A stretch of DNA of 64,000 nucleotides, taken from an uncultured Candidatus Saccharibacteria bacterium. Its GTDB lineage: Bacteria; Patescibacteriota; Minisyncoccia; Phycocordibacterales; JACNGX01. The position numbers and the translations under genes are program-made. The DNA lies in the NCBI GenBank assembly GCA_964621395.1, contig CAZULS010000002.1, positions 87,306 to 151,305 of the forward strand, in the 5' to 3' direction. This document shows, one piece after another, positions 1-64,000 of this stretch (the first letter of the stretch is position 1; each line of letters begins with the position of its first letter). The notes under the pieces are model-generated. The model saw only the letters and a list, made by a program, of their open reading frames with translations, made no database searches and was not told where the DNA came from.

Positions 1-1362
1 CAGCGCGCTCTCGTGGAGAACGAATCGGCACGATCGTATCTGTATAAACGCGGCGTAAAGCCGGAGACACTGAAGGCATTTCGTATCGGCTTTGCTCCCG
101 ATTCGTGGGACGCTATTCTCACCCATCTTTCTTCTCTCGGATATACCGCCGAAGAGATTGAGGCAATTGGTCTTGTGAAGATATCCCAGAAGCCGGGGCA
201 TGCATCGCATTATGATCGTTTTCGGAGCAGAATTATGTTTCCGATTACCGATACGGCCGGCAGGGTGATTGGATTTTCCGGGCGTATCTTTGGTGAAGAT
301 AACGCTGAGGCGGCAAAGTATATCAATTCACCGGAAACCGATATCTACAAAAAGTCACACGTTCTTTTCGGATTCGATAAAGCACGCACCGCACTAAGAG
401 AGAAAAAGCGAATTGTCATAGTGGAAGGGCAGATGGATTTACTGTTGTGTCACCAGGCAGGATATGTCGAGACCGTTGCGCTTTCCGGGACGGCGCTCAC
501 TCCAGAGCAAGTGACAATGATGGAGCGACTCACGAAGGAGGTGATTTTTGCTTTTGATGGCGATAGTGCCGGTATTGCGGCAGCCGAGCGCTCCGCCCGC
601 ATCGGACTCTCCGCCGGGTTGGATGTGCGTATGGTGGAGCTTCCGGAAGGGAAAGATCCGGCTGATGTGATTGGGGAGAATGCCGAAGAATGGGAAAAGA
701 TTCTCTCGCAAGCACCGCATATTATCGACTTCTTCACCGCACGATGGAAAAAAGAGGGAAGTGATATGCGACAATCGGCGCTTTTGGTCTCCGAGCATGT
801 GGTACCGCTTATAGCGCTCATACCCAATGCCTTGGAGCAAGATCACTTTGTTCAATTGACTGCCGGGGCGCTTTCAACATCACCTGATGCGGTTCGTGCG
901 GAAGTAGAGAAACATGAGTCCACTCCCAGGAATCACGTGTCTACACAGCAAAAAGAGAAGGATGCGCGCGCCGGTGAGAGCAATGCAACAAAACGCGCGT
1001 TGCACGAAGAATATATGATTGGTATTCTCGAATGGCAAAAGAGCGCTGAAGAGCAAGGAATCGTGCCCGAAGAAGCGTTCACGCGCATGAATGAGATATT
1101 GGAAGGGGAGAGCGTGTCGTTTGATTCGTATGATGAGACCACGCGCACCCGGCTTGCCTTTGAAGCTGAAGAGCGCTGTGTGCAGGGAGACGTGTCACCG
1201 AAGGACGAATGGGAAGAGCAATTTATTCTCTGGAAGAGAGCGATTCTCTCCGAAAGAAAAGAGTCGGTGACCAAAGCGCTCGAAGAGGCACGCTTTAGCG
1301 GAGCCGACACTTCGGAGCTTATGAAAACATTTCAGGATATCATTCGCGCAGAGGAAACATAA
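1..1362 (+). CDS. dnaG: DNA primase DnaG, C-terminal portion (5' end lies upstream of window)
   Basis: Contains the TOPRIM motif IVIVEGQMDLL...FDGDSAGIAAAERS. The reading frame is open from nt 1 and stops at 1362. It sits directly upstream of rpoD, as in the canonical dnaG-rpoD pair. Confidence 0.85.
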   Translation, partial: QRALVENESARSYLYKRGVKPETLKAFRIGFAPDSWDAILTHLSSLGYTAEEIEAIGLVKISQKPGHASHYDRFRSRIMFPITDTAGRVIGFSGRIFGEDNAEAAKYINSPETDIYKKSHVLFGFDKARTALREKKRIVIVEGQMDLLLCHQAGYVETVALSGTALTPEQVTMMERLTKEVIFAFDGDSAGIAAAERSARIGLSAGLDVRMVELPEGKDPADVIGENAEEWEKILSQAPHIIDFFTARWKKEGSDMRQSALLVSEHVVPLIALIPNALEQDHFVQLTAGALSTSPDAVRAEVEKHESTPRNHVSTQQKEKDARAGESNATKRALHEEYMIGILEWQKSAEEQGIVPEEAFTRMNEILEGESVSFDSYDETTRTRLAFEAEERCVQGDVSPKDEWEEQFILWKRAILSERKESVTKALEEARFSGADTSELMKTFQDIIRAEET

Positions 1363-1363
1363 A

Positions 1364-1507
1364 TACGCGAATTACGAATATGATACGAATATACGAATTA
1401 CGAATACTCCGTCTGCTGTCATTCCGGACTTGATCCGGAATCTACAGGGTTATATAACCCACTCACTTCTGCCTGGATTCCTGGTCACCAGAGCCAGGAA
1501 TGACAAG
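1364..1507. repeat. Composite intergenic repeat: A-type TACGAA-rich arm followed by a B-type hairpin element (GTCATTCCGGACTTGATCCGGAATC ... CCAGGAATGACA)
   Basis: CGAATTACGAATATGATACGAATATACGAATTACGAATACT is followed by two perfect hairpins. The same families recur more than 15 times in the window. Confidence 0.6.
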
Positions 1508-1555
1508 ATATTTTTTAAGTTTATCGTTTATAGTTAATAGTTCATCGTTTCCCAT

Positions 1556-2974
1556 ATGTCCACATCCACATCAAAAAAGAAGACAGCGAAGAAACCCTCA
1601 GTGAAGAAGGCGGTAAAAAAGGCGCCGAAAAAAGCACCGGCAAAGCCTAAACAGAAGCAAGCTTCTGTCGGCCAGAGAAAAGCGACGAAAAAGACAACAA
1701 CAAAAAAGACGGCGAAAAAACCTACCGTAAAAAAGGTGGCGAAGCCTAAACGCCAGCAAGCTGGCGTCGGCCGCGGAAAAGCTCCTGCGAAAAAGGCGAC
1801 GGTCAAAAAAACTGCTTCAAAGAAGGTGACTAAGAAGCCGGTGAAAAAGACTGTAGCAAAAAAAGCACCGGCAAAGAAAGCAGCAAAAAAAGTGGTGCCG
1901 AAAAAGCTCACTCCCAAAGATAAAGCGATGTACGAACGTGCGGATGCTCTCCTTGCCAAAGGAAAAGAGCGCGGCTTTGTGACGTACAGCGAAATCCTCA
2001 AAGAGTATCCCGATATTGAGCGCAACATCATCTTTCTTGAGGAGCTGTATGATATGTTTGGAGAGGCGGGCGTGGATGTGCTTGAAGGAGGAAATCTTCT
2101 TGAAGATTTGGATGACTCGCTCGACGAGAAGAATATTCCGCACGATGCCTCATACGATTCCGTGCAGATGTATTTGCGCGAAATTGGTCAGTATCCGCTC
2201 ATCAATGCTGCCAAAGAGCGCGAATTGGCGCAGCGCATTGAGAAGGGCGATGAAGAAGCAAAAGGACTTCTTGTGCGTGCCAATCTCCGACTCGTGGTTT
2301 CCATTGCCAAAAAATATGTTGGCCGTAGTCCGGATTTGACACTCCTTGACCTCATTCAAGAGGGGAATATTGGTCTCTTCAAGGCGGTGGAAAAATTCGA
2401 TTGGTCCAAGGGTTTCAAATTTTCCACGTATGCGACCTGGTGGATTCGCCAGGCGGTGACTCGTGCGCTTGCGGATCAATCACGCACCATTCGTATTCCG
2501 GTGCACATGGTGGAGACGATTGCGAAGTATAAGCAGGTGGTGAAGCGCTTGACCCAGGACCTCGGACGTGAACCGATGCCGGAAGAGATTGCCACCGAGA
2601 TGAATATCGATGTGGAGAAGGTACATCAGATTCGCACCATCAATCAAGACACTGTCTCACTTGAAAAGCCGATTGGTGATGAAGAAGATTCGGTGCTTTC
2701 CGATTTTATCCCCGACGACAAAATGCTTTCCCCTGATGCCGAAACTGCACGCAATATTTTGCGCGAGCAGGTGATTGAAATTCTCAACGACCTCTCACCC
2801 AAAGAGCGCAAGATTTTGGAAATGCGCCACGGACTCTCCGATGGTGTCATGCATACGCTTGAAGAGGTGGGCCGTGAATTCGGCGTGACTCGTGAGCGTA
2901 TTCGCCAAATCGAAGCAAAAGCACATGAAAAGATTCGTCAGCATGAGAAGGCGGCGAAGTTGAAAAATTATTAA
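1556..2974 (+). CDS. rpoD: RNA polymerase sigma-70 factor RpoD with lysine/alanine-rich histone-H1-like N-terminal extension
   Basis: Region 2.x-4 motifs [40 protein letters not shown]. The N-terminal ~120 aa are AKKP/KKTAKK repeats. The ATG at 1556 is preceded by the GTTTATCGTTTATAGTTAATAGTTCATCGTTT motif. Confidence 0.9.
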
Positions 2975-3010
2975 GCGAACGATAAACTTTAAACGATAAA
3001 CGATAAAACA

Positions 3011-3069
3011 AAAAACACGAGTTTTTGCCCCGCGAAGCCTTGGCGGAGTGGGGTGAGCCCGTGTTTTTT
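3011..3069 (+). terminator. Intrinsic terminator downstream of rpoD (AAAACACG...CGTGTTTT stem enclosing a family-H hairpin)
   Basis: Inverted repeat AAAACACGAG ... CCCGTGTTTTTTGTG, with a T-run after the 3' arm. Confidence 0.5.
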
Positions 3070-3081
3070 GTGTATAGAAAT

Positions 3082-3120
3082 AAAAAGCGGCGAGATGTTT
3101 TTTAAGGACATCTCCCGCTT
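3082..3120 (-). terminator. Intrinsic terminator for minus-strand gene 3142..3549
   Basis: AAGCGGCGAGATG ... CATCTCCCGCTT hairpin. Read on the minus strand it is followed by a T-run, immediately 3' of the gene. Confidence 0.45.
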
Positions 3121-3141
3121 GAGAGGCTTGTGCCGAACTAA

Positions 3142-3549
3142 TTACCATGTGCAGACCGTAAGAATTTTATTGGGCCCGCATACGGCATTGTTTTGGACGA
3201 TAATTTTTTCTGCCGTAATTAGAACGAGGTCATCAGTCACAGGACTAAGACGGAGTCCTACCGTCTCTTCTTTACCGGAAAAGTAGATTTGCGTGTCAAG
3301 AGAGAAACGAGACTGCCATGTTTTTGTATATGTTATCCTGCAGATGTCTCCCGATTCTACAACTTCCCCGCGTAGCACATTTGCACCAGCTGAAGCTAGT
3401 ATGTTTCTAAGGAAGAAGGCGCTCATCGAGCCCCAGGTACGGTGCACCCTTATAGTAAGATGATTTTTGTCGTCCAGTGCGGCTTTCAATCTTGTGAGTA
3501 TGTCCGACGTGTTTAGATCCGTTACTTTTGTCCAAGTATTGTCTTCCAT
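3142..3549 (-). CDS. hypothetical protein (135 aa)
   Basis: Clean ORF with its own downstream terminator. I recognise no family. Confidence 0.45.
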   Translation of the reverse strand: MEDNTWTKVTDLNTSDILTRLKAALDDKNHLTIRVHRTWGSMSAFFLRNILASAGANVLRGEVVESGDICRITYTKTWQSRFSLDTQIYFSGKEETVGLRLSPVTDDLVLITAEKIIVQNNAVCGPNKILTVCTW

Positions 3550-3616
3550 TATTTTTTCTCCGGATGAGGTTCTTGTTGACCAAAATCAATATATATTATA
3601 GTATTGTCAATACCAT

Positions 3617-4924
3617 ATGCAGAAAGGCCTCACAAAACGTCTTGTGCGTGATATATCAAAGGGGAAAGGGGAGCCGGCGTGGATGCGGGAGTGCCGCTTC
3701 GCCGGTTTTTCCGCGTATCAGAAGATGGATATGCCGAAGTGGGGTCCGGATCTCTCAAAGCTCAATCTGAAAGACATTTCTTTCTATACGCCGGCGCCTG
3801 TTGGTGAAGCAGACACATGGGAGGGTGTGCCCGAGGATGTGCGTAAGCCGTTTGAGAAAGCGGGTGTGGCGAAAGAAAAAGACATGGGCGGAAGCGGTGC
3901 GCAATTTGATTCGGGTGTGGTGTATCATCACATTAAAGAAACGCTCACTCGCCAAGGGGTGATATTTATGAATATGGACAGTGCGCTTCGTGAGCATGAG
4001 ACACTGGTGCGGGAATATTTTGGCTCGGTGGTGCGTCCCGATGAGCATATCTTCACCGCCGCACACTATGCGGCAACGAGCGGCGGGACCTTTGTGTATG
4101 TGCCCAAGGGTGTGCGCGTGTCACTTCCTCTTCAGGCGTTTTTCTGGATGAATAGTGACGGGGGTGGACAATTTGAACACACGCTGATCGTTGCCGATGA
4201 GGGCTCGTCGGTCACCTATATCGAAGGATGCGGATCGCCGGCATATCGCAATGCCGCACTTCACGCAGGTGTGGTGGAAGTGATTGTGAAGAAGAATGCA
4301 TCGGTGGAATATATTAGCATTGAGAACTGGGCGAAAAATACCTACAATCTCAACACCAAACGTGCGCATGTGGAAGAAGGAGGATCGATAAAGTGGCTCG
4401 GAGGAAATATGGGCGCCGGTGTGACCATGCTGTATCCGACATCTGTTCTGAAAGGGAAAGGGGCACGGGCTCATCACGAGTCTGTGGCTGTGGCAGGGAG
4501 TGGCCAGGTGCAGGATACCGGTGGACGAGTGATTCATGCTGCGGCTGAGACATCCTCGACTTTGCATTCGCGAAGCGTGGTGCGCGAAGGGGGAGTATCG
4601 AATTTTCGCGGACATGTGGAAGTGAAAGAAGAGGCCTCAGGTGCACTTTCCTCTATGGTATGTGATTCGCTCATGCTCGATAATGATTCATCTTCGGCGT
4701 CGTATCCGGTCGTTGCTTCAAAGCGGAGTGATGTGGAGCTTTCGCATGAGGCACGGATTGGCTCGGTGGGGGAAGAAGAACTTTTCTACGCAGCAACGCG
4801 CGGTCTTTCAGAGAAGGAGGCCGTCCGGCTTATCGTGGGCGGATTTGTGCAGCCCGTCATCCGTGCCATTCCGATGGAATATGCACTTGAGTTTAATCGT
4901 CTGTTGGATGAGGAATTTAAGTGA
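3617..4924 (+). CDS. sufB: Fe-S cluster assembly protein SufB (SufB/SufD family)
   Basis: Motifs VTYIEGCGSPAY...NTKRAHVEEGGSIKWLGGNMG are typical of SufB/SufD beta-helix proteins. It is the first gene of a suf cluster. Confidence 0.8.
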   Translation: MQKGLTKRLVRDISKGKGEPAWMRECRFAGFSAYQKMDMPKWGPDLSKLNLKDISFYTPAPVGEADTWEGVPEDVRKPFEKAGVAKEKDMGGSGAQFDSGVVYHHIKETLTRQGVIFMNMDSALREHETLVREYFGSVVRPDEHIFTAAHYAATSGGTFVYVPKGVRVSLPLQAFFWMNSDGGGQFEHTLIVADEGSSVTYIEGCGSPAYRNAALHAGVVEVIVKKNASVEYISIENWAKNTYNLNTKRAHVEEGGSIKWLGGNMGAGVTMLYPTSVLKGKGARAHHESVAVAGSGQVQDTGGRVIHAAAETSSTLHSRSVVREGGVSNFRGHVEVKEEASGALSSMVCDSLMLDNDSSSASYPVVASKRSDVELSHEARIGSVGEEELFYAATRGLSEKEAVRLIVGGFVQPVIRAIPMEYALEFNRLLDEEFK

Positions 4925-4928
4925 CAAA

Positions 4929-5043
4929 TACTCTAGGTTAAACCTAGAAAACAAGTACCGATAGCAAAGAGAAAAACATTTTTCAACAGGACAATAGATT
5001 TTTGATATAAAATAACGATATTTTCTAGGTTTAACCTAGAGTA
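4929..5043. repeat. MITE-like element with perfect 23 bp terminal inverted repeats TACTCTAGGTTAAACCTAGAAAA / TTTTCTAGGTTTAACCTAGAGTA (family G)
   Basis: Perfect TIRs flank ~70 bp of AT-rich DNA between sufB and sufS. Confidence 0.6.
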
Positions 5044-5051
5044 AACACTGT

Positions 5052-6272
5052 ATGACACATATTGACACTAAAAAAATTAAATCCGATTTCCCTATCTTCG
5101 GAAACATGCCGGAAGGTTTTGCGTATCTCGACAATGCGGCAACAAGCCAAACCCCGCAGTGCGTGATTGATGCGCTTACGAAATACTACACTCATGAACG
5201 CGCCAATATTCATCGTGGCTCATACGCGCTTGCTGAAAAGGCGACGGCTCGATATGAAGAAGCACGTGAACGCATTGCTGATTTTATCGGTGCAGAGAAA
5301 GAGGAGATTGTGATAAGCGGCGGGGCAACACTTGCCTCTAATATGCTCATACTCATGCTTGAGGCCGCCCACACCTATCGCGCGGGAGAGGAGATTGTAA
5401 CGACTGTCTCCGAGCATCATTCATTGCTTGTGCCTCTCCAGGAGCTTGCTGAGCGCAAAGGCATGAACCTACGCTTCGCGCCTCTTTGTGAGGGTGGTAT
5501 GGTTGATGAAAAGGAAATGAAAAAGCTCATCACGCGGAAGACGCGCATCGTGGCTATGAGCATGGCAAGTAATGTGACAGGCGCGGTGATGCCATATGAG
5601 AGAGTGATGCATGCGGCAAAGGAGGCGGGTGCTATCGGTATCTTGGATGGCACGGCATATGTTGGTCATGCGCCGCTGTCTGTGGGTGAGATGTCGGCGG
5701 ATGCAATGTTTTTCTCAGGGCATAAGATGTGCGGGCCGATAGGTGTAGGGATTTTGTATATGAAAGATTCGCTGATGAGGAGATTGCGCCCGGTCTTTTT
5801 TGGCGGCGGTATCGTGGAAGAGGTTACAAAGAGTGGTGCACGATGCACTGATGCGCCGTATAAATTTGAAGCGGGAACTCAGCCGATTGCGGAAGTGATT
5901 GGATTGGGGGAAGCAGCTACGTATCTTTCCGGTATCGGGCTTGAATCTATTTCCGCGCATGTCCGTGAGCTTGTGGATTATGCACGTGCCGAGATTGGGA
6001 ATATTCAAGGCGTGAAGATCTACGCTGCACCGGCGGAAAAGAACATTGGTATTGTGTCGTTTACGGTTTCAAATATTCATCCGCATGACATTGCGCATAT
6101 TGCAGGAGAGGAGGGAGTGGCACTTCGTGCCGGGCATCACTGCGCGGAGCCATTGGTGCGAGAGCTTGGAGAGGTGGCGACTGCCCGCGCGAGTTTTTAT
6201 CTGTATAATACAAAGGAGGATGTCGATGCACTCGTGCGTGCAATTAAAAAAGCCCAGCACATATTCACATGA
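5052..6272 (+). CDS. sufS: cysteine desulfurase SufS (class V aminotransferase)
   Basis: PLP-lysine region SGHKMCGPIGVGILY and a C-terminal RAGHHCA motif. 406 aa. Confidence 0.85.
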   Translation: MTHIDTKKIKSDFPIFGNMPEGFAYLDNAATSQTPQCVIDALTKYYTHERANIHRGSYALAEKATARYEEARERIADFIGAEKEEIVISGGATLASNMLILMLEAAHTYRAGEEIVTTVSEHHSLLVPLQELAERKGMNLRFAPLCEGGMVDEKEMKKLITRKTRIVAMSMASNVTGAVMPYERVMHAAKEAGAIGILDGTAYVGHAPLSVGEMSADAMFFSGHKMCGPIGVGILYMKDSLMRRLRPVFFGGGIVEEVTKSGARCTDAPYKFEAGTQPIAEVIGLGEAATYLSGIGLESISAHVRELVDYARAEIGNIQGVKIYAAPAEKNIGIVSFTVSNIHPHDIAHIAGEEGVALRAGHHCAEPLVRELGEVATARASFYLYNTKEDVDALVRAIKKAQHIFT

Positions 6273-6274
6273 TT

Positions 6275-6362
6275 GGGTACGAAGTACGAATCAATACGAA
6301 CATACGAAGACAGGGCCTGGAAAAGTAATGTTCGTATGTTCGTACTCGTTCGTAGTTCGTAA
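6275..6362. repeat. A-family palindromic element GGGTACGAAGTACGAATCAATACGAACATACGAAG...TTCGTATGTTCGTACTCGTTCGTAGTTCGTAA
   Basis: Imperfect inverted repeat of TACGAA hexamer arrays. It starts 3 nt after the sufS stop and ends 5 nt before the sufU start. A near-identical copy lies at 6728..6816. Confidence 0.7.
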
Positions 6363-6366
6363 TCAT

Positions 6367-6726
6367 ATGTATAATTTATACCACGAAGAAATTATGGAAC
6401 ATGCGCGCAACCCTCTTCATAAAGGGGTGTGTGAGGACGCGACCCATACACATAAGGGTGTGAATGCAGGATGCGGTGACGAGATTTCTCTTTCTGTGAA
6501 AGTCTCTGACGGTATCATTGAAAGTATGTGCTTTGATGGAGAAGGATGTGCGCTTTCCGTGGCTGCGTGTGATATGCTTTCCGGTGTGGTGAAAGGCAAA
6601 AGGGTGGAGGATGTGCTTTGTATGTCGCCGAAGGACATCTATGATATGCTTGGTGTTTCGGTGACGCCATCGCGAACGAATTGCGCTCTCTTGGGTTTAA
6701 GAACACTGCATAAGATGCTAAGGTAG
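6367..6726 (+). CDS. sufU: Fe-S cluster scaffold SufU/IscU-like (NifU N-terminal domain)
   Basis: GCGDEISLSV...FDGEGCALSVAA cysteine motifs. The longer predicted ORF (6046..) merely translates the upstream A repeat. Confidence 0.8.
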   Translation: MYNLYHEEIMEHARNPLHKGVCEDATHTHKGVNAGCGDEISLSVKVSDGIIESMCFDGEGCALSVAACDMLSGVVKGKRVEDVLCMSPKDIYDMLGVSVTPSRTNCALLGLRTLHKMLR

Positions 6727-6727
6727 C

Positions 6728-6816
6728 GGGTACGAAGTACGAATCAATACGAACATACGAAGACAGGGTCTGGAAAAGTAATGTTCGTATGTTCGTACTC
6801 GTTCGTAGTTCGTAAC
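6728..6816. repeat. A-family palindromic element, second copy
   Basis: Differs from 6275..6362 by one substitution. It fills the sufU-sufC spacer. Confidence 0.7.
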
Positions 6817-6819
6817 TAT

Positions 6820-7563
6820 ATGATTTTTTCTACACACAATATTCATATCACGACAAAGGACGGTACTGAAGTGGTTTCGGGTGTGTCGCTTGAGCTTGAA
6901 AAAGGGAAGTGTGCGGTGCTCATGGGGAAAAACGGATCCGGTAAGAGCTCGTTTGTCCTTGGATGTATGGGTCATCCGCGATATGCCATTACGGAAGGGT
7001 CGGTGCAGGTGAGCGGTATGGAGATAACCACTCTCCCTACACACGAACGCGCACGAAACGGCATGTTTCTTTCTCCGCAAGCATCCCCGGCTATTTCGGG
7101 TGTTGCACTTGGGTCATTTATCCGGTCTGCCGATACCCATCTTCATCCGAAGCATGAGCATACACCACTTGCATTTCATACAGAGCTCACCAAGAAAGCG
7201 ACGGAGGCAGGTTTTGATGCCGAGCTCCTCTCTCGTGGTGTGAATACTGAGCTTTCAGGAGGACAGAAAAAACAAACCGAGATTATACAGCTTCTTGCAC
7301 TTGCACCGAAGGTTGCGCTTCTTGATGAGATTGATTCAGGTGTTGATATTGAAACACTCAATGCCGTATGCGAGAGTATTCGAAAGGCATGTGAAAAGGG
7401 CACGGCAGTTCTCGTGGTAACGCATAATCCGGAAGTGGTGAAGAAACTTTCTCCCAACCGTGTGTACGTTATGGATGGGGGGAGAATCGTTGCTTCAGGT
7501 GATGCTTCGCTTGCGGAGAAAGTGAAAGATGAAGGGTTTGGCGGAGTGGAGGGAGAGACATAA
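6820..7563 (+). CDS. sufC: Fe-S cluster assembly ATPase SufC
   Basis: Walker A GKNGSGKSS, ABC signature LSGGQKK and Walker B LLDEIDSG. The start is at the ATG that follows the repeat. Confidence 0.85.
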   Translation: MIFSTHNIHITTKDGTEVVSGVSLELEKGKCAVLMGKNGSGKSSFVLGCMGHPRYAITEGSVQVSGMEITTLPTHERARNGMFLSPQASPAISGVALGSFIRSADTHLHPKHEHTPLAFHTELTKKATEAGFDAELLSRGVNTELSGGQKKQTEIIQLLALAPKVALLDEIDSGVDIETLNAVCESIRKACEKGTAVLVVTHNPEVVKKLSPNRVYVMDGGRIVASGDASLAEKVKDEGFGGVEGET

Positions 7564-7570
7564 GGGTACG

Positions 7571-7729
7571 CCTAGCCCGTGCCGAGCCACGGTCGGCCTA
7601 GGGAACTACGAACGAGTACGAACATACGAAACGTACCTTTACTGTCATTCCTTGCTTGACCAGGAATCTACAGGGTTATATGACCCACTCACTTCTGCCT
7701 GGACGGGATGACAAAAGAGAGGGATGACA
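7571..7729. repeat. Composite repeat: family-I hairpin (GCCTAGCCCGTGCCGAGCCACGGTCGGCCTAGGG), A-left arm, B-type hairpins
   Basis: The family-I sequence recurs at 46259..46291. The B hairpins are GTCATTCCTTGCTTGACCAGGAATC and others. Confidence 0.6.
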
Positions 7730-7772
7730 ACACATAGTTTATCGTTAATCGTTTATAGTGTATCGTTTACAT

Positions 7773-8075
7773 ATGCCACACACAGAAGACATACGAGAAG
7801 CGCTTAAAGAGGTGAAAGATCCGGAGCTTGATATTGATATTGTCACGCTCGGGCTTATTCGTGAGATTGCCATCGATGAAGAAAAGGAAGGAGAGGTGCC
7901 GGGTGTGGAGATAACGATGACCCTTACCACACCGCTGTGTCCTTTTGCCGATTCACTCATTGAGGCAGTGGAAGACACGCTCACAAAGCTTGGATTTGAA
8001 AATACTCGAGTAGAGCTTTCTTTTGATCCTCCGTGGGAACCGCCGGCAGATATTCGCACTATGTTGGGGGTGTAG
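7773..8075 (+). CDS. sufT: Fe-S assembly SufT-like protein (DUF59/MIP18 family)
   Basis: LTTPLCPFADSL motif of DUF59. I chose the ATG at 7773, which follows the TATCGTTTAC motif. The ORF track starts at a GTG at 7758. Confidence 0.7.
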   Translation: MPHTEDIREALKEVKDPELDIDIVTLGLIREIAIDEEKEGEVPGVEITMTLTTPLCPFADSLIEAVEDTLTKLGFENTRVELSFDPPWEPPADIRTMLGV

Positions 8076-8178
8076 AAAAAAGTTTCGAGTTGCGAGTTAC
8101 AAGTTACGAGAAGGGTGCGCTTGCGCGCACCTGGCAAATCAACAAACGGGCGGCACCGAAGGTGCCGCCCGTTTGTTG

Positions 8179-9378
8179 TTATACCGTAAACTGTCCGTTT
8201 TGATAGATGATTTGTTTTATCCCATCTTTCAATGTGGCAGTGACAGTGCGGGGCGATGTGGCAATCAAGTCTACATGAATGGGGGAGTCGTTGAAGCCGA
8301 GAGCATCCCATTCTTCAGGGGTTTTGTCTTTGTCTCCGCTGTAACACATATGAAAGCTTTTTCCGATAGCAATATGAGTGTTTCCTTCTGGCCCACCAAC
8401 ATTTTCATCATATAATGTTTCTCCCATAAATGTTGTGATGTGTGAAAGACGACCGTCGGTCATGGAGAATTCTCCGACACGATTTCCTCCCTGCTGATCC
8501 AGAAGACTTTTCAGGAGCGCTTTACCTTCATCGGCATGATACTCAGTGACAATACCGTCCTCAAAAGTGAGTGATATTCCTTTCATGAGGTTTCCGTTAT
8601 GGTATATCGGCTCGGTAAACGTGATATGACCGTTTACCGTGCGGTAGTCAGGTGAAGTAAACACTTCAAAGCTTGGGATATTATGACCAGAGCCTCCTTT
8701 CCAGATACGCCCTTCGCCGAGTTCCATGGAAATATCCGTGCCAGGTGCCTCAATACGAATGGAGTGAATTGGAAGGCTATCCAGGACTTCTTTTACACGA
8801 CCTATTTCTCCATGTACTTCTTTCCATTTGGCAATCGGATCAGACTCATCAAGAAAACATGCTCGAATAATTTGCTCCCAATATTTTTCTTGTGAGAGTC
8901 CGACTTCACGCGCCATCGCTTCGGTACCATAGAGGGCGGCTGTCCATGTGTAGCCCCCTTGATCTTCCTTTTGTTTCTTCCAGTCAATGTATGGTTTCAT
9001 CGCTCTGCTCCTCCGCATGATTTTCTCCGGATCAGTACGCTCAAGCTCGTGTTTGTCGTCTGTAGAAATAATGCCGATTTGATGATCAAAAAGATTGGCT
9101 CGAGCACGATGATATTCTTCGGGGAAGAAATTAAGTTGCTCATCTGAAGTGTGTTCAAAGAAGCTCTTATCCAACCCTTCGGGAATATACTGCAAAACCA
9201 TGTGTCCGCCCGCTTTGAGAATCGCTTCCTGAATATGAACGAGAAGTGGCTTTGCTGATTCTTTTATAGCTACATTCACCACCTCTCCTTTCTGCACACC
9301 CTTACCATCATCCAGTGCGAAATTCACCAAGACATTGGCGTAGGCACGAAGGATATTGTCTGGAGGAGTATAGCTCAT
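8179..9378 (-). CDS. aminopeptidase, M29 (AmpS/PepS) family
   Basis: 399 aa with an N-terminal region typical of thermophilic-type M29 aminopeptidases. Confidence 0.75.
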   Translation of the reverse strand: MSYTPPDNILRAYANVLVNFALDDGKGVQKGEVVNVAIKESAKPLLVHIQEAILKAGGHMVLQYIPEGLDKSFFEHTSDEQLNFFPEEYHRARANLFDHQIGIISTDDKHELERTDPEKIMRRSRAMKPYIDWKKQKEDQGGYTWTAALYGTEAMAREVGLSQEKYWEQIIRACFLDESDPIAKWKEVHGEIGRVKEVLDSLPIHSIRIEAPGTDISMELGEGRIWKGGSGHNIPSFEVFTSPDYRTVNGHITFTEPIYHNGNLMKGISLTFEDGIVTEYHADEGKALLKSLLDQQGGNRVGEFSMTDGRLSHITTFMGETLYDENVGGPEGNTHIAIGKSFHMCYSGDKDKTPEEWDALGFNDSPIHVDLIATSPRTVTATLKDGIKQIIYQNGQFTV

Positions 9379-9397
9379 GGGAGTTGGGAGTTTTGGC

Positions 9398-10216
9398 TTA
9401 TTCTTCTTCGTTTACCTCTGCTTCGGGGAGATGTTCTATGAGGTACTCGTCGATGTATGCATTCACACTTTCATCGGTCGCGGTATTACTTGCGATGAGA
9501 TCGAGAAGTCCTTGGACGTCGTTTGCTGTTGCGCCACCCTTCACCGCTTCAACGGTGAGAGCAAGAAGGTCGGCCGGATACGCGCCCGGGACGGTGTAGT
9601 AAGTGTCGTCTTGGAGCAGGAATATACTGTATGGAGTACCGCTTATGCCAAAGGGTTCAGCGGTTGTCTCCTGTGTCTCTACCGCAGCGGCATGGCGACC
9701 ACTCTCAAGACATGTCGTGAATGCAACGCGATCTACGCCGAACCCTTCGGCAATACCGGGAAGTGAAGCAAGATCGGTATTGCTTGAATCGATGTCTCCA
9801 AAGAGCGTATCAATGAAGTTCCAGAAGGCAGTGTTTCCTGCGAGCTCAGCAACACACTCGGTGGCTTCGGCCTTTGCGCGCGCGTCTGGGTGGAGAGCAT
9901 CAAGAGGGAAATGACGGAAGACAAGCGCCACGTCTCCCTCATATGCTTCATAGAGCATGTGGGCGGTGGCGTGGAATCGCTTACAGAACGGACAGTCAAT
10001 GTCGGAGTACTCAATGATGGTAACAGTTGCCGTTTCCGGATCACCGAGCACATGATCGGTATCGGTGATTGAAACATCGTGATATTCAGGTGAAGGAAGA
10101 TTTGCCGTTTCGCCGCCGAGGAATAGTCCGCCGCCAATGAGAAGTCCGGCGATGACGATTGCTGCGGGGGTAATCCATGGATTGAGCTGCTTTTTTGTTT
10201 CTGGTGTATCAGACAT
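9398..10216 (-). CDS. DsbA-like thiol:disulfide oxidoreductase with N-terminal TM anchor
   Basis: CPFC active site in the motif YSDIDCPFCKRFH. Hydrophobic N-terminus. Confidence 0.75.
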   Translation of the reverse strand: MSDTPETKKQLNPWITPAAIVIAGLLIGGGLFLGGETANLPSPEYHDVSITDTDHVLGDPETATVTIIEYSDIDCPFCKRFHATAHMLYEAYEGDVALVFRHFPLDALHPDARAKAEATECVAELAGNTAFWNFIDTLFGDIDSSNTDLASLPGIAEGFGVDRVAFTTCLESGRHAAAVETQETTAEPFGISGTPYSIFLLQDDTYYTVPGAYPADLLALTVEAVKGGATANDVQGLLDLIASNTATDESVNAYIDEYLIEHLPEAEVNEEE

Positions 10217-10426
10217 GTGTGTGGGTGATTATGGATAAAACGAATTACAAATATAATACGAATATACGAATGGGTTTTATATTTGCTTCGGACTTACGAT
10301 TTTTGAGGTACCGTTATATTTTTTAGTGACATTTCTTAAAAGCGCATAACTTGAATACATGCATGTAATCAATAGAAGTACTATTGGGTATTCGTATATT
10401 CGCGTTATTCGCAATTCGTAATTACG

Positions 10427-11221
10427 TTACTTGATTTCGAAACGAATGGTCACATTGACATTTACTTCTTCAGAGCCGGGTTCAATTGTGGGAGCGCTTT
10501 TCCCGCCACCCATTCCAAAGCCAACAGCATCTTCTGCATAGGCATAATCAAAGCGCGGTTGGATACTGCTCTCATAGATGTCCAAAATGCGACCAACGGA
10601 GAAACCGCCCGCTTTTGCCACTGCTTCGGCCTTGGCACGCGCTTTGGCGATTGCCTCTGCTCGCGCTTCACTTTCCACCTCATCTGAATTATCGATTTCA
10701 AAAGAGAGTGATGAAACACTGTTGGCACCGGCGTCCACCACTCCTGAGAGGAGCGTGCCAATCACTTCAAAATCACGTGCCTTCACACTCACGCGTTGGT
10801 TGATGGTGTAGCCAACGATATCCGCCGGTGGGCACGGTTCAACAGACGACATACCATAATCGTATGAAGCACCGCAGTGGTAATATTGGTACCGTGGAGA
10901 AACAGTATACGAGGATGTGGTAATGTCTTCTTTTGCGACACCACCCTCTTTCAAGAATGCGATGATTGTATTCACCTTCCCGGTATTTTCTTCCTGGAGC
11001 GTGCCAAGATCGGTATCTCCCTCGGTCACAACGCCAACGGAAAATGTGGCGACATCCGGAATGCCATAGGAACTTCCTTCGCCACTGACACTAAAACTGC
11101 GATAGGAAGATGGTTCAATTGATTTGCCGTACGTTCCGGCAATCATGAGCCCGGCGATTGCAATGGCCACAAGAGCGATTGCGCCGGTTACGCCCAGGGT
11201 GTTTTTAATGGATGGATTCAT
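10427..11221 (-). CDS. SIMPL-domain (DUF541) secreted/periplasmic protein
   Basis: Signal/TM N-terminus and SIMPL-like core. The minus-strand start is preceded by the GTTTATCGTTAATAGTTAATCGTTTTT motif. Confidence 0.65.
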   Translation of the reverse strand: MNPSIKNTLGVTGAIALVAIAIAGLMIAGTYGKSIEPSSYRSFSVSGEGSSYGIPDVATFSVGVVTEGDTDLGTLQEENTGKVNTIIAFLKEGGVAKEDITTSSYTVSPRYQYYHCGASYDYGMSSVEPCPPADIVGYTINQRVSVKARDFEVIGTLLSGVVDAGANSVSSLSFEIDNSDEVESEARAEAIAKARAKAEAVAKAGGFSVGRILDIYESSIQPRFDYAYAEDAVGFGMGGGKSAPTIEPGSEEVNVNVTIRFEIK

Positions 11222-11450
11222 AATAAAAAACGATTAACTATTAACGATAAACGAGCCTAAACGAGCACCTTCTTTGGGCGAGCCCAAAGAAGGTGCTCGT
11301 CGGCCACGGTAAAAATGAAAATAAGGCAGTAAAAACCTTCACGCATTATACCGCGCTACGGACGTTGCGCAAAGTATTGCGAAATGGGGAGATATGTGGC
11401 AGTATTGTTTCAGTTTCGTTGGCTCCATTCACTCAAAATATATGGGTTAT

Positions 11451-11727
11451 GAATAAAAAAATTACACCAGCGACATTTTCTGTTGGCGCCCTTCTCTTTG
11501 CTGTTTGTGTTCCAGCAGGTGCGTTTTTGCTGAACGTACTGCTGGACTCCCAGGGAGTTCGAGTGCAAGTTGGTGAACCGTTTGATGTCCTTTTTGCGTA
11601 TTGCCTGGGCATATTTGCTCTTTTGATTTGGTACGTAAAAGTAGGGAGCACATCGCCAGGTATAGCTTTAACAATTTTCTTGTTATTTACAGTCACCGTG
11701 ATTATCGTGAGCATATTGCCTCTATAG
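11451..11727 (+). CDS. hypothetical small membrane protein
   Basis: Two predicted TM helices. The start is ambiguous. Confidence 0.3.
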
Positions 11728-11917
11728 CAGGATAGAGTATACACAGGAGCTAAACGCTCCTGTTTTTTTGTGCTTGTGCACGGTGCGGCGTTTTTCTTTA
11801 GAAAAACGCCGCACCATTATATTGCATATGCACAGAATATCCCTGTTCATTGTACGAAAATCGTTATATACTTATATACCAAGGACATCATCTTCGTTAA
11901 TCGTTTATCGTTTTTCC

Positions 11918-13474
11918 ATGAACATTCTCACATATATCAAATCTCATAAAGTGCTTGTCGGAATCATTCTCGTTGTCGTTATTGGCGCGGTATGGTTCTT
12001 CTTCGGCAGAGGAAGCAGTGCTATTGTGTATGAAACGGAAATTACCACGCTTCGTGATGTTATTGAAGAGGTGGATGTCACCGGTGTCATCACACCGGCG
12101 CATGATGTGTCGCTTGCATTTGAAACGGGCGGACGAGTCGCCGGCGCGAAAGTTGACGTGGGCGATACGGTATATACCGGACAAACGCTCGTGTATCTTT
12201 CCAATGCCGATTTGTATGCCGACCGAGCTGCGGCTATTGCGCGGCGTGATGCCTCAGCCGCCGACTTGGCAGAGCTTCTCTCCGGAACGCGCGAGGAGGA
12301 TTTGGCGGTATATGAAGCTAAGGTGGTCCAGGCAGAGCAGTCGCTTGAGGATGAAAAGACAGGTGTTGTCAATGCGATTCAAGACGCATTTACCCGCGCG
12401 GACAATGCGGTGCGCAACGACGTAGATCAATTATTCTCCAATCCCGACACGGTCAATCCGGCACTCAATATCCCTGTTGATTCTCCGACGCTTAAGGGGG
12501 ATGTTGAATGGCGGCGATTCCTGATCGGCGAAACGCTTGACACCTGGCAGTCTCTCCTTCTTGGAAACGAAGAGGCGATACTCGCTGCGCTTTCTGATGT
12601 GACGGATTATCTTGAAGACGTGCGCACATTCCTCCAAAAAGTGTCTCTCGCCGTGAACGAACTCCAAGCATCATCGTCCCTCACTCAGACAACCATCGAC
12701 GGATACAAGACCGACGTTGCCGCGGCGCGCACATCGGTAAACACCGCAATTGCGGGAGTGGCGAGTGCAAGAGAAGGGTATACAACAGCCGAGCAGACGC
12801 TTATTATCAGAGAGCGTGAGCGTGACGCGGCTCAAGCACCGGCAACGCCCGAGCAAATTGCAGCCGCACAGGCGGCACTCGCTGCTGCCGAAGCTGATGT
12901 GAACGGATACGATGCTCGTATCGGGAAAACGATTATTTCCGCTCCGGTATCCGGTACGGTGACGTTTCTGGAAGTAGACGCGGGCGAGATTGTCACAGCC
13001 GGCATGGAGGTTGTGCGTATTATTTCCACCGGATCCTATGAGATTGAGGCGTTTATCCCGGAAGCTGATATTACATCAGTGCGCACTGGCGATACAGCGC
13101 TCTTTACGCTTGATGCATACGACGATGATGTGGAGCTTGTTGCAACGGTTTCGATGATTGATCCAGCTGAGACGGTGATTGAAGGAGTCTCAACCTATAA
13201 GGTAATTATGCACTTTGATGACCCGGAAGATTTGGTGCGTTCGGGTATGACGGCGAATGTTACCATTTCAACAGACATGCGTGAGGGCGTGATTGCTGTC
13301 CCGAGTAGAGCTGTGGAAACGCGCGAAGGAGAAAGAACCATTCGTGTGCTCACGAGTGCCGAAGAGCCTGAAGTGCGCACGGTAACAACCGGTCTCCGCG
13401 GTTCCGACGGCTACATCGAAATCACAAGCGGTCTCTCAGAAGGCGAGGAAATTGTCGTCTTCGTACGAGAATAG
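11918..13474 (+). CDS. HlyD-family periplasmic adaptor (membrane fusion protein) of MacAB-like efflux system
   Basis: N-terminal TM helix, coiled-coil region and beta-barrel C-terminus. It lies immediately upstream of the ABC ATPase and FtsX permease genes. The ATG is preceded by TTAATCGTTTATCGTTTTTCC. Confidence 0.8.
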   Translation: MNILTYIKSHKVLVGIILVVVIGAVWFFFGRGSSAIVYETEITTLRDVIEEVDVTGVITPAHDVSLAFETGGRVAGAKVDVGDTVYTGQTLVYLSNADLYADRAAAIARRDASAADLAELLSGTREEDLAVYEAKVVQAEQSLEDEKTGVVNAIQDAFTRADNAVRNDVDQLFSNPDTVNPALNIPVDSPTLKGDVEWRRFLIGETLDTWQSLLLGNEEAILAALSDVTDYLEDVRTFLQKVSLAVNELQASSSLTQTTIDGYKTDVAAARTSVNTAIAGVASAREGYTTAEQTLIIRERERDAAQAPATPEQIAAAQAALAAAEADVNGYDARIGKTIISAPVSGTVTFLEVDAGEIVTAGMEVVRIISTGSYEIEAFIPEADITSVRTGDTALFTLDAYDDDVELVATVSMIDPAETVIEGVSTYKVIMHFDDPEDLVRSGMTANVTISTDMREGVIAVPSRAVETREGERTIRVLTSAEEPEVRTVTTGLRGSDGYIEITSGLSEGEEIVVFVRE

Positions 13475-13480
13475 TCCACA

Positions 13481-13720
13481 TTACGAATTGCGAATAACGC
13501 GAATATACGAATATTGCAGCTAGAAACTAAATATCTGTCATCCTGAACTTGATTCAGGATCCAGAAAAAGTGAAGATTCCGGATCAAGTCCGGAATGACA
13601 CTAAACAAGATTCTCATTTTATACGCTACGAAATATAATACGGTGTATAGAAATCGTAAGCCCGAAGCAGGCAGGTCACCCATTCGTATATTCGTATTAT
13701 AATTCGTAATTCGCATATTG
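13481..13720. repeat. Composite A/B element: A-type arms (ACGAATTGCGAATAACGCGAATATACGAAT ... ATTCGTATATTCGTATTATAATTCGTAATTCGC) enclosing B-type hairpins
   Basis: Inverted A-type arms flank GTCATCCTGAACTTGATTCAGGATC and GATTCCGGATCAAGTCCGGAATGACA. Confidence 0.6.
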
Positions 13721-13721
13721 T

Positions 13722-14426
13722 ATGTTATCTCTCCAAAACATCACAAAAACATATTATGGCGAAGGAGTGGAAACCCGTGTCTTGAAGGGTATTTCTTTCG
13801 ACGTGAAACGCGGCGAGTTTCTTTCCATTATGGGTCCTTCCGGATCGGGAAAATCAACATTGCTTCATACGTTGGGTTTTTTGGATCGGCCGACAAGCGG
13901 TACGTATATGTTTGACGGCAAAGAAATGGGGGAGTACACCGAAGAAGAATTGGCCCATGTGCGCAATAAGAAAATGGGATTTATTTTTCAGACATTCAAT
14001 CTTCTTCCGCGTACGTCCGTGCTCGATAATGTGAAGTTACCTCTTTTATATTCCGGCATGAAAGAATCGCTTTGGGAGGATATGGCGCGTGAGGCGGTGG
14101 ACGCCGTTGGTCTTTCGCACAGGGCGGAGTATGAACCGGCGCAACTCTCAGGAGGGGAAAGGCAGCGTGTGGCGATTGCGCGCGCTCTCGTGAACAAGCC
14201 CAATGTGATTTTCGCCGATGAGCCGACGGGAAACCTCGATTCAAAATCGGGTGGACAGGTGATGGAGCTTATCGATAAGCTACACAAGAATGGTCATACT
14301 GTGCTTCTCATTACCCACGAAACATACACTGCCGAATACGCACAGCGTATTATCCGACTCCGCGACGGCATGGTAGAAGACGATACGGCGGTAGGGAGCC
14401 GTCATAACGGATCATTTGTAAAATAG
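13722..14426 (+). CDS. ABC transporter ATP-binding protein (MacB/LolD type)
   Basis: Walker [18 protein letters not shown] signature, Walker [12 protein letters not shown]. Confidence 0.85.
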
Positions 14427-14427
14427 T

Positions 14428-15672
14428 ATGATTTTCTTCCGCACACTCAAAACTGCATGGGTCGCACTCTTCATCAATAAAGCGCGATCGCTTTTGACGA
14501 TTCTCGGCATTGTGATTGGTGTCATGGCGATTATTCTGATTGTCTCTATCGGAAAGGGCGCCGAAAATCTCATTTTGGGAGAAATTCAAGGTCTCGGTGC
14601 CGACATCATCAGCGTGAATCCCGGAAAAGAGCCGACGGGACCGTCGGATTCGATGAACGCTTACCTTTCCGATTCGCTCAAGGAGCGCGAGGTCAATGCC
14701 CTGCTCAAAGAGAGTAATGTGCCGGGTGTCGTTGAAATAGCACCCGCGGTCATGGTGTCGGAGTCCGTATCGTATCGCGGAGAAACGTATCGCCCGCAGA
14801 TTTGGGGATGGTCGGCGAAAATGATGGCGGAGATGTTTGATTTGCGTTTGGCATCCGGCATGCTCTTTGGCGAGAAAGAAAATCGGCAGAAAGAGAGTGT
14901 CGTTGTTATCGGACAGAAAGTCGCCGAAGAGCTTTTTGAGGGCGCCGATCCGATCGGCAAAGCGATACGCATTAAAAATCATAGTTTTCGGGTTATCGGT
15001 CTTTTTGAGAAGACCGGACAGGTGATGTTTACCAATGTCGATGAGGTGATACTCATGCCGCCAAATACGGCGCAGACGTACATTCTCGGCATCGACCATT
15101 ACCATGAACTCATGATTCGAATGGAGAACGCCGATATGGTGGATCAGGCGGTGCTTGATATTGAACGCACGCTCCGTGATTTGCACGACATTACAGACCC
15201 GGACAAAGACGATTTTTATGTGAATACGGCAAGTGAAATGATTAATATGGTGGGCACCATCCTCGGCGTGCTCACCGCCTTTCTTGCCTCCATGGTGGCG
15301 ATTTCACTTGTGGTGGGCGGTATCGGCGTGATGAATATCATGCTCGTGTCGGTTTCGGAGCGCACGAAAGAAATCGGTTTGCGCAAGGCGGTGGGTGCCA
15401 CCGAATCTGATATCCTGCGGCAATTTTTGGTGGAAGCCATTGTGCTCACCGGTGCCGGCGGTGTGATTGGTACAATCATTGGCTTTGCACTCTCGGCTAT
15501 TGCTGCTGTCATTCTTTCGCAGTCACTTGGTGTGGACTGGGAGATGACCTTCCCGATTTCAGCAGCCGCTCTCGGCATTGGTGTTTCGGCCGCCGTCGGT
15601 CTTATCTTCGGACTATACCCCGCGCGCAAAGGGGCAAAGAAGAGCCCGATTGAGGCACTAAGGTATGAATAG
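14428..15672 (+). CDS. ABC transporter permease, FtsX/MacB family
   Basis: N-terminal TM helix, large periplasmic domain and C-terminal 3-TM FtsX domain. The start is adjacent to the ATPase stop. Confidence 0.85.
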   Translation: MIFFRTLKTAWVALFINKARSLLTILGIVIGVMAIILIVSIGKGAENLILGEIQGLGADIISVNPGKEPTGPSDSMNAYLSDSLKEREVNALLKESNVPGVVEIAPAVMVSESVSYRGETYRPQIWGWSAKMMAEMFDLRLASGMLFGEKENRQKESVVVIGQKVAEELFEGADPIGKAIRIKNHSFRVIGLFEKTGQVMFTNVDEVILMPPNTAQTYILGIDHYHELMIRMENADMVDQAVLDIERTLRDLHDITDPDKDDFYVNTASEMINMVGTILGVLTAFLASMVAISLVVGGIGVMNIMLVSVSERTKEIGLRKAVGATESDILRQFLVEAIVLTGAGGVIGTIIGFALSAIAAVILSQSLGVDWEMTFPISAAALGIGVSAAVGLIFGLYPARKGAKKSPIEALRYE

Positions 15673-15723
15673 AAAACCGAGGTTAAACCTTGGTATACAT
15701 ACCAAGGTTTAACCTCGGTTTTC
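15672..15723. repeat. Perfect 25 bp inverted repeat GAAAACCGAGGTTAAACCTTGGTAT / ATACCAAGGTTTAACCTCGGTTTTC (family G-like)
   Basis: Directly after the permease stop. A related palindrome GCGCCAAGGTTAAGCTTTGGCA/TGCCAAAGCTTAACCTTGGCGC lies at 15814..15860. Confidence 0.6.
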
Positions 15724-15909
15724 TAAATCACAAATCCCAAGCATCAAATTCCAAATAATATCAAAATTCAAAATATGCAAACCCTACTACTTTCCACTGT
15801 CGAATGTCAAAAGCGCCAAGGTTAAGCTTTGGCAGAATTGCCAAAGCTTAACCTTGGCGCTTAGATTCCCGATCGAGTCGGGAATGACAAAATAGGATAC
15901 ACACAAAAA

Positions 15910-15946
15910 AACAGGCGCGGACATGAAATGTCCGCGCCTGTTTTTT
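15910..15946 (+). terminator. Intrinsic terminator (ACAGGCGCGGACAT-GAA-ATGTCCGCGCCTGT + T6)
   Basis: Perfect 14 bp stem followed by TTTTTT. Confidence 0.7.
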
Positions 15947-16024
15947 CCTCCTTGACATCATACTCAATATGTGTATTATGGAGGTAATCAAAGCAGTTCT
16001 TCCAATAATTTAGATTGAAGAAAA

Positions 16025-16558
16025 ATGACACAAAACTATGGTTTTCTTGGGTATAGGTATGTCCTTGGGCGTCTCGGACTCTTTGCTTGTTCGAGATTCA
16101 CTCTCTTCATGGTTTTGTTTACTTCCATTGGAGTGTTGGGTCTGGCGGCTGGTGGCTTGATCTGGATTATGTTTTTTCCGAAGGATGGATATTGGTATCT
16201 CGTAATGTTCCCTGTGGGTATAGTCCCCGCTAGTGTGTTTGGGATTATGTCAGTTATGGGAGCGAGGAAATATAGGAAATTGCTTCCAGAGTACTGGATA
16301 GACATGAGAAGAAAATATCTCAAAAAGTACCCAGAACTCGCTCAAATCCTTCATGACGGTGATTTGATTACCGATGCGGAGGTTGAGCGGCTGAAAAATC
16401 TCCGCGACAATTATATCCAGCTCAAATCACTTTTCGAGTGTAAGCTGGAAAAAGAAAAACAATTAGCGGAGCAAGCAAAAAAATTGAGGGAAGATATTGA
16501 GGAAACTAGCGCGAAACTTCGAAAGGAGGAAAAGGCGTTAAGGTTCCATAATGGGTAA
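16025..16558 (+). CDS. hypothetical membrane protein with C-terminal coiled coil
   Basis: 3 TM helices followed by a charged coiled-coil tail. Confidence 0.4.
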   Translation: MTQNYGFLGYRYVLGRLGLFACSRFTLFMVLFTSIGVLGLAAGGLIWIMFFPKDGYWYLVMFPVGIVPASVFGIMSVMGARKYRKLLPEYWIDMRRKYLKKYPELAQILHDGDLITDAEVERLKNLRDNYIQLKSLFECKLEKEKQLAEQAKKLREDIEETSAKLRKEEKALRFHNG

Positions 16559-16675
16559 AACCCGGACGGCACGTTGATTCGTGCCGTTTTTTTTGTGCAC
16601 AAAAGCGGGCGGCGACCGAAGGTCGCCGCCCGCTTCCCCCCTTTATCCAGTGACCAGCTACCAGACGACTAGCGA

Positions 16676-17203
16676 CTACCTCGGCATCACCCCAAGTGCA
16701 TCATTAAAGCGATTAATGTAATTGAAGAGTCCGATGGCGCCGGTAAGTTCCACAATCTGCGCATCGTCGTAGTGTTCTTTGAGTTCGGTATATACATCTT
16801 CCGACACGTTCACCGCGTCAAGCGTGACAGCTTCGGCATAGCGGACAGCTGCTTTTTCATCAGGCTTCATTTGCGAAATGTTGGTATCGACATACTGCAT
16901 GTCTTCTTCGGACACGCCGAGTTTTTGAAGCATGCTCTCGGATACGCCGACACAGTACTCGCATTTATTGAGTTTGGAGACCTTAAACGCAATTTTCCAT
17001 TTATTGTCTTGTTCCACGAGCCCTGGACCCATGGTCGTTTTGAAAAGCTCATAAAACGCCGCGAGCATTTCCGGACGATGCGCCATTACCTGCGCCCATT
17101 CCGGCACGCCTCCCTTGGTGTCGATAAACTCTTGAAACACCGGAGCGGCCGCTCCCTGCGCTTCATCTTCTGCCACGATGTGGACTTGTGTTGTTGTTGC
17201 CAT
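16676..17203 (-). CDS. carboxymuconolactone decarboxylase / AhpD-like family protein
   Basis: KCEYCVG motif of the AhpD-like fold. The start was chosen at MATTTQ, which follows the TTTATCGTTAATCGTTTATAGTTTAATCGTTT motif on the minus strand. Confidence 0.65.
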   Translation of the reverse strand: MATTTQVHIVAEDEAQGAAAPVFQEFIDTKGGVPEWAQVMAHRPEMLAAFYELFKTTMGPGLVEQDNKWKIAFKVSKLNKCEYCVGVSESMLQKLGVSEEDMQYVDTNISQMKPDEKAAVRYAEAVTLDAVNVSEDVYTELKEHYDDAQIVELTGAIGLFNYINRFNDALGVMPR

Positions 17204-17311
17204 ATTTGAAACGATTAAACTATAAACGATTAACGATAAACGGCCTGACGGCCTGAATAACCAAAATCCACTCCAGTATACCATAGGCATCTTATGGTCC
17301 ACACAAAGACA

Positions 17312-17380
17312 TGTCATCCCGCATCACCAAGCACCATTTTACTAAAGTAAAAAAGTGCTCGGCAAAGAGTGCGGGATGAC
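17312..17380. repeat. B-family hairpin element (GTCATCCCGCA...TGCGGGATGAC) with internal TTTTACTAAAGTAAAA palindrome
   Basis: A related inverted copy lies at 18200..18262. Confidence 0.6.
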
Positions 17381-17414
17381 GGTAAAGAGTGTATGCAGAA
17401 ACATTCACTCCGCT

Positions 17415-18101
17415 TTACTTTTTCACCTTTTGTTTTTTATCACTTTCTACCTTACCGTCGGAAAGAGTGATGATACGGTCGGCTTCGGGGACGAGATCGA
17501 GTTCATGGGTGACCATGAGAATGGTTTGTCCGGCATCGTGGAGTTCGCGAAATGCATCCATTACCGCAGCAGCTGTTTCGGAATCGAGATTGGCGGTGGG
17601 TTCATCGGCAAAAAGGATAGACGGATTATTGGAAATGGCACGGGCAATCGCCACACGCTGCTGCTGGCCTCCCGAAAGCTGAGAGGGAAGATTGTGTATT
17701 CTGTCGGAGAGATCCATGCGCTTGAGAGCTTTTTCGGCCACATTACGTGCATCAGAAAATGCGCGACCCTCCATAAGAAGTGGCACAATCACATTCTCAA
17801 GTGCGGTGAGCTCAGGGAGAAGTGCATAGCTTTGGAAGACATAGCCAAGGCGCGTAAGACGAAAGGCAGTGCGCTCTTTTTCACTCATGGCTTCGGTAGA
17901 AGTGCCGTCGATTTCTATTGAGCCAGATGTAGGTGTGTCGAGGAGTCCCATGTGATACAGAAGCGTGCTCTTTCCGGCGCCGGAACGACCGGTGATGATG
18001 GTGTATTCACCGCTTGCAATATCAAGGGAGACGTCGGCGAGTGCATGAACCGGCGTTGTGCCTGAGCTGAATGTCTTGCAAATATTTTTTACACTAATCA
18101 T
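17415..18101 (-). CDS. ABC transporter ATP-binding protein (LolD/FtsE-like)
   Basis: GRSGAGKST Walker A, LSGGQQQR signature, FADEPTANLD Walker B. Confidence 0.85.
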   Translation of the reverse strand: MISVKNICKTFSSGTTPVHALADVSLDIASGEYTIITGRSGAGKSTLLYHMGLLDTPTSGSIEIDGTSTEAMSEKERTAFRLTRLGYVFQSYALLPELTALENVIVPLLMEGRAFSDARNVAEKALKRMDLSDRIHNLPSQLSGGQQQRVAIARAISNNPSILFADEPTANLDSETAAAVMDAFRELHDAGQTILMVTHELDLVPEADRIITLSDGKVESDKKQKVKK

Positions 18102-18103
18102 AG

Positions 18104-18358
18104 GTTACGAATTACGAATAACATACAAATCTACGAATGGTACGAATACTACGAATATCTCTTTTGCTGCCGTGCCCGAGCGCGACTTGTCGCGCTTTGC
18201 TGTCATCCCGCACTCTTTGCCGAGCACTTTTTTACTTTAGTAAAATGGTGCTTGGTGATGCAGGATCTAAAGGGTTATTGTAATCTGCTTAATTGCTCTG
18301 GATTCCTGGTCAAGCCAGGAATGACAGCAGGGGAGAAACCAAAGTTAAACCTTGGTCT
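18104..18358. repeat. Composite A-left arm + B-family hairpins + CCAAAGTTAAACCTTGG palindrome
   Basis: GGTTACGAATTACGAATAACATACAAATCTACGAATGGTACGAATACTACGAAT followed by GTCATCCCGCAC...GCAGGATC and GGATTCCTGGTCAAGCCAGGAATGACA. Confidence 0.6.
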
Positions 18359-19626
18359 CATCGTCCTAGTATAGAATCCAGCACATTCTTCCCTACAATA
18401 ATTCGCGCGGGAATGTATCCGGCAATAATGGTCACCACAATGATGATGACAATGCGGATGAGCGTTACATCAATTGGCGCCACCAAGATGCCGTCGGAGA
18501 AAGGGAAGTCGATGGGGTTGGCGTCGATGTATGGTTTTAAGGATCCAAAGAGAATTGCCGAACCAATAACCGAGCCGGCAAAAGCATAAAAGAGCGATTG
18601 GAGGATGTAAGAAATGGTAATAGCCGACGGACACACGCCAATGCCTTGGAGAATGCCGATGTATTTGCGGCGGGTCACAGCGTTGATGAAGATGACGATG
18701 AAGACGGTAATGGATGCCACAGAGATACCAATTGCACCGATGACACTGCCGAGGATGTCAAACGTGGTGCCAATATCTTTGAAGAATTGTCCCTGGGATT
18801 CTTCCCATGTTTCAATCTTCGCGCATGAGCAGATATCGGTCTTTTCAAGCTCACTCTTTATGTACACCGCATCGGTACCGGGAGTGAGCACAGCGACGAT
18901 TTCATTGGCGTCTTTTCCGGGGCGGTTGAGGAGCTGGCGGAGGATGGTGTCGTTGATGTAGACGCGTTGAGAGACAGCGGCAACTTTACTCTTCAAGACA
19001 CCGCGAATGGTAAATTCTCGCAGTGTGCCGTTGACACGCAAACGGATGGTGTCGCCCACGTCTACAAGTGAGAGGGTGTCGGAGCCGGGGATATTGCGGA
19101 CATAATTTTCCAAGAGATTGGAGCCCACAATGATGCCGTTTGCATCACCCTTTTCAAGATATTCTCCGGCAATGATGAGATCTGCGAGGTGGGTGACAGA
19201 ATCTTCACTTGCCGGATCAATACCGGCAATACCGGCGCTGACGGATTCTGTCTTGTCGGACACATTGCTCTTGTTGCGATAATTCGCTTCCACACTGCCG
19301 CCGGCAAGCATGCGCGAGGTCACGGCCACAACCTCAGGAAACGACCTCAATGTTTTCTCAATATTTGCCGTGTCTTCGATGAAGTTTTTTGATTCAATAT
19401 TGGAGAGAATGATATCGCCGGAATATTGCGCGCGATAAGCGTTGGAAGAACCTTCCACCAAGCCGCTCAAAATGCCACTCACAAAGACGAGATTGAGAAA
19501 GGTGAGTGTCATGATGAAGACGATGAGAATTGTCGTCCAGATATTGGCGCGTTTGAGCGCGCGAAATGCGAGAAAATTTCCGACCCGAAAAGCATCAGGA
19601 CACCACGTGAAAGGGTTGAATGACAT
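18358..19626 (-). CDS. ABC transporter permease, FtsX/MacB/LolE family
   Basis: 4-TM FtsX architecture with a large extracytoplasmic loop. It lies upstream of the ATPase on the minus strand. Confidence 0.8.
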   Translation of the reverse strand: MSFNPFTWCPDAFRVGNFLAFRALKRANIWTTILIVFIMTLTFLNLVFVSGILSGLVEGSSNAYRAQYSGDIILSNIESKNFIEDTANIEKTLRSFPEVVAVTSRMLAGGSVEANYRNKSNVSDKTESVSAGIAGIDPASEDSVTHLADLIIAGEYLEKGDANGIIVGSNLLENYVRNIPGSDTLSLVDVGDTIRLRVNGTLREFTIRGVLKSKVAAVSQRVYINDTILRQLLNRPGKDANEIVAVLTPGTDAVYIKSELEKTDICSCAKIETWEESQGQFFKDIGTTFDILGSVIGAIGISVASITVFIVIFINAVTRRKYIGILQGIGVCPSAITISYILQSLFYAFAGSVIGSAILFGSLKPYIDANPIDFPFSDGILVAPIDVTLIRIVIIIVVTIIAGYIPARIIVGKNVLDSILGR

Positions 19627-19639
19627 AGGGGTATTGTAG

Positions 19640-19795
19640 CATACAATGAGAAGTTAGAAATTAGAAAATAGAAGTTAGAAAAGGTGCGCTACGCGCGCCT
19701 ACCTTGTCATTCCGCACTTGATGCGGAATCTTGCCGCGCGAAGCCTTGGCGGAGTGGGGACGCCGCGCCTACCTTGTCATTCCGGCCTCTTTATC
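19640..19795. repeat. Repeat cluster: TTAGAAGT/TTAGAAA array (family J), two B-type GTCATTCCGCACTTGATGCGGAATC copies, family-H motif GCGAAGCCTTGGCGGAGTGGGG
   Basis: Family H also occurs at 3035..3060 and, reverse-complemented, at 46524..46550. Confidence 0.55.
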
Positions 19796-19883
19796 CCGCT
19801 CAGTTTTCTTCTTTCTTGAAAACTGAGGCGTGGGCGAGCCGGAACCCAGCTTTTTTCTTTACAACAAAAAAAGACCTACTCAC

Positions 19884-21062
19884 TCAAAGAGCTTTCGGTC
19901 TGTAGGTGTATATAAGATATACACCAATAAAGAACACAATAATGCCCACACCGACAAAACAGGTCGTAAGTGAGAACGCGTCGATGGCGAATCCATACAC
20001 ACCGAGTGCAACCATTTGCATAAAGAATGCCACACTTGATTTCACCGAGTTGACAGTTGCCCTTGAGGAACTGTCAATTTCTCGGTTGAGTATTTCTCCC
20101 ATAAGAGGTGGTATAAACCCTCGCATGAGAGCAAAGCTGGCGATGAGGCCGACACTTCCCTGTGAAGGGAGGAGACCCATAAGTACAAATGGTACGGAGA
20201 GCATCATAACTGATACGACAACACTCACATACTCACGTGTACGGCCATGCACCACATGTGAAAAAGCGCTTCCGAGCCAGCTTATGATACCGGCACAGAA
20301 GAGGACAACACCGTAGAGCGAAAGATTAAGTCCAACTTCTTCAAAGTATGGATTATAAGAGAAAAACGATATTTTCCTAACGACAGCAGCAAGTCCGGAA
20401 AAGAAAATAATCCAGAGTACTTTCTTTTTCCGTAGTGCAATGCGCGCCCCCAGCGCAATACCTCTTAGCTCAGAGGTCACAGACGTTTTCTTCTGCATCG
20501 GCGGTTCAATGAATGCAAACGCTGCTCCAATAGAAACGAGCAGAAAGGGAAGCCCTGCAATCATAGGGAGCCGGAGCGAGATTGCCGCAAGAAAACCCGT
20601 GGCAAGCGCACCGAATGTCTCAAGTGCAATCATGCCTCCATTTCCTTGTCCGAGAATTTTATGAAATTCTCTTTCTCGTCCTTCATACGCAAGTGAATCT
20701 CGTAGGAGTGCAATGTCCGCTCCTGAAATACAGGTCATGCCAATCATGACGAAAATGTTTCCAGACCACATTGCCGTTACTCCTTCCCCGAATGCAAAGA
20801 TGCTCATACCAATCAAGTCAAGAAAGACACCAATAATAATCATTCGTTTTCTTCCGATCATATCAGCAATTGCCCCTGTGGGTATTTCGACCAAGAATGT
20901 GAGGACAAGCACTATTGCTTCCATGAAGTAAATGTCGGAAAGCGACATGTGTCCTATTTCTTGTATGTACAAGATAAGTATAGGTGCCCAAAAAGGAGCG
21001 GTGCCACATGTCTTGAATATACGAAACGCACGTATATTCCGCTGGATGTGAGAGTGTTTCAT
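19884..21062 (-). CDS. MFS transporter
   Basis: 12 predicted TM helices and the MFS motif GRKRMIIIG. The start is taken at MKHSHIQ. Confidence 0.75.
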   Translation of the reverse strand: MKHSHIQRNIRAFRIFKTCGTAPFWAPILILYIQEIGHMSLSDIYFMEAIVLVLTFLVEIPTGAIADMIGRKRMIIIGVFLDLIGMSIFAFGEGVTAMWSGNIFVMIGMTCISGADIALLRDSLAYEGREREFHKILGQGNGGMIALETFGALATGFLAAISLRLPMIAGLPFLLVSIGAAFAFIEPPMQKKTSVTSELRGIALGARIALRKKKVLWIIFFSGLAAVVRKISFFSYNPYFEEVGLNLSLYGVVLFCAGIISWLGSAFSHVVHGRTREYVSVVVSVMMLSVPFVLMGLLPSQGSVGLIASFALMRGFIPPLMGEILNREIDSSSRATVNSVKSSVAFFMQMVALGVYGFAIDAFSLTTCFVGVGIIVFFIGVYLIYTYRPKAL

Positions 21063-21397
21063 GAGAGGTGTATTTAATTGTGAAGGAGCGAAAAGAGTTA
21101 CAACCAAACAAAAACTTCGGCTTTTGTCCGGCCGAAGTCTTTCTAGGGGGTATACATAGGGAGAGTATTACCTACACAAATATCGGCTGAACAAAAGAGG
21201 GAAAGAGGTCATGCGAGAAAAAGGCACGACCTGAATTGCCTGCTTTGTGTTTGTATAAAGCCAATTGTGTATGTGATGTACCATATAGTTATGTATAGCA
21301 GAATGTGTCATCTTTGTCAACCCCTCCCGTAATTTCTTCCACACGAGTGATATGAAGAGAAAAAACAAATCCTGCGTAATGTGATACACTACAATAT

Positions 21398-21637
21398 ATG
21401 ACAGCACTTTCGCGAACAATTCTCCCCATGCCCAAAGATGTGAAAGATGCGCTTGTTGAGCGCGGTGTGTGGAGCGACTACATGGCACGGCCGGCGTATC
21501 AGCGCAACGATTACATTGGCTGGATTGACCGAGCCAAACGAATAGAGACACGGCAGAAGCGCATCGCCCAGATGACCGATGAACTCACAAAAGGAGGAGT
21601 GTATATGGGAATGGAGCACGCTCCGTCGAAAAAATAA
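21398..21637 (+). CDS. YdeI/OmpD-associated (OmdA-like) family small protein
   Basis: RPAYQRNDYIGWIDRAKRIETRQKRI resembles PF13376. 79 aa. Confidence 0.45.
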   Translation: MTALSRTILPMPKDVKDALVERGVWSDYMARPAYQRNDYIGWIDRAKRIETRQKRIAQMTDELTKGGVYMGMEHAPSKK

Positions 21638-21680
21638 AACCCGCCTTATCCGGCGGGTGGAGATGTTTCTCGTATCTGAG

Positions 21681-22343
21681 TCAGGGGAAAAAATGGAAAC
21701 GGACTTTATGCATCTTCTCCAATGCATCAGCAAGAATAAGACTTTCCTCGGCATTGATGAGAATTTTCTGAATGAACTCACCTTCTCCTAATCTCATTCT
21801 CATGTCGAGGTGAAAGTAGCTATCATCCTCGAGTGTAGCACTTAGACAAGAAAGATCTTTATCCCAAGCTGGAATACGTTTCGATCCTGAGTCTCCGTTG
21901 AAGAGATAGAATTTTATTTTGGTGTTAACTCGCCCCTCTTCTAGTTTTAAATATAACTCAAAACCGGTGATGTATACCTGCGAAGAGGGTGGTGTGAGTT
22001 TACCGTGTATCCTCAACTCTTTTCCTTCACGAATGAATTTTTTCCGATAGAGAACGACTGTCCGGTCTTCTTCGTCTCTGAGTATCTTGGATTGTTCGCT
22101 CTCCGGGAGAGCAAGGAACTTTTTTGCGTCTTCAATAACGGGTTTCTCCTCGAGCCCCTGATTTCTTCCTGGGAGGATATCCATAGGATTAGTTTTTGGC
22201 ATGACTTTTTTCTGTTTAAAGGGTTGGGATAAAGTGCAACTGCATGTAGGGTAATGCATATATGAGATAAGGTCAAGTTTGGCTATTGCCATTTTTTGCT
22301 CTTTTGGTATGATAATGAGCGCCCCTGACAGGACAAAGCACAA
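21681..22343 (-). CDS. hypothetical protein
   Basis: 220 aa ORF with no recognisable family. The true start may be the internal MPKTNP at 22253. Confidence 0.45.
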   Translation of the reverse strand: MCFVLSGALIIIPKEQKMAIAKLDLISYMHYPTCSCTLSQPFKQKKVMPKTNPMDILPGRNQGLEEKPVIEDAKKFLALPESEQSKILRDEEDRTVVLYRKKFIREGKELRIHGKLTPPSSQVYITGFELYLKLEEGRVNTKIKFYLFNGDSGSKRIPAWDKDLSCLSATLEDDSYFHLDMRMRLGEGEFIQKILINAEESLILADALEKMHKVRFHFFP

Positions 22344-22358
22344 AACGACAAAAGAATA

Positions 22359-22431
22359 TTCCGCGGTAGCTCAGTTGGTAGAGCGGTCGGCTGTTAACCG
22401 ATTGGTCGCAGGTTCGAGCCCTGCCCGCGGA
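22359..22431 (+). tRNA. tRNA-Asn (anticodon GTT)
   Basis: Cloverleaf: acceptor TCCGCGG/CCGCGGA, D-arm TAGCTCAGTTGGTAGAGC, anticodon loop CTGTTAA, T-arm GCAGGTTCGAGCCCTGC, discriminator G. CCA is not encoded. Confidence 0.85.
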
Positions 22432-22445
22432 GCATAATATAGTTT

Positions 22446-22475
22446 GACCCCGAGGCATGTCCTCGGGGTCTTACT
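22446..22475 (+). terminator. Hairpin GACCCCGAGG-CATGTC-CCTCGGGGTC after tRNA-Asn; it is also the centre of a ~95 nt palindrome
   Basis: Perfect 10 bp stem. The flanks TAATATAGT / ACTATATTA and the tRNA 3' end / inverted copy extend the palindrome. Confidence 0.55.
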
Positions 22476-22632
22476 ATATTACTCCGCGGCAGGGCTCGAA
22501 CGGCGGAGCAGCGGGTCCCCGCTTGCGGGGCTGCGAGCCGCGTCCAGGAGTACTTTGCGGATTGCGAATATCTGGAGCAATACGCTTAGTAACTCCGGGA
22601 CAGTCCTGCCCGCCCTTTGGGGCGTTTTTCAT
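22476..22632 (+). other. tRNA-associated conserved GC-rich element, copy 1
   Basis: Inverted copy of the tRNA-Asn T-loop-to-acceptor region (CTCCGCGGCAGGGCTCGAAC) fused to the core GGCGGAGCAGCGGGTCCCCGCTTGCGGGGCTGCGAGCCGCGTCCAGG. It ends at the terminator CGCCC-TTTG-GGGCG-TTTTT. About 60 nt are shared with 33040..33104 (minus strand). Confidence 0.4.
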
Positions 22633-22840
22633 ATGCTCCGCGGGAGCAAGCCAACTGCTTAGCTTGCGTCAGGGCTCGAAAGCCGCAGCCATGTTGGAGC
22701 GCTTGCGCGACGACGGCGAGGCCGGGTCGGAAGCACTTAGCAGAATACGAGCTTTAGCGAAGTGTTATGCTTAGTGACTTGTGACCGAGCACTTAGTATG
22801 GTCCCGGGTGAGGCATGTCCTCGGGGTTTTACAGATCGTA

Positions 22841-22869
22841 TTGACAAACAGCAAGCTGTCGATTAGAAT
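22841..22869 (+). promoter_or_regulatory. Candidate sigma-70 promoter TTGACA-N17-TAGAAT
   Basis: Consensus -35 and near-consensus -10. A ~170 nt transcript would end at the terminator CCGCC-TCAC-GGCGG-T7 near 23020..23048, and contains no ORF. Confidence 0.4.
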
Positions 22870-23104
22870 AGACACAGACATAAGGACCTTGTCTCATCAG
22901 CATCAAGTCCGAGCCTCTTGGCTCATTACCAAGCGGCTGAGAGGCCTAAAAAAATACGATGCCGTTGGCAGGGCCCTGCCGATGTTGATGGACTTGGTCC
23001 TTTTTTGTATAAAGCAAAACCGCCTCACGGCGGTCTTTTTTTGTGCCAGCCACTCACTTTTCACTGCTTAATACCTCAATAGGCTTATACAAAATGATAG
23101 GAAG

Positions 23105-23293
23105 TCAGATTAAGAAACTTGCCAGACCAATGGTGAAGAGGGAAGGAATAATGGGAAAAGGAAATATGTCTCCATAGAAACCAAACCACTCAAGCCAAAC
23201 CATAATAATAACCGACAGCGCACAAAGAAGCATGCACACGAAGAATGTTTTTAGAGAGGCATGTTCAATGGTGTGAATTGTTTGCTTGTTCAT
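23105..23293 (-). CDS. hypothetical small membrane protein (62 aa)
   Basis: Two hydrophobic helices. Weak call. Confidence 0.3.
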   Translation of the reverse strand: MNKQTIHTIEHASLKTFFVCMLLCALSVIIMVWLEWFGFYGDIFPFPIIPSLFTIGLASFLI

Positions 23294-23369
23294 GCGCGTA
23301 TAGTGTAGCGCAATCTACTTTTAAAGATTAATAACAGACAAGATAATTAAAATCAGGTATAGTTTCTGT

Positions 23370-23894
23370 ATGATGTTAGACGTCTCCAATCCATCTTTTG
23401 TAATCTCCCAAGCATCGATGTTCATTGCGACTGCTTTAGTATTTATATCGTATCAGTTTAGAGAAGGGAAAATATTTAGGTGGTTGTTTGTCGTTGCAGG
23501 AGCTCTTTCTGCTCTACATTTTATTTTGTTGGGGGCTATAACGGCGTCAATCATTGTTGCCATTAATAGTTTACGATGGTTAGTAAGTATTTTCTCCAAA
23601 GAACGAGCTTTTCTTTATTCTTTCGTGGTCTTAATGATTGGAATATTATTTTTTACATACGAAAACATTTTTTCATTTCTTCCAGCAATGGCGGGGGTCA
23701 TTGCAACATTTGCCATCTTTCATAAAGATGAATTGCAGACGAGAATAATACTTTTGATTGTAGGTTTAATGTGGCTGAGTTATAACTTCATTATTTTTAG
23801 TCCAGTGGGAATAATCTCAGAAATTTTATTTTTCTCATCGGGTATTATTGGTTATGTAAGATTAAGGGCATCACAGCGTGAAGAAACACGGTGA
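23370..23894 (+). CDS. hypothetical 5-TM membrane protein (YgjV-like?)
   Basis: 174 aa, multiple TM helices, ending 3 nt into the fba ORF. Confidence 0.45.
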
Positions 23895-23953
23895 AATACC
23901 CCCCCCAACTCATCCCTCCGTGGCATATCCCAGGGGTATGGTATACTTTCTTT

Positions 23954-24841
23954 ATGAACACAGAACAACTTTCAAGAATGAGACACGATAAGGGCTTTAT
24001 TGCGGCTCTTGATCAGAGCGGGGGATCGACTCCGCGGGCGCTTCTTTCATATGGCATCGGCGAGGATGCGTATGCCAATGAGGAAGAAATGTTTGCTCTT
24101 GTGCACGAGATGCGCACGCGCATTGCGACATCGCCTGCTTTTAGCGGAGAAAAAATACTCGGCGCAATTCTTTTTAAGCACACCATGGAGCATCAGATAG
24201 AGGGGAAAGATACGGCTGATTATCTTTGGGAAGAAAAAGGCATTGTTCCTTTTTTGAAGGTGGACAATGGTCTTCTAGAAGAGACAAACGGTGTGCAGCT
24301 AATGAAGCCGATGCCGGATCTCGATGAGCTTCTTCTCCGCGCGCGTGAAAAACACATATGGGGTACGAAAATGCGTTCGCTCATCAACGACTTACATGAG
24401 AAAGGGATACGGGAGGTTGTGGCACAGCAATTTGAAGTGGCGAAGCATATTATTGCACAAGGCTTTGTCCCTATTATCGAGCCGGAAGTGAGTATTGTTG
24501 CTCCGGAGAAGGCAGAGATTGAAGAGATGTTGGCGCAGGAAATACAATCACATCTCGACACGCTTTCAGACGATCAGCTTGTTATGCTTAAGCTCACACT
24601 TCCCGAAAAGAGCAATCTCTATGAAGCGTTTACAGAGCATCCGAATGTGGTGCGCGTTGTTGCACTTTCGGGCGGATACAGCAGGGAAGAGGCGAACAAT
24701 CGATTGAGCAAGAATTACAATGTCATCGCCAGTTTCTCCCGCGCACTCACGGAAGGGCTCTCTGTAGAGCAAAGTGATGAGGAGTTTAATACATCATTTG
24801 CTCAAGTCATTGAGAGTATTTATCAAGCGTCGATTACATAG
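23954..24841 (+). CDS. fba: fructose-bisphosphate aldolase class I
   Basis: [16 protein letters not shown] and active-site region resemble the bacterial class I FBA (Fda/FbaB type). The start is at MNTEQL. Confidence 0.8.
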
Positions 24842-24871
24842 AGTTTGTTATTCGTTTATTTTTTTCATATG

Positions 24872-25348
24872 AATACATCAATACAAGAACTCCCCGAGAT
24901 GCGCGTTGCTTTTATTCACAATGTAGGTCCGTATGCGGGAGACAAAGAGCTTTTTAGTCGATTGTTTACTCAGCTTGGTAACTGGATGGGGGAGCGAAAC
25001 GCTTTCACTCCCGAGACTGTCTTTCTCTCTGCGTATTATGATGATCCGTCTACCACGCCGCCGGAAGAGCATCGTCTTGATGTGTGTGCCATCGTGCCTG
25101 AGGGAATGGAAGGAAGCGGTGATGTGAAGATTCAAACACTTCCCGGAGGGAAATATATGGTGGGATCTTTCACCGCCAAAGGTCCGGAGGATTATCAAAA
25201 AGCATGGAATGATATTTGGGAAGAAGGGCTTCCGAAACATAATCAAACACCTGATTTCGAACGACCGTTTTACGAAATCTACCGCAGCGATCCAAAGAGC
25301 GACCCGGAAGGAAAACACGAAGTAGAAATATGTGTTGCGGTGAAGTAA
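24872..25348 (+). CDS. GyrI-like small-molecule-binding domain protein
   Basis: The length (158 aa) and ELPEMRVAFIHNVGPY...GGKYMVGSFTAKGPEDYQKAW fit the AraC effector-binding / GyrI-like fold. Confidence 0.65.
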   Translation, partial: NTSIQELPEMRVAFIHNVGPYAGDKELFSRLFTQLGNWMGERNAFTPETVFLSAYYDDPSTTPPEEHRLDVCAIVPEGMEGSGDVKIQTLPGGKYMVGSFTAKGPEDYQKAWNDIWEEGLPKHNQTPDFERPFYEIYRSDPKSDPEGKHEVEICVAVK

Positions 25349-25559
25349 GTACTTCTCTCGTTTGCTGTATGTAGGAGTATCTAATACCACTTACGTATGC
25401 AAATTAAAATGACCACCTGAAAGTATAGTGGTTATTTTAATTCTATATTTCGATATAGACTCAGTATATGTAAGCGGTGTTGGATGCTCTGTATCTTTAG
25501 GATATATCGGTATATAATATTCTTGTTTTATTATTTCATTTTTTAGTCTCTTCACATAT

Positions 25560-27008
25560 ATGCTGAAAAAGACACGTATTATTGGGACCATTGGTCCGGC
25601 TTCGGAATCTCCTGCTGTGCTTACCAAGCTTATGAAGGCGGGCATGAATGTTGCGCGGTTGAATTTCTCACATGGTGATCACTCGTGGCACAAAGCGACA
25701 TATACGACCATTCGGAAAACGGCGGAGAAGTGCGGATGCACTGTGGCGATTATGCAGGATCTCATGGGTCCGAAGATTCGCATCGGAGATTTTGCGACAG
25801 AGTTTGTAACACTCAAGAAGGGCATGACGTTTACTCTGCGCACGAAAAAAGGGAAGGGGGATGAAAGTGGCGCGTATATTACGTATGAGGATTTGTATAA
25901 GGATGTGGAGAAGGGCGACACAGTACTTCTTGATGATGGGAAGGTGGCACTCATAGTTAGTGCAATAAATGGAAGTGATGTGGTGTGTAAGGTGAAAATC
26001 GGCGGGCGTATTCGCGGACGACGCACGGTGAATGTGCCGGGGGCGTATCTTTCGCTCTCTTCACTTACAAAGAAAGATAAAGAGGACTTGGTCTTGGGCG
26101 TGAAGCTTGGCGTGGATGTGGTGGCGCTTTCTTTTGTGCGTACGGCGGACGATGTGCGTGAACTCAAAAAGCTTCTGAAAAAGCATGGTTCGCAAGCGAA
26201 GATTGTTGCGAAAATTGAAACACCTGAAGCAGTGGAACATATCGTCGATATCGCTCATGAAGCGGATGCGGTAATGGTGGCGCGAGGGGATTTGGCGGTG
26301 GAGGTGCCGCGCGAGGACGTGCCGCTCATTCAAAAAGACATTGTTCGAATTTGTAATGCTTTGGGAAAGCCGGTATTTGTGGCAACACAGATGCTTGAGA
26401 CGATGATTACGGAAGCGAATCCGACGCGTGCGGAAGTGAGCGACATTGCCCATGCGATTCTCGAAGGTGCTGATGGGGTAATGCTTTCGGCAGAGACATC
26501 TGTGGGTGCCTATCCGGTGGAGGCGGTAAACGTGATGAGCCGTGTGGCGCAAAAAGTGGAAGGAAGGAGTGAGAATCGTGATATTACCCGTATGCCGCAT
26601 GTATGCAACGGACGAGAAGGGTGTGATCGAACAATCGTGGATGCGGTGAGTGAAAGTGCTGTACGTATGGCACGCACAGTGAACGCAAAGGCGATTATTG
26701 CGCTGACGGATTCGGGATTTACCGCACGTATGATTGCACGCTTTCGTCCGTCGCAAGAGATTTTTGCCGCGACACCAAATGAAATGACACTGCGACAGAT
26801 GGAACTTTCCTTTGGGTGCCATGCGCGGCGCATCGGTTCGTTTACGTATGTGGGGCAAGTACGCTCGGCGATGGAGGATATTGTGGTGAAAGAAAAAATT
26901 GCCAAAAAGGGCGATACGATTATCATTGCCGCGGGTATTCCGTTTGGAAAGGTGGGCGGTACCAATATGGTACTTGTGCACGTGGTGGGAGATGGCGCGG
27001 GGGAGTAG
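25560..27008 (+). CDS. pyk: pyruvate kinase
   Basis: TKIIGTIGPAS...NFSHGD...MVARGDLAVE...ATQMLE motifs. 482 aa. Confidence 0.9.
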   Translation: MLKKTRIIGTIGPASESPAVLTKLMKAGMNVARLNFSHGDHSWHKATYTTIRKTAEKCGCTVAIMQDLMGPKIRIGDFATEFVTLKKGMTFTLRTKKGKGDESGAYITYEDLYKDVEKGDTVLLDDGKVALIVSAINGSDVVCKVKIGGRIRGRRTVNVPGAYLSLSSLTKKDKEDLVLGVKLGVDVVALSFVRTADDVRELKKLLKKHGSQAKIVAKIETPEAVEHIVDIAHEADAVMVARGDLAVEVPREDVPLIQKDIVRICNALGKPVFVATQMLETMITEANPTRAEVSDIAHAILEGADGVMLSAETSVGAYPVEAVNVMSRVAQKVEGRSENRDITRMPHVCNGREGCDRTIVDAVSESAVRMARTVNAKAIIALTDSGFTARMIARFRPSQEIFAATPNEMTLRQMELSFGCHARRIGSFTYVGQVRSAMEDIVVKEKIAKKGDTIIIAAGIPFGKVGGTNMVLVHVVGDGAGE

Positions 27009-27068
27009 ACGAACAGCCCTAAAGCACAACAAGTTGTGCTCGGGCACGTAAACGATGAACTGTAAAAT

Positions 27069-27106
27069 AAAAAATCGGCGCGAGCTGCGCTCGCGCCGAT
27101 TTTTTA
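27069..27106 (+). terminator. Intrinsic terminator after pyk
   Basis: AAAAATCGGCGCGAGC-TGC-GCTCGCGCCGATTTTTT. Confidence 0.7.
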
Positions 27107-27122
27107 CTCCCCATTCTCTTTA

Positions 27123-27304
27123 CTGTCATCCCGCACTTGATGCGGGATCCAAGCAGACATAATTATGTAGGTAAAACTCTGGATTCCAGGGTCTTGTCAG
27201 GAATGACACATCCTAGGGTTATTCGAAAACCAAGATTGAGTTTTGGTATGAATACCAAAGCTCAACCTTGGTTTTAAGATCCCGCATCAAGTGCGGGATG
27301 ACAG
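27123..27304. repeat. Large B-family element with terminal inverted repeats CTGTCATCCCGCACTTGATGCGGGATC ... GATCCCGCATCAAGTGCGGGATGACAG and internal AAAACCAAG...CCTTGGTTTT palindrome
   Basis: 27 bp TIRs flank ~130 bp. A MITE-like organisation. Confidence 0.65.
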
Positions 27305-27435
27305 GTAATGTTGATAGTGACAAGAAAAAGCACGGCGACCGAAGAACGCTGTGCTTTTTAAATGACGCTTGCAAATAGTTAATAGATGATATAGAGTGTA
27401 TTTCTTAAAGTACTTTCAATCTAAACAAAAACGTT

Positions 27436-27636
27436 ATGCAAACAACAAAGCATGTTGGATGTATTAGTTCTGACGAAGATAAGAAAAAGAAAACAGGTAA
27501 ACTGATACCGGTTCCTTGCACCATTTGTGGGGAGGTTGTCCTGAAAGACGAAGGAGAATACGAGGCAAATAAGCAAAAAGGGATTAATCCTCTCTGTAAA
27601 GAATGTGGGCTGGATCTCTTCTTTGGAGGTAAGTAA
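27436..27636 (+). CDS. hypothetical small zinc-ribbon protein
   Basis: CTIC...CKEC cysteine pairs. 66 aa, with its own bidirectional terminator downstream. Confidence 0.4.
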   Translation: MQTTKHVGCISSDEDKKKKTGKLIPVPCTICGEVVLKDEGEYEANKQKGINPLCKECGLDLFFGGK

Positions 27637-27673
27637 GGAAAAGCGCTCTGTGAATGAGCGCTTTTTAGATTGA

Positions 27674-27706
27674 AAAAAGACCGCGAGCGTGAGCTCGCGG
27701 TCTTTA
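27674..27706. terminator. Bidirectional intrinsic terminator (AAAAAAGACCGCGAGC-GTG-AGCTCGCGGTCTTT)
   Basis: A-run before and T-run after a perfect 13 bp stem. It lies between the convergent zinc-ribbon ORF and hisS. Confidence 0.65.
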
Positions 27707-27740
27707 TCGTTTAGCGTTTATAGTTCATCGTTCACTCACG

Positions 27741-29054
27741 TTACTTCATCCCTTTCAAATATTTCGGAAGGTTTTCGAGGGAAACTGTCTCTTGCGAGCG
27801 ATTGTCCATATTGCGGACGATAACGGTGCCGTCCATGGCTTCCTTTTGTCCGAAGATAATCGCATAGGGAGCTCCAAGCCGCTCGGCGGTGCCGAGCTGT
27901 GCACCGAGTGAGTCTTTGGAAAGTGACTGCATGATAGGGATGTTTGCCTTGCGGAGCATCTTAATGACCGACAAGCTCTTGAGCTTTGCTTCAAAGCCAA
28001 GCTGAATGAAATACACTTTCGGTTTTTTCATGATACGCGGCTTGGGAGTTTTAACGCCTTCGGTATTTAAAATGCGGTCGATACCGATTGCCGCGCCAAC
28101 GGATGGAACCGGTTTTTTGGAGCCGAGAATTTTTGCGAGTCCGTCGTAGCGTCCGCCACCGGCAACTGCTTGTGGCGCGGGCGCGCTCTCGTCTTCTTCA
28201 TCACTCGGCGGGGTTGCCTTAATCTCAAAGACGGTGTGCGAATAGTAGTCCAGGCCGCGCACCAATGTATGGTCGATACGATACACGATATCGGCAGAAT
28301 CAAGATATTCCAGTACTTCCTTGAAATGTTTTTTGGCTGCTGCGGAGAGGTGATTGAGTGATTCAGGCGCAGCTGCTTTAATCGGCTGGCACCGTTCGTC
28401 TTTACAATCGAGCACACGGAGCGGATTTGTCTTCAGACGTTGCTTGCATGTCGGGCAAATAGTGTCGGCATGTTTCTTATAGTAATTTGTGAGTGCGCGA
28501 AGATACGCCGCGCGAGACTCAGGATCACCGATGCTGTTGATCTCAACACACACATCGGAGAGCCCGATTTCTTCGAGTGCATCGACAATGGTGCGGATGA
28601 CGATTACGTCAGCGATACTTTTGGGCGTGCCGATAATTTCAAAACCGAATTGACGGAATTCACGCAGGCGCCCTTTCTGCGGATTTTCATGACGGAAGAA
28701 TGCACCGTAATTATAGAGCATGACGGGCTGGGGGAGTGATTGCATGCCGTGTTCAATGTAGGCGCGCATGATAGCGGCAGTTGCTTCAGGACGCATGACA
28801 AGGCGATCACCGCCTTTGGTCTTGAGATTGTACATCTCTTTTTCGGCGATGTCGGTATGCTCACCCACACCACGCAAAAAGACATCTTCAGATTCGAGGA
28901 TGGGTGTTTGAATCGGTTGGAAGCCGTAGTAGACGGCGACTTCTTGAATCTTTTCAAAGAGTCCTTGGTATGCGTAAAAATCCTCACCAATAATATCGCG
29001 AGTACCTTTCGGCGACTGGAGATTTTTTGAAGATTTTTTTTGTGAAGGGGACAT
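27741..29054 (-). CDS. hisS: histidyl-tRNA synthetase
   Basis: Class II aaRS motifs and the HisRS-specific N-terminal region GTRDIIGEDF. 437 aa. Confidence 0.9.
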   Translation of the reverse strand: MSPSQKKSSKNLQSPKGTRDIIGEDFYAYQGLFEKIQEVAVYYGFQPIQTPILESEDVFLRGVGEHTDIAEKEMYNLKTKGGDRLVMRPEATAAIMRAYIEHGMQSLPQPVMLYNYGAFFRHENPQKGRLREFRQFGFEIIGTPKSIADVIVIRTIVDALEEIGLSDVCVEINSIGDPESRAAYLRALTNYYKKHADTICPTCKQRLKTNPLRVLDCKDERCQPIKAAAPESLNHLSAAAKKHFKEVLEYLDSADIVYRIDHTLVRGLDYYSHTVFEIKATPPSDEEDESAPAPQAVAGGGRYDGLAKILGSKKPVPSVGAAIGIDRILNTEGVKTPKPRIMKKPKVYFIQLGFEAKLKSLSVIKMLRKANIPIMQSLSKDSLGAQLGTAERLGAPYAIIFGQKEAMDGTVIVRNMDNRSQETVSLENLPKYLKGMK

Positions 29055-29070
29055 GAAGAGAAAATTAATT

Positions 29071-29257
29071 AGAGCCTGTTCGTAATCTCATGTCGTGCGT
29101 AATGCATCATATACCGAGCGAAAATCGTGAAAAGTGTTGATGGAGTACTGTCGTACTTCGAGACACTTTAAGCGATTTACAGCCGGTATATGGCGCATTA
29201 AGCCGACAAGGACATGTTCTTCTTCGTTCAATTCCGTTGAGATTATGAACAGGCTCT
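29071..29257. mobile_element. MITE family D copy 1 (~187 bp, 20 bp perfect TIRs AGAGCCTGTTCGTAATCTCA / TGAGATTATGAACAGGCTCT)
   Basis: The internal sequence carries a second inverted repeat TATACCGAGCGAAAATCG / CGATTTACAGCCGGTATA. Tandem copy at 29325..29512, third copy at 58698..58884, degenerate inverted copy at ~49497..49725. Confidence 0.7.
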
Positions 29258-29324
29258 TAGATGACACACTCAGTATATATGAGAATACCGATTGACTGAA
29301 AGTTTTTTTTGTTCTCTGACTTTA

Positions 29325-29512
29325 AGAGCCTGTTCACAATCTCATGTCGTGCGTGACACACTCATATACCGAGCGAAAATCGTGAAAAGTGTCGAAGGAG
29401 TACTGTCGTACTTCGAGACGCTTTGAGCGATTTGCAGCCGGTATATGAGTGTGTCAGCCGGCAAGGATATATCTTTCTTTCTCCTATTCCGTTGAGATTG
29501 TGAACAGGCTCT
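29325..29512. mobile_element. MITE family D copy 2
   Basis: ~85-90% identical to copy 1, with the same TIRs AGAGCCTGTTCACAATCTCA / TGAGATTGTGAACAGGCTCT. Confidence 0.7.
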
Positions 29513-29570
29513 AAGAGGAGAAAAAAGTGAGCGCGGCGGGGCAAAGCCCCGCCGCGCTAAGTGGTAAAAT

Positions 29571-30233
29571 TTATTTTTCAGCTCCATAGTGATACTCACC
29601 CGGCAGTATTTCAAATGTATCGAGAGGAAGGAGACGAGCGAATGCTTTTCCGGAAATAAAACTTTTTGGTAGCGGTCCCCATATCCGCGAGTCGGAACTT
29701 GAATACCGATTGTCACCCATGACAAAGTATTCATCCACACCAAGTGTGGCAGACATGTTTTCATATTTCGGATAGATAATGTAGGTTTCGGTAAGCTTAA
29801 ACGATTCAGTACTCTGTTTGGGTGTGATTGATACAGAGCCCGCGGAGATGGTGACTGTTTCTCCAGGGAGCCCGATGATACGCTTGATGAAGAAAAAGTG
29901 CGGGTCATTGGGAAAACGGAAAATAACCACATCGCCGCGCTTTGGGTCGCCTAGGTGATAGGAGAGCCTGTCGACAATGAGGTAATCGTTGGTGGCAAAT
30001 GTCGGGTCCATAGATGCACCGGAGACGATAAACGGACTCACAATAAACATGCGCACCGGTACGACAATAGCCACGATAATAATGAGTGACGTGAAAAATT
30101 CGCGCATACCTCTCTTCTTGGTTTGTGTTTTACTCTCTTGTGATGAGTTTTCGGTGTATTTGGTAACGGATTCCTGCGTATCAGGCTCGAGAGACGGAGG
30201 TGTTGATTGGCTTTTATGGGGGGGAGTATTCAT
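29571..30233 (-). CDS. lepB: signal peptidase I
   Basis: SGASMDPT catalytic Ser box, GDNR...SDSR box and an N-terminal TM anchor. Confidence 0.85.
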   Translation of the reverse strand: MNTPPHKSQSTPPSLEPDTQESVTKYTENSSQESKTQTKKRGMREFFTSLIIIVAIVVPVRMFIVSPFIVSGASMDPTFATNDYLIVDRLSYHLGDPKRGDVVIFRFPNDPHFFFIKRIIGLPGETVTISAGSVSITPKQSTESFKLTETYIIYPKYENMSATLGVDEYFVMGDNRYSSSDSRIWGPLPKSFISGKAFARLLPLDTFEILPGEYHYGAEK

Positions 30234-30381
30234 GAGAAACCAAATGAAAAATAAAAAGAAATATGATGTGTGGTTATGATAGCATAGAAAACTATAAACG
30301 ATAAACGATAAAAAATAAAAGCAAAAAGAAAAGTCGCCGTATTATTCGGCGGGTTTGTTTTTGTCTGGTATACTTGTATGT

Positions 30382-30993
30382 ATGAAAAACACTGATGTTG
30401 TCATTGTGGGTCTCGGGAACCCGGGAAAACAATATGAAAAGACGCCGCACAATGCCGGCTTTTTGGTACTTGATGCATTGCTTGGTAAGAAGGGAGAGGG
30501 TGGGTGGAAGAAAGAAAAAATGTGTGAAGGACTCATTGCGAATGTGAGTTTGAATTGTGGTGCTACCGCTTTGCTTCTGAAGCCGGAGACATTCATGAAT
30601 GAATCGGGGAGAAGCGCGAAGAAAGTTGTTGAGAATGTAGCTGACGCAGAAAACTCTCTCATCGTGGTGTATGATGACATCGATATGCCGATTGGTTCGG
30701 TGAAGATTGTGTTTGACCGCGGGAGCGGTGGACATAAAGGGGTACAGTCGATTATCGACACACTCGGCACAACACGCTTTGTTCGCGTGCGCGTGGGTGT
30801 TGCCCCCGTGGGGCTCTTTGGTGACATGAAGAAGCCAAAAGGGAGAGAGGCGGTGTCGCGCTATGTGCTTTCGCCGCTCTCGCGCCGCCGCACTCACCTC
30901 CTTGAGGCAGCGACAGACGTCGCCATTTCGGCTATTGAGAAAATTGTCTGTGAGGGGAGAGAGGCGGCGATGAATGAGGTGAACAAACGCTAA
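30382..30993 (+). CDS. pth: peptidyl-tRNA hydrolase
   Basis: VIVGLGNPGKQYEKTPHNAGF N-terminal motif. The start is at MKNTDVV. Confidence 0.85.
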   Translation: MKNTDVVIVGLGNPGKQYEKTPHNAGFLVLDALLGKKGEGGWKKEKMCEGLIANVSLNCGATALLLKPETFMNESGRSAKKVVENVADAENSLIVVYDDIDMPIGSVKIVFDRGSGGHKGVQSIIDTLGTTRFVRVRVGVAPVGLFGDMKKPKGREAVSRYVLSPLSRRRTHLLEAATDVAISAIEKIVCEGREAAMNEVNKR

Positions 30994-31057
30994 ACGATGA
31001 ACGATAAACTATAAACGCCGCGCGAGCCTTTGGCTCACGCGGAACCCAAAGCAAAAT

Positions 31058-31163
31058 TGTCATCCCGCACTTGATCCTACATTGCAAGCAATCGGATACA
31101 ATGCGGGATCTCGAGAGAGTTGTTTCATAACGTTTAGATCCCGCATCAAGTGCGGGATGACAG
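31058..31163. repeat. B-family MITE-like element (TIRs TTGTCATCCCGCACTTGAT ... GATCCCGCATCAAGTGCGGGATGACAG)
   Basis: Immediately upstream of the PBP2 start. The GTG that begins the predicted ORF at 31150 lies inside the right TIR. Confidence 0.65.
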
Positions 31164-31173
31164 AAAACACACC

Positions 31174-32895
31174 ATGACCGACATATCCACATCACGTATT
31201 CAGCTCATATTTATTCTTTTCTGCGCATTGGCGCTTGTTTTTGTTGCGCGGCTTTTTCATGTGCAGATTATTCACGGTGCTGATTTCAGAAAAGAAGGAG
31301 AGGGGCAATATGTGCAAACGGTGTCAGATCGTTTCGACAGAGGAACAATTTATTTCACCCCAAAGGATGAGGACGAACCACCTTTCCCCGCCGCGACACT
31401 CAACTATGGCTATCGCGTGATTATGGATCCTTCGAAGGTGGAGTATCCGGGAGAATCATGTGAAGCACTCGAGAATATTATCCTCGAGCTTTCCTATGAA
31501 ACATGTGTCGCACACACACAAAAACACAACGATCAATATGAGCTCTTGGCAGAGGGATTGAATCAGAGGGATGCTGATTTGATTCATGATATAGACGATA
31601 AAGGTATCGGTGCATATCGGTATAGTTGGCGTTTTTATCCGGGCGGATCGTTGGCGTCGCATGTACTTGGTTTTGTTGGCTACAGTGGTGACACTCTTGG
31701 TGGTCGCTATGGTCTCGAGCGGCAGTATGATGCGGCTCTCAGGCGAACGAGCGAGAGCGTGCAGGTGAATTTCTTTGCCGAACTGTTTTCAAATATCGCC
31801 GACAGTATTCTGTATGCCGACAAGGAACGCGAAGGAGATATTGTCACATTCATAGAACCAACGGTGCAGGGGTTTGTTGAAGATGTTTTGGACGATGTGG
31901 GTGATGCTTGGAAATCCGAAAGCGGCGGTGCTATTGTTGTTGATCCCAATACCGGAAGTATCCATGCTATGGCGGCATTTCCTACGTTTGATCCCAATGC
32001 CTATGGAGAAGAGGATACGGTGTCGGTGTTTGCGAACCCTCTTGTAGAACGTGTGTATGAAATGGGCTCTATTGTGAAGCCGCTCACGGTGGCGGCAGGA
32101 CTCGATGCGGAAGCAATAACCGCAGAGAGCACGTATGATGACACGGGGAGTATCACACTCGACGGCTATACCATCGGCAATTACGACGGCAAAGCGCGCG
32201 GAGTGGTGGATATGCAAGAGGTGTTGAGTCGTTCGCTCAATCTCGGTGTTGCACATATTGTGAGTGAAATGGGGAATGATGTCTTTGCCGAGTATATGCG
32301 TGCATTCGGTATCGACGAAGAAACCGGTATCGATTTGCCCGGAGAAGTACATGGCTTGGCGGATAATCTCGATAGCAGTCGTGATATTGAATTTGCCACT
32401 GCTTCTTTCGGGCAGGGGATTGCCATGACGCCAATTGAAGCAACAATGGCACTCTCAGCTCTCGCAAACGGTGGCGTGCTTCACGCTCCGCTTGTTGTCG
32501 ATAGGATTATGTATCCTGGCCGTCCGGATAAACATATGTATCCTGATGATGGGCGGCAGGTGATCTCGGAAGCAGCTTCGGAAGAGATTACGCGAATGTT
32601 GGTGCGTGTTGTCGATGAAGCGCTTGCCGACGGTACGGTTGCATTACCGCATCACTCAATTGCCGCTAAAACCGGTACAGCACAGATTCCTGATCCGGAG
32701 AATGGCGGGTATTATGAGGACAGGTATCTCCACTCCTTTTTCGGATACTTCCCGGCATATGACCCGCAATTTTTGGTCTTCCTCTATCATGTGTATCCCA
32801 AAGATGTGGATTATGCATCACAAACACTCACGGATCCATTCATGGACATCGTGAAGTTCCTGATTACGTATTACGATATCGCACCGGATCGGTAA
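31174..32895 (+). CDS. penicillin-binding protein 2 / FtsI-type peptidoglycan D,D-transpeptidase
   Basis: N-terminal TM helix, dimerisation domain and transpeptidase motifs (SIVKP region, SxN, KTG in KTGTAQ). Confidence 0.85.
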   Translation: MTDISTSRIQLIFILFCALALVFVARLFHVQIIHGADFRKEGEGQYVQTVSDRFDRGTIYFTPKDEDEPPFPAATLNYGYRVIMDPSKVEYPGESCEALENIILELSYETCVAHTQKHNDQYELLAEGLNQRDADLIHDIDDKGIGAYRYSWRFYPGGSLASHVLGFVGYSGDTLGGRYGLERQYDAALRRTSESVQVNFFAELFSNIADSILYADKEREGDIVTFIEPTVQGFVEDVLDDVGDAWKSESGGAIVVDPNTGSIHAMAAFPTFDPNAYGEEDTVSVFANPLVERVYEMGSIVKPLTVAAGLDAEAITAESTYDDTGSITLDGYTIGNYDGKARGVVDMQEVLSRSLNLGVAHIVSEMGNDVFAEYMRAFGIDEETGIDLPGEVHGLADNLDSSRDIEFATASFGQGIAMTPIEATMALSALANGGVLHAPLVVDRIMYPGRPDKHMYPDDGRQVISEAASEEITRMLVRVVDEALADGTVALPHHSIAAKTGTAQIPDPENGGYYEDRYLHSFFGYFPAYDPQFLVFLYHVYPKDVDYASQTLTDPFMDIVKFLITYYDIAPDR

Positions 32896-32923
32896 GTTAG
32901 AAGTTAGAGACTAGAAGTTAGAA

Positions 32924-32976
32924 AAAAGGAAACAACAAGCGGCGCTCCTTTCAGGAGCGCCGCTTGTTGTTTTGTG
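32924..32976. terminator. Bidirectional intrinsic terminator (18 bp perfect stem AACAACAAGCGGCGCTCC-TTTC-GGAGCGCCGCTTGTTGTT)
   Basis: A-run upstream and T-run downstream. Shared by PBP2 (+) and the minus-strand tRNA-Glu-associated element. Confidence 0.7.
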
Positions 32977-32991
32977 ACGGGAATCGTCCCG

Positions 32992-33110
32992 CAGTCACTA
33001 AGTAAAATGCTCCGGGCACTCGCATTTTACAAAGTGCTGCTGGACGCGGCTCGCAGCCCCGCAAGAGCGGGGACCCGCTGCTCCGCCGTTCGACTCCCCG
33101 TAGGGCCTAC
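32992..33110 (-). other. tRNA-associated conserved GC-rich element, copy 2 (minus strand, downstream of tRNA-Glu)
   Basis: The minus strand reads GTAGGCCCTACGGGGAGTCGAACGGCGGAGCAGCGGGTCCCCGCTCTTGCGGGGCTGCGAGCCGCGTCCAG. This is an inverted copy of the tRNA-Glu 3' end plus the same core as 22501..22550. Confidence 0.4.
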
Positions 33111-33155
33111 AAAACGCAACGACACCGAAGGCATGCTTCGGTGTCGGCGTTATTG

Positions 33156-33227
33156 TGACCCTACGGGGAATCGAACCCCGGTTTTATCCGTGAGAGGGAT
33201 ACGTCCTAGCCGCTAGACGATAGGGCC
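33156..33227 (-). tRNA. tRNA-Glu (anticodon CTC)
   Basis: Minus strand GGCCCTATCGTCTAGCGGCTAGGACGTATCCCTCTCACGGATAAAACCGGGGTTCGATTCCCCGTAGGGTCA. 3-bp D stem typical of tRNA-Glu, anticodon loop CTCTCAC, T-loop TTCGATT. Confidence 0.8.
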
Positions 33228-33407
33228 ATATTACATTGTTGTTACAGAGCCGCTAGCCCCGATATTGCCCAAATCTTTGATTTGGCTGCAATATCGTGGG
33301 TCCTCGGTGGTGCGACCAAGCTATGCTTGGGCACCACCGGGAACGATAGGGACATATTGCAACGTGTGGATTATTGTAATACAAAAAAAGAAAAAGGGCA
33401 ATAGAAG

Positions 33408-33440
33408 AAGCCCCGACAAGTCGGGGCTTCAACTTTTTTT
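33408..33440. terminator. Hairpin GAAGCCCCGAC-AAG-TCGGGGCTTC with flanking T/A runs (bidirectional)
   Basis: Downstream of the minus-strand exonuclease gene. Confidence 0.55.
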
Positions 33441-33557
33441 GATGTACATACACATAGTTTTTTGTGAGAAAATTAATTAATTTTTATGAGAGAGCAAAAA
33501 TACCGCGTGAGCGGCACTTTTTAATCTCCTAACATTTAACCTCCTGATTTCCTAATA

Positions 33558-34142
33558 TCAAAACGGCAACGTGTAATTCATCGCATTGCGCTCGTTTTCT
33601 CCGCGGCTCTCCCAATCGGATGTGTCGAGAGGGAATTCCTTTGTGGTGCCGAGCTCGGTGTATTTGAGTGATTTGTTCTCAAGTGCGTATTCATACACCT
33701 CTTTGGTGATACGTACATCTTCTTCGCAGTACTGCCTGATTTTTTCAATTTCACCGTCTTTCCACCACTGAATCGCTTCAAGGCCATGACCGATTTTGTT
33801 TTTTCCGAGTGTGCCTTCGGCAATAGCATCAAGACGAATGCGTTTACCAAGCGATTCTTTTATCTCCACAAGAAGATCAAGTGACGGGATAGCCGTAAGA
33901 TCACCCGGATAATATTTATTGAGAAGGGGAATATCGAAGTGGTCGGAGTTGTATCCAATAAGAAGTGATGTCTCTTCAAGTGTTTTCCAGAGCTTAGGGA
34001 GTTCGTCTTCAGTGTAGCTCGTGTATGCATCGGTGTCGTAATCGTAGATGACGAGGAGAGAGATGGAGAGTGCCGCCGGGTCATTTGAGCCAACGCTTTG
34101 AAACGTGTTTTGTGTCTCAATGTCGAAAACAATTTTTTTCAT
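33558..34142 (-). CDS. RNase H-like 3'-5' exonuclease (PolB-exonuclease-like DEDD family)
   Basis: MKKIVFDIETQN Exo I motif, then YNSDHFDIPLL and the YCEEDVRIT Exo III-like motif. The longer ORF N-terminus only translates the A repeat. Confidence 0.6.
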   Translation of the reverse strand: MKKIVFDIETQNTFQSVGSNDPAALSISLLVIYDYDTDAYTSYTEDELPKLWKTLEETSLLIGYNSDHFDIPLLNKYYPGDLTAIPSLDLLVEIKESLGKRIRLDAIAEGTLGKNKIGHGLEAIQWWKDGEIEKIRQYCEEDVRITKEVYEYALENKSLKYTELGTTKEFPLDTSDWESRGENERNAMNYTLPF

Positions 34143-34161
34143 TGCATTATGATACCATATC

Positions 34162-34272
34162 GGGTACAAAGTACGAATATATACGAACATACGAAGATAG
34201 GGTTGTTTCGGAAAATGAATTGCAGGGTATACATTGTGTTCGTATGTTCGTACTCGTTCGTAGTTCGTAACC
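34162..34272. repeat. A-family element (GGGTACAAAGTACGAATATATACGAACATACGAAG ... TTCGTATGTTCGTACTCGTTCGTAGTTCGTAACC)
   Basis: Same architecture as 6275..6362, with a longer central spacer. Nearly identical to 36041..36152. Confidence 0.65.
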
Positions 34273-34291
34273 TGTGATATACTAATACCTA

Positions 34292-35287
34292 ATGACACTA
34301 CTCATCGCTGCAATCATTTTTATTGTCTCGCTCGCCGTTTTGGTCAAAGGGTCCGACTGGCTTCTTTCCGGCGCCGAAAAGGTCGGCCTCTCGCTCGGCC
34401 TCTCGCCATTTGTTATCGGTGTGATTTTGGTTGGCGTGGGTACTTCTTTTCCTGAACTTATGTCGGGCTTGGCGGGTGTGTTCTCGGGTATTCCGGAAAT
34501 CGTGGTGGCAAATGCCACAGGGTCAAATATTGCCAATATTCTTCTCGTTGTGGGAACGATTACGGTTATTGCACGGCACATTGAAATCGTTCGCGATCTC
34601 ATAGCTCTCGAATTGCCGCTCCTTGCTCTCTCCACGTTTCTCTTTCTCGGTAGTGTGTACGACGGAGAAATAACACTCGTTGAAGCTATTATCCTGTGTG
34701 TAGCATATGGCGTGTATATGGTGTACTCGCTTTCTTCCGGAGAAGCCGGGGCGAGTATTGCGGCTGTGGAGAAGACAGCCGAGCTCAAAGAGAAAGTGGA
34801 AGAGAAGGAAACCGGATTTTCACAGTTTATGAACGGTCTCTATTCACTGAAGGACTACGGTCTGTTGCTTCTTGGTGCAGTTGCTGTGTATTTCGGCGCA
34901 TCGTATTTAGTTGATTCTGTTATTGCGCTTTCTGCCATACTCAATATCGCGCCGGGTATTATTTCCATGTCGGCGATTGCACTCGGCACATCACTTCCGG
35001 AACTCATTGTCTCAGCACGTGCGATTACCCTCGGAAAGACAGAAGTTGCAATCGGCGGTATTCTCGGTTCCAATGCATTCAACGCGCTTATGGTGGTGGG
35101 TATCCCGGGACTTTTTACAGCACTTCCCGTGGGTGAACAAACGCTCATTGTCGGTGTCCCTGCTATGGCATTAGTAACGCTCATCTTTATTATCTCCACA
35201 GTCTCAAGGAGACTCTATCACTGGGAAGGTATGATGTTTCTTCTTGCGTATGTCTTTTTCGTACTGAAACTTTTTGCAGTGATTTAA
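34292..35287 (+). CDS. Ca2+/Na+ antiporter, CaCA family (YrbG-like)
   Basis: Two alpha-repeats GTSFPELMSG and GTSLPELIVS. About 10 TM helices. Confidence 0.8.
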   Translation: MTLLIAAIIFIVSLAVLVKGSDWLLSGAEKVGLSLGLSPFVIGVILVGVGTSFPELMSGLAGVFSGIPEIVVANATGSNIANILLVVGTITVIARHIEIVRDLIALELPLLALSTFLFLGSVYDGEITLVEAIILCVAYGVYMVYSLSSGEAGASIAAVEKTAELKEKVEEKETGFSQFMNGLYSLKDYGLLLLGAVAVYFGASYLVDSVIALSAILNIAPGIISMSAIALGTSLPELIVSARAITLGKTEVAIGGILGSNAFNALMVVGIPGLFTALPVGEQTLIVGVPAMALVTLIFIISTVSRRLYHWEGMMFLLAYVFFVLKLFAVI

Positions 35288-35352
35288 AATTTTCGCTAGG
35301 ACGGACCTGGCTACTTAAGCTCTGGTCCGTCCTAGCGAAATGAAACGTGTAT

Positions 35353-36033
35353 ATGTCGATAGTGCTGATTGATAAACCGGAAGGCATCTCTTCTTTTGAT
35401 TGTATTCGGATACTGCAACGCCGAATAAAAGAAGAAGGAAAGGGAAAAGTAAAAATAGGACATGCAGGCACATTGGATCCAGCGGCGAGTGGCTTGCTTA
35501 TCATTGCCACGGGAAGCGACACAAAAAAGCTTACCGACTTTTTGAAATTGCCAAAAGAGTATGTTGCCGATGTACTCCTTGGTGTTGCGACGGATTCCGG
35601 CGATTCTGAAGGAAAGGAGATTGCACGTGTGGCACCGGAAGAATGCGGCGTGTCGGAAGAAGAGGCGAAAGAGGCTCTCCTAGGAATGGTGGGCACATTG
35701 ACGCTTCCGGTGTCGAAATATTCGGCGATAAAACAGGGCGGGGAAGCGCTGTATAAAAAGGCGCGTCGTGGTGAGGAGGTGGAGGCACCATTGCGGGAGA
35801 TGGTCGTGCATGAAACGGAACTCCTCGGTCTTTCAGAGCGAGAAGATGGATATAAAGTGGCACGTGCGCATTTCGATGTGGAAAGCGGCGTATATATTCG
35901 CTCGCTTGGTGAAGAATTGGGAAAGTGTTTGGGGTGCCCCGCGTCGCTTGTGTCACTCAGACGAACACGAATTGGTGATATGAGCGTGGAGGATGCGGAA
36001 GGCCCGGATGAAATTGATATCTCGGATATATGA
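35353..36033 (+). CDS. truB: tRNA pseudouridine(55) synthase TruB
   Basis: LIDKPEGISSFD...GHAGTLDPAASGLL catalytic Asp motif. The ORF track starts two codons earlier at a GTG. Confidence 0.85.
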   Translation: MSIVLIDKPEGISSFDCIRILQRRIKEEGKGKVKIGHAGTLDPAASGLLIIATGSDTKKLTDFLKLPKEYVADVLLGVATDSGDSEGKEIARVAPEECGVSEEEAKEALLGMVGTLTLPVSKYSAIKQGGEALYKKARRGEEVEAPLREMVVHETELLGLSEREDGYKVARAHFDVESGVYIRSLGEELGKCLGCPASLVSLRRTRIGDMSVEDAEGPDEIDISDI

Positions 36034-36040
36034 TATACTG

Positions 36041-36152
36041 GGGGTACGAAGTACGAACGTGTACGAACATACGAAGATTGAGTTGTTTCGGAAAATGAAT
36101 TGCAGGGTATACATTGTGTTCGTATGTTCGTATTTATTCGTAGTTCGTAATA
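36041..36152. repeat. A-family element, near-duplicate of 34162..34272
   Basis: GGGGGTACGAAGTACGAACGTGTACGAACATACGAAG...TTCGTATGTTCGTATTTATTCGTAGTTCGTAATAACC. Confidence 0.65.
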
Positions 36153-36155
36153 ACC

Positions 36156-36431
36156 ATGGACTCTATTGAACAACAACTTGAGACATTGCGTCAAGAGATA
36201 CGAAAAGGATTTTCAGGTATTGATCGCCGACTTTCGGCACTTGAAAAGGAAGAAGAGAATGATGTTATGAATATGACGGAAAAATTTCGTCGTGAGCTCT
36301 ACACATTCACCCAGGAGCTGAAACAACATTTTGAATATTTCTATGATCGGCTCGAAGACAGGGTGGAGGAAGTAAATCGCGACACCGACCGCATCGAACG
36401 TGCGGTGGATCGGATTGAGGATAAGCAATAA
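36156..36431 (+). CDS. hypothetical coiled-coil protein (91 aa)
   Basis: Highly charged heptad-like sequence with no recognisable family. Confidence 0.4.
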   Translation: MDSIEQQLETLRQEIRKGFSGIDRRLSALEKEEENDVMNMTEKFRRELYTFTQELKQHFEYFYDRLEDRVEEVNRDTDRIERAVDRIEDKQ

Positions 36432-36440
36432 GTACAAAGT

Positions 36441-37520
36441 ATGATGAAGCTTTCATATACAACATGTAGTGAAGATAAGACAATTCCTATTTATTCTGGA
36501 ACTAACGTATTAGGAAATCTAAAAAATCACCTTTCCAACACCGATTTCGATAAACTGGTTATTATCACAGATTCTAATGTTAATGATTTATGGGGAGAAG
36601 CACTGCTTGATGAGTTAGGAGGAATCGAAAAGGAAATGTTTGTTATCCAACCAGGGGAGCTGGCAAAAAGCCTCAATCAATATCAAAGTCTTTGTAATGA
36701 AATACTAAATAAAGAGATTACGAAAAAGACAGTCATTATTGCTTTTGGAGGTGGTGTTGTAGGAAATATCGCTGGTTTTGTTGCGGGAACGTTATTTCGA
36801 GGGATTAAATTTGTCCACATCCCCACGACTATCATGGCTCAGGCTGATAGTACTACTGGCGGTAAGCAGGCAATTAATACGGCTCATGGTAAAAACACTA
36901 TCGGCATGTTTTATGAGCCCGAGTTTATATTGATTGACTTTAATTTTTTAAAAACATTACCAGAGAGAGAAGTGAGAAGTGGTATTGCAGAATGTATTAA
37001 ACATGCGTTATGCCAAGATAAGAGATTATTGGATGAGCTCGAAAAAGGGATGGAGGGAATTTCTTTTCAGGACACAATTCAAAAGACGATATATTTGAAA
37101 TTGAAGACAATCAAAAAAGATCGGAAAGAAATAAATGAAGGCAAGATTCTCGTCTACGGACATACTATCGGACATGCAATCGAAATACTTTCTCACGGTA
37201 CGTTAAATCATGGTGAGGCTGTAAGTATCGGGATGTGTTGCGCCGCAACATTATCTAACGGGCTGGGGATACTCTCTTCTGAGAATAAGGAAAAACATTA
37301 TCGTGTTCTCAGAAAATGGAATTTGCCAACCAAAATTCCGCAGAATATAAAAGTAGAAGAAATCATCGATCGACTTCACTATGATAAGAAAATCAAAGAT
37401 AGTGATATTGAAATGATAGTATTGCGAGATATTGAAAAAGTATATAAAGTACGTGGAAGAGTGGGCTTGTCTATTGATGAAGAAACTCTCAAAAAATCAC
37501 TGGAACTTTGTTATAAATAA
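36441..37520 (+). CDS. 3-dehydroquinate synthase family protein (sugar phosphate cyclase superfamily)
   Basis: GGGVVGNIAGFVA NAD-binding motif and metal-binding His region HTIGHAIE. The gene is distinctly AT-rich (~35% GC) compared with its neighbours. Confidence 0.7.
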   Translation: MMKLSYTTCSEDKTIPIYSGTNVLGNLKNHLSNTDFDKLVIITDSNVNDLWGEALLDELGGIEKEMFVIQPGELAKSLNQYQSLCNEILNKEITKKTVIIAFGGGVVGNIAGFVAGTLFRGIKFVHIPTTIMAQADSTTGGKQAINTAHGKNTIGMFYEPEFILIDFNFLKTLPEREVRSGIAECIKHALCQDKRLLDELEKGMEGISFQDTIQKTIYLKLKTIKKDRKEINEGKILVYGHTIGHAIEILSHGTLNHGEAVSIGMCCAATLSNGLGILSSENKEKHYRVLRKWNLPTKIPQNIKVEEIIDRLHYDKKIKDSDIEMIVLRDIEKVYKVRGRVGLSIDEETLKKSLELCYK

Positions 37521-37562
37521 CATAAACATAGAAAAGCGCGGTGCCAAAGGCACCGCGCTTTT

Positions 37563-38180
37563 TTACTCCACAAAGGGGACAAACATGTATCCGGGATGTT
37601 CGTGCCGTTCTACTTCGCCGTTCTCATGCTTTATGAGAAGGACGATTGTGTCTTTCACAGGCGCGACGATATGTCCGCCCGGAGCGAGCTGCTCTATCCA
37701 GAAAGCAGGGATGTCTTCCGGGAGTTCAGCCGCGCAGATAATCCTCTGAAATGGTGCCTCCTCAGGTAAACCTTCTTGAGCGCTTTTTTCATGAATAGTC
37801 ACTCTTCCGTCGCTTAAAAAACCGTAGGATTCAATCGCTTTCTTTGACATGTTCGCAAGCTCGGAAACGATTTCCATACCGTGCACATGTCCCTTTTCAC
37901 CGACGATATGTCCGAGGAGTGCACTTTGCCATCCCGATCCAGAGCCGACATCAAGAACAGTGTCGCCCAGCTGCGCCTTGAGAAGCTCAAGCATAAAGAC
38001 GACGGTTTCCGGCTGGGAAATGGTTTGTCCGTAGCCGATTGAAAGAGGGTAGTTTTGGTATGCTTCAAGGCGTTTTTCTTTCGGTACGAATCGTGCACGG
38101 TCAATTGCACGTAAAGCACCCTCAATACGCGGATCGGTGAGAATATTTCGTTCTTTGAGTTGGAGAAGGAGGTGTTCCAT
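37563..38180 (-). CDS. pcm: protein-L-isoaspartate O-methyltransferase
   Basis: GYGQTISQP and VLDVGSGSGWQSALL SAM-binding motifs. Confidence 0.85.
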   Translation of the reverse strand: MEHLLLQLKERNILTDPRIEGALRAIDRARFVPKEKRLEAYQNYPLSIGYGQTISQPETVVFMLELLKAQLGDTVLDVGSGSGWQSALLGHIVGEKGHVHGMEIVSELANMSKKAIESYGFLSDGRVTIHEKSAQEGLPEEAPFQRIICAAELPEDIPAFWIEQLAPGGHIVAPVKDTIVLLIKHENGEVERHEHPGYMFVPFVE

Positions 38181-38184
38181 ATAA

Positions 38185-38300
38185 GCGAATTACGAATCTG
38201 TACGAATATACGAATTACGAATACTTCATTTGTTGTCATTCCGGCCTCTGAGCCGGAATCCAGAGAGTTGTTTCATTACTCACTTCTGCCTGGACCGAGC
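38185..38300. repeat. A-left arm + B-family hairpins
   Basis: GCGAATTACGAATCTGTACGAATATACGAATTACGAATACT followed by GTCATTCCGGCCTCTGAGCCGGAATC. Confidence 0.55.
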
Positions 38301-38433
38301 ACCACACTTTTGACTTCGTAAAGGACATATTTCTCCCAGTGAAATATCTTACTGACAAGGATATTCATTCTCAGACACATATGTGTGGTGCTCGGTGACG
38401 TGGAAATTTTGGTACTAAGTATTATTTGAGATT

Positions 38434-38715
38434 TTACTTCTCTTCCTCATCCTTTCCCCAGCGCCAGCGTGGAGGTTCGCCCTTCCACCAGGTAATTGAG
38501 ATAAGGAGTATGGCGAGTCCGATGGCAGTGCGTACATATGCCATAACATCTTCTTCAGTGTCGAAAGAAAAGAGAAATGAAGCACCGATGAGACATGTGA
38601 TAAATACTCCATAGACAACCCATCCTTGCCAGGTAAGTGGCAAGTCCCAACCCAATCCGTATCGTTTTGCACGGAACCAGTATACAGGTTCTTTTGAAGA
38701 TTTTTGGATATCCAT
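38434..38715 (-). CDS. hypothetical small membrane protein
   Basis: Two TM helices. The start is taken at MDIQKS. Confidence 0.4.
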   Translation of the reverse strand: MDIQKSSKEPVYWFRAKRYGLGWDLPLTWQGWVVYGVFITCLIGASFLFSFDTEEDVMAYVRTAIGLAILLISITWWKGEPPRWRWGKDEEEK

Positions 38716-38797
38716 AGGAGTGATGAAATAACAAATCACAAAAAACAAATCTCAAATAATACTCAATATCAAAATTCAACACTCAAACCCTTCTTAC

Positions 38798-38926
38798 TGT
38801 CATCCCCCACTCCGTGCCGAGCACTTTTTTCGCTTTGGCGAAAATGGTGCTTGGTGATGCGGGATCTAAGTAGAAGTAAGTGGTTGTTTTGATTTTTAGA
38901 TTCCCGTTCAAGCCGGGAATGACAGC
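38798..38926. repeat. B-family element (GTCATCCCCCACTCCGTGCCGAGCAC...GGTGCTTGGTGATGCGGGATC and GATTCCCGTTCAAGCCGGGAATGACAG)
   Basis: Shares its internal sequence with the 17312 and 18200 copies. Confidence 0.55.
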
Positions 38927-38988
38927 TGATGGATTGATTATTGGGTCATTGGATTTTATTTGTGATTTGGTGCTTGCGATTTGGGATT

Positions 38989-39441
38989 TTAACTGAAGGA
39001 TTCCTCAACCGCCTTTTTCACATCGTTACCGTCCGCGCGGCCCTTGAGATCTTTCATCATCATACCCATCAGCTTGTTGGCCTCGGAGCTGTCGGAAATG
39101 CCAAGCTCTGCTTTTTTCGCTTTCACTGCCGCCACAATCTCTTCCATACTCAATTGCTCGGGGAGATACTCTTGCAAAATCGCCAATTCGCGCTCTTCGC
39201 TTTCGGCAAGCTCCGGGCGACCGCCGTTTCGGAATTGTTCGGCTGCATCTTTGCGTTGCTTTGCCAGGCGGGTCACAACCGCGAGCGCCATTTCGTCGTC
39301 TACTGTGTCGGAAGGCTTTTTCTTCCGGGCAACAAGCTCATTGGTAAACGCTGATGTAATAGAGCGAAGCGTTGTGAGCCGTTCGCTGTCCTTAGCGCGC
39401 ATGGCCGTTTTGATGTCTTCTTTGATGGTGTCGTATAGCAT
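38989..39441 (-). CDS. GatB/YqeY domain protein
   Basis: 150 aa with the YqeY-like helical sequence (LVARKKKPSDTVDDEMALAVVTRLAKQRKDAAEQF). Confidence 0.7.
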   Translation of the reverse strand: MLYDTIKEDIKTAMRAKDSERLTTLRSITSAFTNELVARKKKPSDTVDDEMALAVVTRLAKQRKDAAEQFRNGGRPELAESEERELAILQEYLPEQLSMEEIVAAVKAKKAELGISDSSEANKLMGMMMKDLKGRADGNDVKKAVEESFS

Positions 39442-39576
39442 AGGATAGGAGGGCCTAAATCATCGCAAGCGACGATCGACCACGTTAGGAGATTAAATAT
39501 TAAACATTAAGAATTATGAATTCAGTATAGCAGGGTTTGGGGGAAATAACATGTCTTTAGGGGTCTGGGGAAGGGC

Positions 39577-39604
39577 TTGACAAAATATTTCATATGTGTA
39601 TAAT
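39577..39604 (+). promoter_or_regulatory. Consensus sigma-70 promoter TTGACA-N16-TATAAT
   Basis: Both hexamers match the consensus exactly. It is separated from the next CDS (40028) by ~420 nt that contain an intrinsic terminator. Confidence 0.6.
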
Positions 39605-39610
39605 AGACCA

Positions 39611-39972
39611 CAGAAATGAAATTCGTGAGTAAAAGGATATGTGCGGGTGTTATGATTACTTGCTGATATTACGATTTGATATTGCAGTAGTACGATTATC
39701 CGTTGCGTGCCAGGACCGGCAGTCTTCCGGACTTTTCCTCCTCGTACACGGGAAAGACATGTTCTTTTACTCACCCAGTTTTTGTTGTAGTACCTTTTAC
39801 TCTCACCAATGACGCCAACGGTCAGGTGATACAGAGAACAGTTGGGCTCATGCGCTGTACGTTTCGCGGTACGCATGAGTATAACAGCGATAGGCTGTGC
39901 TTGGATAAGCGACCCCTAAGCACAAGCCGAAAAGAGCGGTCGCCCCCGGGTTTTCCACCCGGGGTTCTTTTT
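39611..39972 (+). ncRNA. Candidate ~360 nt non-coding RNA (unknown class) bounded by a consensus promoter and an intrinsic terminator
   Basis: No credible ORF: the longest ATG-initiated ORF is 16 codons, and the 110/120 aa ORFs in the track run through the terminator or lie antisense. It ends at CCCCGGGT-TTTCC-ACCCGGGG-TTCTTTTTT. It contains long internal hairpins, e.g. CTCATGCGCTGTACG...CGGTACGCATGAG. Confidence 0.4.
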
Positions 39973-40027
39973 TATTGGTGTGTAAATACTTGCCCAAGTA
40001 TCGTATATTGCATATACTGCATAGCGT

Positions 40028-40564
40028 ATGGCTGATGAATTGATTGATATATACGACGAGCACAATGAGCCGACAGGGGTGCAAGAGATGAAAAGCGTCG
40101 CGCACCGTGATGGTTTGTGGCATCGAGCGGCTCATGTGTGGATGTACACTAAGAAAGGAGAAATACTCCTTCAGTTGCGTTCCATGGATAAAGAACTGCA
40201 CCCTGGGAAGTGGGATATTTCTGTGGGGGGGCATATCGGTGCTGGAGAAGATGTTGACAAGGCGGCACTGCGAGAAATAAAAGAAGAGATTGGCATGGAG
40301 GTAAGCATGGAGCAGCTTTCCTACTGGAAGACAGTGAAGAAATCTTCGAAACATACGTATCACAATAATGAATTTGATTACGTCTATTTTTTTCTCTTAA
40401 GAGAAGATCAGGAGTTTAATTTCAATGATGGAGAAGTAACCGATGTACGGTTAATACACGTTGACAAACTGGAAGAAGAAATAAAAAGCGACAATGAAGA
40501 CTATGTTCCTCATGGACAATACTGGTTTGACGTCATTGAAGAAGTACGAAAAAGAATTTCTTAA
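40028..40564 (+). CDS. NUDIX hydrolase
   Basis: Nudix box GGHIGAGEDVDKAALREIKEEIG. Confidence 0.8.
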   Translation: MADELIDIYDEHNEPTGVQEMKSVAHRDGLWHRAAHVWMYTKKGEILLQLRSMDKELHPGKWDISVGGHIGAGEDVDKAALREIKEEIGMEVSMEQLSYWKTVKKSSKHTYHNNEFDYVYFFLLREDQEFNFNDGEVTDVRLIHVDKLEEEIKSDNEDYVPHGQYWFDVIEEVRKRIS

Positions 40565-40598
40565 TTTCCTAATTTTTAATCTCCTATTCTCCTAATGT

Positions 40599-42425
40599 AT
40601 GTTATCCAACGACATTCGCACAACATTCCTCAATTTTTTTGAAAAGCGCGGGCACGCTATTGTGCCTTCGGCATCTGTCGTACCGGAGAATGACCCGTCG
40701 GTGCTTTTTACCACTGCCGGCATGCAGCCCTTAGTGCCGTATCTTCTCGGGGAGAGGCATCCGAGCGGTACGCGCATTGCCAATGTGCAGAAGTGTGTCC
40801 GCACGGGGGATATTGAAGAGGTGGGAGATAAAACACACGATACCTTCTTTGAGATGCTGGGGAATTGGTCGCTTGGCGATTATTTTAAGGATGATGCGAT
40901 TACCTGGAGCTACGAACTCCTCACGAGCACGGAGGAAGGGTTTGGTTTGGATCCGGAGCGTTTGTATATTACCGTCTTTGCGGGGAACTCTGACGCGCCA
41001 CGTGATGAGGAGGCGGCAGCGGTGTGGAAAAAGCTCGGTGTGCCCGAACACCGCATCTATTATTTGGAAGACAATTGGTGGAGCCCGGGAGAGAGCGGTC
41101 CGTGTGGTCCGGATTCGGAAATGTTTTATGATATTACCCCCGAAGGATTGGGTGATTTGAGCCACGAAGAATTCTTGGCGGCTGATGATGCACAGAAGGT
41201 GGTGGAGATTTGGAATGACGTCTTCATGGAATATGAGAAGAAAGACGAGAAGGTGATTGGGAAACTCTCGCAGAACAATGTCGATACCGGTGCCGGTCTT
41301 GAACGCTTGGCAATGGTACTGCAGGGGACAGACAATATCTTTGATACGGATCTTTTTGCGCCGATTGCCGCATCGATCCGTGAGAAAGCGGAGAAAGAGG
41401 ATGAGCGCGCGATGCGTATTGTGGCCGATCATATCCGCACGGCTGTCTTTTTGATTGAAGCGGGGGTGCGCCCGGGCAATACCGATCAGGGATATATTTT
41501 GCGCCGATTGCTTCGCAGGGCAGTGCGCTATGGAGATGTACTTGGTTTGGAACACGGCGCGCTTGTTGATATTGCCGGCGCTGCTCTCGGCTTGTATATG
41601 GATGTGTATCCGGAGCTTGCCAAGGCACGTGAGGTGATTGCAGAAGAGATAGGAAAGGAGGAGGAGAAGTTTAGAGCAACGCTCGCGCAGGGAATGAAAG
41701 AGTTTGAGAAACGATCAGTGAATGTTATTGTCGGAACACTTGCATTGGATAATGAGGAAAACAAAAAAAATAAGACTGAAAGTGTAAACTATCTCGCAGG
41801 GAAACAAGTGTTTGATTTGTATCAAACATACGGCTTCCCCATTGAACTTACACGAGAAATTGCCCATGAAAGAGGTTTGGAGATTGATGAGGATGGGTTT
41901 CGTGCAGAAATGAAAAAACATCAAGAAAAATCACGCACCGCGGCGGAAGGGAAGTTTAAGGGTGGATTGGGGGGCGACAACGAAAAGACGCGCGCGCTTC
42001 ACACGGCGACACACCTTCTTTTGGCCGCTCTGCGCAAAGAACTCGGCGAAGACGTGCATCAAGCTGGCTCCAATATCACCGAGGAGCGGCTGCGCTTTGA
42101 TTTTACCTATCCGGAAAAGGTGGAACGCGATGTGCTTGATCGTGTTGAGGCTTTTGTGAATGATGTGATTTCGCGGGATGTGGAAGTGTGCGTGGAAGAA
42201 ATGCCAAAAGAGGAAGCGAAAAAAGGCGGTGTGGAGGGAAGTTTCTGGGAGAAATATCCCGACACGGTGAAGGTCTATAGCATTGCACAGGATGGTGCTG
42301 TGTATTCTCGCGAATTGTGTGGCGGTCCGCATGTGGAGCGCACGGGTGGCATGGGCACATTCAGAATCAAAAAAGAAGAATCCTCATCTGCCGGTGTGCG
42401 CCGTATTAAGGCGGAGCTTGAATAG
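40599..42425 (+). CDS. alaS: alanyl-tRNA synthetase, truncated form lacking C-terminal C-Ala domain
   Basis: Catalytic core FTTAGMQP...GNWSLGDYFK and editing-domain HxxxH / CGGPHV motifs. Only 608 aa. Confidence 0.85.
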   Translation: MLSNDIRTTFLNFFEKRGHAIVPSASVVPENDPSVLFTTAGMQPLVPYLLGERHPSGTRIANVQKCVRTGDIEEVGDKTHDTFFEMLGNWSLGDYFKDDAITWSYELLTSTEEGFGLDPERLYITVFAGNSDAPRDEEAAAVWKKLGVPEHRIYYLEDNWWSPGESGPCGPDSEMFYDITPEGLGDLSHEEFLAADDAQKVVEIWNDVFMEYEKKDEKVIGKLSQNNVDTGAGLERLAMVLQGTDNIFDTDLFAPIAASIREKAEKEDERAMRIVADHIRTAVFLIEAGVRPGNTDQGYILRRLLRRAVRYGDVLGLEHGALVDIAGAALGLYMDVYPELAKAREVIAEEIGKEEEKFRATLAQGMKEFEKRSVNVIVGTLALDNEENKKNKTESVNYLAGKQVFDLYQTYGFPIELTREIAHERGLEIDEDGFRAEMKKHQEKSRTAAEGKFKGGLGGDNEKTRALHTATHLLLAALRKELGEDVHQAGSNITEERLRFDFTYPEKVERDVLDRVEAFVNDVISRDVEVCVEEMPKEEAKKGGVEGSFWEKYPDTVKVYSIAQDGAVYSRELCGGPHVERTGGMGTFRIKKEESSSAGVRRIKAELE

Positions 42426-42426
42426 T

Positions 42427-42696
42427 ATGATGACAACAAAGGAAAAAATTATAGAGGCGATAGGGTATCTCGCCGCAATACTGGGTACATTTTTAATGCT
42501 TCCTCAGGTAATTAAGTCTGTACAGACAGAAAGTGTTGGAGATGTATCGTTTGTCATGTTGTGGGTGTATGCCATCCAGTGTCTTCTCTGGCTTGTGTAC
42601 GGTATTGGCATAAAGAAAGTGCCTCTTGTGTTGTGTAATGGCATTGCCCTTATCATTGGTATTGTGCAACTCTACCTTAAATTTACGTTTGGGTAG
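42427..42696 (+). CDS. SemiSWEET / PQ-loop sugar transporter (3-TM)
   Basis: 89 aa with 3 TM helices and the PQ motif in FLMLPQVIKS. The ATG lies 1 nt after the alaS stop. Confidence 0.6.
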   Translation: MMTTKEKIIEAIGYLAAILGTFLMLPQVIKSVQTESVGDVSFVMLWVYAIQCLLWLVYGIGIKKVPLVLCNGIALIIGIVQLYLKFTFG

Positions 42697-42700
42697 GATT

Positions 42701-43348
42701 ATGCAAGCAATTATTTTTGACATGGACGGGCTGATGTTTGACACGGAGACCATGTACTCACGCGTCTTTGAAGAAATAGCCCGAGAGAAGGGGAAACAAT
42801 TAACATTGGATTTGAAAACGAAGTGCATGGGGAAGCGTGCCCTTGAGGGGGCAAAAATAATTAGTGAAGAATGGGAGGGTTGTATAACACCTGAGGAGTT
42901 ACTTGCTCAGCAAGATGCATTGCTTGTGTATCTCTATGAAACTGAGGCGGAAAAACTTCCCGGTCTTGATGAACTTCTTTCATTCCTCAAGGATAACAAT
43001 ATTCGAATGTGTATCGGTACATCATCGCGCATGTTTCTCGTCGATATTCTTCTCGATCGATTCAATCTTCGCGATAGTTTCGAGTTTGTTGTGTCGGGGG
43101 ATATGGTGGAGAAAGGGAAGCCAGCGCCGGATATTTATACACTATGTCTTGAAAAACTCAGTCTTTCGGGAGAAGAATGTCTGGTCTTGGAAGATTCACA
43201 CAACGGTATGGTGGCAGGGAAAGCCGCCGGATGCATGGTATGTGCGGTCCCTTCGGAGTACACAAAGCACCAGGATTTTTCAGGAGCTGACTTAATTGTG
43301 GATTCGCTGGGTGACATACGATTACAGAACTTTATTTTGGGACGATAA
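42701..43348 (+). CDS. HAD-superfamily hydrolase (beta-phosphoglucomutase-like)
   Basis: DMDGLMFDTE motif I, the motif GKPAPD and motif III in LVLEDSHNG. Confidence 0.8.
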   Translation: MQAIIFDMDGLMFDTETMYSRVFEEIAREKGKQLTLDLKTKCMGKRALEGAKIISEEWEGCITPEELLAQQDALLVYLYETEAEKLPGLDELLSFLKDNNIRMCIGTSSRMFLVDILLDRFNLRDSFEFVVSGDMVEKGKPAPDIYTLCLEKLSLSGEECLVLEDSHNGMVAGKAAGCMVCAVPSEYTKHQDFSGADLIVDSLGDIRLQNFILGR

Positions 43349-43510
43349 AGAAAGTTGAGCCGCGCGCCTGAAGAGCGCGCGGCTTTGTGTTTCTTGTTTG
43401 ACCTTTGTTATTTTTGTACATATTTCGTTTTCCATATTCCATCTATATACGGTATACTAATAACATCCTAGCTTAATTCGGTGATTCGTAATTCTTAATT
43501 CTCTTACATC

Positions 43511-44725
43511 ATGCCGCTTTTCTCTCGTCACTCACAAAAGGATGTTGAACTTGTGCTTGTATATGATATCGGCAGTGCTTCGGTGGGCGGTGCGCTTGTT
43601 CTTTTTGCTCCCGAAAAAAAGCCGAAGATTGTGTACAGCGTGAGACATGATATGGTATTTCAAAAAAATCTCAACGCGGCACGCATGGAGCAATCGATGT
43701 ATAAAGCCGTTGTATCTGTTTCAGAAGATTTGGTAGTGAGCGGCATTCCACATTTGCGTTTTACCACATTCGGTGCATTACGTCCGAAGAAAGCTTTCTG
43801 CTCTCTTGCGTCTCCGTGGATTGCGTCGCAGACCAGGAGTATTCACGTGGCATTTGATCGACCGCGGAAAATTCGTCAAGGAGACATTGTGAATCGTGTT
43901 GTACAAGAACGAAAGGCCTTTCTTGAAAGTGAGGATGTGAAAGAGCTTATCGGAAAAGACGAGCACATGATTATTGAGGAGAAGGTTATGCGAGTGCTTT
44001 TAAACGGATATGAAACCTCCCGACTTGAGAGCACTGATATTCGTACCATGGATATAAGTGCGGTGTTCTCCGTGGCGCCTCTTGGAGTTGTGCAGAATAT
44101 TTCCGATGACATACAAAAATCATTTGCTTCCTGTGAGGTATCGTTCCATTCGTTTTCCACTGTCCTTTTCAATGCCTTGCGCGACGTGACCGAAGAGAAA
44201 GAACGCGACTTTATCATGATTGATATTTCGGGCGAGGTCAGCGATGTCTCAGTGGTCAATGACATGAATCTTGTTGAGACGGTAACATTCCCCGTGGGAA
44301 AAAAGACGATTATTCGCCACATTGCTGAATCGGCGGGTATTGGCACGGAAGAGGCGTTGTCGTACATGCATCTTTCCCGTGAAGGGGAGATGACCGGCCA
44401 TACAAAAGAGAAGATAACAAAGGCGATTCAGAGTGCTCGTGATATGTGGTATCGCTCGTATGAACACGCTCTCACCGACCTTGCTGACACACACATGCTT
44501 TCTCATACGATGTACTTCACGTGTGATTCCGACGTAAAAGCATGGTTCCATGATGTGATTGATGATGCGGAAATGATTCGCTTTGGTGCTGAGCGCGATG
44601 AGAGTATCGTGCACGGTGTTGACCCGCTGTATTTGAGGGGGCGATGTGATATGGGGAGAGACATTGAGCCGGACGTGTTTCTTATGACCGGTGCGATTTG
44701 TGCACAGAAGGTTCTCATGCCGTAA
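43511..44725 (+). CDS. actin-like ATPase fold protein (FtsA/PilM-like), hypothetical
   Basis: Phosphate-1-like LVYDIGSASVGG and phosphate-2-like IMIDISGEVSDVSVV motifs of the ASKHA superfamily. Confidence 0.5.
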   Translation: MPLFSRHSQKDVELVLVYDIGSASVGGALVLFAPEKKPKIVYSVRHDMVFQKNLNAARMEQSMYKAVVSVSEDLVVSGIPHLRFTTFGALRPKKAFCSLASPWIASQTRSIHVAFDRPRKIRQGDIVNRVVQERKAFLESEDVKELIGKDEHMIIEEKVMRVLLNGYETSRLESTDIRTMDISAVFSVAPLGVVQNISDDIQKSFASCEVSFHSFSTVLFNALRDVTEEKERDFIMIDISGEVSDVSVVNDMNLVETVTFPVGKKTIIRHIAESAGIGTEEALSYMHLSREGEMTGHTKEKITKAIQSARDMWYRSYEHALTDLADTHMLSHTMYFTCDSDVKAWFHDVIDDAEMIRFGAERDESIVHGVDPLYLRGRCDMGRDIEPDVFLMTGAICAQKVLMP

Positions 44726-44777
44726 GTACCGACGTGATATACTAAAAGAGAACCTTTCTCATATCCCATACATACAT

Positions 44778-46238
44778 ATGCAGCGACACACATTCCATGA
44801 TATTCGTCCGAGGAGAGGGCAGACACAAAAGCCCAAGACCAAGGCGCCGATACAAAAAAGAAGGAGTGCGCCCCTCTCTCGTGCAAAAAAAGAAACTCCC
44901 ACAGCCCCCGTGCCTGCCGAGAGCGATTTCTTTTCATATGTAAAAGGTGAGAGAAAAAAATCTGAGACGAAGAAAAAAACACCACCCCTTGCACCGGTGC
45001 CCCCGCGCAAGCCCCTTTTTGATTCCAAGGAATTTACTCCTGTCGGTGCCGGGGGGCGCAAGGGGGGAGGTGCTCTTTGGTGGATAGGGACCGGTGTTGT
45101 CGTTGTTGTGGCGATTGTGCTTCTGGACATGTTTGCCGGTGCGACGGTGACCATCACTCCGCGACAAGAAACCGTATTCATTGACAACACATTTGCCGCT
45201 GCCGAGAAAATTGAGGAGGGAAGCGCGCAGCCGATTATTCCGTACCAAACGGCTGTGCTTTCAGTGGAAAAAGAACAGAACGTGCCTGCGGCGGGGGAAG
45301 AAGAAGTGGCGTATCGAGCAAGCGGACGCATCGTTGTGTACAATGCATATTCAGGAGCCGACCAAAGACTTGTGAAGCGCACGCGATTTGAAGACGGTGA
45401 GGGACGTATATATCGTATTGATGAATCAATTGTGGTGCCGGGGATGACAGAAATCGACGGAGAAGAGATTCCGGGATCAATCGAAGTGACGGTCTATGCC
45501 GACGAGCCGGGAGAAGAATACAATATCGGACTGTCTGATTTTACCGTTCCGGGTTTTAAAGATTCAGGATTGACAGAGCAGTATGAGAGTTTTTACGGAC
45601 GAAGTAAAACTCCCATGGAGGGAGGTTTTATCGGGACAATTAAAGTGCCGGAAGAAAAGGATCTTGCCTCGGCTCGGGCTGTGCTCGAATCAGATATTAC
45701 CCAAGCGCTTCAAGAGCAGCTTGAAACAGATGTGCCGGAAGGCTACGGAATTGTAGAGGGGAGTGAGCATATTCGTTTTGAGCATAGTGATCCGGTAGAG
45801 GTGAACGACAAAGAGGTTCGCCTTACGAGCAAGGGCTTTTTGCAAGTTGCCATTGTTGATGAGCGTGCACTCGCACAATTTATTGCACAGCAAAATGTGC
45901 TTGAATACACGGGGGAGGATGTCTTTCTCTTGAATGGCGAGGATGTATCGGTATCGAGTGAGCGCAGTGTGGTCTCTTTGGCGGAGAGTGAAGAAGAGCA
46001 ATTTACCATCACCCTTTCGGGATCGGCGCATGTGGTGTGGGATATTGATGCCTATGCCGTTCGCAACGACCTTCTCGGGCTTGAGCGAAGTATGTTTGAT
46101 ACGGAAATGACTGCGTATCTCGATATTACCGATGCGACGGCATCAATCCGCCCATTTTGGAAGAGCGCTTTCCCTGAAGAGCCGGAAGATATTCGCATTG
46201 TGCAGATGATCGGCGGGGAGAAGGTGGAAGATGAGTGA
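44778..46238 (+). CDS. hypothetical single-pass membrane protein with Pro/Lys-rich cytoplasmic N-terminus and large extracytoplasmic domain
   Basis: K/R/P-rich N-terminal 100 aa, one TM helix (WWIGTGVVVVVAIVLL) and ~380 aa of acidic extracytoplasmic sequence. Its 5' end overlaps the upstream actin-like gene, so the two are probably co-transcribed. Confidence 0.5.
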   Translation: MQRHTFHDIRPRRGQTQKPKTKAPIQKRRSAPLSRAKKETPTAPVPAESDFFSYVKGERKKSETKKKTPPLAPVPPRKPLFDSKEFTPVGAGGRKGGGALWWIGTGVVVVVAIVLLDMFAGATVTITPRQETVFIDNTFAAAEKIEEGSAQPIIPYQTAVLSVEKEQNVPAAGEEEVAYRASGRIVVYNAYSGADQRLVKRTRFEDGEGRIYRIDESIVVPGMTEIDGEEIPGSIEVTVYADEPGEEYNIGLSDFTVPGFKDSGLTEQYESFYGRSKTPMEGGFIGTIKVPEEKDLASARAVLESDITQALQEQLETDVPEGYGIVEGSEHIRFEHSDPVEVNDKEVRLTSKGFLQVAIVDERALAQFIAQQNVLEYTGEDVFLLNGEDVSVSSERSVVSLAESEEEQFTITLSGSAHVVWDIDAYAVRNDLLGLERSMFDTEMTAYLDITDATASIRPFWKSAFPEEPEDIRIVQMIGGEKVEDE

Positions 46239-46302
46239 ATTAAGAATTACGAATTATGCCTAGCCTGTGCCGAGCCACGGTCGGCCTAGGGAATAAAGAA
46301 TG

Positions 46303-46331
46303 AAAAGAGGCGCTCGCGCGCCTCTTTTTTT
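46303..46331 (+). terminator. Intrinsic terminator AAAGAGGCGCTCGCGCGCCTCTTTTTTT
   Basis: GC-rich perfect stem followed by T7. Confidence 0.7.
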
Positions 46332-46635
46332 GCAAAAACAAACAGCACGAAATGTGCTGGGAAAAATAACGTGTGAGACTGTTCAAGTAACAGGTAAGCA
46401 GGATGGCCCCTATTCCATCTCGCATGTCTTGCGGGCGCAAGACATCCTGTAATCCTGTAACAGCCTCACACAGAAAGAACTATCTCCGTCTACCTACTGC
46501 GAGTCTACACCAGGTTAATATTTTGTCAACCCCACTTCGCCAAGGCTTCGCGGGGTAAAAAAGGAGGGTAGTGAAAAAGAAAAAACGCATGTCCGTTGGG
46601 GTGGTTGGATCATGCGTTTTGCGTTTTTAGGAGGT

Positions 46636-47112
46636 TTAAGACCTCACGTGATATTTTTTGTTCAGGAACTCAAAGATGTCACCCTCTTTTTCTTCAAGCG
46701 TGCTTGGGTAGATCTCTGTGTTGTCAGGAGGATCAAGCCCCGGAGAGCGCTTTTTTCCTTTCATGCCGAAGATAGTAATTGTGTCTGAAATGTACATGTC
46801 GAGAGATTTGCGCCCTTTCTTTTCTCCGATAGAAACAAGGATTAAGTTAGAGGACCCCGGTCCGCTAGCCTCAAAGGAGAATGCAATGGGGATGTTATTG
46901 GTATCTGCCCATGATTGGAGATTACCAATAAACTTTCCGAAATAACGAAATGCATCGACGCATTTTTCGAGGTCTTCGGCGAGTTCTTCAAATGCATCTT
47001 CCAGAATTTCCCTCTCTGCCTTTTTATATTTTTCATATTCTTCTTTTAGCGCATCTTGCGCAGTGGAGAGGATAAAACCATCAACCTCTTTCAATGTTTT
47101 TTCTGTACCCAT
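46636..47112 (-). CDS. hypothetical protein (158 aa)
   Basis: Acidic helical N-terminal half with no recognisable family. A bidirectional terminator lies at ~46578..46625. Confidence 0.45.
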   Translation of the reverse strand: MGTEKTLKEVDGFILSTAQDALKEEYEKYKKAEREILEDAFEELAEDLEKCVDAFRYFGKFIGNLQSWADTNNIPIAFSFEASGPGSSNLILVSIGEKKGRKSLDMYISDTITIFGMKGKKRSPGLDPPDNTEIYPSTLEEKEGDIFEFLNKKYHVRS

Positions 47113-47278
47113 GGTATCATCTTTATTTTTGTTTAACCCAAAACACTATGTTTCGAGCAAAATACTGCTGATTACATATTATGGAATATATTGTTTTTGT
47201 CAAGCCCGCTTCGCTAAAGCTCTGCAGGGAGGGATGCGGACTATGATTCTTGTTTCGTAATTCTTCATTCTTGATTCT

Positions 47279-47354
47279 GAAAGAAATAATGCAAGCGCAG
47301 ATGTGATTTTTGCAATGTTGCAAAAATCACATCTGCGCTTGCATTATTTCTTTC
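47279..47354. promoter_or_regulatory. Perfect 37 bp inverted repeat (76 bp palindrome) GAAAGAAATAATGCAAGCGCAGATGTGATTTTTGCAA / TTGCAAAAATCACATCTGCGCTTGCATTATTTCTTTC, overlapping the infA promoter
   Basis: The right arm contains the -35 TTGCAT (47339..47344), followed by N16 and TATGAT (47361..47366), with the infA ATG at 47381. It lies in the divergent region between the 47112 and 47381 gene starts. Confidence 0.55.
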
Positions 47355-47380
47355 ATGTGCTATGATATGCGCCAATCGTA

Positions 47381-47599
47381 ATGGCACACGACGTTTCAGA
47401 ACAGAATACCGTGCAGGGCACCGTTTTGGAGTCGCTTCCGAATACGGAGTTTCGCGTCACGCTTGATTCGGGCGAGGAGACAATCGCCTTTTTGTCAGGA
47501 AAGATGCGGCTTCACCGTATCAAGGTGCTTGTGGGGGATCGAGTTGCTATGGTGGTTGATCCCTACGGTGGTAAAGCGCGTATCATGCGCCGTCTCTAA
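47381..47599 (+). CDS. infA: translation initiation factor IF-1
   Basis: S1-like OB fold, sequence [14 protein letters not shown]...GKMR...[10 protein letters not shown]. Confidence 0.9.
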
Positions 47600-47600
47600 T

Positions 47601-47714
47601 ATGAAAGTTAAAGCATCAGTCAAAAAAATCTGTTCGAAGTGTAAGACCGTCCGAAGAAAGGGACGTGTGTGGGTGGTGTGTGAAAATACTCGCCACAAAC
47701 AGCGCCAAGGCTAA
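47601..47714 (+). CDS. rpmJ: 50S ribosomal protein L36
   Basis: [37 protein letters not shown]. Zinc-ribbon CxxC...CxxxxH. Confidence 0.85.
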
Positions 47715-47785
47715 ATATTTTTTTAATTTCCTCATTCTTAATCTCCCATTCTATTTTCTAACTCCTAATTTCTAACTTCTAAACT

Positions 47786-48163
47786 ATGCGAATCGCAGGT
47801 ATTACCATTCCAGAAGACAAGCGTATCGAAATCGGACTCACCGCTGTATATGGTGTCGGTCGTTCTCTTGCGCACGATATTCTCGACGAAGCAAAAGTTG
47901 AGTATGGTGCAAAGCCGAAAGATCTTTCCGAAGCACAGCAGTCAGCTATTCGCGATATTGTGACGGCACTAACCATCGAAGGTGATCTCAAGCGGGAAAC
48001 GGCGTCGAATGTAAAGCGCTTGAAGGATATCCAGTGTTATCGCGGTTCACGCCACGGACAGGGTTTACCGACTCGCGGTCAGCGCACAAAGACGAATGCC
48101 CGCACACGTAAAGGTCCGCGCAAGACGATGGGTTCCGGTAAGAAAAAGGTTGAGAAGAAGTAA
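47786..48163 (+). CDS. rpsM: 30S ribosomal protein S13
   Basis: MRIAGITIPEDKRIEIGLTAVYGVGR. Preceded by the TTCTAACTCCTAATTTCTAACTTCTAAACT (family J) array. Confidence 0.9.
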   Translation: MRIAGITIPEDKRIEIGLTAVYGVGRSLAHDILDEAKVEYGAKPKDLSEAQQSAIRDIVTALTIEGDLKRETASNVKRLKDIQCYRGSRHGQGLPTRGQRTKTNARTRKGPRKTMGSGKKKVEKK

Positions 48164-48190
48164 TATTCATGCTAGCATATTGGCTTGTAT

Positions 48191-48392
48191 AGTAAGAATC
48201 TTTCTTAGTAAAAATGGCTTGTTATCGCGCCCGACATGTGAGCGAGACGACGATGCGGAGTGTAAGGTATATAGACATATGACGCACGCGAGCATCAAGT
48301 CGCAGCCACATGTCGGGCGCGAGAACTGCCAAGCAACAGCTTTTGCGTTTATTATTTTTTATTTTGCGGTTTTTACTAAGATAGATTCTTGA
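48191..48392. repeat. Family E ~200 nt long-hairpin element, copy 1 (outer arms AGTAAGAATCTTTCTTAGTAAAA / TTTTACTAAGATAGATTCTTGA; inner perfect stem GCGCCCGACATGTG / CACATGTCGGGCGC)
   Basis: It occupies almost the whole rpsM-rpsK spacer. The core AATGGCTTGTTNTCGCGCCC is shared with copy 2. Confidence 0.6.
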
Positions 48393-48396
48393 TCCT

Positions 48397-48831
48397 ATGG
48401 GAAAAAAACGTGTCGCACAAAAGAAGGGAGGTACTGTTGACGCTGGGCTCCGCGCCCGCGCTCTTTCACGTGCGCCAAAGAAAAAGGTTGCCTCCGGTAT
48501 TCTCTGTGTGGAAGCAACATACAACAACACTCGCTTGACCCTCACTGATAAGGCGGGAAAAGTCTTGGCATGGAGCTCTTCCGGTGCCCTTGGATTCAAT
48601 GGTGCCAAAAAGGGAACACCGTTTGCCGCGGCAAAGATTGGTGAAGTGATCGCCGAGAAAGCGCTTATGATGGGTATGAAGGATGTATCGGTTGTGGTGA
48701 AAGGTGTTGGCATGGGACGTGAATCAGGCATTCGAGCATTTGCCGGAAAAGGTATCGACATCACAGCAATTTCCGATCGCACACCGGTACCGCATAATGG
48801 CCCGACACCGCGTAAGCCTCGTCGTGTATAA
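48397..48831 (+). CDS. rpsK: 30S ribosomal protein S11
   Basis: GILCVEATYNNTRLTLTD...GFNGAKKGTPFAA. Confidence 0.9.
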   Translation: MGKKRVAQKKGGTVDAGLRARALSRAPKKKVASGILCVEATYNNTRLTLTDKAGKVLAWSSSGALGFNGAKKGTPFAAAKIGEVIAEKALMMGMKDVSVVVKGVGMGRESGIRAFAGKGIDITAISDRTPVPHNGPTPRKPRRV

Positions 48832-48854
48832 TCCAGTATTTCAATTTCAGTATT

Positions 48855-49487
48855 ATGATGACCAATAGCAAATGTAAAATCTGTCGCCGTGCCGGTGAGA
48901 AGCTCTTCCTGAAAGGGGAGAAGTGTTTGACTGCAAAATGTACGCTTGTGAAAAAGCCGTATACTCCCGGACTGGCACAATCACAGCGTAAGCACCGCTC
49001 GATGGTGACTGAATTCGGTCGCCAGCTTAAAGATAAGCAGAAGGTGCGCAATATGTATGGCATGCGCGAGCGTCAGTTTGTGAATTATGTGCGCGAAGCA
49101 ATGAAGAAAGCGGGTAGTCCTGCAGAGAATCTTTTCGTGCTCCTTGAATCACGCGTGGACAATGTGGTCTTCCGCAGTGGCTTTGCCAATTCACGCTCAC
49201 TTGCTCGTCAGATGGTATCGCACGGACACATTACCGTAAATGGTCGCAAGATTGATATTCCATCATACACAATGAAGAAAGGGGATGTTATCGGTGTGCG
49301 CGAAGGAAGTATGAAGAGCCCGCTCTTTACCGATCTCGGGAAGAAGCTTGAGAAGCATTCTGCGCCGGTATGGGTGAAGCTTGACCCGAAGAAGGTACAC
49401 GCTGAGGTGATTGGCGCTCCGAAACTTGAAGAAGCGACGGATGCGGGTATTGATTTGCCGACAGTGATCGGGTTCTACAGTCGATAA
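48855..49487 (+). CDS. rpsD: 30S ribosomal protein S4
   Basis: N-terminal zinc-finger-like region CKICRRAGEKLFLKGEKC and an S4 domain. Confidence 0.9.
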   Translation: MMTNSKCKICRRAGEKLFLKGEKCLTAKCTLVKKPYTPGLAQSQRKHRSMVTEFGRQLKDKQKVRNMYGMRERQFVNYVREAMKKAGSPAENLFVLLESRVDNVVFRSGFANSRSLARQMVSHGHITVNGRKIDIPSYTMKKGDVIGVREGSMKSPLFTDLGKKLEKHSAPVWVKLDPKKVHAEVIGAPKLEEATDAGIDLPTVIGFYSR

Positions 49488-49496
49488 GCTATCCAC

Positions 49497-49725
49497 AGAG
49501 CCTGAAAAAGTGTTGCCTTTTCGAGAGTTTTGTGTTACACTTAGAATCTAATCAAGATTTCAACGCAAGAGGATAAAAATCCATGTTGCTTGCCGGCTGA
49601 AATGCCCATATCCCGGCTGCAAATCGTTCAAAGCGTCTCGAAGTACGACAGTACTCCTTCAACACTTTTCACGATTTTCGCTCGAGATATGAGCATTTCA
49701 CGCTCGACATGAAATCTTGCTCAGA
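49497..49725. mobile_element. Degenerate, inverted copy of MITE family D
   Basis: CCGGCTGCAAATCGTTCAAAGCGTCTCGAAGTACGACAGTACTCCTTCAACACTTTTCACGATTTTCGCTCG is the reverse complement of the family-D core. The termini are eroded. Confidence 0.5.
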
Positions 49726-49771
49726 TCCTTGTGTACGCGAAACGTAATCGCTGTTTTTCGTTTTATTCAAA

Positions 49772-49964
49772 GAACCGGTCTCACTGAAAATGGCTTGTTC
49801 TCGCGCCCACACTGCGAGCGAACCGACGTCGCGGAGACCATAACGTACTGTTTGTACGTTATGGTTGAGCGACAAGGTGCAGCCGCAGTGTGGGCGCGAG
49901 AACGGCGCATGCGCAGCTCCGGAATAAAATCTTCTTGTTTGAAGGTTTTCAGTGAGATTGGTTC
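49772..49964. repeat. Family E long-hairpin element, copy 2 (outer arms GAACCGGTCTCACTGAAAA / TTTTCAGTGAGATTGGTTC; inner stem CTCGCGCCCACACTGCG / CGCAGTGTGGGCGCGAG)
   Basis: The arms differ from copy 1 but remain perfectly self-complementary, i.e. compensatory change. It lies in the rpsD-rpoA spacer. Confidence 0.6.
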
Positions 49965-50044
49965 TATAAGTCGTTCAACCGACCGACACACATTTCTGTG
50001 TCGGTCGCGGTGGCGTATTTTATTATATTTTAAGCCCCATTTTT

Positions 50045-51013
50045 ATGCTAGATCACAGCGTCGTCCTCCCTTCCTCCCCACGTGTCGTATCCGAAGATGC
50101 GACAAAAGGCATCTATGAGATTGATGGTCTCTACACCGGATACGGACACACTCTCGGAAATTCGCTTCGTCGAATTATTCTTTCTTCGCTTCCCGGTTTT
50201 GCTATTACGTCGGTGAAAATCGCCGGTGTTCCGCATGAATTTTCCACCATTGATGGCGTCAAAGAAGACGTGATTGCATTGTTGCTCAATCTCAAAAAAG
50301 TACGATTGGCATTTGATGGAAGTGAATCACAGACATTTACCTGCACCCTGAAGGGTCCGAAGCCGGTAACAGCCGGCGATTTGAGCGTGCCGTCTCAGGT
50401 GCGTGTACTCAATCCCGAGCAGCACATTGCCGAGCTGACCGCTAAGGGTTCGTCTCTTGAAATTGAAATCACCGTGGAGAAAGGGCTCGGCTATGTTGCC
50501 AAAGAAGTGCATGCCGGCGGGAAGAACGATGTGGGTGTGATTGCGCTTGATGCAACGTTCACTCCGATTCGCCGTGCCAACTACGAAGTGGAAAACATGC
50601 GTGTTGGTGATCGTACCGATTACAATCGTTTGCGCATGGTGATTGAAACAGACGGCACACTCACACCGCGCGAAGCACTCGAGCGTTCCATTGTGGTGAT
50701 GATTGAGCAATTGAAAGCGATTGTTGGCTTCCAGGAAGAGGAACCGGAGGAAGAAGTTGCTGATGCACCGGAAGAGGGAGCTGAGGAAGAAAAAGGCGAG
50801 ACCGATGCAGATGCTTTGAAAACGCGCATCGAGTCTCTCGAAGAGCTTTCCAGCCGTACATCCAATGCGCTGCTGGAGGCAAGTATTCGCACCGTGGGCG
50901 GACTTGTGCGCAAGAGTGAAGAAGACCTTCTTGCTCTTGAGGGCGTGGGAGATAAGAGTGTGCAGGAAATTCGTCGCGCACTCGCAAACTTCGGCTTGAC
51001 TCTGAAGCAATAA
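50045..51013 (+). CDS. rpoA: DNA-directed RNA polymerase subunit alpha
   Basis: N-terminal dimerisation domain, acidic linker and C-terminal helix-hairpin-helix (LEELSSRTSNALLEASIRTVGGL). Confidence 0.9.
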   Translation: MLDHSVVLPSSPRVVSEDATKGIYEIDGLYTGYGHTLGNSLRRIILSSLPGFAITSVKIAGVPHEFSTIDGVKEDVIALLLNLKKVRLAFDGSESQTFTCTLKGPKPVTAGDLSVPSQVRVLNPEQHIAELTAKGSSLEIEITVEKGLGYVAKEVHAGGKNDVGVIALDATFTPIRRANYEVENMRVGDRTDYNRLRMVIETDGTLTPREALERSIVVMIEQLKAIVGFQEEEPEEEVADAPEEGAEEEKGETDADALKTRIESLEELSSRTSNALLEASIRTVGGLVRKSEEDLLALEGVGDKSVQEIRRALANFGLTLKQ

Positions 51014-51023
51014 TCCGTATACT

Positions 51024-51218
51024 GGAACCCACCTCATATTAAAACGCCAGAGAAAGGACTCACGCACTTCGTGCAACGGCTTGACAGTTCTCGCACCACA
51101 TATTCGGCTGCACCTTGTCTCTCAACCGCACCGCACGAGTAGTGCGGCACGGTCTCCGAGACATCTACGCTGCGAATATGTGACACGAGAACAAGTCATT
51201 TAATATGAGGCGGGTTCC
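51024..51218. repeat. Family F ~195 nt long-hairpin element, copy 1 (outer arms GGAACCCACCTCATATTAAA / TTTAATATGAGGCGGGTTCC)
   Basis: It fills the rpoA-rplQ spacer. Internal CACATATTCGGCTGCA...CCGCACGAGTAGTGCGG...GAATATGTG. The homolog is at 57418..57600. Confidence 0.6.
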
Positions 51219-51236
51219 GGAGCCTATTCCTAATGT

Positions 51237-51587
51237 ATGAAACATCACAGCAAACATCGAACACTTGGACGCGATAATGATCAGCGTAAAGCACTTTTGA
51301 AAGGCTTGGCTGTGTCTCTTGTGCGTGATGAAAAGATTATGACTACGGAAGCAAAGGCAAAGGAGCTCCGTCCGTTTATCGAAAAGCTCATTACACGTGC
51401 ATCAAAGGGAGATGTGGCTGCACGTCGTTTGCTCGTGTCACGCGTTGGCTCTGAGATTACTGCAGAGAAGCTCATGAAGGAGATTGCTCCGCGCTACGAA
51501 AACCGCGCCGGTGGATACACCCGTATTACCAAGATTGCTCCACGCAGCGGTGACGCAAGTCCGATGGCTGTTATTGAATTTGTATAA
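51237..51587 (+). CDS. rplQ: 50S ribosomal protein L17
   Basis: [24 protein letters not shown]. Confidence 0.9.
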
Positions 51588-51589
51588 TT

Positions 51590-51934
51590 ATGGAATACAC
51601 ACTTGATGCACAAGAAAAGAGCGTAGGACGTGTTGCAACCGAAGCGGCTATGGCGCTTATGGGAAAGAACACGTCGAGTTATAAGCCGAATGTTGCTCCG
51701 GATGTATCTGTGCGTATCGTGAATGCCTCAAAGGCGAATATCTCCGAGAAGAAGAAGGGAGAGAAGACATACGAGCGCTATTCCGGATATCCGGGAGGTC
51801 TCAAGTCTGCCACAATGGGAGAGGTGATTGAGAAGAAAGGATACGGAGAAATCTTCCGCATGGCGGTAAAAGGCATGCTTCCGAAGAATAAGCTCCAGGC
51901 GGTGATGATGAAGAATCTCACGGTTGAAGAGTAG
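51590..51934 (+). CDS. rplM: 50S ribosomal protein L13
   Basis: GRVATEAAMALMGK...YERYSGYPGGLK...AVKGMLPKN. Confidence 0.85.
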   Translation: MEYTLDAQEKSVGRVATEAAMALMGKNTSSYKPNVAPDVSVRIVNASKANISEKKKGEKTYERYSGYPGGLKSATMGEVIEKKGYGEIFRMAVKGMLPKNKLQAVMMKNLTVEE

Positions 51935-51939
51935 TCAAC

Positions 51940-51975
51940 GGGTACGAAGTACGAACCAATACGAACATACGAATA
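51940..51975. repeat. A-family left half-element GGGTACGAAGTACGAACCAATACGAACATACGAATAC (solo)
   Basis: Immediately after the rplM stop. There is no matching right arm. Confidence 0.55.
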
Positions 51976-52074
51976 CAGTGTTTAAGAAGTATTCACGTGT
52001 ATCGTTTTTCATACCACAGACGACAGCAATAGTTTCAGTTTAACGTCTATAGTTTATCGTTTTTATTTACTTTC

Positions 52075-52485
52075 ATGTCAGCAACTACAAGCAAAAATAC
52101 CTATATCGAAGCAGTGGGACGTCGAAAAACGGCAGTGGCACGCGTGCGTATCACTGAAAGTGCAAAGCCGTCGTTTACGGTCAACGGTCGTGAGCTCGCT
52201 GAATATTTCCCAACAGACGCTTTGAAGAAGATTGCTCAAGAGGCGATTGCAACATCCGGTCTTGCAACCAAGTTTGCCGTATCGGCGAAGGTGGTGGGAA
52301 GCGGCATTCACGCCCAGGCTGAGGCGGTGCGCCATGGACTCTCTCGTGCGCTTGTGAAGGTGGATGCTGAAACTCGTAAAGAGCTCAAACCGGCAGGATT
52401 TCTCAAGCGTGACCCGCGAAGTGTGGAACGAAAGAAATTCGGTCTCAAGAAAGCCCGCCGCGCATCACAGTGGTCTAAACGCTAA
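52075..52485 (+). CDS. rpsI: 30S ribosomal protein S9
   Basis: C-terminal GLKKARRASQWSKR. Preceded by the AGTTTATCGTTTTTATTTACTTTC motif. Confidence 0.9.
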   Translation: MSATTSKNTYIEAVGRRKTAVARVRITESAKPSFTVNGRELAEYFPTDALKKIAQEAIATSGLATKFAVSAKVVGSGIHAQAEAVRHGLSRALVKVDAETRKELKPAGFLKRDPRSVERKKFGLKKARRASQWSKR

Positions 52486-52592
52486 GCAAAGCTTAGCGTC
52501 GACCGAACATCCGGAGGATGTTTTAGGTCTAAACGCTAATATACATACTCAAACCAAAACCGCTCGCAGGGGCGGTTTTGCTGTATACAAAA

Positions 52593-52630
52593 ACGGGCGA
52601 AACAGCAGAGCTGTTTCGCCCGTTTTGGCA
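52593..52630 (+). terminator. Intrinsic terminator AACGGGCGAAACAGC-AGA-GCTGTTTCGCCCGTTTTGG
   Basis: 15 bp perfect stem followed by a T-run. It closes the r-protein operon. Confidence 0.7.
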
Positions 52631-52734
52631 CACACCCAGCTCCCCAAAAGCACCAACGTTGGGACAACGTTGTCCCAACGTTACCTATTTCTGATGAGGT
52701 TTTTGATGGGCAGGATGTGATATACTTTCAGTAT

Positions 52735-52893
52735 ATGAAACATGTGCGAAAAATTATAAAGAATGGGGCCGGCTCATACTATGTAAATGTGCCCAAGAAA
52801 GTGGTGAAGGAGCTTCGCTTGAAGGAGCGACAAAAGGTGACGGTGCGCGCTTCCGGCGCAAAAATTGTAATTGAGGACTGGAAAGAGAAGTAA
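52735..52893 (+). CDS. AbrB/MazE/SpoVT-family small DNA-binding protein (52 aa; below the ORF-track length cutoff)
   Basis: MKHVRKIIKNGAGSYYVNVPKKVVKELRLKERQKVTVRASGAKIVIEDWKEK is a swapped-hairpin AbrB-like motif. It has its own upstream TATACT box and downstream terminator. Confidence 0.55.
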   Translation: MKHVRKIIKNGAGSYYVNVPKKVVKELRLKERQKVTVRASGAKIVIEDWKEK

Positions 52894-52895
52894 AG

Positions 52896-52935
52896 AAAGC
52901 AGTGCGGGCATTTCATGCCCGCACTGCTTTTGTGT
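52896..52935 (+). terminator. Intrinsic terminator AGCAGTGCGGGCAT-TTC-ATGCCCGCACTGCTTTTGTG
   Basis: 14 bp perfect stem followed by a T-run. Confidence 0.7.
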
Positions 52936-53141
52936 GATAAAATATAGTCGATGGATATTGAGGATTTCAATACTTGCACCAATATATAATTTTAGATATA
53001 GTAATAATACCATCCACAACCAACCTTACCAAATGCATAAAATATATCCTGCCATTCAATATAACAAAAGCACCAATTATTCTATATGAGCAGTTTAAAA
53101 GACAGTTTAGTGAGGTTAGTTAGGATTGGTATAATATGGTT

Positions 53142-53327
53142 ATGAAGAACACACGCACCAAAACTAATTCAGGTCAATTCACCGCTAAGCGCTTTGACAC
53201 AAAGATGTCGACTATCGAAAAGACGTATAATGTTGATCTCGGCGTTCGTGGTGATATGAAGTTAGGGAATTATCTTAAGGAAAAAGGATATCCCTCCCTT
53301 TCAAAGATGTTAAAAGATGCATCGTGA
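53142..53327 (+). CDS. hypothetical small protein (61-63 aa), first gene of an AT-rich two-gene module
   Basis: TATAAT at 53130..53135 puts the transcription start at or next to the ATG, i.e. a leaderless mRNA. Basic, and the C-terminus may be helix-turn-helix-like. Its last 11 nt overlap the start of the next gene. Confidence 0.4.
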   Translation: MKNTRTKTNSGQFTAKRFDTKMSTIEKTYNVDLGVRGDMKLGNYLKEKGYPSLSKMLKDAS

Positions 53328-53886
53328 TTTGAATATGGCTGGATCAAATTTTCCTTTTATTCCAAAGAGTGTCTTACGGAAGAATCTCGATGAATCGTTT
53401 GAACATATACTGACACTACTCCCGTTTACCGAGTCAAAGAGCTATAATGAGGCTGCAAAGAGCGCTTTTCGTAAGACGATTATTATTTACACCGCATCGA
53501 TTGTCGAAGCGCTTGTTTTTTATGTGATTGATACAGAATTCTCTGACGATGACGTTAGAGAGTATTACAGTACATGGGAGTTAAAAGATAAGAAGATGCT
53601 CCATGTTCTCGACAGTGAACGTAAGATTGTTGCTGGAACATACTGTAGAGTTTTGGCAAAGTCCGGGAAAGGTAAGATGAATCTTGGACAGATTATTCGA
53701 TTTTTGAAGGACAAGGAAATTCTCGACGAGGATTTATATAAGAAAGTCGATCAGATTCGTGTTTTCCGTAATGAACAGCATATTGGAACACACAGCAATG
53801 TTCCGATATATGGAAAGAAAAAGTTAGAAAAAGCTTTCTCAATTGCAAAAGATGTGAAAGAGTTCGTGAGAGAAAGATATGAGTAA
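53317..53886 (+). CDS. hypothetical all-alpha protein, possibly HEPN-like (Rx6H motif RVFRNEQH)
   Basis: 189 aa, AT-rich, translationally coupled to the upstream small ORF (ATGCATCGTGA overlap). I recognise no family. The HEPN assignment is speculative. Confidence 0.4.
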   Translation: MHRDLNMAGSNFPFIPKSVLRKNLDESFEHILTLLPFTESKSYNEAAKSAFRKTIIIYTASIVEALVFYVIDTEFSDDDVREYYSTWELKDKKMLHVLDSERKIVAGTYCRVLAKSGKGKMNLGQIIRFLKDKEILDEDLYKKVDQIRVFRNEQHIGTHSNVPIYGKKKLEKAFSIAKDVKEFVRERYE

Positions 53887-53965
53887 CATATTTTTGTCTC
53901 CCCGGAAAATAACATTCCAGATCAAAAATTGACAAAGAAGATTTTTGGGTTACAATGGTTTCGCT

Positions 53966-54586
53966 ATGGATACTCATGATAACATCAACGACGATATGAA
54001 TGACGAGGTGGACGTTTCTTCTGTACCTGAAGAGAGTGCGGATGACGTTGTGTTTGAGGAAGAGGGCCTAAACGCCGACGAGTCGGCATCGGCCGAGCTT
54101 CGCAATGACCCCGCGGCGATGAAGCGTTTGCGTGAGAAGCTGAAGGTGGCGGTGAAGGAGAAGCAGGAATATCTCGATGGCTGGCAACGCGCGAAGGCTG
54201 ATTTGGTGAATGTGAAACGTGAACATGAGGATACTCGTGTGCGCATGATGCATATGGGAAAGAGCGCGATGATTGAGGATCTTCTCTCTGTGGCAGACAG
54301 CTTTGATATGGCATTTGGGAATGAGGAAGCTTGGGAGAAGGTGGACAGAGGGTGGCGTACCGGTGTGGAATATATTTACGCGCAGTTTAAGCGCGTGCTC
54401 GATGACCACGGTATTGAAATCATTGATCCAGAGGGTGAGGATTTCGATCCGGAAAAGCATGAAGCGGTGGAGATGGTATCGGTTGAAGAAGAGAGCGAAA
54501 AAGGAAAAGTCCAAAACGTGCTTTCTAAGGGATATTTCTTTGATGGTAAAGTCCTTCGCGCTGCGCGCGTGAAGGTGGGGGAGTGA
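53966..54586 (+). CDS. grpE: nucleotide exchange factor GrpE
   Basis: Acidic N-terminus, coiled coil and C-terminal beta domain (FDPEKHEAVEMV...GKVLRAARVKV). The ORF track begins 7 codons earlier at a TTG. Confidence 0.85.
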   Translation: MDTHDNINDDMNDEVDVSSVPEESADDVVFEEEGLNADESASAELRNDPAAMKRLREKLKVAVKEKQEYLDGWQRAKADLVNVKREHEDTRVRMMHMGKSAMIEDLLSVADSFDMAFGNEEAWEKVDRGWRTGVEYIYAQFKRVLDDHGIEIIDPEGEDFDPEKHEAVEMVSVEEESEKGKVQNVLSKGYFFDGKVLRAARVKVGE

Positions 54587-54827
54587 TGAGGGGTCGTCTG
54601 CCCGCGCGTGCACTGCGTATTCCATGCGCAGTGCACGCGCGGGCAAGTGATTGGATTTGAAACGAGACTTGCCAAGACCCAGCCCCACACCAATGATTTT
54701 GAGAGCTTATATTCTTGCCAGTACCGTTATGTTGCTGAGGAGAATGTTCTCTTTATGAAATCAAAAGTGTGGGGCTGGGTGACAACTTCTTTTTATCGTT
54801 AACAGTTAATCGTTTATTGTTACACTT

Positions 54828-56756
54828 ATGTCTAAAATTCTAGGAATCGATTTAGGAACAACAAACTCTGCCATGGCTATCGTGGAGGGTGGTGAGCCGC
54901 GCATTATTGAAAATGCCGAAGGTGCACGCACGACACCGTCTATTATCGCAAAAGCGAAAAACAACGAACGCACAGCGGGTATGGCGGCAAAGCGTCAGGC
55001 GGTAACCAATCCGGAAAATACTCTCTTTGGTATCAAGCGTTTGATTGGACACCGCTATGATGATGCGGCCGTGCAGAAAGATAAAGAGATTGTTCCATTT
55101 GCTATCGAAAAATCAGATGGCGAAGGTGTGCAGGTAAAAATGGGTGAGGACACGTATCGTCCGGAAGAAATTTCGGCTATGGTTCTCGGTAAGCTAAAGA
55201 GCGATGCCGAAGCAAAGCTCGGTGAGACGATTACTGAGGCGGTGATTACCGTGCCGGCATACTTCAACGATGCGCAGCGTAAGGCTACCAAAGACGCCGG
55301 AGCGATTGCCGGTTTCGATGTAAAGCGCATCATCAATGAACCGACAGCGGCAGCGCTTGCGTATGGTTTCAATAAGAAGAAAGACGAGCAGATTGCCGTA
55401 TACGACTTTGGTGGCGGTACATTCGACATCTCCATTCTTGAGGTTGGCGATGATGTGATTGAAGTAAAATCAACAGACGGCGACGCGCACATGGGCGGTG
55501 AGGATATCGATCAGAAAATCGTGAATTGGCTCGGTGAAGAGTTTAAAAAAGATCAGGGAGTGGATATTCTCAAAGACGTGCTTGCTTTGCAGCGTTTGAA
55601 AGAGGCGGCGGAGAAAGCAAAGCACGAACTCTCCACCACAATGGAAACAGAAGTGAATATTCCGTTTATTACCTCTGATGCATCGGGGCCGAAGCATTTG
55701 CTTCTCAAAATGAGTCGCGCGAAGCTCGAAGAGCTCGCTGCAGAATATATTGATCGCTCGATTGAGATTACGAAGCGTGCTGTGGAAGCATCCGGCTTTT
55801 CCGTGAGCGATATCGATGAAGTGATCTTGGTGGGTGGACAAACACGCATGCCGGCAATCACGAATGCCGTGAAAGAGCTTTTCGGTAAGGAGCCGAATAA
55901 ATCAATCAATCCGGATGAAGTGGTGGCGCTTGGTGCCGCTATTCAGGCGGGGATCTTGCAGGGTGATGTGAAGGATGTGCTTCTTCTTGATGTGACGCCG
56001 CTTTCCTTTGGTATTGAAACCATGGGAGGAATTGCGACAAAGCTTATTGAGAAGAACACCACCATTCCGGCGAATAAGTCGCAGGTCTTTTCGACGGCTG
56101 CTGACAATCAGCCGTCGGTTGAGATTCATGTGGTGCAAGGGGAGCGTCCGATGTCTGCTGACAACCGTTCACTTGGCCGCTTTGTGCTCGACGGTATTCC
56201 GCCGGCGCCGAGAGGTGTGCCGCAGATTGAGGTGTCGTTTGATATCGATGCCAATGGAATTTTGAATGTGAAGGCGGTGGATAAGGCAACGAACAAAGAG
56301 CAGTCGATTCACATTGAGGCGACATCAGGCATCTCTGATGAGGATATTGAAAAGATGAAGGCTGATGCTGAGAAACACGCCGATGAAGACAAGAAGCGCA
56401 GAGAAGCGGTGGAGACGAAGAACACCGCCGAGCAACTTGCCTACGGTGCCGAGAAGGCGCTCAAGGACAATGCTGATAAGATTACGGATGAGATTAAAAC
56501 AAATGTGGAAGAGAAGGTAAAAGCACTTCGCGAAAAGCTCGCGGGGGACGACACGGAGGCAATCACGAAAGCATCCGAAGAACTCTCAACGGCAATGCAA
56601 ACGATTGGCGAGCATATCGCCAAAGAGGGGCAGAATGCGCAAGCTGAAGGGACTCCCGGTGCGGAAGGAGCGAACGAGACTCCCAATGAGGATGATGTCC
56701 GCGATGCGGAATTTGAGGAGAAGAAAGAAGAAGGAGAAGAAGGAAAAGACAAATAA
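54828..56756 (+). CDS. dnaK: molecular chaperone DnaK (Hsp70)
   Basis: [16 protein letters not shown] and [11 protein letters not shown] motifs. 642 aa. Preceded by the TTTATCGTTAACAGTTAATCGTTTATTGTTACACTT motif. Confidence 0.95.
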
Positions 56757-56813
56757 CAAATTCCAAATCACACATAATATCAAAATTTCAAAAATAAAAT
56801 AAAAAAGAAAAAA

Positions 56814-56851
56814 CAAAAAAGCGCGCGACCCTTCGGGTCGCGCGCTTTTTT
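56814..56851 (+). terminator. Intrinsic terminator AAAAAAGCGCGCGACCC-TTC-GGGTCGCGCGCTTTTTT
   Basis: Perfect GC-rich stem followed by T6. Confidence 0.75.
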
Positions 56852-56868
56852 ACATATTCATCTCAAGG

Positions 56869-57093
56869 TGTCATCCCGCACTTGATGCGGGATCTCGAGA
56901 GAGTTGTTTCTTGACGTTTAGATCCAGCCCCACTTTCACTGATTAGTTTATATGGCTATTTTAAGATAGACGAAGTTTCTAACTTGCTTTAAAGAATAAT
57001 TTAATCAGTGAAAGTGGGGCTGGATGACAGCAAAAGAGAATAGCGAAGCAAAAGTCCTATTCGTATGTCCGTACATCTTCGTACTTCGTACCC
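56869..57093. repeat. B-family element (GTGTCATCCCGCACTTGATGCGGGATC ... CAGTGAAAGTGGGGCTGGATGACAGC) followed by A-family right half TTCGTATGTCCGTACATCTTCGTACTTCGTACCC
   Basis: The same B + A-right arrangement precedes trpS (62141..62277) and aspS (63488..63602). Confidence 0.6.
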
Positions 57094-57155
57094 CTTTTTG
57101 TATTTCAGGAAAAATATGATATGCTCATGCCAGAATTTTTTGTAACTTTAGCTTT

Positions 57156-57578
57156 GTGTCCATGCATATTGATTATGTTACGGTGCTGTTCTATTGCTTC
57201 CTCTGGCCCCTCCTCATCGGAGAGCTTTTTCTTTTTACCAGAAAAGATGAGGCTGTGATATGGCGACTTCGTATCGCTCTCGCAATTGTACTCCTCGTAG
57301 GAGTAGTCATGTATTCCTATTTCATGACGCCACCGGATGAGCTGCCGGCTCGTTTTCTTGTATCGCTCTTGGTCTTCACTAAGGGCGTTTTTTTGTGTAT
57401 ACTATGTAGAGCCTCTTTCATATTAAACCGCCAAAATGGTATTTTCACACTTTCGTATGAATGCTTGGCAATTCTCGCACACCATATTCGGCTGCATCTT
57501 GTTGCTCAACAGCACCGCACGAAAGTGCGGCGCAGTCTCCGCAACATCGGTTCGCACGAATATGCTGCACGAGCATAA
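57156..57578 (+). CDS. hypothetical membrane protein (questionable; C-terminal third is translated through family-F repeat)
   Basis: The N-terminal 100 aa are hydrophobic. The last ~50 codons coincide with repeat F copy 2. Confidence 0.3.
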
Positions 57579-57600
57579 GCCATTTAATCTGAAAGAGACT
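57418..57600. repeat. Family F long-hairpin element, copy 2
   Basis: TCATATTAAACCGCC...TTCTCGCACACCATATTCGGCTGCATC...CACCGCACGAAAGTGCGGCG...CGAATATGCTGCACGAGCATAAGCCATTTAATCTG is homologous to 51024..51218. The inner hairpin loop is GAAA here versus GAGTA there. Confidence 0.6.
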
Positions 57601-57606
57601 CTATCT

Positions 57607-58677
57607 ATGAGCAAAGACTATTACGGTATTTTGGGTGTCGAAAAGAATGCATCCAAAGACGATATCAAGAAGGCGTTTCGCAAGCTCGCGCATAAATATC
57701 ATCCCGATAAGAAGGAAGGGGATGAGTCGAAATTCAAAGAAGTGAATGAGGCCTATCAAATTCTCTCCGACGAAAAGAAGCGCGCGGAGTATGATACCTA
57801 TGGGCAAACATTCGGTGGTGCCGGCGGTGGATACGGTGATTTCGGCGGCTTTGGTGGATTTGGCGGTGCACAAGGTGCCGGCGTGGAGTTTGATGTCGGC
57901 GATATCTTCAATCAATTTTTTGGCGGTCAGGGTGGCGGCATGGGACGTGAGCGTCGAGGTCGCGACATGTCGATTGATATTGAGGTGTCGTTTAAAGATG
58001 CTGTCTTTGGAACAAAACGCTCAATCCTTCTCACCAAGATGGGCGTGTGTGATGATTGCGGGGGCACGGGTGCTAAGAAAGGTTCGGGAATGAAAACATG
58101 TGAAGCATGTAATGGCCAAGGGAAAGTGCATGAGGCACGGAAGTCTCCCTTTGGAACATTTTCGGTGACACGTGTGTGTGAGGCATGCGGCGGTACGGGA
58201 GAAGTGCCCAAGGAGGTGTGTGCGACATGTAAAGGGCAAGGCGTACTCCATAAGCGTGAAGAGGTGAACATTCGTATTCCGGCAGGAATCGGAAGCGGTG
58301 AAATGATTCGCATCACCGGTGGCGGCGAGGCGATTCCAAAAGGCACGGCAGGTGATTTGTATATCAAGGTGCATGTGACACCTGATGAGCAATTTTCACG
58401 CGAGGGCAATAACATCATCATGAAGCTGCCGATTAAGCTCTCCGAAGCGCTCTTGGGAGCAACGCGCGGTATTGATACACTCGACGGCTCGATCGATCTT
58501 TCGATTCCTCCGGGAGCGCATCACGGTGAGAAATTGCGTGTGCGTGGCAAAGGTGTGCCGACGGGCGACGGAGAGCGGAGGGGTGATTTGCTCGTTCTTC
58601 TTTCCATTGAAATGCCGAAGAAATTATCACGCACGGCAAAAAAGCTTGTTGAAGAATTGCAGCAAGAAGGTATTTAA
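57607..58677 (+). CDS. dnaJ: molecular chaperone DnaJ
   Basis: J domain with HPD (YHPDKK), G/F-rich linker, and four CxxCxGxG zinc-finger repeats. Confidence 0.9.
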
Positions 58678-58697
58678 TCGATCAATTTTTCTTTCTT

Positions 58698-58884
58698 AGA
58701 GTCTGTTCACAATCTCATGTCGTGCGTGATATGCCCATATGCCGAGCGAAAATCGTGAAAAACGGTGATGGAGTACTCTCGTACTTTGAGACGTTTTGAG
58801 CGATTTGCAGCCGGTATATGGGCATATCAGCCGACAAGGACAATTTTTATTCATTCAATTCCGTTGAGATTATGAACAGGCTCT
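58698..58884. mobile_element. MITE family D copy 3 (TIRs AGAGTCTGTTCACAATCTCA / TGAGATTATGAACAGGCTCT)
   Basis: ~85% identical to 29071..29257. Its right TIR supplies the in-frame ATG at 58872 upstream of the acyltransferase gene. Confidence 0.7.
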
Positions 58885-58889
58885 TACAT

Positions 58890-60488
58890 ATGAAACAGCG
58901 TCTCAAAGACGTGTGGTGGACCGTTATTCCATGGATACTCCAAACAATCGTGTGGATTCCCGCGCAGATTATTCTGCACTTCTTCCTTCGCCTTCGTGTA
59001 GAAGGATATAAACGGATCAAGCACATTCGCGGACCGGTTATTTTCGTATCCAATCATACAAGCTACTGGGATCCGATTATGATTCCGGCGGCGTTGCCAC
59101 TCTTTTCTCGATTTTTCCCAATGATGTATGTGGCACGTGAGCGCAATTATTACAGACGTGCCAAACACTTTATCGGTGCGACATCGTTTAAGGTATGGGG
59201 GGCGCATCCGGCACACGGCGGACTGTGTGATTATGCTCGCTCACTCGATGACCATGAACGGTTTCTAAACCAAGGAAGAAGTGTGTGCATGTTTCCTGAA
59301 GGGACGCTACCGGAAGAGGAAGACAGCATCCAACCTTTCAAAGGAGGCATTGGCTATTTGGTATGTCATACAAAAGCAACGATTATTCCTGTCTCCATTA
59401 CAGGGATGTTTTCTGTAACAGCAAAAGATTTCTTCAGCAGGAAACGTCGTGCCACACTCACATTCGGCGAGCCGCTTACCAACAACCCGCTCTGCGTCGT
59501 TGCCAAGGGGGAAACACCCGATGTGGAGTGTTACAAAAAAACCGCCGAAAAGATTAGAGAAGAATTAAGCGTTCTTTTTTCAATTGGTTACAATACGATG
59601 CACGATTATCTTCCCGAACAAGAATATCATCATGCTTTCGCTAGACCATTTCGCGCTATTGGTCGTTTTATACTCAATCATTTACATCTTGTTCCGGGTA
59701 TGAATAATATAGCGCGAAAGACAAACAGAGGCGCGCGAGAAGTACTGGAGAACAAAACAACGCACCAGGCCCTGGAAGTGCTGTATCGGAAAGGGGACAC
59801 AGGGAAAAAAGAAACATTTCTGGGAAACATATTTCGTTCACTATGGTTTTTTACCGACAATGCGAAAGGAGTCAGAAACCGTCTTAGAATTGTAAAAAAT
59901 GGAATTGTGAGAGAGCTCGTAAACATTCATAGCGATGAATGTCACAATAATACTGTGCACATGCTCAGTATTGCGTCTGGATCGGCGCGCGCGGTGCTGG
60001 AAGCGATACAGCGAGCAAGAGAAATGAATGTCGAAAAGGACATTCATGTAACCTTTTTAGATAAAAGTCCTCAGGCAATTTCATACAGTCGCACATTGGC
60101 ACAATCGGTATGTGATGAAGATGTTCTCAAAAAAACACACATGCAATGGGTGACTGACACTGCAAGCAATTTTACAAAGTACGCAGATGAGGGGTCTTTA
60201 GATATTATTGAAATGGTCGGCCTGCTTGACTACTTCGATGACGAAAAAGCGCAACGTCTTTTTGAAAAAGCGTACCGCTACTTACGTTCAGGAGGCGTGT
60301 TCATTACTGCCAATATTGACTATAATAAAGAGTATGCATTCGTGAACAACTTTGTCGATTGGCGTATGATATATCGTTCATCGCACGAGTTAGCAGCGTT
60401 AGCGCGTCGTGCTGGCTTTAATGCACAGTACATGCGCGTATATACAGAACCTCTCGGAGTTCACAATGTGCTCATCGTGAGGAAATAA
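58890..60488 (+). CDS. fusion protein: N-terminal 1-acyl-sn-glycerol-3-phosphate acyltransferase-like (PlsC/LPLAT) domain + C-terminal class I SAM-dependent methyltransferase-like domain
   Basis: HxxxxD box NHTSYWD and the FPEGT box in the first ~200 aa. The C-terminal ~200 aa have Rossmann-like methyltransferase motifs (SIASGSARAVLE, FLDKSPQAI, DIIEMVGLLDY, LRSGGVFITAN). Confidence 0.55.
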   Translation: MKQRLKDVWWTVIPWILQTIVWIPAQIILHFFLRLRVEGYKRIKHIRGPVIFVSNHTSYWDPIMIPAALPLFSRFFPMMYVARERNYYRRAKHFIGATSFKVWGAHPAHGGLCDYARSLDDHERFLNQGRSVCMFPEGTLPEEEDSIQPFKGGIGYLVCHTKATIIPVSITGMFSVTAKDFFSRKRRATLTFGEPLTNNPLCVVAKGETPDVECYKKTAEKIREELSVLFSIGYNTMHDYLPEQEYHHAFARPFRAIGRFILNHLHLVPGMNNIARKTNRGAREVLENKTTHQALEVLYRKGDTGKKETFLGNIFRSLWFFTDNAKGVRNRLRIVKNGIVRELVNIHSDECHNNTVHMLSIASGSARAVLEAIQRAREMNVEKDIHVTFLDKSPQAISYSRTLAQSVCDEDVLKKTHMQWVTDTASNFTKYADEGSLDIIEMVGLLDYFDDEKAQRLFEKAYRYLRSGGVFITANIDYNKEYAFVNNFVDWRMIYRSSHELAALARRAGFNAQYMRVYTEPLGVHNVLIVRK

Positions 60489-60503
60489 GCCGAAAGTTTT
60501 AAT

Positions 60504-62129
60504 ATGTTAGACTATCAAGTTATTTCATTATTTGCTGTAGCGATTATCAGCGCCTTGTTTAGTTATGTCATTTCAGGGAAAAGAGGAGAAAAAAGTAAAC
60601 GAACGGAGACCACTCTTTTCTCGCTCATAGCTATTTTCATCGGTCTGTGGGCACTCAATATATCGTTCTTTATACAGCAACAATATGGTGACTTTACGTT
60701 TCTCTTTGTGAACGCATATTATGTGTCAGCGGCGTTTATTCCTCTCCTCTTTTTCTATTTTGCCGTTTCATATGTCAACGATAAACATATAAAGCTCGTC
60801 CATAATGTTATTTGCGCCCTCCCACTCCTTTTTCTTATTGGTGCATTGTTGGTTGATCCCTATTTCCTTATTACGTCGATTACTCCTCAAAACAGTGGTG
60901 TCACATTTAATATTCCCGTATACATTGCATATTCGGCTTATTTTTTTGTTTTTATTGTTTGGACATACAGTTTACTTGTCTACGCATTTGTAAAGGAGAA
61001 AAATACCATACAGCGCGTACAATTGAAACTGATTATCATAGGAACCCTTGTTTCGTTTTTATTGGGGCTATTTTTTAATCTCATTCTTCCGTGGTTTAAC
61101 ATTTATGAACACATATGGCTTGGACCAGTCTTTTCTTTAATCTTCGTGTTTTCAATGGGGTATGCAATTATCCGTCACAACCTTTTCAACATAAAAGTCG
61201 TCACGACAAAAATATTGGTATTCGGCCTACTTTTTTTCATTTTTGTTCGATTTCTCATTGCGGAAAATCTTGAGAATAAAATAACAGAAAGTGTACTCTT
61301 TCTTGTCACAACAATTGCCGGATTGTTTATTATACGAAATGTGATGCAGGAAATTCAGGTGCGTGAAGAGGCAGAGAAACTTGCTGAGCAGCTTCGAAAG
61401 GCGAACGCGCGGTTACGAGAGCTAGATCGGCAAAAGTCGGAGTTTGTTTCTATTGCTTCGCATCAATTGCGGACACCGCTCACTGCCATTAAAGGTTATT
61501 CATCCATGCTTTTGGATGGTTCGTTTGGAAAAATGTGTAAGGGAAGTGTCGAGCCGGTGGAGAAAATTTATCGTTCGTCGCAGCGGCTTGTGGGTGTCGT
61601 GGAAGATTTTCTCAATGTGACTCGCATTGAGCAAGGGAGGATGAGTTATGATTTCCGACCGGTCGATATGCACCATATCTGTGAGAATGTTGTGGAAGAA
61701 CTTTCGTTTGGGGCAAAAGACAAAGGATTGGATTTGATATTCAAATGCGGAAAGCCCGGGGCAATCGTGTCGGCTGACCAAGGGAAAATTCGTCAGGTTG
61801 CGCTCAATCTCGTGGACAATGCGGTGAAATACACCGAGAAAGGGGAGGTAGAGGTGTGTTTGAGAGATGACGATCCGAAACACGTTGTCTTTGAAGTGGT
61901 TGACACCGGTATCGGTATCCCCGAAGAATTTAAAAAGCGCATGTTTGAAAAATTTAGTCGTGCCGATAATAGCGGTGCGTATCACGCCAACGGCTCCGGT
62001 ATCGGTTTGTATATTGTAAAAGAAATTGTTGAAGCACATAAAGGGACAGTCAGCGTTGATTCAAAAGAAGGGAAGGGTGCGACATTTACCGTCACATTGC
62101 CGCGTGTGAAGGAGGAGACGAAAGGGTAA
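60504..62129 (+). CDS. sensor histidine kinase with multi-TM N-terminal sensor domain
   Basis: ~7 TM helices, coiled-coil linker, HisKA H-box SIASHQLRTPL and HATPase_c N/G1/G2 boxes (DNAVKYT, DTGIGI, GSGIGL). No response regulator is adjacent. Confidence 0.8.
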   Translation: MLDYQVISLFAVAIISALFSYVISGKRGEKSKRTETTLFSLIAIFIGLWALNISFFIQQQYGDFTFLFVNAYYVSAAFIPLLFFYFAVSYVNDKHIKLVHNVICALPLLFLIGALLVDPYFLITSITPQNSGVTFNIPVYIAYSAYFFVFIVWTYSLLVYAFVKEKNTIQRVQLKLIIIGTLVSFLLGLFFNLILPWFNIYEHIWLGPVFSLIFVFSMGYAIIRHNLFNIKVVTTKILVFGLLFFIFVRFLIAENLENKITESVLFLVTTIAGLFIIRNVMQEIQVREEAEKLAEQLRKANARLRELDRQKSEFVSIASHQLRTPLTAIKGYSSMLLDGSFGKMCKGSVEPVEKIYRSSQRLVGVVEDFLNVTRIEQGRMSYDFRPVDMHHICENVVEELSFGAKDKGLDLIFKCGKPGAIVSADQGKIRQVALNLVDNAVKYTEKGEVEVCLRDDDPKHVVFEVVDTGIGIPEEFKKRMFEKFSRADNSGAYHANGSGIGLYIVKEIVEAHKGTVSVDSKEGKGATFTVTLPRVKEETKG

Positions 62130-62140
62130 ACAGAGCTCTT

Positions 62141-62277
62141 TTGTCATCCCGCACTTGATGCGGGGTCTAAGCGTTACGAAACAACTCTTTCGAGATCCCG
62201 CATCAAGTGCGGGATGACAGGAAAAGAGAGTATTAAGAGCCTGTTCGTATGTTCGTACTGTTTTGTACTTCGTACCC
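62141..62277. repeat. B-family MITE-like element (75 bp, TIRs TGTCATCCCGCACTTGATGCGGGGTCT / AGATCCCGCATCAAGTGCGGGATGACA) + AGAGCCTGTTCG + A-family right half
   Basis: The TTG that starts the predicted trpS ORF lies inside the A repeat. The real start is 62314. Confidence 0.65.
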
Positions 62278-62313
62278 CTCCCGAAAATTGTGTTTTGTGA
62301 TATAGTGGTGTCT

Positions 62314-63306
62314 ATGCATACTCAAAAAGAACAACCTATCGCATTGACTGGTGTGAAGCCAACCGGTCAACATCATGTGGGGAATTATTTTGGTGCCATG
62401 AAGCCGTTTGTTGATTTCCAGCTCAAAGGGGAGTATCAGACCTTTGTCTTTGTGGCGGATCTTCACGCACTTAATCTCATTACCGACGCGAAGCAAATGA
62501 GCGAGTATGCTCTCGGTATCGCCATGGATTATCTGGCTATCGGAGTGGACCCGAAAAAGACGGTGATGTACCGGCAATCGGATATTCCGGAAATTACCGA
62601 GCTCTCGTGGATTTTTAATACACTGACCTCAATGCCGTATCTCATGCGCGCGCATGCCTTTAAAGATGCCGAGGCGAAGAAAAGTGAGGTGAGTGCGGGG
62701 ACGTTTTGTTATCCTGTCTTAATGGCGGCTGATATTTTAATTCAGGATGCGAGTGTGGTGCCGGTGGGCAAAGATCAGAATCAGCACTTGGAAATTGCTC
62801 GCGATGTGGCGGCGAAATTTAATCACACGTATGGTGTTGAGATGTTTAAAGCACCTAAGACGGTGACGATTGAATCAGTGGCAACGGTGCCGGGTGTTGA
62901 TGGCCGGAAGATGAGCAAGAGCTACAACAACACCATTCCGCTCTTTGCAGACGATGAAACTTTGCGTAAGGCGGTTATGAGTATCGTGACAGATTCCAAA
63001 TCTCCCGAGGAGCCGAAGGATCCTGGGGAAGATAATATCTTCGCACTTCACAAACTCTTTAGCGCAAATGATATTGAAGAGATTGCACGACGATATCGTG
63101 AAGGGGAGATAGGGTATAAAGAATCCAAAGACATGCTCTATGAAAACATTCGTGCATTCATTACGCCGTTGCGAGAGAAGCGCGAGGCAATCGCTGCTGA
63201 TCCCGCTGCGGTAAAGAGAATACTCGATGAGGGCGGGGAAGTGGCGCGAGCTCGTGCGGCACGAAAGCTTGAAGAAGTGCGTGCGGCTGTTGGGCTCGAC
63301 TACTGA
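62314..63306 (+). CDS. trpS: tryptophanyl-tRNA synthetase
   Basis: Class I HIGH-like motif in TGQHHVGNYFGA and KMSKS in GRKMSKSYNN. 330 aa. Confidence 0.9.
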   Translation: MHTQKEQPIALTGVKPTGQHHVGNYFGAMKPFVDFQLKGEYQTFVFVADLHALNLITDAKQMSEYALGIAMDYLAIGVDPKKTVMYRQSDIPEITELSWIFNTLTSMPYLMRAHAFKDAEAKKSEVSAGTFCYPVLMAADILIQDASVVPVGKDQNQHLEIARDVAAKFNHTYGVEMFKAPKTVTIESVATVPGVDGRKMSKSYNNTIPLFADDETLRKAVMSIVTDSKSPEEPKDPGEDNIFALHKLFSANDIEEIARRYREGEIGYKESKDMLYENIRAFITPLREKREAIAADPAAVKRILDEGGEVARARAARKLEEVRAAVGLDY

Positions 63307-63309
63307 AAA

Positions 63310-63602
63310 GTTACGAACTACGAATAATGCGAATATACGAATATAGTTTATATCAAGCAATACACGTGTTATCCTGGACTCTTGCCGAGCTCGACTTTCA
63401 CTGAATAAGCAAAAATATCAAAAACGATAGAAGAAAGAATAAAAAGTGTGTCACCAGAAATGCTTGTTGGTGAAAGTGAGGCTCTGGTGATTCAGGATCT
63501 CAAAAAGTGAAGATTCCGCATCAAGTGCGGAATGACAGTAAAGGTGGGTAATGGTATAGAAGATGTCTTCGTATGTTCGTATAACTTCGTACTTCGTACC
63601 CG
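63310..63602. repeat. Composite A-left arm (GTTACGAACTACGAATAATGCGAATATACGAATATAG), truncated B hairpins, A-right arm (TTCGTATGTTCGTATAACTTCGTACTTCGTACCC)
   Basis: It fills the trpS-aspS spacer. Confidence 0.6.
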
Positions 63603-63662
63603 AAGAGAGTTATTGAGCTGCATACATAGTAATATTATTGTTTCGACATCATTTAATTTCCT

Positions 63663-64000
63663 ATGCGTACTCTAATTAAAGACCTTCATAATCATATTGG
63701 CGAAGAAGTATCCATTTCCGGATGGGTGCATGTGCGTCGCGATCACGGCAAGCTGATTTTTATCGATCTTCGTGATGCAAGCGGTATTGTGCAAATGGTG
63801 GCACTTCCCAATCATGAAGAAGCGCAGAAAGAAGCGAGCGCTGTTCGTTCCGAATGGGTTGTGGAAGTGAAGGGAATCGTGAACGCTCGCCCTGAGAAAA
63901 TGGTAAATACAGACGAGTCTAATGGCGATATTGAAATTGAAATAACAGCGCTCAGCGTGCTTAATGAATCGGAAACACCGCCCTTTGAAGTAACAGAAGA
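63663..64000 (+). CDS. aspS: aspartyl-tRNA synthetase (Asp/Asn-tRNA synthetase family), N-terminal part; continues beyond window
   Basis: N-terminal OB-fold anticodon-binding domain VSISGWVHVRRDHGKLIFIDLRDASGIVQMV. The reading frame is open to the end of the window. Confidence 0.8.
   Translation, partial: MRTLIKDLHNHIGEEVSISGWVHVRRDHGKLIFIDLRDASGIVQMVALPNHEEAQKEASAVRSEWVVEVKGIVNARPEKMVNTDESNGDIEIEITALSVLNESETPPFEVTE

What the first reader, a model, noticed from the sequence alone, without database searches (positions are those of the whole stretch)
6275..7729. Intergenic spacers saturated with two co-occurring repeat families (A: TACGAA-hexamer palindromes; B: GTCATCCCGCACTTGATGCGGGATC hairpin MITEs), including interleaving between every gene of the suf operon
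Family A (GGGTACGAAGTACGAA..TTCGTACTTCGTACCC, with arms made of phased TTCGTA hexamers) and family B (27 bp TIRs around a CCCGCA-N5-TGCGGG hairpin; copies of 75-180 bp) appear at 20 or more places in 64 kb. Examples are 1364, 6275, 6728, 7571, 13481, 17312, 18104, 19686, 27123, 31058, 34162, 36041, 38185, 38798, 51940, 56869, 62141 and 63310. They often form the composite A-left/B/A-right. Several predicted ORFs get spurious N-terminal extensions or alternative GTG/TTG starts inside these repeats. This density is unusual for a small streamlined genome. Solo half-sites of A (TTCGTA x4, phased ~8-10 bp) sit at fixed positions just 5' of gene starts (sufU, sufC, trpS, aspS, and the hypothetical gene at 57156). 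That raises the possibility that the A arms are protein-binding sites rather than only selfish DNA.
Basis: seen in the sequence. Interest (0 to 1): 0.55.

Follow-up and report, generated by a model that had tools for sequence, protein, structure and literature searches.

The report
Nuclease-linked hexamer palindromes at gene boundaries
The spacers between genes in this small candidate-phyla-radiation genome hold two real repeat families: one looks like the hairpin targets of a recently described single-strand DNA nuclease, and the other belongs to an apparently undescribed class, found across phyla, of four-hexamer palindromes that in their long form carry the gene for a small nuclease of unknown function.

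Summary
Both repeat families are real, far above chance, and present in about half of the intergenic spacers.

**Family A.** It is not lineage-specific. The arm (TACGAA x4, start-to-start 7/10/8 nt) occurs in more than 118 stretches from many Patescibacteria phyla and Bacteroidota. The arms almost always face inward and abut stop and start codons. Only the hexamers and their spacing are conserved between genomes. Copies within one genome also share loops and spacers.

Loop length is bimodal: 0-80 nt, or about 380-460 nt. The long loops hold a GxxExxY gene (PF13366, a PD-(D/E)XK nuclease of unknown function). In 67 distinct GxxExxY genes chosen by protein similarity alone, 36 had TACNAA/TTNGTA arrays on both sides (24-fold local enrichment). 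Distant clades carry other units (ACAGAA, CACGAAT). Between-arm covariation supports a folded form with a conserved 3x3 internal loop.

**Family B.** Its hairpin (TGTC-ATYCCNNN-CTTGA-NNNGGRAT-C) resembles the Neisseria NTS/dRS3 motif, which Ssn GIY-YIG nucleases cut.

**Best reading.** These are nuclease-associated dispersed repeats of the REP-RAYT or NTS-Ssn kind. The window holds only ORF-less copies. A direct nuclease-repeat interaction is inferred, not shown. The gene-regulatory reading is not supported.

The parts
6275..6364 (.). Family A full palindrome between the sufS stop (6272) and the sufU ATG (6367). Left arm 6278-6308 (TACGAA x4), loop 6309-6330, right arm 6331-6361 (TTCGTA x4).
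   Evidence: D13; I6. RNA fold -38.7 kcal/mol, z -5.7. DNA fold z -7.0.
6728..6817 (.). Family A full palindrome between the sufU stop (6726) and the sufC ATG (6820). 97% identical to the 6275 copy.
   Evidence: D13; I7.
7564..7630 (+). Family A left arm after the sufC stop. It is split by a 34-nt insert (GCCTAGCCCGTGCCGAGCCACGGTCGGCCTAGGG, 7570-7603). Hexamers at 7607-7630.
   Evidence: (D8).
7643..7730 (.). Family B element nested after the A left arm. Hairpin 7643-7668, a core shared with the 1417 copy, and a degenerate ...GGGATGACA right end.
   Evidence: (D9).
7738..7767 (+). ATCGTTT heptamer array (family C, T-rich form) ending 5 nt before the ATG of the FeS_assembly_P gene.
   Evidence: (D12).
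34162..34272 (.). Family A full palindrome between divergent genes (an RNase_H-like gene on the - strand, a Na/Ca exchanger on the + strand).
   Evidence: D11; I8.
36042..36150 (.). Family A full palindrome after truB. 92% identical to the 34162 copy, loop included.
   Evidence: D11; I12.
1368..1405 (+). A-type left arm (ACGAAT x5) 5 nt after the dnaG stop.
1417..1506 (.). Family B element. Hairpin 1417-1442 (TGTCATTCCGGACTTGATCCGGAATC), a core, and an inverted degenerate hairpin ending ...GGAATGACA.
   Evidence: (D6, D9). DNA fold z -4.6.
10241..10420 (.). Split A-type palindrome between two - strand genes. Left arm about 10241-10270, right arm 10389-10420.
13482..13713 (.). A-type arms (13482-13513 and 13682-13713) enclosing a B hairpin doublet. 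The orthologous spacer in relative L025 has TACAAA/TTTGTA-like arms and no B.
13536..13600 (.). B doublet: two inverted hairpins with different stems (ATCCTGAA/TTCAGGAT and ATTCCGGA/TCCGGAAT). Each folds on its own.
15864..15889 (-). Solitary B hairpin (stem ATTCCCGA, loop CTCGA).
   Evidence: (D2).
18103..18156 (+). A-type left arm next to the start of the - strand ABC-transporter gene.
18197..18326 (.). B-type element. Left end TGTCATCCCGCAC..., right hairpin 18301-18326.
   Evidence: (D2, D20).
19705..19730 (+). B hairpin (stem ATTCCGCA), preceded by a TTAGAA array at 19650-19683.
27124..27303 (.). B element with perfect 27-nt terminal inverted repeats and a mosaic interior.
   Evidence: (I9).
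31058..31162 (.). B element. Its right hairpin (31137-31162) overlaps the spurious GTG start of ORF 31150.
   Evidence: (D6).
38186..38222 (+). A-type left arm next to the start of the - strand PCMT gene, followed by B hairpin 38234-38260.
38794..38924 (.). B-type element (89% identical to the 18197 copy at its left end). Right hairpin 38899-38924.
   Evidence: (D2, D20).
51940..51973 (+). A left arm after the rplM stop. The spacer ends with a C-type array (52039-52068) before rpsI.
   Evidence: (D4, D12).
56869..57093 (.). Composite after dnaK: B element 56869-57027, then an A right arm 57056-57093 (TTCGTACTTCGTACCC end).
   Evidence: (I4).
62142..62277 (.). B doublet 62142-62219, then an A right arm 62240-62277 running into the trpS start region.
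   Evidence: (I13). DNA fold z -11.
63311..63601 (.). A arms (63311-63343 and 63564-63601) enclosing B-type sequence with hairpin 63512-63537, between trpS and aspS.
2978..3017 (+). AACGATA heptamer array (family C, A-rich form) starting 4 nt after the rpoD stop. Further copies at 11229, 27703, 30290, 30986 and 54792.
   Evidence: (D7, D12, D14).
32896..32925 (+). GTTAGAA array directly after a stop codon. The T-rich form lies at 47755-47785 directly before a start codon.

Best explanation
**Family A.** The window's copies are the ORF-less form of a widespread palindromic element. Each arm carries four phased TACNAA hexamers. The long form encloses a gene for a small GxxExxY PD-(D/E)XK nuclease.

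My reading is that the hexamer arms are the recognition sites of that nuclease, and that it acts on a folded form of the DNA (a hairpin or cruciform): an outer helix, a conserved 3x3 internal loop, a 14-bp inner helix and a variable loop.

- The nuclease gene is a stable resident at a few gene junctions.
- The ORF-less palindromes are its dispersed, non-autonomous partners. They are copied within a genome and survive only where DNA is dispensable, in the few nucleotides between a stop and the next start. That is why they abut coding sequences and why later insertions, such as family B, nest inside them.
- The relationship is of the REP/REPIN-RAYT or NTS-Ssn kind.

**Family B.** It is a mosaic element whose ends are NTS/dRS3-like hairpins, probably the targets of a second nuclease specific for single-stranded DNA.

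**Shown:** the anatomy, the distribution, the association with the nuclease gene, the covariation, and the intact catalytic motif.

**Inferred:** that the nuclease binds or cuts the arms, how the copies are made, and any benefit to the host.
For: **Distribution and placement.**
- The arm pattern occurs in more than 118 stretches across Patescibacteria phyla and Bacteroidota. My own estimate of the chance expectation is about 0.004.
- Inward-facing arm pairs outnumber outward-facing pairs 46 to 2.
- The outer edge lies within 60 nt of a coding-sequence boundary for 146 of 206 arms, against 255 of 1190 random positions. Distances peak at 1-7 nt from stops and 5-9 nt from ATGs.

**Copying.**
- Copies within one genome share loops and spacers. 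Between genomes only hexamers and spacing persist.

**Association with the nuclease gene.**
- Loop length is bimodal, 0-80 or about 377-463 nt.
- 4 of the 6 loops of 150-2500 nt hold a GxxExxY gene; one holds no ORF and one is a 2.4-kb interval.
- 67 distinct GxxExxY genes chosen by protein similarity alone: 36 with arrays on both flanks and 15 on one. Array density is 4.36 per kb in the flanks against 0.18 per kb elsewhere.
- The hexamer variant (G, T or A at position 4) tracks the protein clade.
- Distant clades are flanked by ACAGAA/TTCTGT, CACGAAT/ATTCGTG or CGCGGAT arrays of the same architecture.
- The D...ExK motif is invariant. The model has pLDDT 92 and a PD-(D/E)XK fold.

**Folded form.**
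- Covariation: 87.7% of cells paired, against 81.9% when shuffled (0 of 500 shuffles as high) and 30-39% in slid controls.
- Compensatory pairs occur in the flanks and in the 1-nt and 2-nt spacers. Three positions of the middle spacer are mostly unpaired.

**Residency.**
- Identical proteins always sit in the same neighbourhood.

**Family B.**
- All 16 hairpins have TGTC at the 5' side, compensatory stems and a C at the 3' side.
- These match the features that matter for Ssn binding and cleavage (PMC11893778).
Against: - There is no GxxExxY gene and no small GIY-YIG gene in the 64 kb. A partner in this genome is therefore assumed.
- No biochemical evidence exists for any GxxExxY protein.
- No target-site duplication and no filled-versus-empty polymorphism were found. 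Strain-level variants of this genome are not in the public data.
- 16 of the 67 GxxExxY genes lack strict arrays, and some lie outside palindromes (L122, L152).
- The match between hexamer variant and protein clade is confounded by host phylogeny.
- Half-arms paired with arms of another family (A left with C right) are not explained directly.
- Only 2 of the 16 B hairpins match the published SRM search pattern exactly.
Confidence: 0.55

Rival explanations
1. RNA-level elements. The arms pair in polycistronic mRNA to form an intercistronic stem. The stem is a processing site (for RNase III, or for GxxExxY acting as an RNA endonuclease), or it stabilises and insulates neighbouring cistrons. This would resemble the stems of 23S rRNA intervening sequences or REP hairpins in E. 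coli operons.
For: - The hairpins are stable as RNA: -38 to -43 kcal/mol, z -3 to -8.
- They lie inside operons, ending 5-9 nt before start codons.
- Covariation supports a conserved internal loop.
- GxxExxY genes are co-oriented inside highly expressed operons: rpsG|fusA, atpD|atpC, and before fmt.
- tRNA splicing endonucleases are among the fold matches.
Against: - G.T and A.C mismatches are equally frequent on the sense strand (7 against 9). There is no strand-specific wobble signal, though the numbers are small.
- Palindromes also sit between divergent genes (34162).
- Half-arms occur without a partner.
- Near-identical copies within a genome point to copying of DNA, not to independent selection at each site.
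Confidence: 0.2
2. Ordinary MITEs moved by a conventional transposase encoded elsewhere. The GxxExxY gene would be a passenger that tends to land in their loops.
For: - The elements are palindromic and nested, and copies within a genome are near-identical.
- Assemblies break at them.
Against: - No gene other than GxxExxY, transposases included, was found as cargo in the loops. Of six gene-sized loops, four hold GxxExxY, one has no ORF and one is a 2.4-kb interval.
- The gene fills the loop precisely.
- Different GxxExxY clades go with different array units.
- No target-site duplication is visible.
- The between-arm covariation with a conserved bubble is not expected for transposase-bound duplex ends.
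Confidence: 0.12
3. Duplex-DNA binding-site arrays for a host regulator or nucleoid protein that controls the adjacent genes.
For: - The hexamers are conserved while spacers vary.
- The arrays lie next to gene starts.
Against: - The arrays lie next to stop codons just as often.
- The adjacent genes have no functional theme: suf, truB, rplM, trpS, aspS, ABC transporters.
- Spacings of 7-8 bp put sites on different faces of the helix.
- Compensatory changes at unrecognised spacer positions are not expected.
- Promoter-like sites are not enriched.
Confidence: 0.08

Closest known systems
NTS/dRS3 hairpin repeats and the Ssn GIY-YIG single-strand DNA nucleases (Neisseria and many other bacteria; PMC11893778)
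   Same: **For B.** It has the same 5' GTCAT and ATTCC...GGAAT stem base and the same C after the palindrome. It is an oriented hairpin, often in inverted pairs around mosaic DNA. Other Patescibacteria loci carry TGTCATTCCCGCGAAAGCGGGAATCC, almost the NTS consensus.

**For A, by analogy.** A small single-domain nuclease gene is flanked by its own repeat, which is also dispersed through the genome. Different protein clades go with different motifs.
   Different: **B in this window.** It has a 5-nt CTTGA loop and a variable upper stem. Only 2 of 16 copies match the published SRM pattern. No ssn gene lies in the 64 kb.

**A.** It uses a different nuclease superfamily (PD-(D/E)XK). Its repeat is an array of four hexamers per arm with a conserved internal loop, not a simple hairpin.
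REP/REPIN elements and RAYT (IS200/IS605-like Y1) transposases; BIMEs of enterobacteria
   Same: - Short extragenic palindromes in many copies per genome, often as inverted doublets and mosaics.
- The partner gene is flanked by the repeats, present in one or a few copies, and inherited vertically.
- Repeat sequences are specific to a genome.
   Different: - No HUH/Y1 protein is involved.
- The hexamer sequence and spacing of A are conserved across phyla, whereas REPs differ between species.
- A lies within a few nucleotides of coding sequences.
Integron attC sites
   Same: - Imperfect palindromes directly after ORFs.
- Two helical boxes separated by a conserved unpaired central spacer, then a variable terminal loop of 3 to more than 80 nt.
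- Structure is conserved more than sequence, and the site is used in a folded single-stranded form.
   Different: - There are no R-box consensus sequences (RYYYAAC/GTTRRRY).
- No integrase is nearby.
- The flanking genes are housekeeping operon genes in conserved order.
- The arms are made of repeated hexamers.
Free-standing homing endonuclease genes and transposons with subterminal hexamer repeats (for example Ac/Ds AAACGG repeats). This comparison rests on my own knowledge.
   Same: - A small nuclease gene sits in the spacer between highly conserved genes (rpsG|fusA, atpD|atpC).
- Each end carries multiple short protein-binding repeats.
   Different: - The gene stays at the same junction over deep divergence, with an intact active site.
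- No cleavage site in a neighbouring gene is known.
- No transposase domain is present.

Membership tests
Ssn-related motif (SRM/NTS) hairpins: family B | Hairpin-forming inverted repeat of 20-50 nt | tested here: met
   All 16 hairpins have 8-bp stems with at most 1 mismatch. The DNA fold has z -4.6 to -11.
Ssn-related motif (SRM/NTS) hairpins: family B | Oriented conserved flanks: GTC upstream of the palindrome and C directly after it. These positions are critical for cleavage and binding (PMC11893778). | tested here: met
   16 of 16 have TGTC at the 5' side and C at the 3' side (paper text).
Ssn-related motif (SRM/NTS) hairpins: family B | Match to the published search pattern HGTCWYN(0-2)YYVSBRHN(0-5)WNVSBRGN(0-2)RNCYNB | tested here: inconclusive
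   There are 2 exact matches in the window against 0.24 expected. The other 14 hairpins miss it.
Ssn-related motif (SRM/NTS) hairpins: family B | A cd10448 GIY-YIG (ssn) gene in the genome, typically flanked by the motif | not testable with these tools
   A motif scan found no small GIY-YIG ORF in the 64 kb. The rest of the genome is not available.
REP/REPIN-RAYT | A partner gene encoding an IS200/IS605-like Y1 (HUH) transposase flanked by the repeats | tested here: not met
   The only cargo or partner gene found is GxxExxY (PF13366, a PD-(D/E)XK protein).
REP/REPIN-RAYT | Many dispersed extragenic palindromes, with inverted doublets, per genome | tested here: met
Integron attC | R''/R' core sites (RYYYAAC ... 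GTTRRRY) and a nearby intI | tested here: not met
   The arms begin GGGTACGAAG and end CTTCGTACCC. The genes annotated in the window include no integrase.
GxxExxY-associated hexamer-array palindrome (class proposed here): family A | Two inverted arms, each of 3-4 TACNAA units with start-to-start spacing about 7/10/8, facing inward | tested here: met
   There are four full copies and at least ten partial copies in the window. The geometry is the same in 81 distinct palindromes from other genomes.
GxxExxY-associated hexamer-array palindrome (class proposed here): family A | A GxxExxY (TIGR04256/PF13366) gene of the matching clade in the same genome | not testable with these tools
   tblastn finds none in the window. 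The association is shown only in other genomes.
Rfam RNA families | A match at the gathering threshold | tested here: not met
   Only two tRNAs match. Below threshold there are only generic hairpin matches to miRNA models.

The most novel reading that the evidence does not exclude
GxxExxY proteins (PF13366, about 15,000 clusters at 50% identity) would be a large family of site- and structure-specific nucleases. Each clade would be matched to its own short repeat unit (TACGAA, TACTAA, TACAAA, ACAGAA, CACGAAT and others) presented as phased arrays on a folded palindrome. Together they would form a previously unrecognised nuclease-repeat partnership that shapes gene boundaries in Patescibacteria and Bacteroidota. 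The window's other arrays (AACGATA, GTTAGAA, CAAAT) would be further members.
Probability: 0.35. Interest if true: 0.8.

Novelty: new variant of a known kind. Interest (0 to 1): 0.68.

Why it matters
**A testable function for an unknown family.** PF13366/TIGR04256 is large and has no known function. The work here names a concrete candidate substrate for it, the hexamer palindrome flanking each gene. This is the same kind of genomic clue that led to the Ssn nucleases.

**Practical consequences for streamlined genomes.**
- It explains why intergenic DNA in these small genomes is full of repeats.
- It explains why assemblies break there.
- It explains why gene callers produce false N-terminal extensions.

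**Possible applications.** If the clade-to-hexamer matching holds, the family could supply nucleases with varied short specificities.

**Extension of a known motif.** NTS-like hairpins, described mainly in Pseudomonadati, are here extended to Patescibacteria.

Tried and rejected
- **Rfam.** No family matched, at either the gathering or the permissive threshold.
- **Promoter scan.** No enrichment: 24 sites against 25.9 expected.
- **TIGR-Tas guide arrays** (papers found). Rejected, from my own knowledge of TIGR array structure: the spacers between hexamers are only 1-5 nt.
- **RNA-specific wobble asymmetry.** None seen: 7 G.T against 9 A.C.
- **Strain-level presence or absence.**
  - The sufU protein is not on record.
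  - sufS and the FeS_assembly_P gene are found only on short contigs of the same organism, and these end at the repeats.
- **Empty rpsG|fusA junctions.** None in the fetched loci.
- **Recent mobility of the nuclease gene.** Identical proteins always lie in one context.
- **Plasmid collection.** tblastn found no GxxExxY hit.
- **Literature.** No paper holds the hexamer strings, and none describes a function for GxxExxY. The search on B end strings was uninformative.
- **First attempt to scan metagenomes.** It failed with a diverse alignment and was repeated with four closer sequences. The 80-locus sample is therefore from one clade. Distant clades were sampled separately.
- **Target-site duplications.** None evident at the four full A copies (read).
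Full report
**1. Observation**

The region 6275-7729 lies in a suf operon: sufBD 3617-4924, sufS 5052-6272, sufU 6367-6726, sufC 6820-7563 and an FeS_assembly_P gene 7773-8075 (Pfam).

- The spacers sufS|sufU and sufU|sufC each hold a 95-nt palindrome. The two copies are 97% identical.
- Each palindrome has a left arm TACGAA-G-TACGAA-TCAA-TACGAA-CA-TACGAA, a 22-nt loop, and a mirrored right arm of TTCGTA units. It ends 5 nt before the ATG.
- The third spacer (7564-7772) is a composite of an A left arm, a B element and an ATCGTTT array.

Chance controls are decisive:

| Pattern | Found | Expected |
|---|---|---|
| TTCGTACTTCGTACCC, up to 2 mismatches | 10 | 0.03 |
| B hairpin, up to 3 mismatches | 8 | 0 |
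| TTCGTA | 108 | 32.7 |
| Short-period arrays, unbiased scan | 44 | 2-4 |

Of the 44 arrays, 28 lie in the 19% of the window that is intergenic. By my reading of the spacer listing, about half of the 47 spacers longer than 40 nt carry A and/or B.

The window is 47% G+C. Its nearest fetched relative is a Parcubacteria MAG, NIOZ-UU136, at 75-86% nucleotide identity. Only 2 of 43 genes have a Shine-Dalgarno-like motif.

**2. Family A is not lineage-specific**

- The hits come from Nomura-, Doudna-, Moran-, Falkow-, Sungii-, Terry-, Nealson- and Uhrbacteria, Saccharibacteria and other Parcubacteria.
- About 16 of the 80 listed rows are Bacteroidota MAGs, and a few carry other labels.
- With 24 specified bases in 1.2e12 positions, I estimate a chance expectation of about 0.004.

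In these loci the arrangement is regular:

- A TACGAA cluster is followed by a TTCGTA cluster 46 times. The reverse order occurs twice.
- The outer edges abut coding sequence. 146 of 206 clusters lie within 60 nt of a stop or an ORF-opening ATG, against 255 of 1190 random positions. Distances peak at 1-7 nt from stops and 5-9 nt from ATGs.

Copies within one genome share spacers and loops, for example L017 (three copies), L027 (three), L039 and the window pairs. Between genomes only the hexamers and their spacing survive. That pattern indicates copying within genomes plus a constraint on the hexamers that is shared across phyla.

**3. The long form carries a nuclease gene**

The distance between arms is bimodal: 0-80 nt, or about 377-463 nt. 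Six inward-facing pairs have 150-2500 nt between them.

- Four hold a gene for a GxxExxY protein (TIGR04256 at 90-98 bits; PF13366 PDDEXK_3).
- One has no ORF.
- One is a 2.4-kb interval.

To remove the ascertainment bias, 80 metagenome loci were fetched by protein similarity alone. Among 67 distinct genes:

- 36 have a cluster of at least three TAC[G/T/A]AA on the left and TT[C/A/T]GTA on the right.
- 15 have a cluster on one side.
- 16 have none by this strict rule.
- Cluster density is 4.36 per kb in the 160-nt flanks against 0.18 per kb in the rest of the same loci.

The architecture is compact: stop of the upstream gene, 2-6 nt, left arm, 0-30 nt, GxxExxY ORF, 0-15 nt, right arm, 2-8 nt, ATG of the downstream gene. 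All are co-oriented.

The contexts differ. 22 of the 80 loci show rpsG and/or fusA next to the gene, and in 20 it lies between the two. Others lie beside a hydrogenase large subunit and hypA, or before rpmE (these three identified by reading the translated flanks), between atpD and atpC, or before fmt.

The hexamer variant tracks the protein clade. Distant family members are flanked by arrays of other units in the same arrangement:

- ACAGAA/TTCTGT (L005, L201)
- CACGAAT/ATTCGTG (L205, L207, L209)
- CGCGGAT and CGCGGCG (L089, and the second gene of L067)

One contig can hold two paralogues with different arrays (L067).

Properties of the protein:

- The motif D...ExK and the G and E of GxxExxY are invariant.
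- The AlphaFold model is confident (pLDDT 92).
- It matches only generic PD-(D/E)XK folds: Cas4, lambda exonuclease, Hjc and tRNA splicing endonuclease.
- The family has 15,370 representatives at E up to 1e-3, including fused two-domain forms.
- No paper in the held library assigns it a function.

**4. A folded form is under constraint**

On 28 distinct palindromes of identical geometry (alignment A4):

- 87.7% of cells pair, against 81.9% in shuffles (0 of 500 as high) and 30-39% when partners are slid.
- Compensatory changes occur where sequence is free: the two positions outside the outer hexamer (UA, AU, CG and GC all seen), the 1-nt spacer, the 2-nt inner spacer, and the variable fourth hexamer position.
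- Three of the four middle-spacer positions are mostly unpaired (16, 21 and 19 of 28).
- The middle spacers often differ in length between arms (31 of 81).

So the conserved object is: an outer helix, a 3x3 internal loop, a 14-bp inner helix and a variable loop. Simple inverted duplication would have made the middle spacer complementary as well.

G.T and A.C mismatches are equally common on the sense strand (7 against 9). Nothing therefore favours RNA over DNA, but the numbers are small. The elements fold well as either molecule.

**5. Mobility**

- ORF-less copies show recent copying within a genome: 97% and 92% identical pairs in the window.
- The nuclease gene is resident. Identical proteins are always found in one neighbourhood (P0121 in 20 contigs, P0086 in 24).
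- Junction type clusters on the protein tree.
- This is the pattern reported for RAYT and Ssn partners, not that of an active insertion sequence.
- In the one orthologous comparison available, the relative L025 has TACAAA/TTTGTA-like arms at the spacer matching window 13475-13721 and lacks the nested B hairpins.

**6. Family B**

The 16 hairpins read TGTC-ATYCCNNN-CTTGA-NNNGGRAT-C, with compensatory upper stems (CCGCA/TGCGG, CCGGA/TCCGG, CTGAA/TTCAG, CCTGG/CCAGG).

- They occur singly, as inverted doublets (62142-62219, 13536-13600), or as the ends of mosaic elements of 100-180 nt (27124-27303).
- They nest inside A.
- Other Patescibacteria loci carry TGTCATTCCCGCGAAAGCGGGAATCC. This is almost the Neisseria NTS consensus CGTCATTCCCGCGMAVGCGGGAATCYRG, which contains dRS3 (ATTCCCN8GGGAAT).
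- PMC11893778 shows that NTS is bound and cut, as single-stranded DNA only, by the 94-aa GIY-YIG nuclease SsnA.
  - The three bases upstream of the palindrome are critical for cleavage, and the C after it is critical for binding.
  - ssn genes are flanked by their own motifs across phyla.
- B keeps those flank positions in 16 of 16 copies. Only 2 of 16 match the paper's degenerate SRM pattern.
- No small GIY-YIG ORF lies in the window.

**7. Interpretation**

The best-supported reading is that both families are nuclease-associated dispersed repeats.

- For A, the partner is a GxxExxY PD-(D/E)XK nuclease, and the window shows only the non-autonomous palindromes.
- Their position at gene boundaries follows from compact gene spacing. 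The palindrome fills the only dispensable DNA, and later elements land inside it.
- The direct nuclease-repeat interaction, the copying mechanism and any host benefit are inferences.
- The other short-period arrays in the window are AACGATA, GTTAGAA and CAAAT. They obey the same polarity rule: the A-rich form lies next to the left gene and the T-rich form next to the right gene. They may be diverged members of the class. This was not tested.

**8. Comparison and novelty**

- B is a new member, in a new phylum, of a kind described in 2025.
- A resembles REP-RAYT and NTS-Ssn in logic and attC in folded geometry. It differs in nuclease superfamily and in having arrays of phased hexamers.
- I found no description of A in the held literature.
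- I rate A a new variant of a known kind.

Noticed in passing
window 29069-29260, 29320-29517, 58693-58830, about 49590-49700 (- strand): A further repeat family of about 200 nt, with 25-nt terminal inverted repeats (CTTTAAGAGCCTGTTCACAATCTCA) and an internal inverted repeat. One copy runs into the start of the gene at 58818.
   Followed up: no
window 47278-47355: A perfect 38-nt palindrome (2-nt centre) just upstream of infA. It gives only generic miRNA-hairpin matches in Rfam, all below threshold.
   Followed up: no
window 4929-5043, 15670-15725, 15811-15862, 18340-18357, 27230-27290: Palindromes with a GGTTAAACC core. This family, not A or B, occupies the sufBD|sufS spacer.
   Followed up: no
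window 7570-7603 and 46258-46291: A 34-nt G+C-rich unit (GCCTAGCCCGTGCCGAGCCACGGTCGGCCTAGGG) inserted inside A-type left arms. A separate unit, CCCCGCGAAGCCTTGGCGGAGTGGGG, recurs at 3027, 19735, 46530 and 47205.
   Followed up: no
window, all gene starts: Only 2 of 43 genes have a Shine-Dalgarno-like motif. The 20 nt before start codons are G-poor and T-rich, as are the right-hand arrays.
   Followed up: partly
window 15673-16675 compared with L025 1956-2264: The relative NIOZ-UU136 has 307 nt where the window has 1004 nt. ORF 16025-16558 (no family match) and its flanking repeats are specific to the window genome.
   Followed up: partly
L050 3421-3730 (Bacteroidota MAG): A TACGAA arm amplified as four tandem 60-nt units, followed directly by a (GCTAGAA)n run. 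Arrays can expand in tandem.
   Followed up: no
protein representatives: Many GxxExxY representatives of about 265 aa have two matched stretches (fused tandem domains). This suggests that the working unit is at least a dimer.
   Followed up: no
L038 3574-4329: Two NTS-like hairpins (TGTCATTCCCGCGAAAGCGGGAATC) in inverted orientation flank a 208-aa ORF next to dnaK. This is an NTS-gene-NTS arrangement in a Patescibacteria MAG.
   Followed up: no
window 48185-48260 with 49761-49836, and 51068-51138 with 57452-57522: Two pairs of repeats of about 75 nt (74% and 82% identity), near ribosomal-protein genes and upstream of dnaJ.
   Followed up: no

What the first reader, a model, noticed from the sequence alone, without database searches (positions are those of the whole stretch)
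7735..7772. Recurrent phased TATCGTTTA / TTTATCGTT motif clusters immediately 5' of start codons (rpoD, sufT, HlyD, dnaK, rpsI, SIMPL, AhpD-like, lepB)
Two to four copies of (G)TTTATCGTT(T/A)A spaced ~10 nt apart lie within ~45 nt upstream of the ATG on the coding strand at 1527..1553 (rpoD), 7735..7772 (sufT), 11893..11917 (HlyD), 52035..52074 (rpsI), 54795..54827 (dnaK), and on the minus strand at 11225..11262 (SIMPL), 17205..17245 (AhpD-like) and 30283..30320 (lepB). Further copies follow stop codons at 2975..3010, 27703..27736 and 30990..31020. The ~10 bp phasing puts the repeats on one face of the helix, which is typical of a transcription-factor or UP-element-like site. The motif ends 5-12 nt before the ATG, so these genes would be leaderless or nearly so. 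It shares TTATC with the DnaA box but is otherwise distinct. This may be the dominant promoter/initiation architecture of the organism, or a regulon signal.
Basis: seen in the sequence. Interest (0 to 1): 0.6.

Follow-up and report, generated by a model that had tools for sequence, protein, structure and literature searches.

The report
Heptad repeat arrays at leaderless promoters
The motif is real, but it is a run of 7-base repeats (TTATCGT-like), one of several such repeat families lining gene edges in this tiny uncultured bacterium. Its copy nearest the start codon sits exactly where this organism places the -10 promoter box of mRNAs that begin at the ATG.

Summary
**Observation.** TTTATCGTT occurs 16 times against 0.78 expected. 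Arrays number 12, against 0-1 in shuffles, and all are intergenic. The spacing is 7 nt, not about 10. Each array holds 3-5 contiguous heptads with consensus T-W-A-T-M-G-T.

**Placement.** Eight arrays lie in sense orientation before genes. Six of these end 6-8 nt before the ATG. Four lie in antisense orientation just after stop codons, next to terminator hairpins.

**Organism.** It is a CPR/Paceibacteria bacterium near Cand. Yonathbacteria with almost no Shine-Dalgarno sites. At least 9 genes carry TGnTAnnnT 5-8 nt before the ATG, and this is conserved at pth in three relatives.

**Best reading (about 0.4).** The ATG-proximal heptad (TATCGT) is the -10 element of a leaderless promoter.

**Wider context.**
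- Other heptad families (TTCGTA, TTCTAAC) follow the same outward orientation rule.
- In close relatives the family at a given site is often swapped, A for C or another, while position and gap persist.

**Rivals.** An RNA-level translation leader, a heptad-binding protein site, or a neutral slippage repeat.

**Closest precedent.** TAACTGA heptamer repeats before start codons in Beggiatoaceae.

No transcript data were available, so the mechanism is inferred.

The parts
1521..1548 (+). A-family array: TTATCGT TTATAGT TAATAGT TCATCGT. A 7-nt gap (TTCCCAT) separates it from the rpoD ATG at 1556.
   Evidence: Position and gap are conserved in relatives L202-204, L206 and L207.
2979..3006 (-). A-family array antisense to rpoD. 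It lies 4 nt after the rpoD stop (2972-2974), between the stop and a bidirectional terminator hairpin.
   Evidence: Conserved in L202-204 and L206, degenerate in L207, absent in L205.
7739..7766 (+). A-family array: TTATCGT TAATCGT TTATAGT GTATCGT. A 6-nt gap separates it from the sufT ATG at 7773. This is the finding's own coordinates.
   Evidence: An independent gene call starts sufT at this ATG.
11230..11250 (-). A-family array of 3 units. An 8-nt gap separates it from the SIMPL ATG at 11221. A strong hairpin lies directly upstream.
11891..11911 (+). A-family array of 3 units. A 6-nt gap separates it from the HlyD-family ATG at 11918.
17211..17239 (-). A-family array of 4 units with one 8-nt interval. 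A 7-nt gap separates it from the ATG at 17203 of a CMD/AhpD-like gene.
27052..27071 (-). Weak A-family array antisense to pyk. It lies 44 nt after the pyk stop and directly after a bidirectional terminator hairpin.
27704..27731 (+). A-family array antisense to hisS. It lies 9 nt from the hisS stop (27741-27743) and directly after a terminator hairpin.
   Evidence: Absent in L212. L214 has only a single TTTATAG.
30291..30311 (-). A-family array of 3 units over the -35/spacer region of the lepB promoter.
   Evidence: In relatives a different heptad family occupies this place.
30276..30284 (-). Extended -10 box TGcTATCAT of lepB. The ATG seen here by eye is part of TATGC, not a start codon.
   Evidence: TATGCTATCAT is conserved in L212, L213 and L214 while the flanking sequence diverges.
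30987..31014 (-). A-family array antisense to pth. Its last unit overlaps the pth stop codon, and a hairpin lies directly upstream on its own strand.
   Evidence: Absent in L212. L213 and L214 have C-family antisense heptads here instead.
52033..52060 (+). A-family array in the rplM-rpsI gap. A 14-nt gap separates it from the rpsI ATG at 52075.
54793..54820 (+). A-family array: TTATCGT TAACAGT TAATCGT TTATTGT. A 7-nt gap separates it from the dnaK ATG at 54828.
30366..30384 (+). Reference leaderless promoter: TGgTATACT, 7 nt, then the pth ATG at 30382 (corrected start).
   Evidence: Conserved as TGaTATAAT-6-ATG (L212), TGaTATACT-7-ATG (L213) and TGgTATACT-7-ATG (L214). An independent 203-aa gene call agrees.
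19627..19681 (-). C-family array (TTCTAAC x5) followed in register by TGcTACAAT, 6 nt, then the ATG of an FtsX-like gene.
47718..47785 (+). C-family array of about 8 heptads. It fills the rpmJ-rpsM gap to 3 nt from the ATG.
40565..40598 (+). C-family array filling the 34-nt NUDIX-alaS gap. Relative L214 has a 4-unit A array with a 7-nt gap at this site.
6276..6363 (.). B-family palindrome: ACGA-type arm, spacer, TCGT-type arm. Further copies lie at 6728-6815, 34165-34275 and 36040-36150.
   Evidence: The fold z-score is about -6.

Best explanation
The A array is a run of tandem -10-like heptads (T + TATCGT, TATAGT or TATTGT) lying in promoter DNA.

**Proposed mechanism.**
- The copy nearest the gene places a TAnnnT hexamer at -12/-13 relative to the A of the ATG.
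- The primary sigma-70-type RNA polymerase would use it as the -10 box.
- Transcription would then start at, or within a nucleotide or two of, the ATG, giving a leaderless mRNA.
- This suits an organism that has essentially no Shine-Dalgarno sites.
- The upstream copies fill the spacer and -35 zone. Four heptads put TTATCG 16 bp upstream of the proximal hexamer.

**Wider class.** The A array belongs to a lineage-wide class of oriented heptad arrays that pad the outer edges of intergenic regions. These arrays arise and are replaced quickly, most likely by slippage or recombination.

**Copies after stop codons.** These are the same element on the far side of bidirectional terminators. They either fire antisense or are inert.

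**Shown.** The arrays, their period, enrichment, orientation and gaps. The organism's extended -10 leaderless signature and its conservation. The turnover of families between relatives.

**Inferred.** That RNA polymerase uses the proximal heptad, where transcripts start, and what the upstream units and the 3' copies do.
For: **Geometry.**
- Six of eight 5' arrays end 6-8 nt before an ATG start, and four rpoD orthologues have a 7-nt gap.
- B-family arrays next to starts have gaps of 3-35 nt.
- The proximal hexamer starts at -12/-13. Independent extended -10 boxes in this window start at -12 to -14.

**Leaderless signature.**
- TGnTAnnnT-N5-8-ATG occurs 17 times against 7.7 +/- 2.5, and at least 9 hits are at gene starts.
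- The pth box is kept in L212, L213 and L214 while the 6-7 nt after it differ.
- The box of the gene at 34292 is kept in L212 and L214.
- SD-like words are depleted upstream of starts: 2 of 56 genes against 10.6% background.

**Array content and position.**
- Unit positions matching A(-11) and T(-7) are near-invariant or invariant (37 and 39 of 39).
- B and C arrays sit directly upstream of extended -10 boxes (FtsX-like gene, 34142-, 34292+, 62314+). The lepB A array also sits upstream of TGcTATCAT. Arrays at these sites therefore lie in promoter DNA, not in the transcript made from that box.
- The C family also places TAnnnT at -13/-14 (TAACTT, TATTCT, TAATCT).

**Relatives.**
- Yonathbacteria lack the array but keep a -10-like box just before the rpoD ATG, for example TGaTACATc-6-ATG in L208.

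**Structure.**
- A arrays stay unpaired in predicted folds, so they are not hairpin arms.
Against: - No transcript 5' ends are available.
- A arrays lack the TG of the extended -10 and have only a weak -35 match (TTATCG, 3 of 6).
- The position matching T(-12) is the most variable in the unit (T in 26 of 39). Invariant G at -8 and T at -13 are not explained by -10 recognition.
- The consensus promoter scan is not enriched over shuffles (24 against 25.9).
- Four of twelve arrays face into the 3' ends of genes with no gene to serve. B arrays at 3' ends are not followed by -10 boxes.
- Several array-bearing genes (rpoD after dnaG, rpsI after rplM, sufT after sufC, dnaK after grpE) are usually inside operons. 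The arrays may therefore be transcribed from upstream.
- C-like heptads lie in the pyk leader, downstream of a conserved TATAAT, in L214.
- C arrays end 3 nt from the ATG and fill short intercistronic gaps.
- A and C arrays replace each other at alaS, rpoD and lepB. This fits interchangeable leaders or neutral filler as well as it fits promoters.
Confidence: 0.4

Rival explanations
1. RNA-level translation leader. The arrays are transcribed and act as unstructured, G-poor, pyrimidine-rich landing pads. They would work through ribosomal protein S1, a cold-shock-type protein or the ribosome itself. This would allow SD-independent initiation at internal or leadered cistrons.
For: - The organism has almost no SD sites.
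- Arrays precede genes that are normally operon-internal: rpsI after rplM, rpsM after rpmJ, rpoD after dnaG, sufT after sufC.
- C arrays fill 34-68-nt intercistronic gaps to 3 nt from the ATG.
- The pyk leader downstream of a conserved TATAAT consists of C-like heptads in L214.
- A arrays are predicted to be unpaired.
- A and C are interchangeable at the same ATG.
- The same proposal was made for TAACTGA repeats (PMC4679880).
Against: - At lepB, the FtsX-like gene, 34142-, 34292+ and 62314+, arrays lie upstream of extended -10 boxes whose predicted start is at or near the ATG. They would not be in that transcript.
- There is no complementarity to a canonical anti-SD.
- The idea does not explain the antisense copies after stop codons.
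- The tight 6-8-nt gap equals the gap between -10 box and transcription start seen elsewhere in this genome.
Confidence: 0.22
2. Neutral or selfish repeat. The heptad arrays are slippage-generated microsatellite-like DNA, or half-sites of REP/MITE-like palindromes, that accumulate at the A-rich and T-rich flanks of bidirectional terminators. Closeness to the ATG reflects compact intergenic space. The -10-like geometry arises because arrays are seeded from existing -10 boxes or T-tracts.
For: - Families turn over fast between close relatives at the same site. At alaS the genes are 92.6% identical at nucleotide level, yet one has C and the other A. The lepB site has four different heptads in four genomes. 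The 3' arrays of hisS and pth are absent in L212.
- There is a universal outward orientation about the intergenic centre, whatever the gene orientation.
- Seven to nine of twelve A arrays follow a hairpin on their own strand.
- B arrays are dispersed palindromic repeats with 28-nt identical copies.
- TAATCGT and TTATCGT microsatellites occur in unrelated metagenomes with GC from 0.21 to 0.69.
- Heptanucleotide repeats are the commonest long simple-sequence repeats in bacteria (Mrazek 2007, as cited in PMC4679880).
Against: - Units are imperfect but non-randomly so. Variation is confined to positions 2 and 5, while G6 and T7 are invariant in 39 of 39 units.
- The A-family gap to the ATG is tight (6-8 nt) and family-specific (C: 3 nt). 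It persists when families are swapped.
- The rpoD 5' and 3' arrays persist in five relatives while the adjacent hairpins are replaced.
- All eight 5' arrays are in sense orientation.
Confidence: 0.22
3. Operator for a heptad-binding DNA-binding protein. Candidates are a ribbon-helix-helix protein like the omega repressor or a winged-helix protein like ToxR. It would coat 3-5 contiguous heptads over core promoters and at gene ends, acting as a global repressor, activator or boundary factor.
For: - The arrays are contiguous 7-bp units with a defined degenerate consensus.
- Both direct and inverted arrangements occur.
- The arrays overlap the core promoter zone.
- The outward-pointing orientation at both gene starts and gene ends is natural for a DNA-level polar element.
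- Precedents from my own knowledge are the omega heptads WATCACW of pSM19035. The TTTTGAT heptads of the ctxAB promoter appear in the title and abstract listed.
Against: - The genes served have no common function.
- The heptad family at a given promoter differs among close relatives. That would rewire regulation of housekeeping genes at very short evolutionary distance.
- No candidate binding protein was identified or searched for.
Confidence: 0.1
4. Arms of RNA or DNA hairpins that bring stop and start codons together. The purpose would be terminator extension, RNase III processing or translational coupling.
For: - B/B pairs in this window fold across the whole gap with z about -6.
- Inverted arrays in L008, L024, L044 and L077 span stop-arm-hairpin-arm-ATG.
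- rpoD is flanked by A arrays in inverted orientation.
Against: - The gaps that hold A arrays are not unusually structured (z -1.8, -1.8 and 0.0), and the A arrays stay unpaired.
- Their neighbours are B-antisense arrays, which are poorly complementary.
- The rpoD 5' and 3' arrays show no compensatory changes across relatives.
Confidence: 0.04

Closest known systems
TAACTGA heptamer direct repeats of marine Beggiatoaceae, some Cyanobacteria and Bacteroidetes (MacGregor 2015, PMC4679880)
   Same: Both are 2-6 tandem heptamers in intergenic DNA. Both lie in forward orientation within a few nucleotides of start codons that lack Shine-Dalgarno sites. Both sit before unrelated genes, including ribosomal protein genes, and the function of neither has been tested.
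   Different: - The heptad sequence differs, although the C family read as TAACTTC resembles TAACTGA.
- Here several families coexist.
- Units are imperfect with fixed variable positions.
- Reverse-orientation copies sit after stop codons.
- An independent leaderless promoter signature points to a DNA-level reading. The paper proposed only RNA-level readings.
Leaderless-gene promoters: a -10 box (TAnnnT, often TGn-extended) 6-8 nt before the start codon, as in Actinobacteria and Deinococcus. GeneMarkS-2 classes such genomes as group C (PMC6028130, PMC3160421; seen only as titles and abstracts, plus my own knowledge).
   Same: A TAnnnT hexamer starts at -12/-13 from an ATG. SD sites are absent. 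The geometry matches the extended -10 genes of this same window.
   Different: The -10-like hexamer is repeated 3-5 times head to tail at 7-bp intervals and lacks the TG extension. As far as I know, no such tandem arrangement has been described for leaderless promoters.
Heptad operators: omega repressor sites (WATCACW)n of pSM19035 and TTTTGAT repeats of the Vibrio cholerae ctxAB promoter
   Same: Both are contiguous 7-bp units overlapping a promoter, in direct or inverted arrangement.
   Different: Those are bound by known proteins at a few loci. Here there are 12 sites per 64 kb at housekeeping genes, families are swapped between relatives, and no binding protein is known.
Intergenic palindromic repeats (REP/BIME; Neisseria Correia elements with outward promoters and terminator or RNase III hairpins)
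   Same: Both are restricted to intergenic DNA and show outward-facing symmetry about the intergenic centre. Both are dispersed in many copies and can supply promoter-like ends next to genes. The B family fits this well.
   Different: A arrays are single-armed tandem repeats with no partner arm. They show no predicted hairpin and no target-site duplication or terminal inverted repeat.
Long simple-sequence repeats and cyanobacterial STRR heptanucleotide repeats
   Same: Both have a heptanucleotide period, an intergenic location, lineage-specific unit sequences and rapid turnover.
   Different: These arrays are short (3-5 units) and imperfect with conserved positions. They hold a fixed register to start codons. 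No copy-number polymorphism was seen, although only identical contigs were available.

Membership tests
Sigma-70-type promoter driving a leaderless mRNA | A -10 hexamer TAnnnT lies about 6-8 nt upstream of the transcription start, which here is the A of the ATG. | tested here: met
   The proximal hexamer starts at -12/-13 at sufT, HlyD and dnaK (TATCGT, TATCGT, TATTGT). At rpoD (CATCGT) and AhpD (AATCGT) only A-11 and T-7 are kept. The rpoD orthologues have TATCGT-7-ATG.
Sigma-70-type promoter driving a leaderless mRNA | A -35 element (TTGACA-like) lies 16-18 bp upstream, or a TGn extension is present. | tested here: inconclusive
   There is no TGn. Unit 1 gives TTATCG (3 of 6) at a 16-bp spacing in four-unit arrays. 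The promoter scan is not enriched over shuffles.
Sigma-70-type promoter driving a leaderless mRNA | A mapped primary 5' end lies at the start codon. | not testable with these tools
   No transcriptome data are available.
TAACTGA-type heptamer direct repeats (MacGregor 2015) | Tandem direct heptamers of 2-6 copies lie in forward orientation within a few nt of start codons that lack an RBS. | tested here: met
   compared with PMC4679880.
TAACTGA-type heptamer direct repeats (MacGregor 2015) | The unit sequence is TAACTGA. | tested here: not met
   The unit here is T-W-A-T-M-G-T.
Shine-Dalgarno or other rRNA-pairing ribosome-binding site | The site is complementary to the 3' tail of 16S rRNA. | tested here: inconclusive
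   There is no match to the canonical anti-SD CCUCC, by inspection. No 16S gene is present in the window or in any fetched locus, so this organism's own tail could not be read.
DnaA box cluster | 9-mers of the form TTATNCACA. | tested here: not met
   There are two matches in 64 kb, neither at an array.
UP element or helically phased transcription-factor sites | Phasing of about 10-11 bp, placing sites on one face of the helix. | tested here: not met
   The period is 7. Lags 10 and 11 give 0 and 1 regions.
Heptad operators of ribbon-helix-helix repressors (omega type) | Two or more contiguous 7-bp units overlap a promoter. | tested here: met
Heptad operators of ribbon-helix-helix repressors (omega type) | A cognate heptad-binding protein is present. 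| not tested
   No search for candidate binding proteins was made.
REP/BIME/Correia-like palindromic intergenic repeats | Two complementary arms form a hairpin. | tested here: not met
   A arrays are unpaired and their gaps fold with z from -1.8 to 0.0. The B family does meet this feature, with z about -6.
Phase-variable simple-sequence repeats | Perfect repeats with copy-number polymorphism among strains. | tested here: inconclusive
   Units are imperfect. The only same-species contigs (L001, L210, L211) are 100% identical. Relatives show duplication, loss and family swaps.
Intrinsic terminator U-tract | A GC-rich hairpin is followed directly by a T-rich run on the same strand. | tested here: inconclusive
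   Seven to nine of twelve arrays follow a hairpin, including all four 3' copies. However, the arrays extend 21-35 nt and several have no adjacent hairpin.

The most novel reading that the evidence does not exclude
Paceibacteria of this lineage may mark the outer edges of nearly every intergenic region with short, oriented, interchangeable heptad cassettes. The cassettes would point outward toward the neighbouring gene, whether its start or its end is adjacent.

- At gene starts a cassette would supply the core promoter or leader for SD-less, often leaderless, expression, with a gap to the ATG that is specific to its family.
- Cassettes would be exchanged between families within species-level time.

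This would imply a dedicated generating or recognising mechanism, such as a polymerase or recombination bias, or a heptad-reading protein. It would be a gene-boundary code not described in any bacterium.
Probability: 0.15. Interest if true: 0.8.

Novelty: new variant of a known kind. Interest (0 to 1): 0.55.

Why it matters
Almost nothing is known about how candidate-phyla-radiation (CPR) bacteria start transcription and translation. They are uncultured and appear to lack Shine-Dalgarno sites.

This window gives a concrete, testable picture:
- Many genes have an extended -10 box 5-8 nt before the ATG, which implies leaderless mRNAs.
- Another set has the -10 position occupied by the last unit of a heptad array.

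If confirmed, this would have three consequences:
- Gene-start calling in CPR genomes would improve. Several longest-ORF starts in this window are wrong, for example pth, the tRNA-synthetase gene at 62314, and the genes at 23954 and 34142.
- The decade-old puzzle of heptamer repeats before start codons in Beggiatoaceae and Cyanobacteria would gain a DNA-level hypothesis.
- Core expression signals would be shown to be replaced wholesale between close relatives.

If the arrays turn out to be neutral, they still document an unusual, oriented microsatellite dynamic in reduced genomes.

Tried and rejected
- **About 10-nt phasing or UP element.** Rejected. The period is 7.
- **DnaA boxes.** Rejected.
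- **CIRCE/HrcA control of dnaK.** No CIRCE half-site is present.
- **Known RNA families.** Only two tRNAs were found in the window. A separate 190-nt repeat has no Rfam match.
- **Hairpin-arm or 5'-3' pairing model for A arrays.** Rejected by folding and by the lack of compensatory change.
- **Antisense extended -10 boxes behind 3' arrays.** None found.
- **Conservation of the TATCGT array across Paceibacteria.** The PWM finds essentially none in 1.35 Mb of 80 dnaK loci. The family is confined to the closest relatives.
- **Metagenome scan for the pattern.** It returned 120 or more unrelated microsatellite-like arrays with GC from 0.21 to 0.69. This was not useful for the lineage.
- **16S 3' tail.** No rRNA gene lies in any held sequence.
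- **Consensus promoter scan.** Not enriched over shuffles, so uninformative.
- **Regulon reading.** Rejected because of mixed gene functions and family swaps.
- **Literature on CPR promoters, anti-SD or heptad repeats.** Nothing specific was found.
- **Source organism's name.** Not recoverable.
Full report
**1. What is there**

The region 7735-7772 reads AGTTTATCGTTAATCGTTTATAGTGTATCGTTTACAT ATG. It parses as four contiguous heptads, TTATCGT TAATCGT TTATAGT GTATCGT, followed by 6 nt and then the sufT ATG at 7773.

- TTTATCGTT occurs 16 times in the window, against 0.78 expected. No shuffle out of 100 reached 16.
- A position weight matrix built from 39 units, scored over three units in register, finds 12 arrays. 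Ten Markov shuffles give 0-1.
- The unit consensus is T(37/39) T/A/C(26/9/4) A(37) T(35) C/A(27/11) G(39) T(39). Variation is therefore confined to two positions.
- Thirty-one of 33 unit-to-unit intervals are exactly 7 nt.
- A blind self-similarity test gives 14 regions at lag 7, and 11 at the harmonic lag 14, against 0.4 expected. Every other lag from 4 to 15 gives 0-3. Tandem Repeats Finder agrees.

**2. Where the arrays sit**

Eight arrays are in sense orientation upstream of genes. Gene identities are confirmed as follows: rpoD, SIMPL, HlyD-family, CMD/AhpD-like (weak), lepB and rpsI by Pfam; sufT by an independent gene call; dnaK by homology.

| Gene | Gap from last unit to ATG (nt) |
|---|---|
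| rpoD | 7 |
| sufT | 6 |
| HlyD | 6 |
| AhpD-like | 7 |
| dnaK | 7 |
| SIMPL | 8 |
| rpsI | 14 |

The eighth array, at lepB, ends 4 nt before the conserved TATGCTATCAT that holds an extended -10 box, not before the lepB ATG (see section 4).

Four arrays lie just after stop codons, always antisense to the gene they follow. Each lies between the stop codon and a strong hairpin.

| Gene followed | Distance from stop |
|---|---|
| rpoD | 4 nt |
| pth | overlaps the stop codon |
| hisS | 9 nt |
| pyk | 44 nt |

**3. The organism and its expression signals**

- DnaK and RpoD place the window in CPR/Patescibacteria, class Paceibacteria. The nearest named relatives are Candidatus Yonathbacteria, at 73-74% RpoD identity. 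Gene order matches theirs.
- SD-like words lie at -20..-4 of only 2 of 56 genes, against 10.6% background.
- The pattern TGnTAnnnT-N5-8-ATG occurs 17 times, against 7.7 +/- 2.5 expected.
- At least nine of these hits are at gene starts: the FtsX-like gene at 19626-, 21398+, 23954+, pth at 30382+, 34142-, 34292+, 52735+, 53142+, and the class-I tRNA synthetase gene at 62314+.
- The pth box is conserved across relatives while the discriminator differs. It reads TGgTATACT-7-ATG (window and L214), TGaTATAAT-6-ATG (L212) and TGaTATACT-7-ATG (L213).
- An independent gene call gives the same 203-aa Pth.
- Leaderless, or nearly leaderless, transcription from extended -10 promoters is therefore a well-supported inference for this organism.

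**4. How the A array relates to that signature**

- Aligned on the ATG, the last A-family hexamer (TATCGT, TATTGT, CATCGT or AATCGT) starts at -12/-13. The extended -10 hexamers start at -12 to -14.
- The near-invariant and invariant unit positions correspond to A(-11) and T(-7).
- Four heptads span about -35 to -7, and they place TTATCG 16 bp upstream of the proximal hexamer.
- At lepB the sequence TATGCTATCAT is conserved in L212, L213 and L214 while its flanks diverge. It reads as TGcTATCAT, an extended -10 box. The A array there therefore covers the -35/spacer zone of a leadered gene.
- B-family arrays sit directly upstream of the extended -10 boxes at 34142-, 34292+ and 62314+. A C-family array does the same at the FtsX-like gene at 19626-.
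- At these sites the arrays are promoter DNA, not part of the transcript made from that box.

**5. The A array is one member of a wider class**

Upstream regions show at least two more families:
- Family B has TTCGTA-type units at intervals of 7-9 nt.
- Family C has TTCTAAC or CTCCTAA units at 7-nt intervals.

An orientation rule holds across families:
- In the 50 nt upstream of starts, the sense strand holds TCGT 50 times and ACGA 10 times (p = 1.6e-7).
- In the 50 nt after stops, it holds ACGA 39 times and TCGT 8 times (p = 5.5e-6).
- Coding sequence holds 226 and 207.
- Restated, in co-directional, convergent and divergent gaps alike, the plus strand reads ACGA-type arrays on the left and TCGT-type arrays on the right.

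The families differ in structure:
- B arrays often form inverted pairs that fold across the whole gap, with z from -6.0 to -6.8. They include 28-nt identical copies at four sites. B is therefore a dispersed palindromic repeat.
- Gaps holding A arrays are not unusually structured (z -1.8, -1.8 and 0.0), and the A arrays stay unpaired.
- C arrays end 3 nt from the ATG and fill short gaps such as rpmJ-rpsM and NUDIX-alaS. They still place a TAnnnT hexamer at -13/-14.

**6. Comparison with relatives**

- In 80 Paceibacteria dnaK loci (1.35 Mb, at most 77% DnaK identity) the A-family matrix finds essentially nothing.
- Several of those genomes carry other heptads in the same kind of place. They are often arranged as stop, array, central hairpin, inverted array, ATG.
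- Among close relatives (RpoD 83-93% identical), the rpoD 5' array keeps TTATCGT plus 7 nt plus ATG in L202-204, L206 and L207. It is often duplicated, with a C-like segment between the two copies.
- L205 has a C array next to the ATG and the A array further upstream.
- The antisense array after the rpoD stop persists in most of these relatives, while the hairpin beside it is replaced.

Elsewhere turnover is fast:

| Site | This window | Relatives |
|---|---|---|
| alaS upstream | C array | L214 has a four-unit A array with a 7-nt gap, although the genes are 92.6% identical at nucleotide level |
| lepB promoter upstream zone | A array | A different heptad in each of L212, L213 and L214 |
| hisS 3' | A array | Absent in L212; a single TTTATAG in L214 |
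| pth 3' | A array | Absent in L212; C-type heptads in L213 and L214 |

What persists is position, orientation and the family-specific gap, not the sequence family.

**7. Interpretation**

- I favour, at about 0.4, that the ATG-proximal heptad is the -10 element of a promoter for a leaderless mRNA. The upstream units would be promoter padding that arises and turns over by slippage or recombination.
- The main rival, at about 0.22, is an RNA-level SD-independent leader. Many array-bearing genes are normally operon-internal, and C-like heptads lie in the pyk leader, downstream of a conserved TATAAT, in L214.
- An equal rival, also at about 0.22, is neutral repeat DNA seeded at terminator flanks.
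- A sequence-specific regulator is less likely (about 0.1), given the family swaps at housekeeping promoters.
- The hairpin-arm model is rejected for the A family.
- The 3' copies remain unexplained by any start-related function. They may be antisense promoters or inert.
- No transcript data were available, so the mechanism is an inference from geometry and conservation.

**8. Relation to known systems**

- The closest precedent is the TAACTGA heptamer repeats immediately upstream of start codons in marine Beggiatoaceae and some Cyanobacteria and Bacteroidetes. Their function is also unknown (PMC4679880).
- The literature searches I ran found no report of such arrays, or of promoter architecture, for CPR bacteria.
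- I class this as a new variant of a known kind.

Noticed in passing
window 19626-, 21398+, 23954+, 30382+, 34142-, 34292+, 52735+, 53142+, 62314+: Extended -10 boxes (TGnTAnnnT) lie 5-8 nt before the ATG, implying leaderless mRNAs. Several longest-ORF starts are therefore wrong. The pth gene starts at 30382, not 30355. The tRNA-synthetase gene starts at 62314, not 62263. Two further genes start at 23954 and 34142.
   Followed up: yes
window 6276-6363, 6728-6815, 34165-34275, 36040-36150; also 13475-13721 and 10217-10426: A dispersed palindromic repeat with arms made of ACGA/TCGT-type 7-9-nt units (family B). It folds across whole intergenic gaps with z about -6. Segments of 28 nt are identical at four sites. 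It flanks sufU on both sides.
   Followed up: partly
window 29069-29260, 29325-29515, 58693-58886, 49537-49709 (reverse); L214 17902-18097: A repeat of about 190 nt, beginning agagcctgttc...ccgagcgaaaatcgtgaaaagtg...ggagtactgtcgtacttcgagac...gcagccggtatatg, is present in four copies. Two are in tandem upstream of hisS, and one sits at a different place in a relative. It has no Rfam match. It could be an unknown RNA or a mobile element.
   Followed up: partly
window e.g. 1416-1440, 1478-1505, 7640-7665, 27118-27150, 27275-27310, 31045-31075, 62140-62215: REP-like palindromes of the form GTCATYCCGSACTTGATSCGGRATC (...GCGGGATGACA / ...CAGGAATGACA) recur in many intergenic regions. A further shared 35-nt unit, ACAGGGTTATATRACCCACTCACTTCTGCCTGGA, lies upstream of both rpoD and sufT.
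   Followed up: no
window 47381-52485: The infA-rpmJ-rpsM-rpsK-rpsD-rpoA-rplQ-rplM-rpsI cluster is interrupted by unusually long gaps of 233, 557, 223 and 140 nt. These gaps hold repeats, including a shared structured segment around 48230-48370 and 49790-49950.
   Followed up: no
window 27436-27636 (+): A small ORF of 66 aa has two CxxC pairs, resembling a zinc ribbon. It lies between pyk and hisS and has its own terminator hairpin. It is absent at this place in L212 and L214.
   Followed up: no
L008 6030-6170 and 7130-7275; L024 6570-6700; L044 7850-8000; L077 4800-4920 and 7770-7885; L010 4954-4996 and 7045-7091: Other Paceibacteria fill the gaps between co-directional genes with one long palindrome: stop codon, heptad array, AT-rich central hairpin, inverted heptad array, ATG. 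The heptads are lineage-specific (TTTAGCG, AGATTTA, AATTTCC, AGGATTA, AGTATTT). In L010 the two arrays flank dnaK itself.
   Followed up: partly
L156, L167, L162, L122, L178 (metagenome contigs, GC 0.43-0.69): In unrelated, higher-GC organisms, TAATCGT or TTATCGT heptad arrays lie just upstream of a canonical GGAGG-type ribosome-binding site and start codon. Heptad arrays before genes are therefore not confined to SD-less lineages.
   Followed up: no
window coding strands (whole window): The coding strand is purine-rich. GC skew is positive in every 4-kb window (+0.02 to +0.21) and most genes lie on the + strand. Long spurious ORFs appear antisense to real genes, for example 26061-27047(-), which lies inside pyk.
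   Followed up: no
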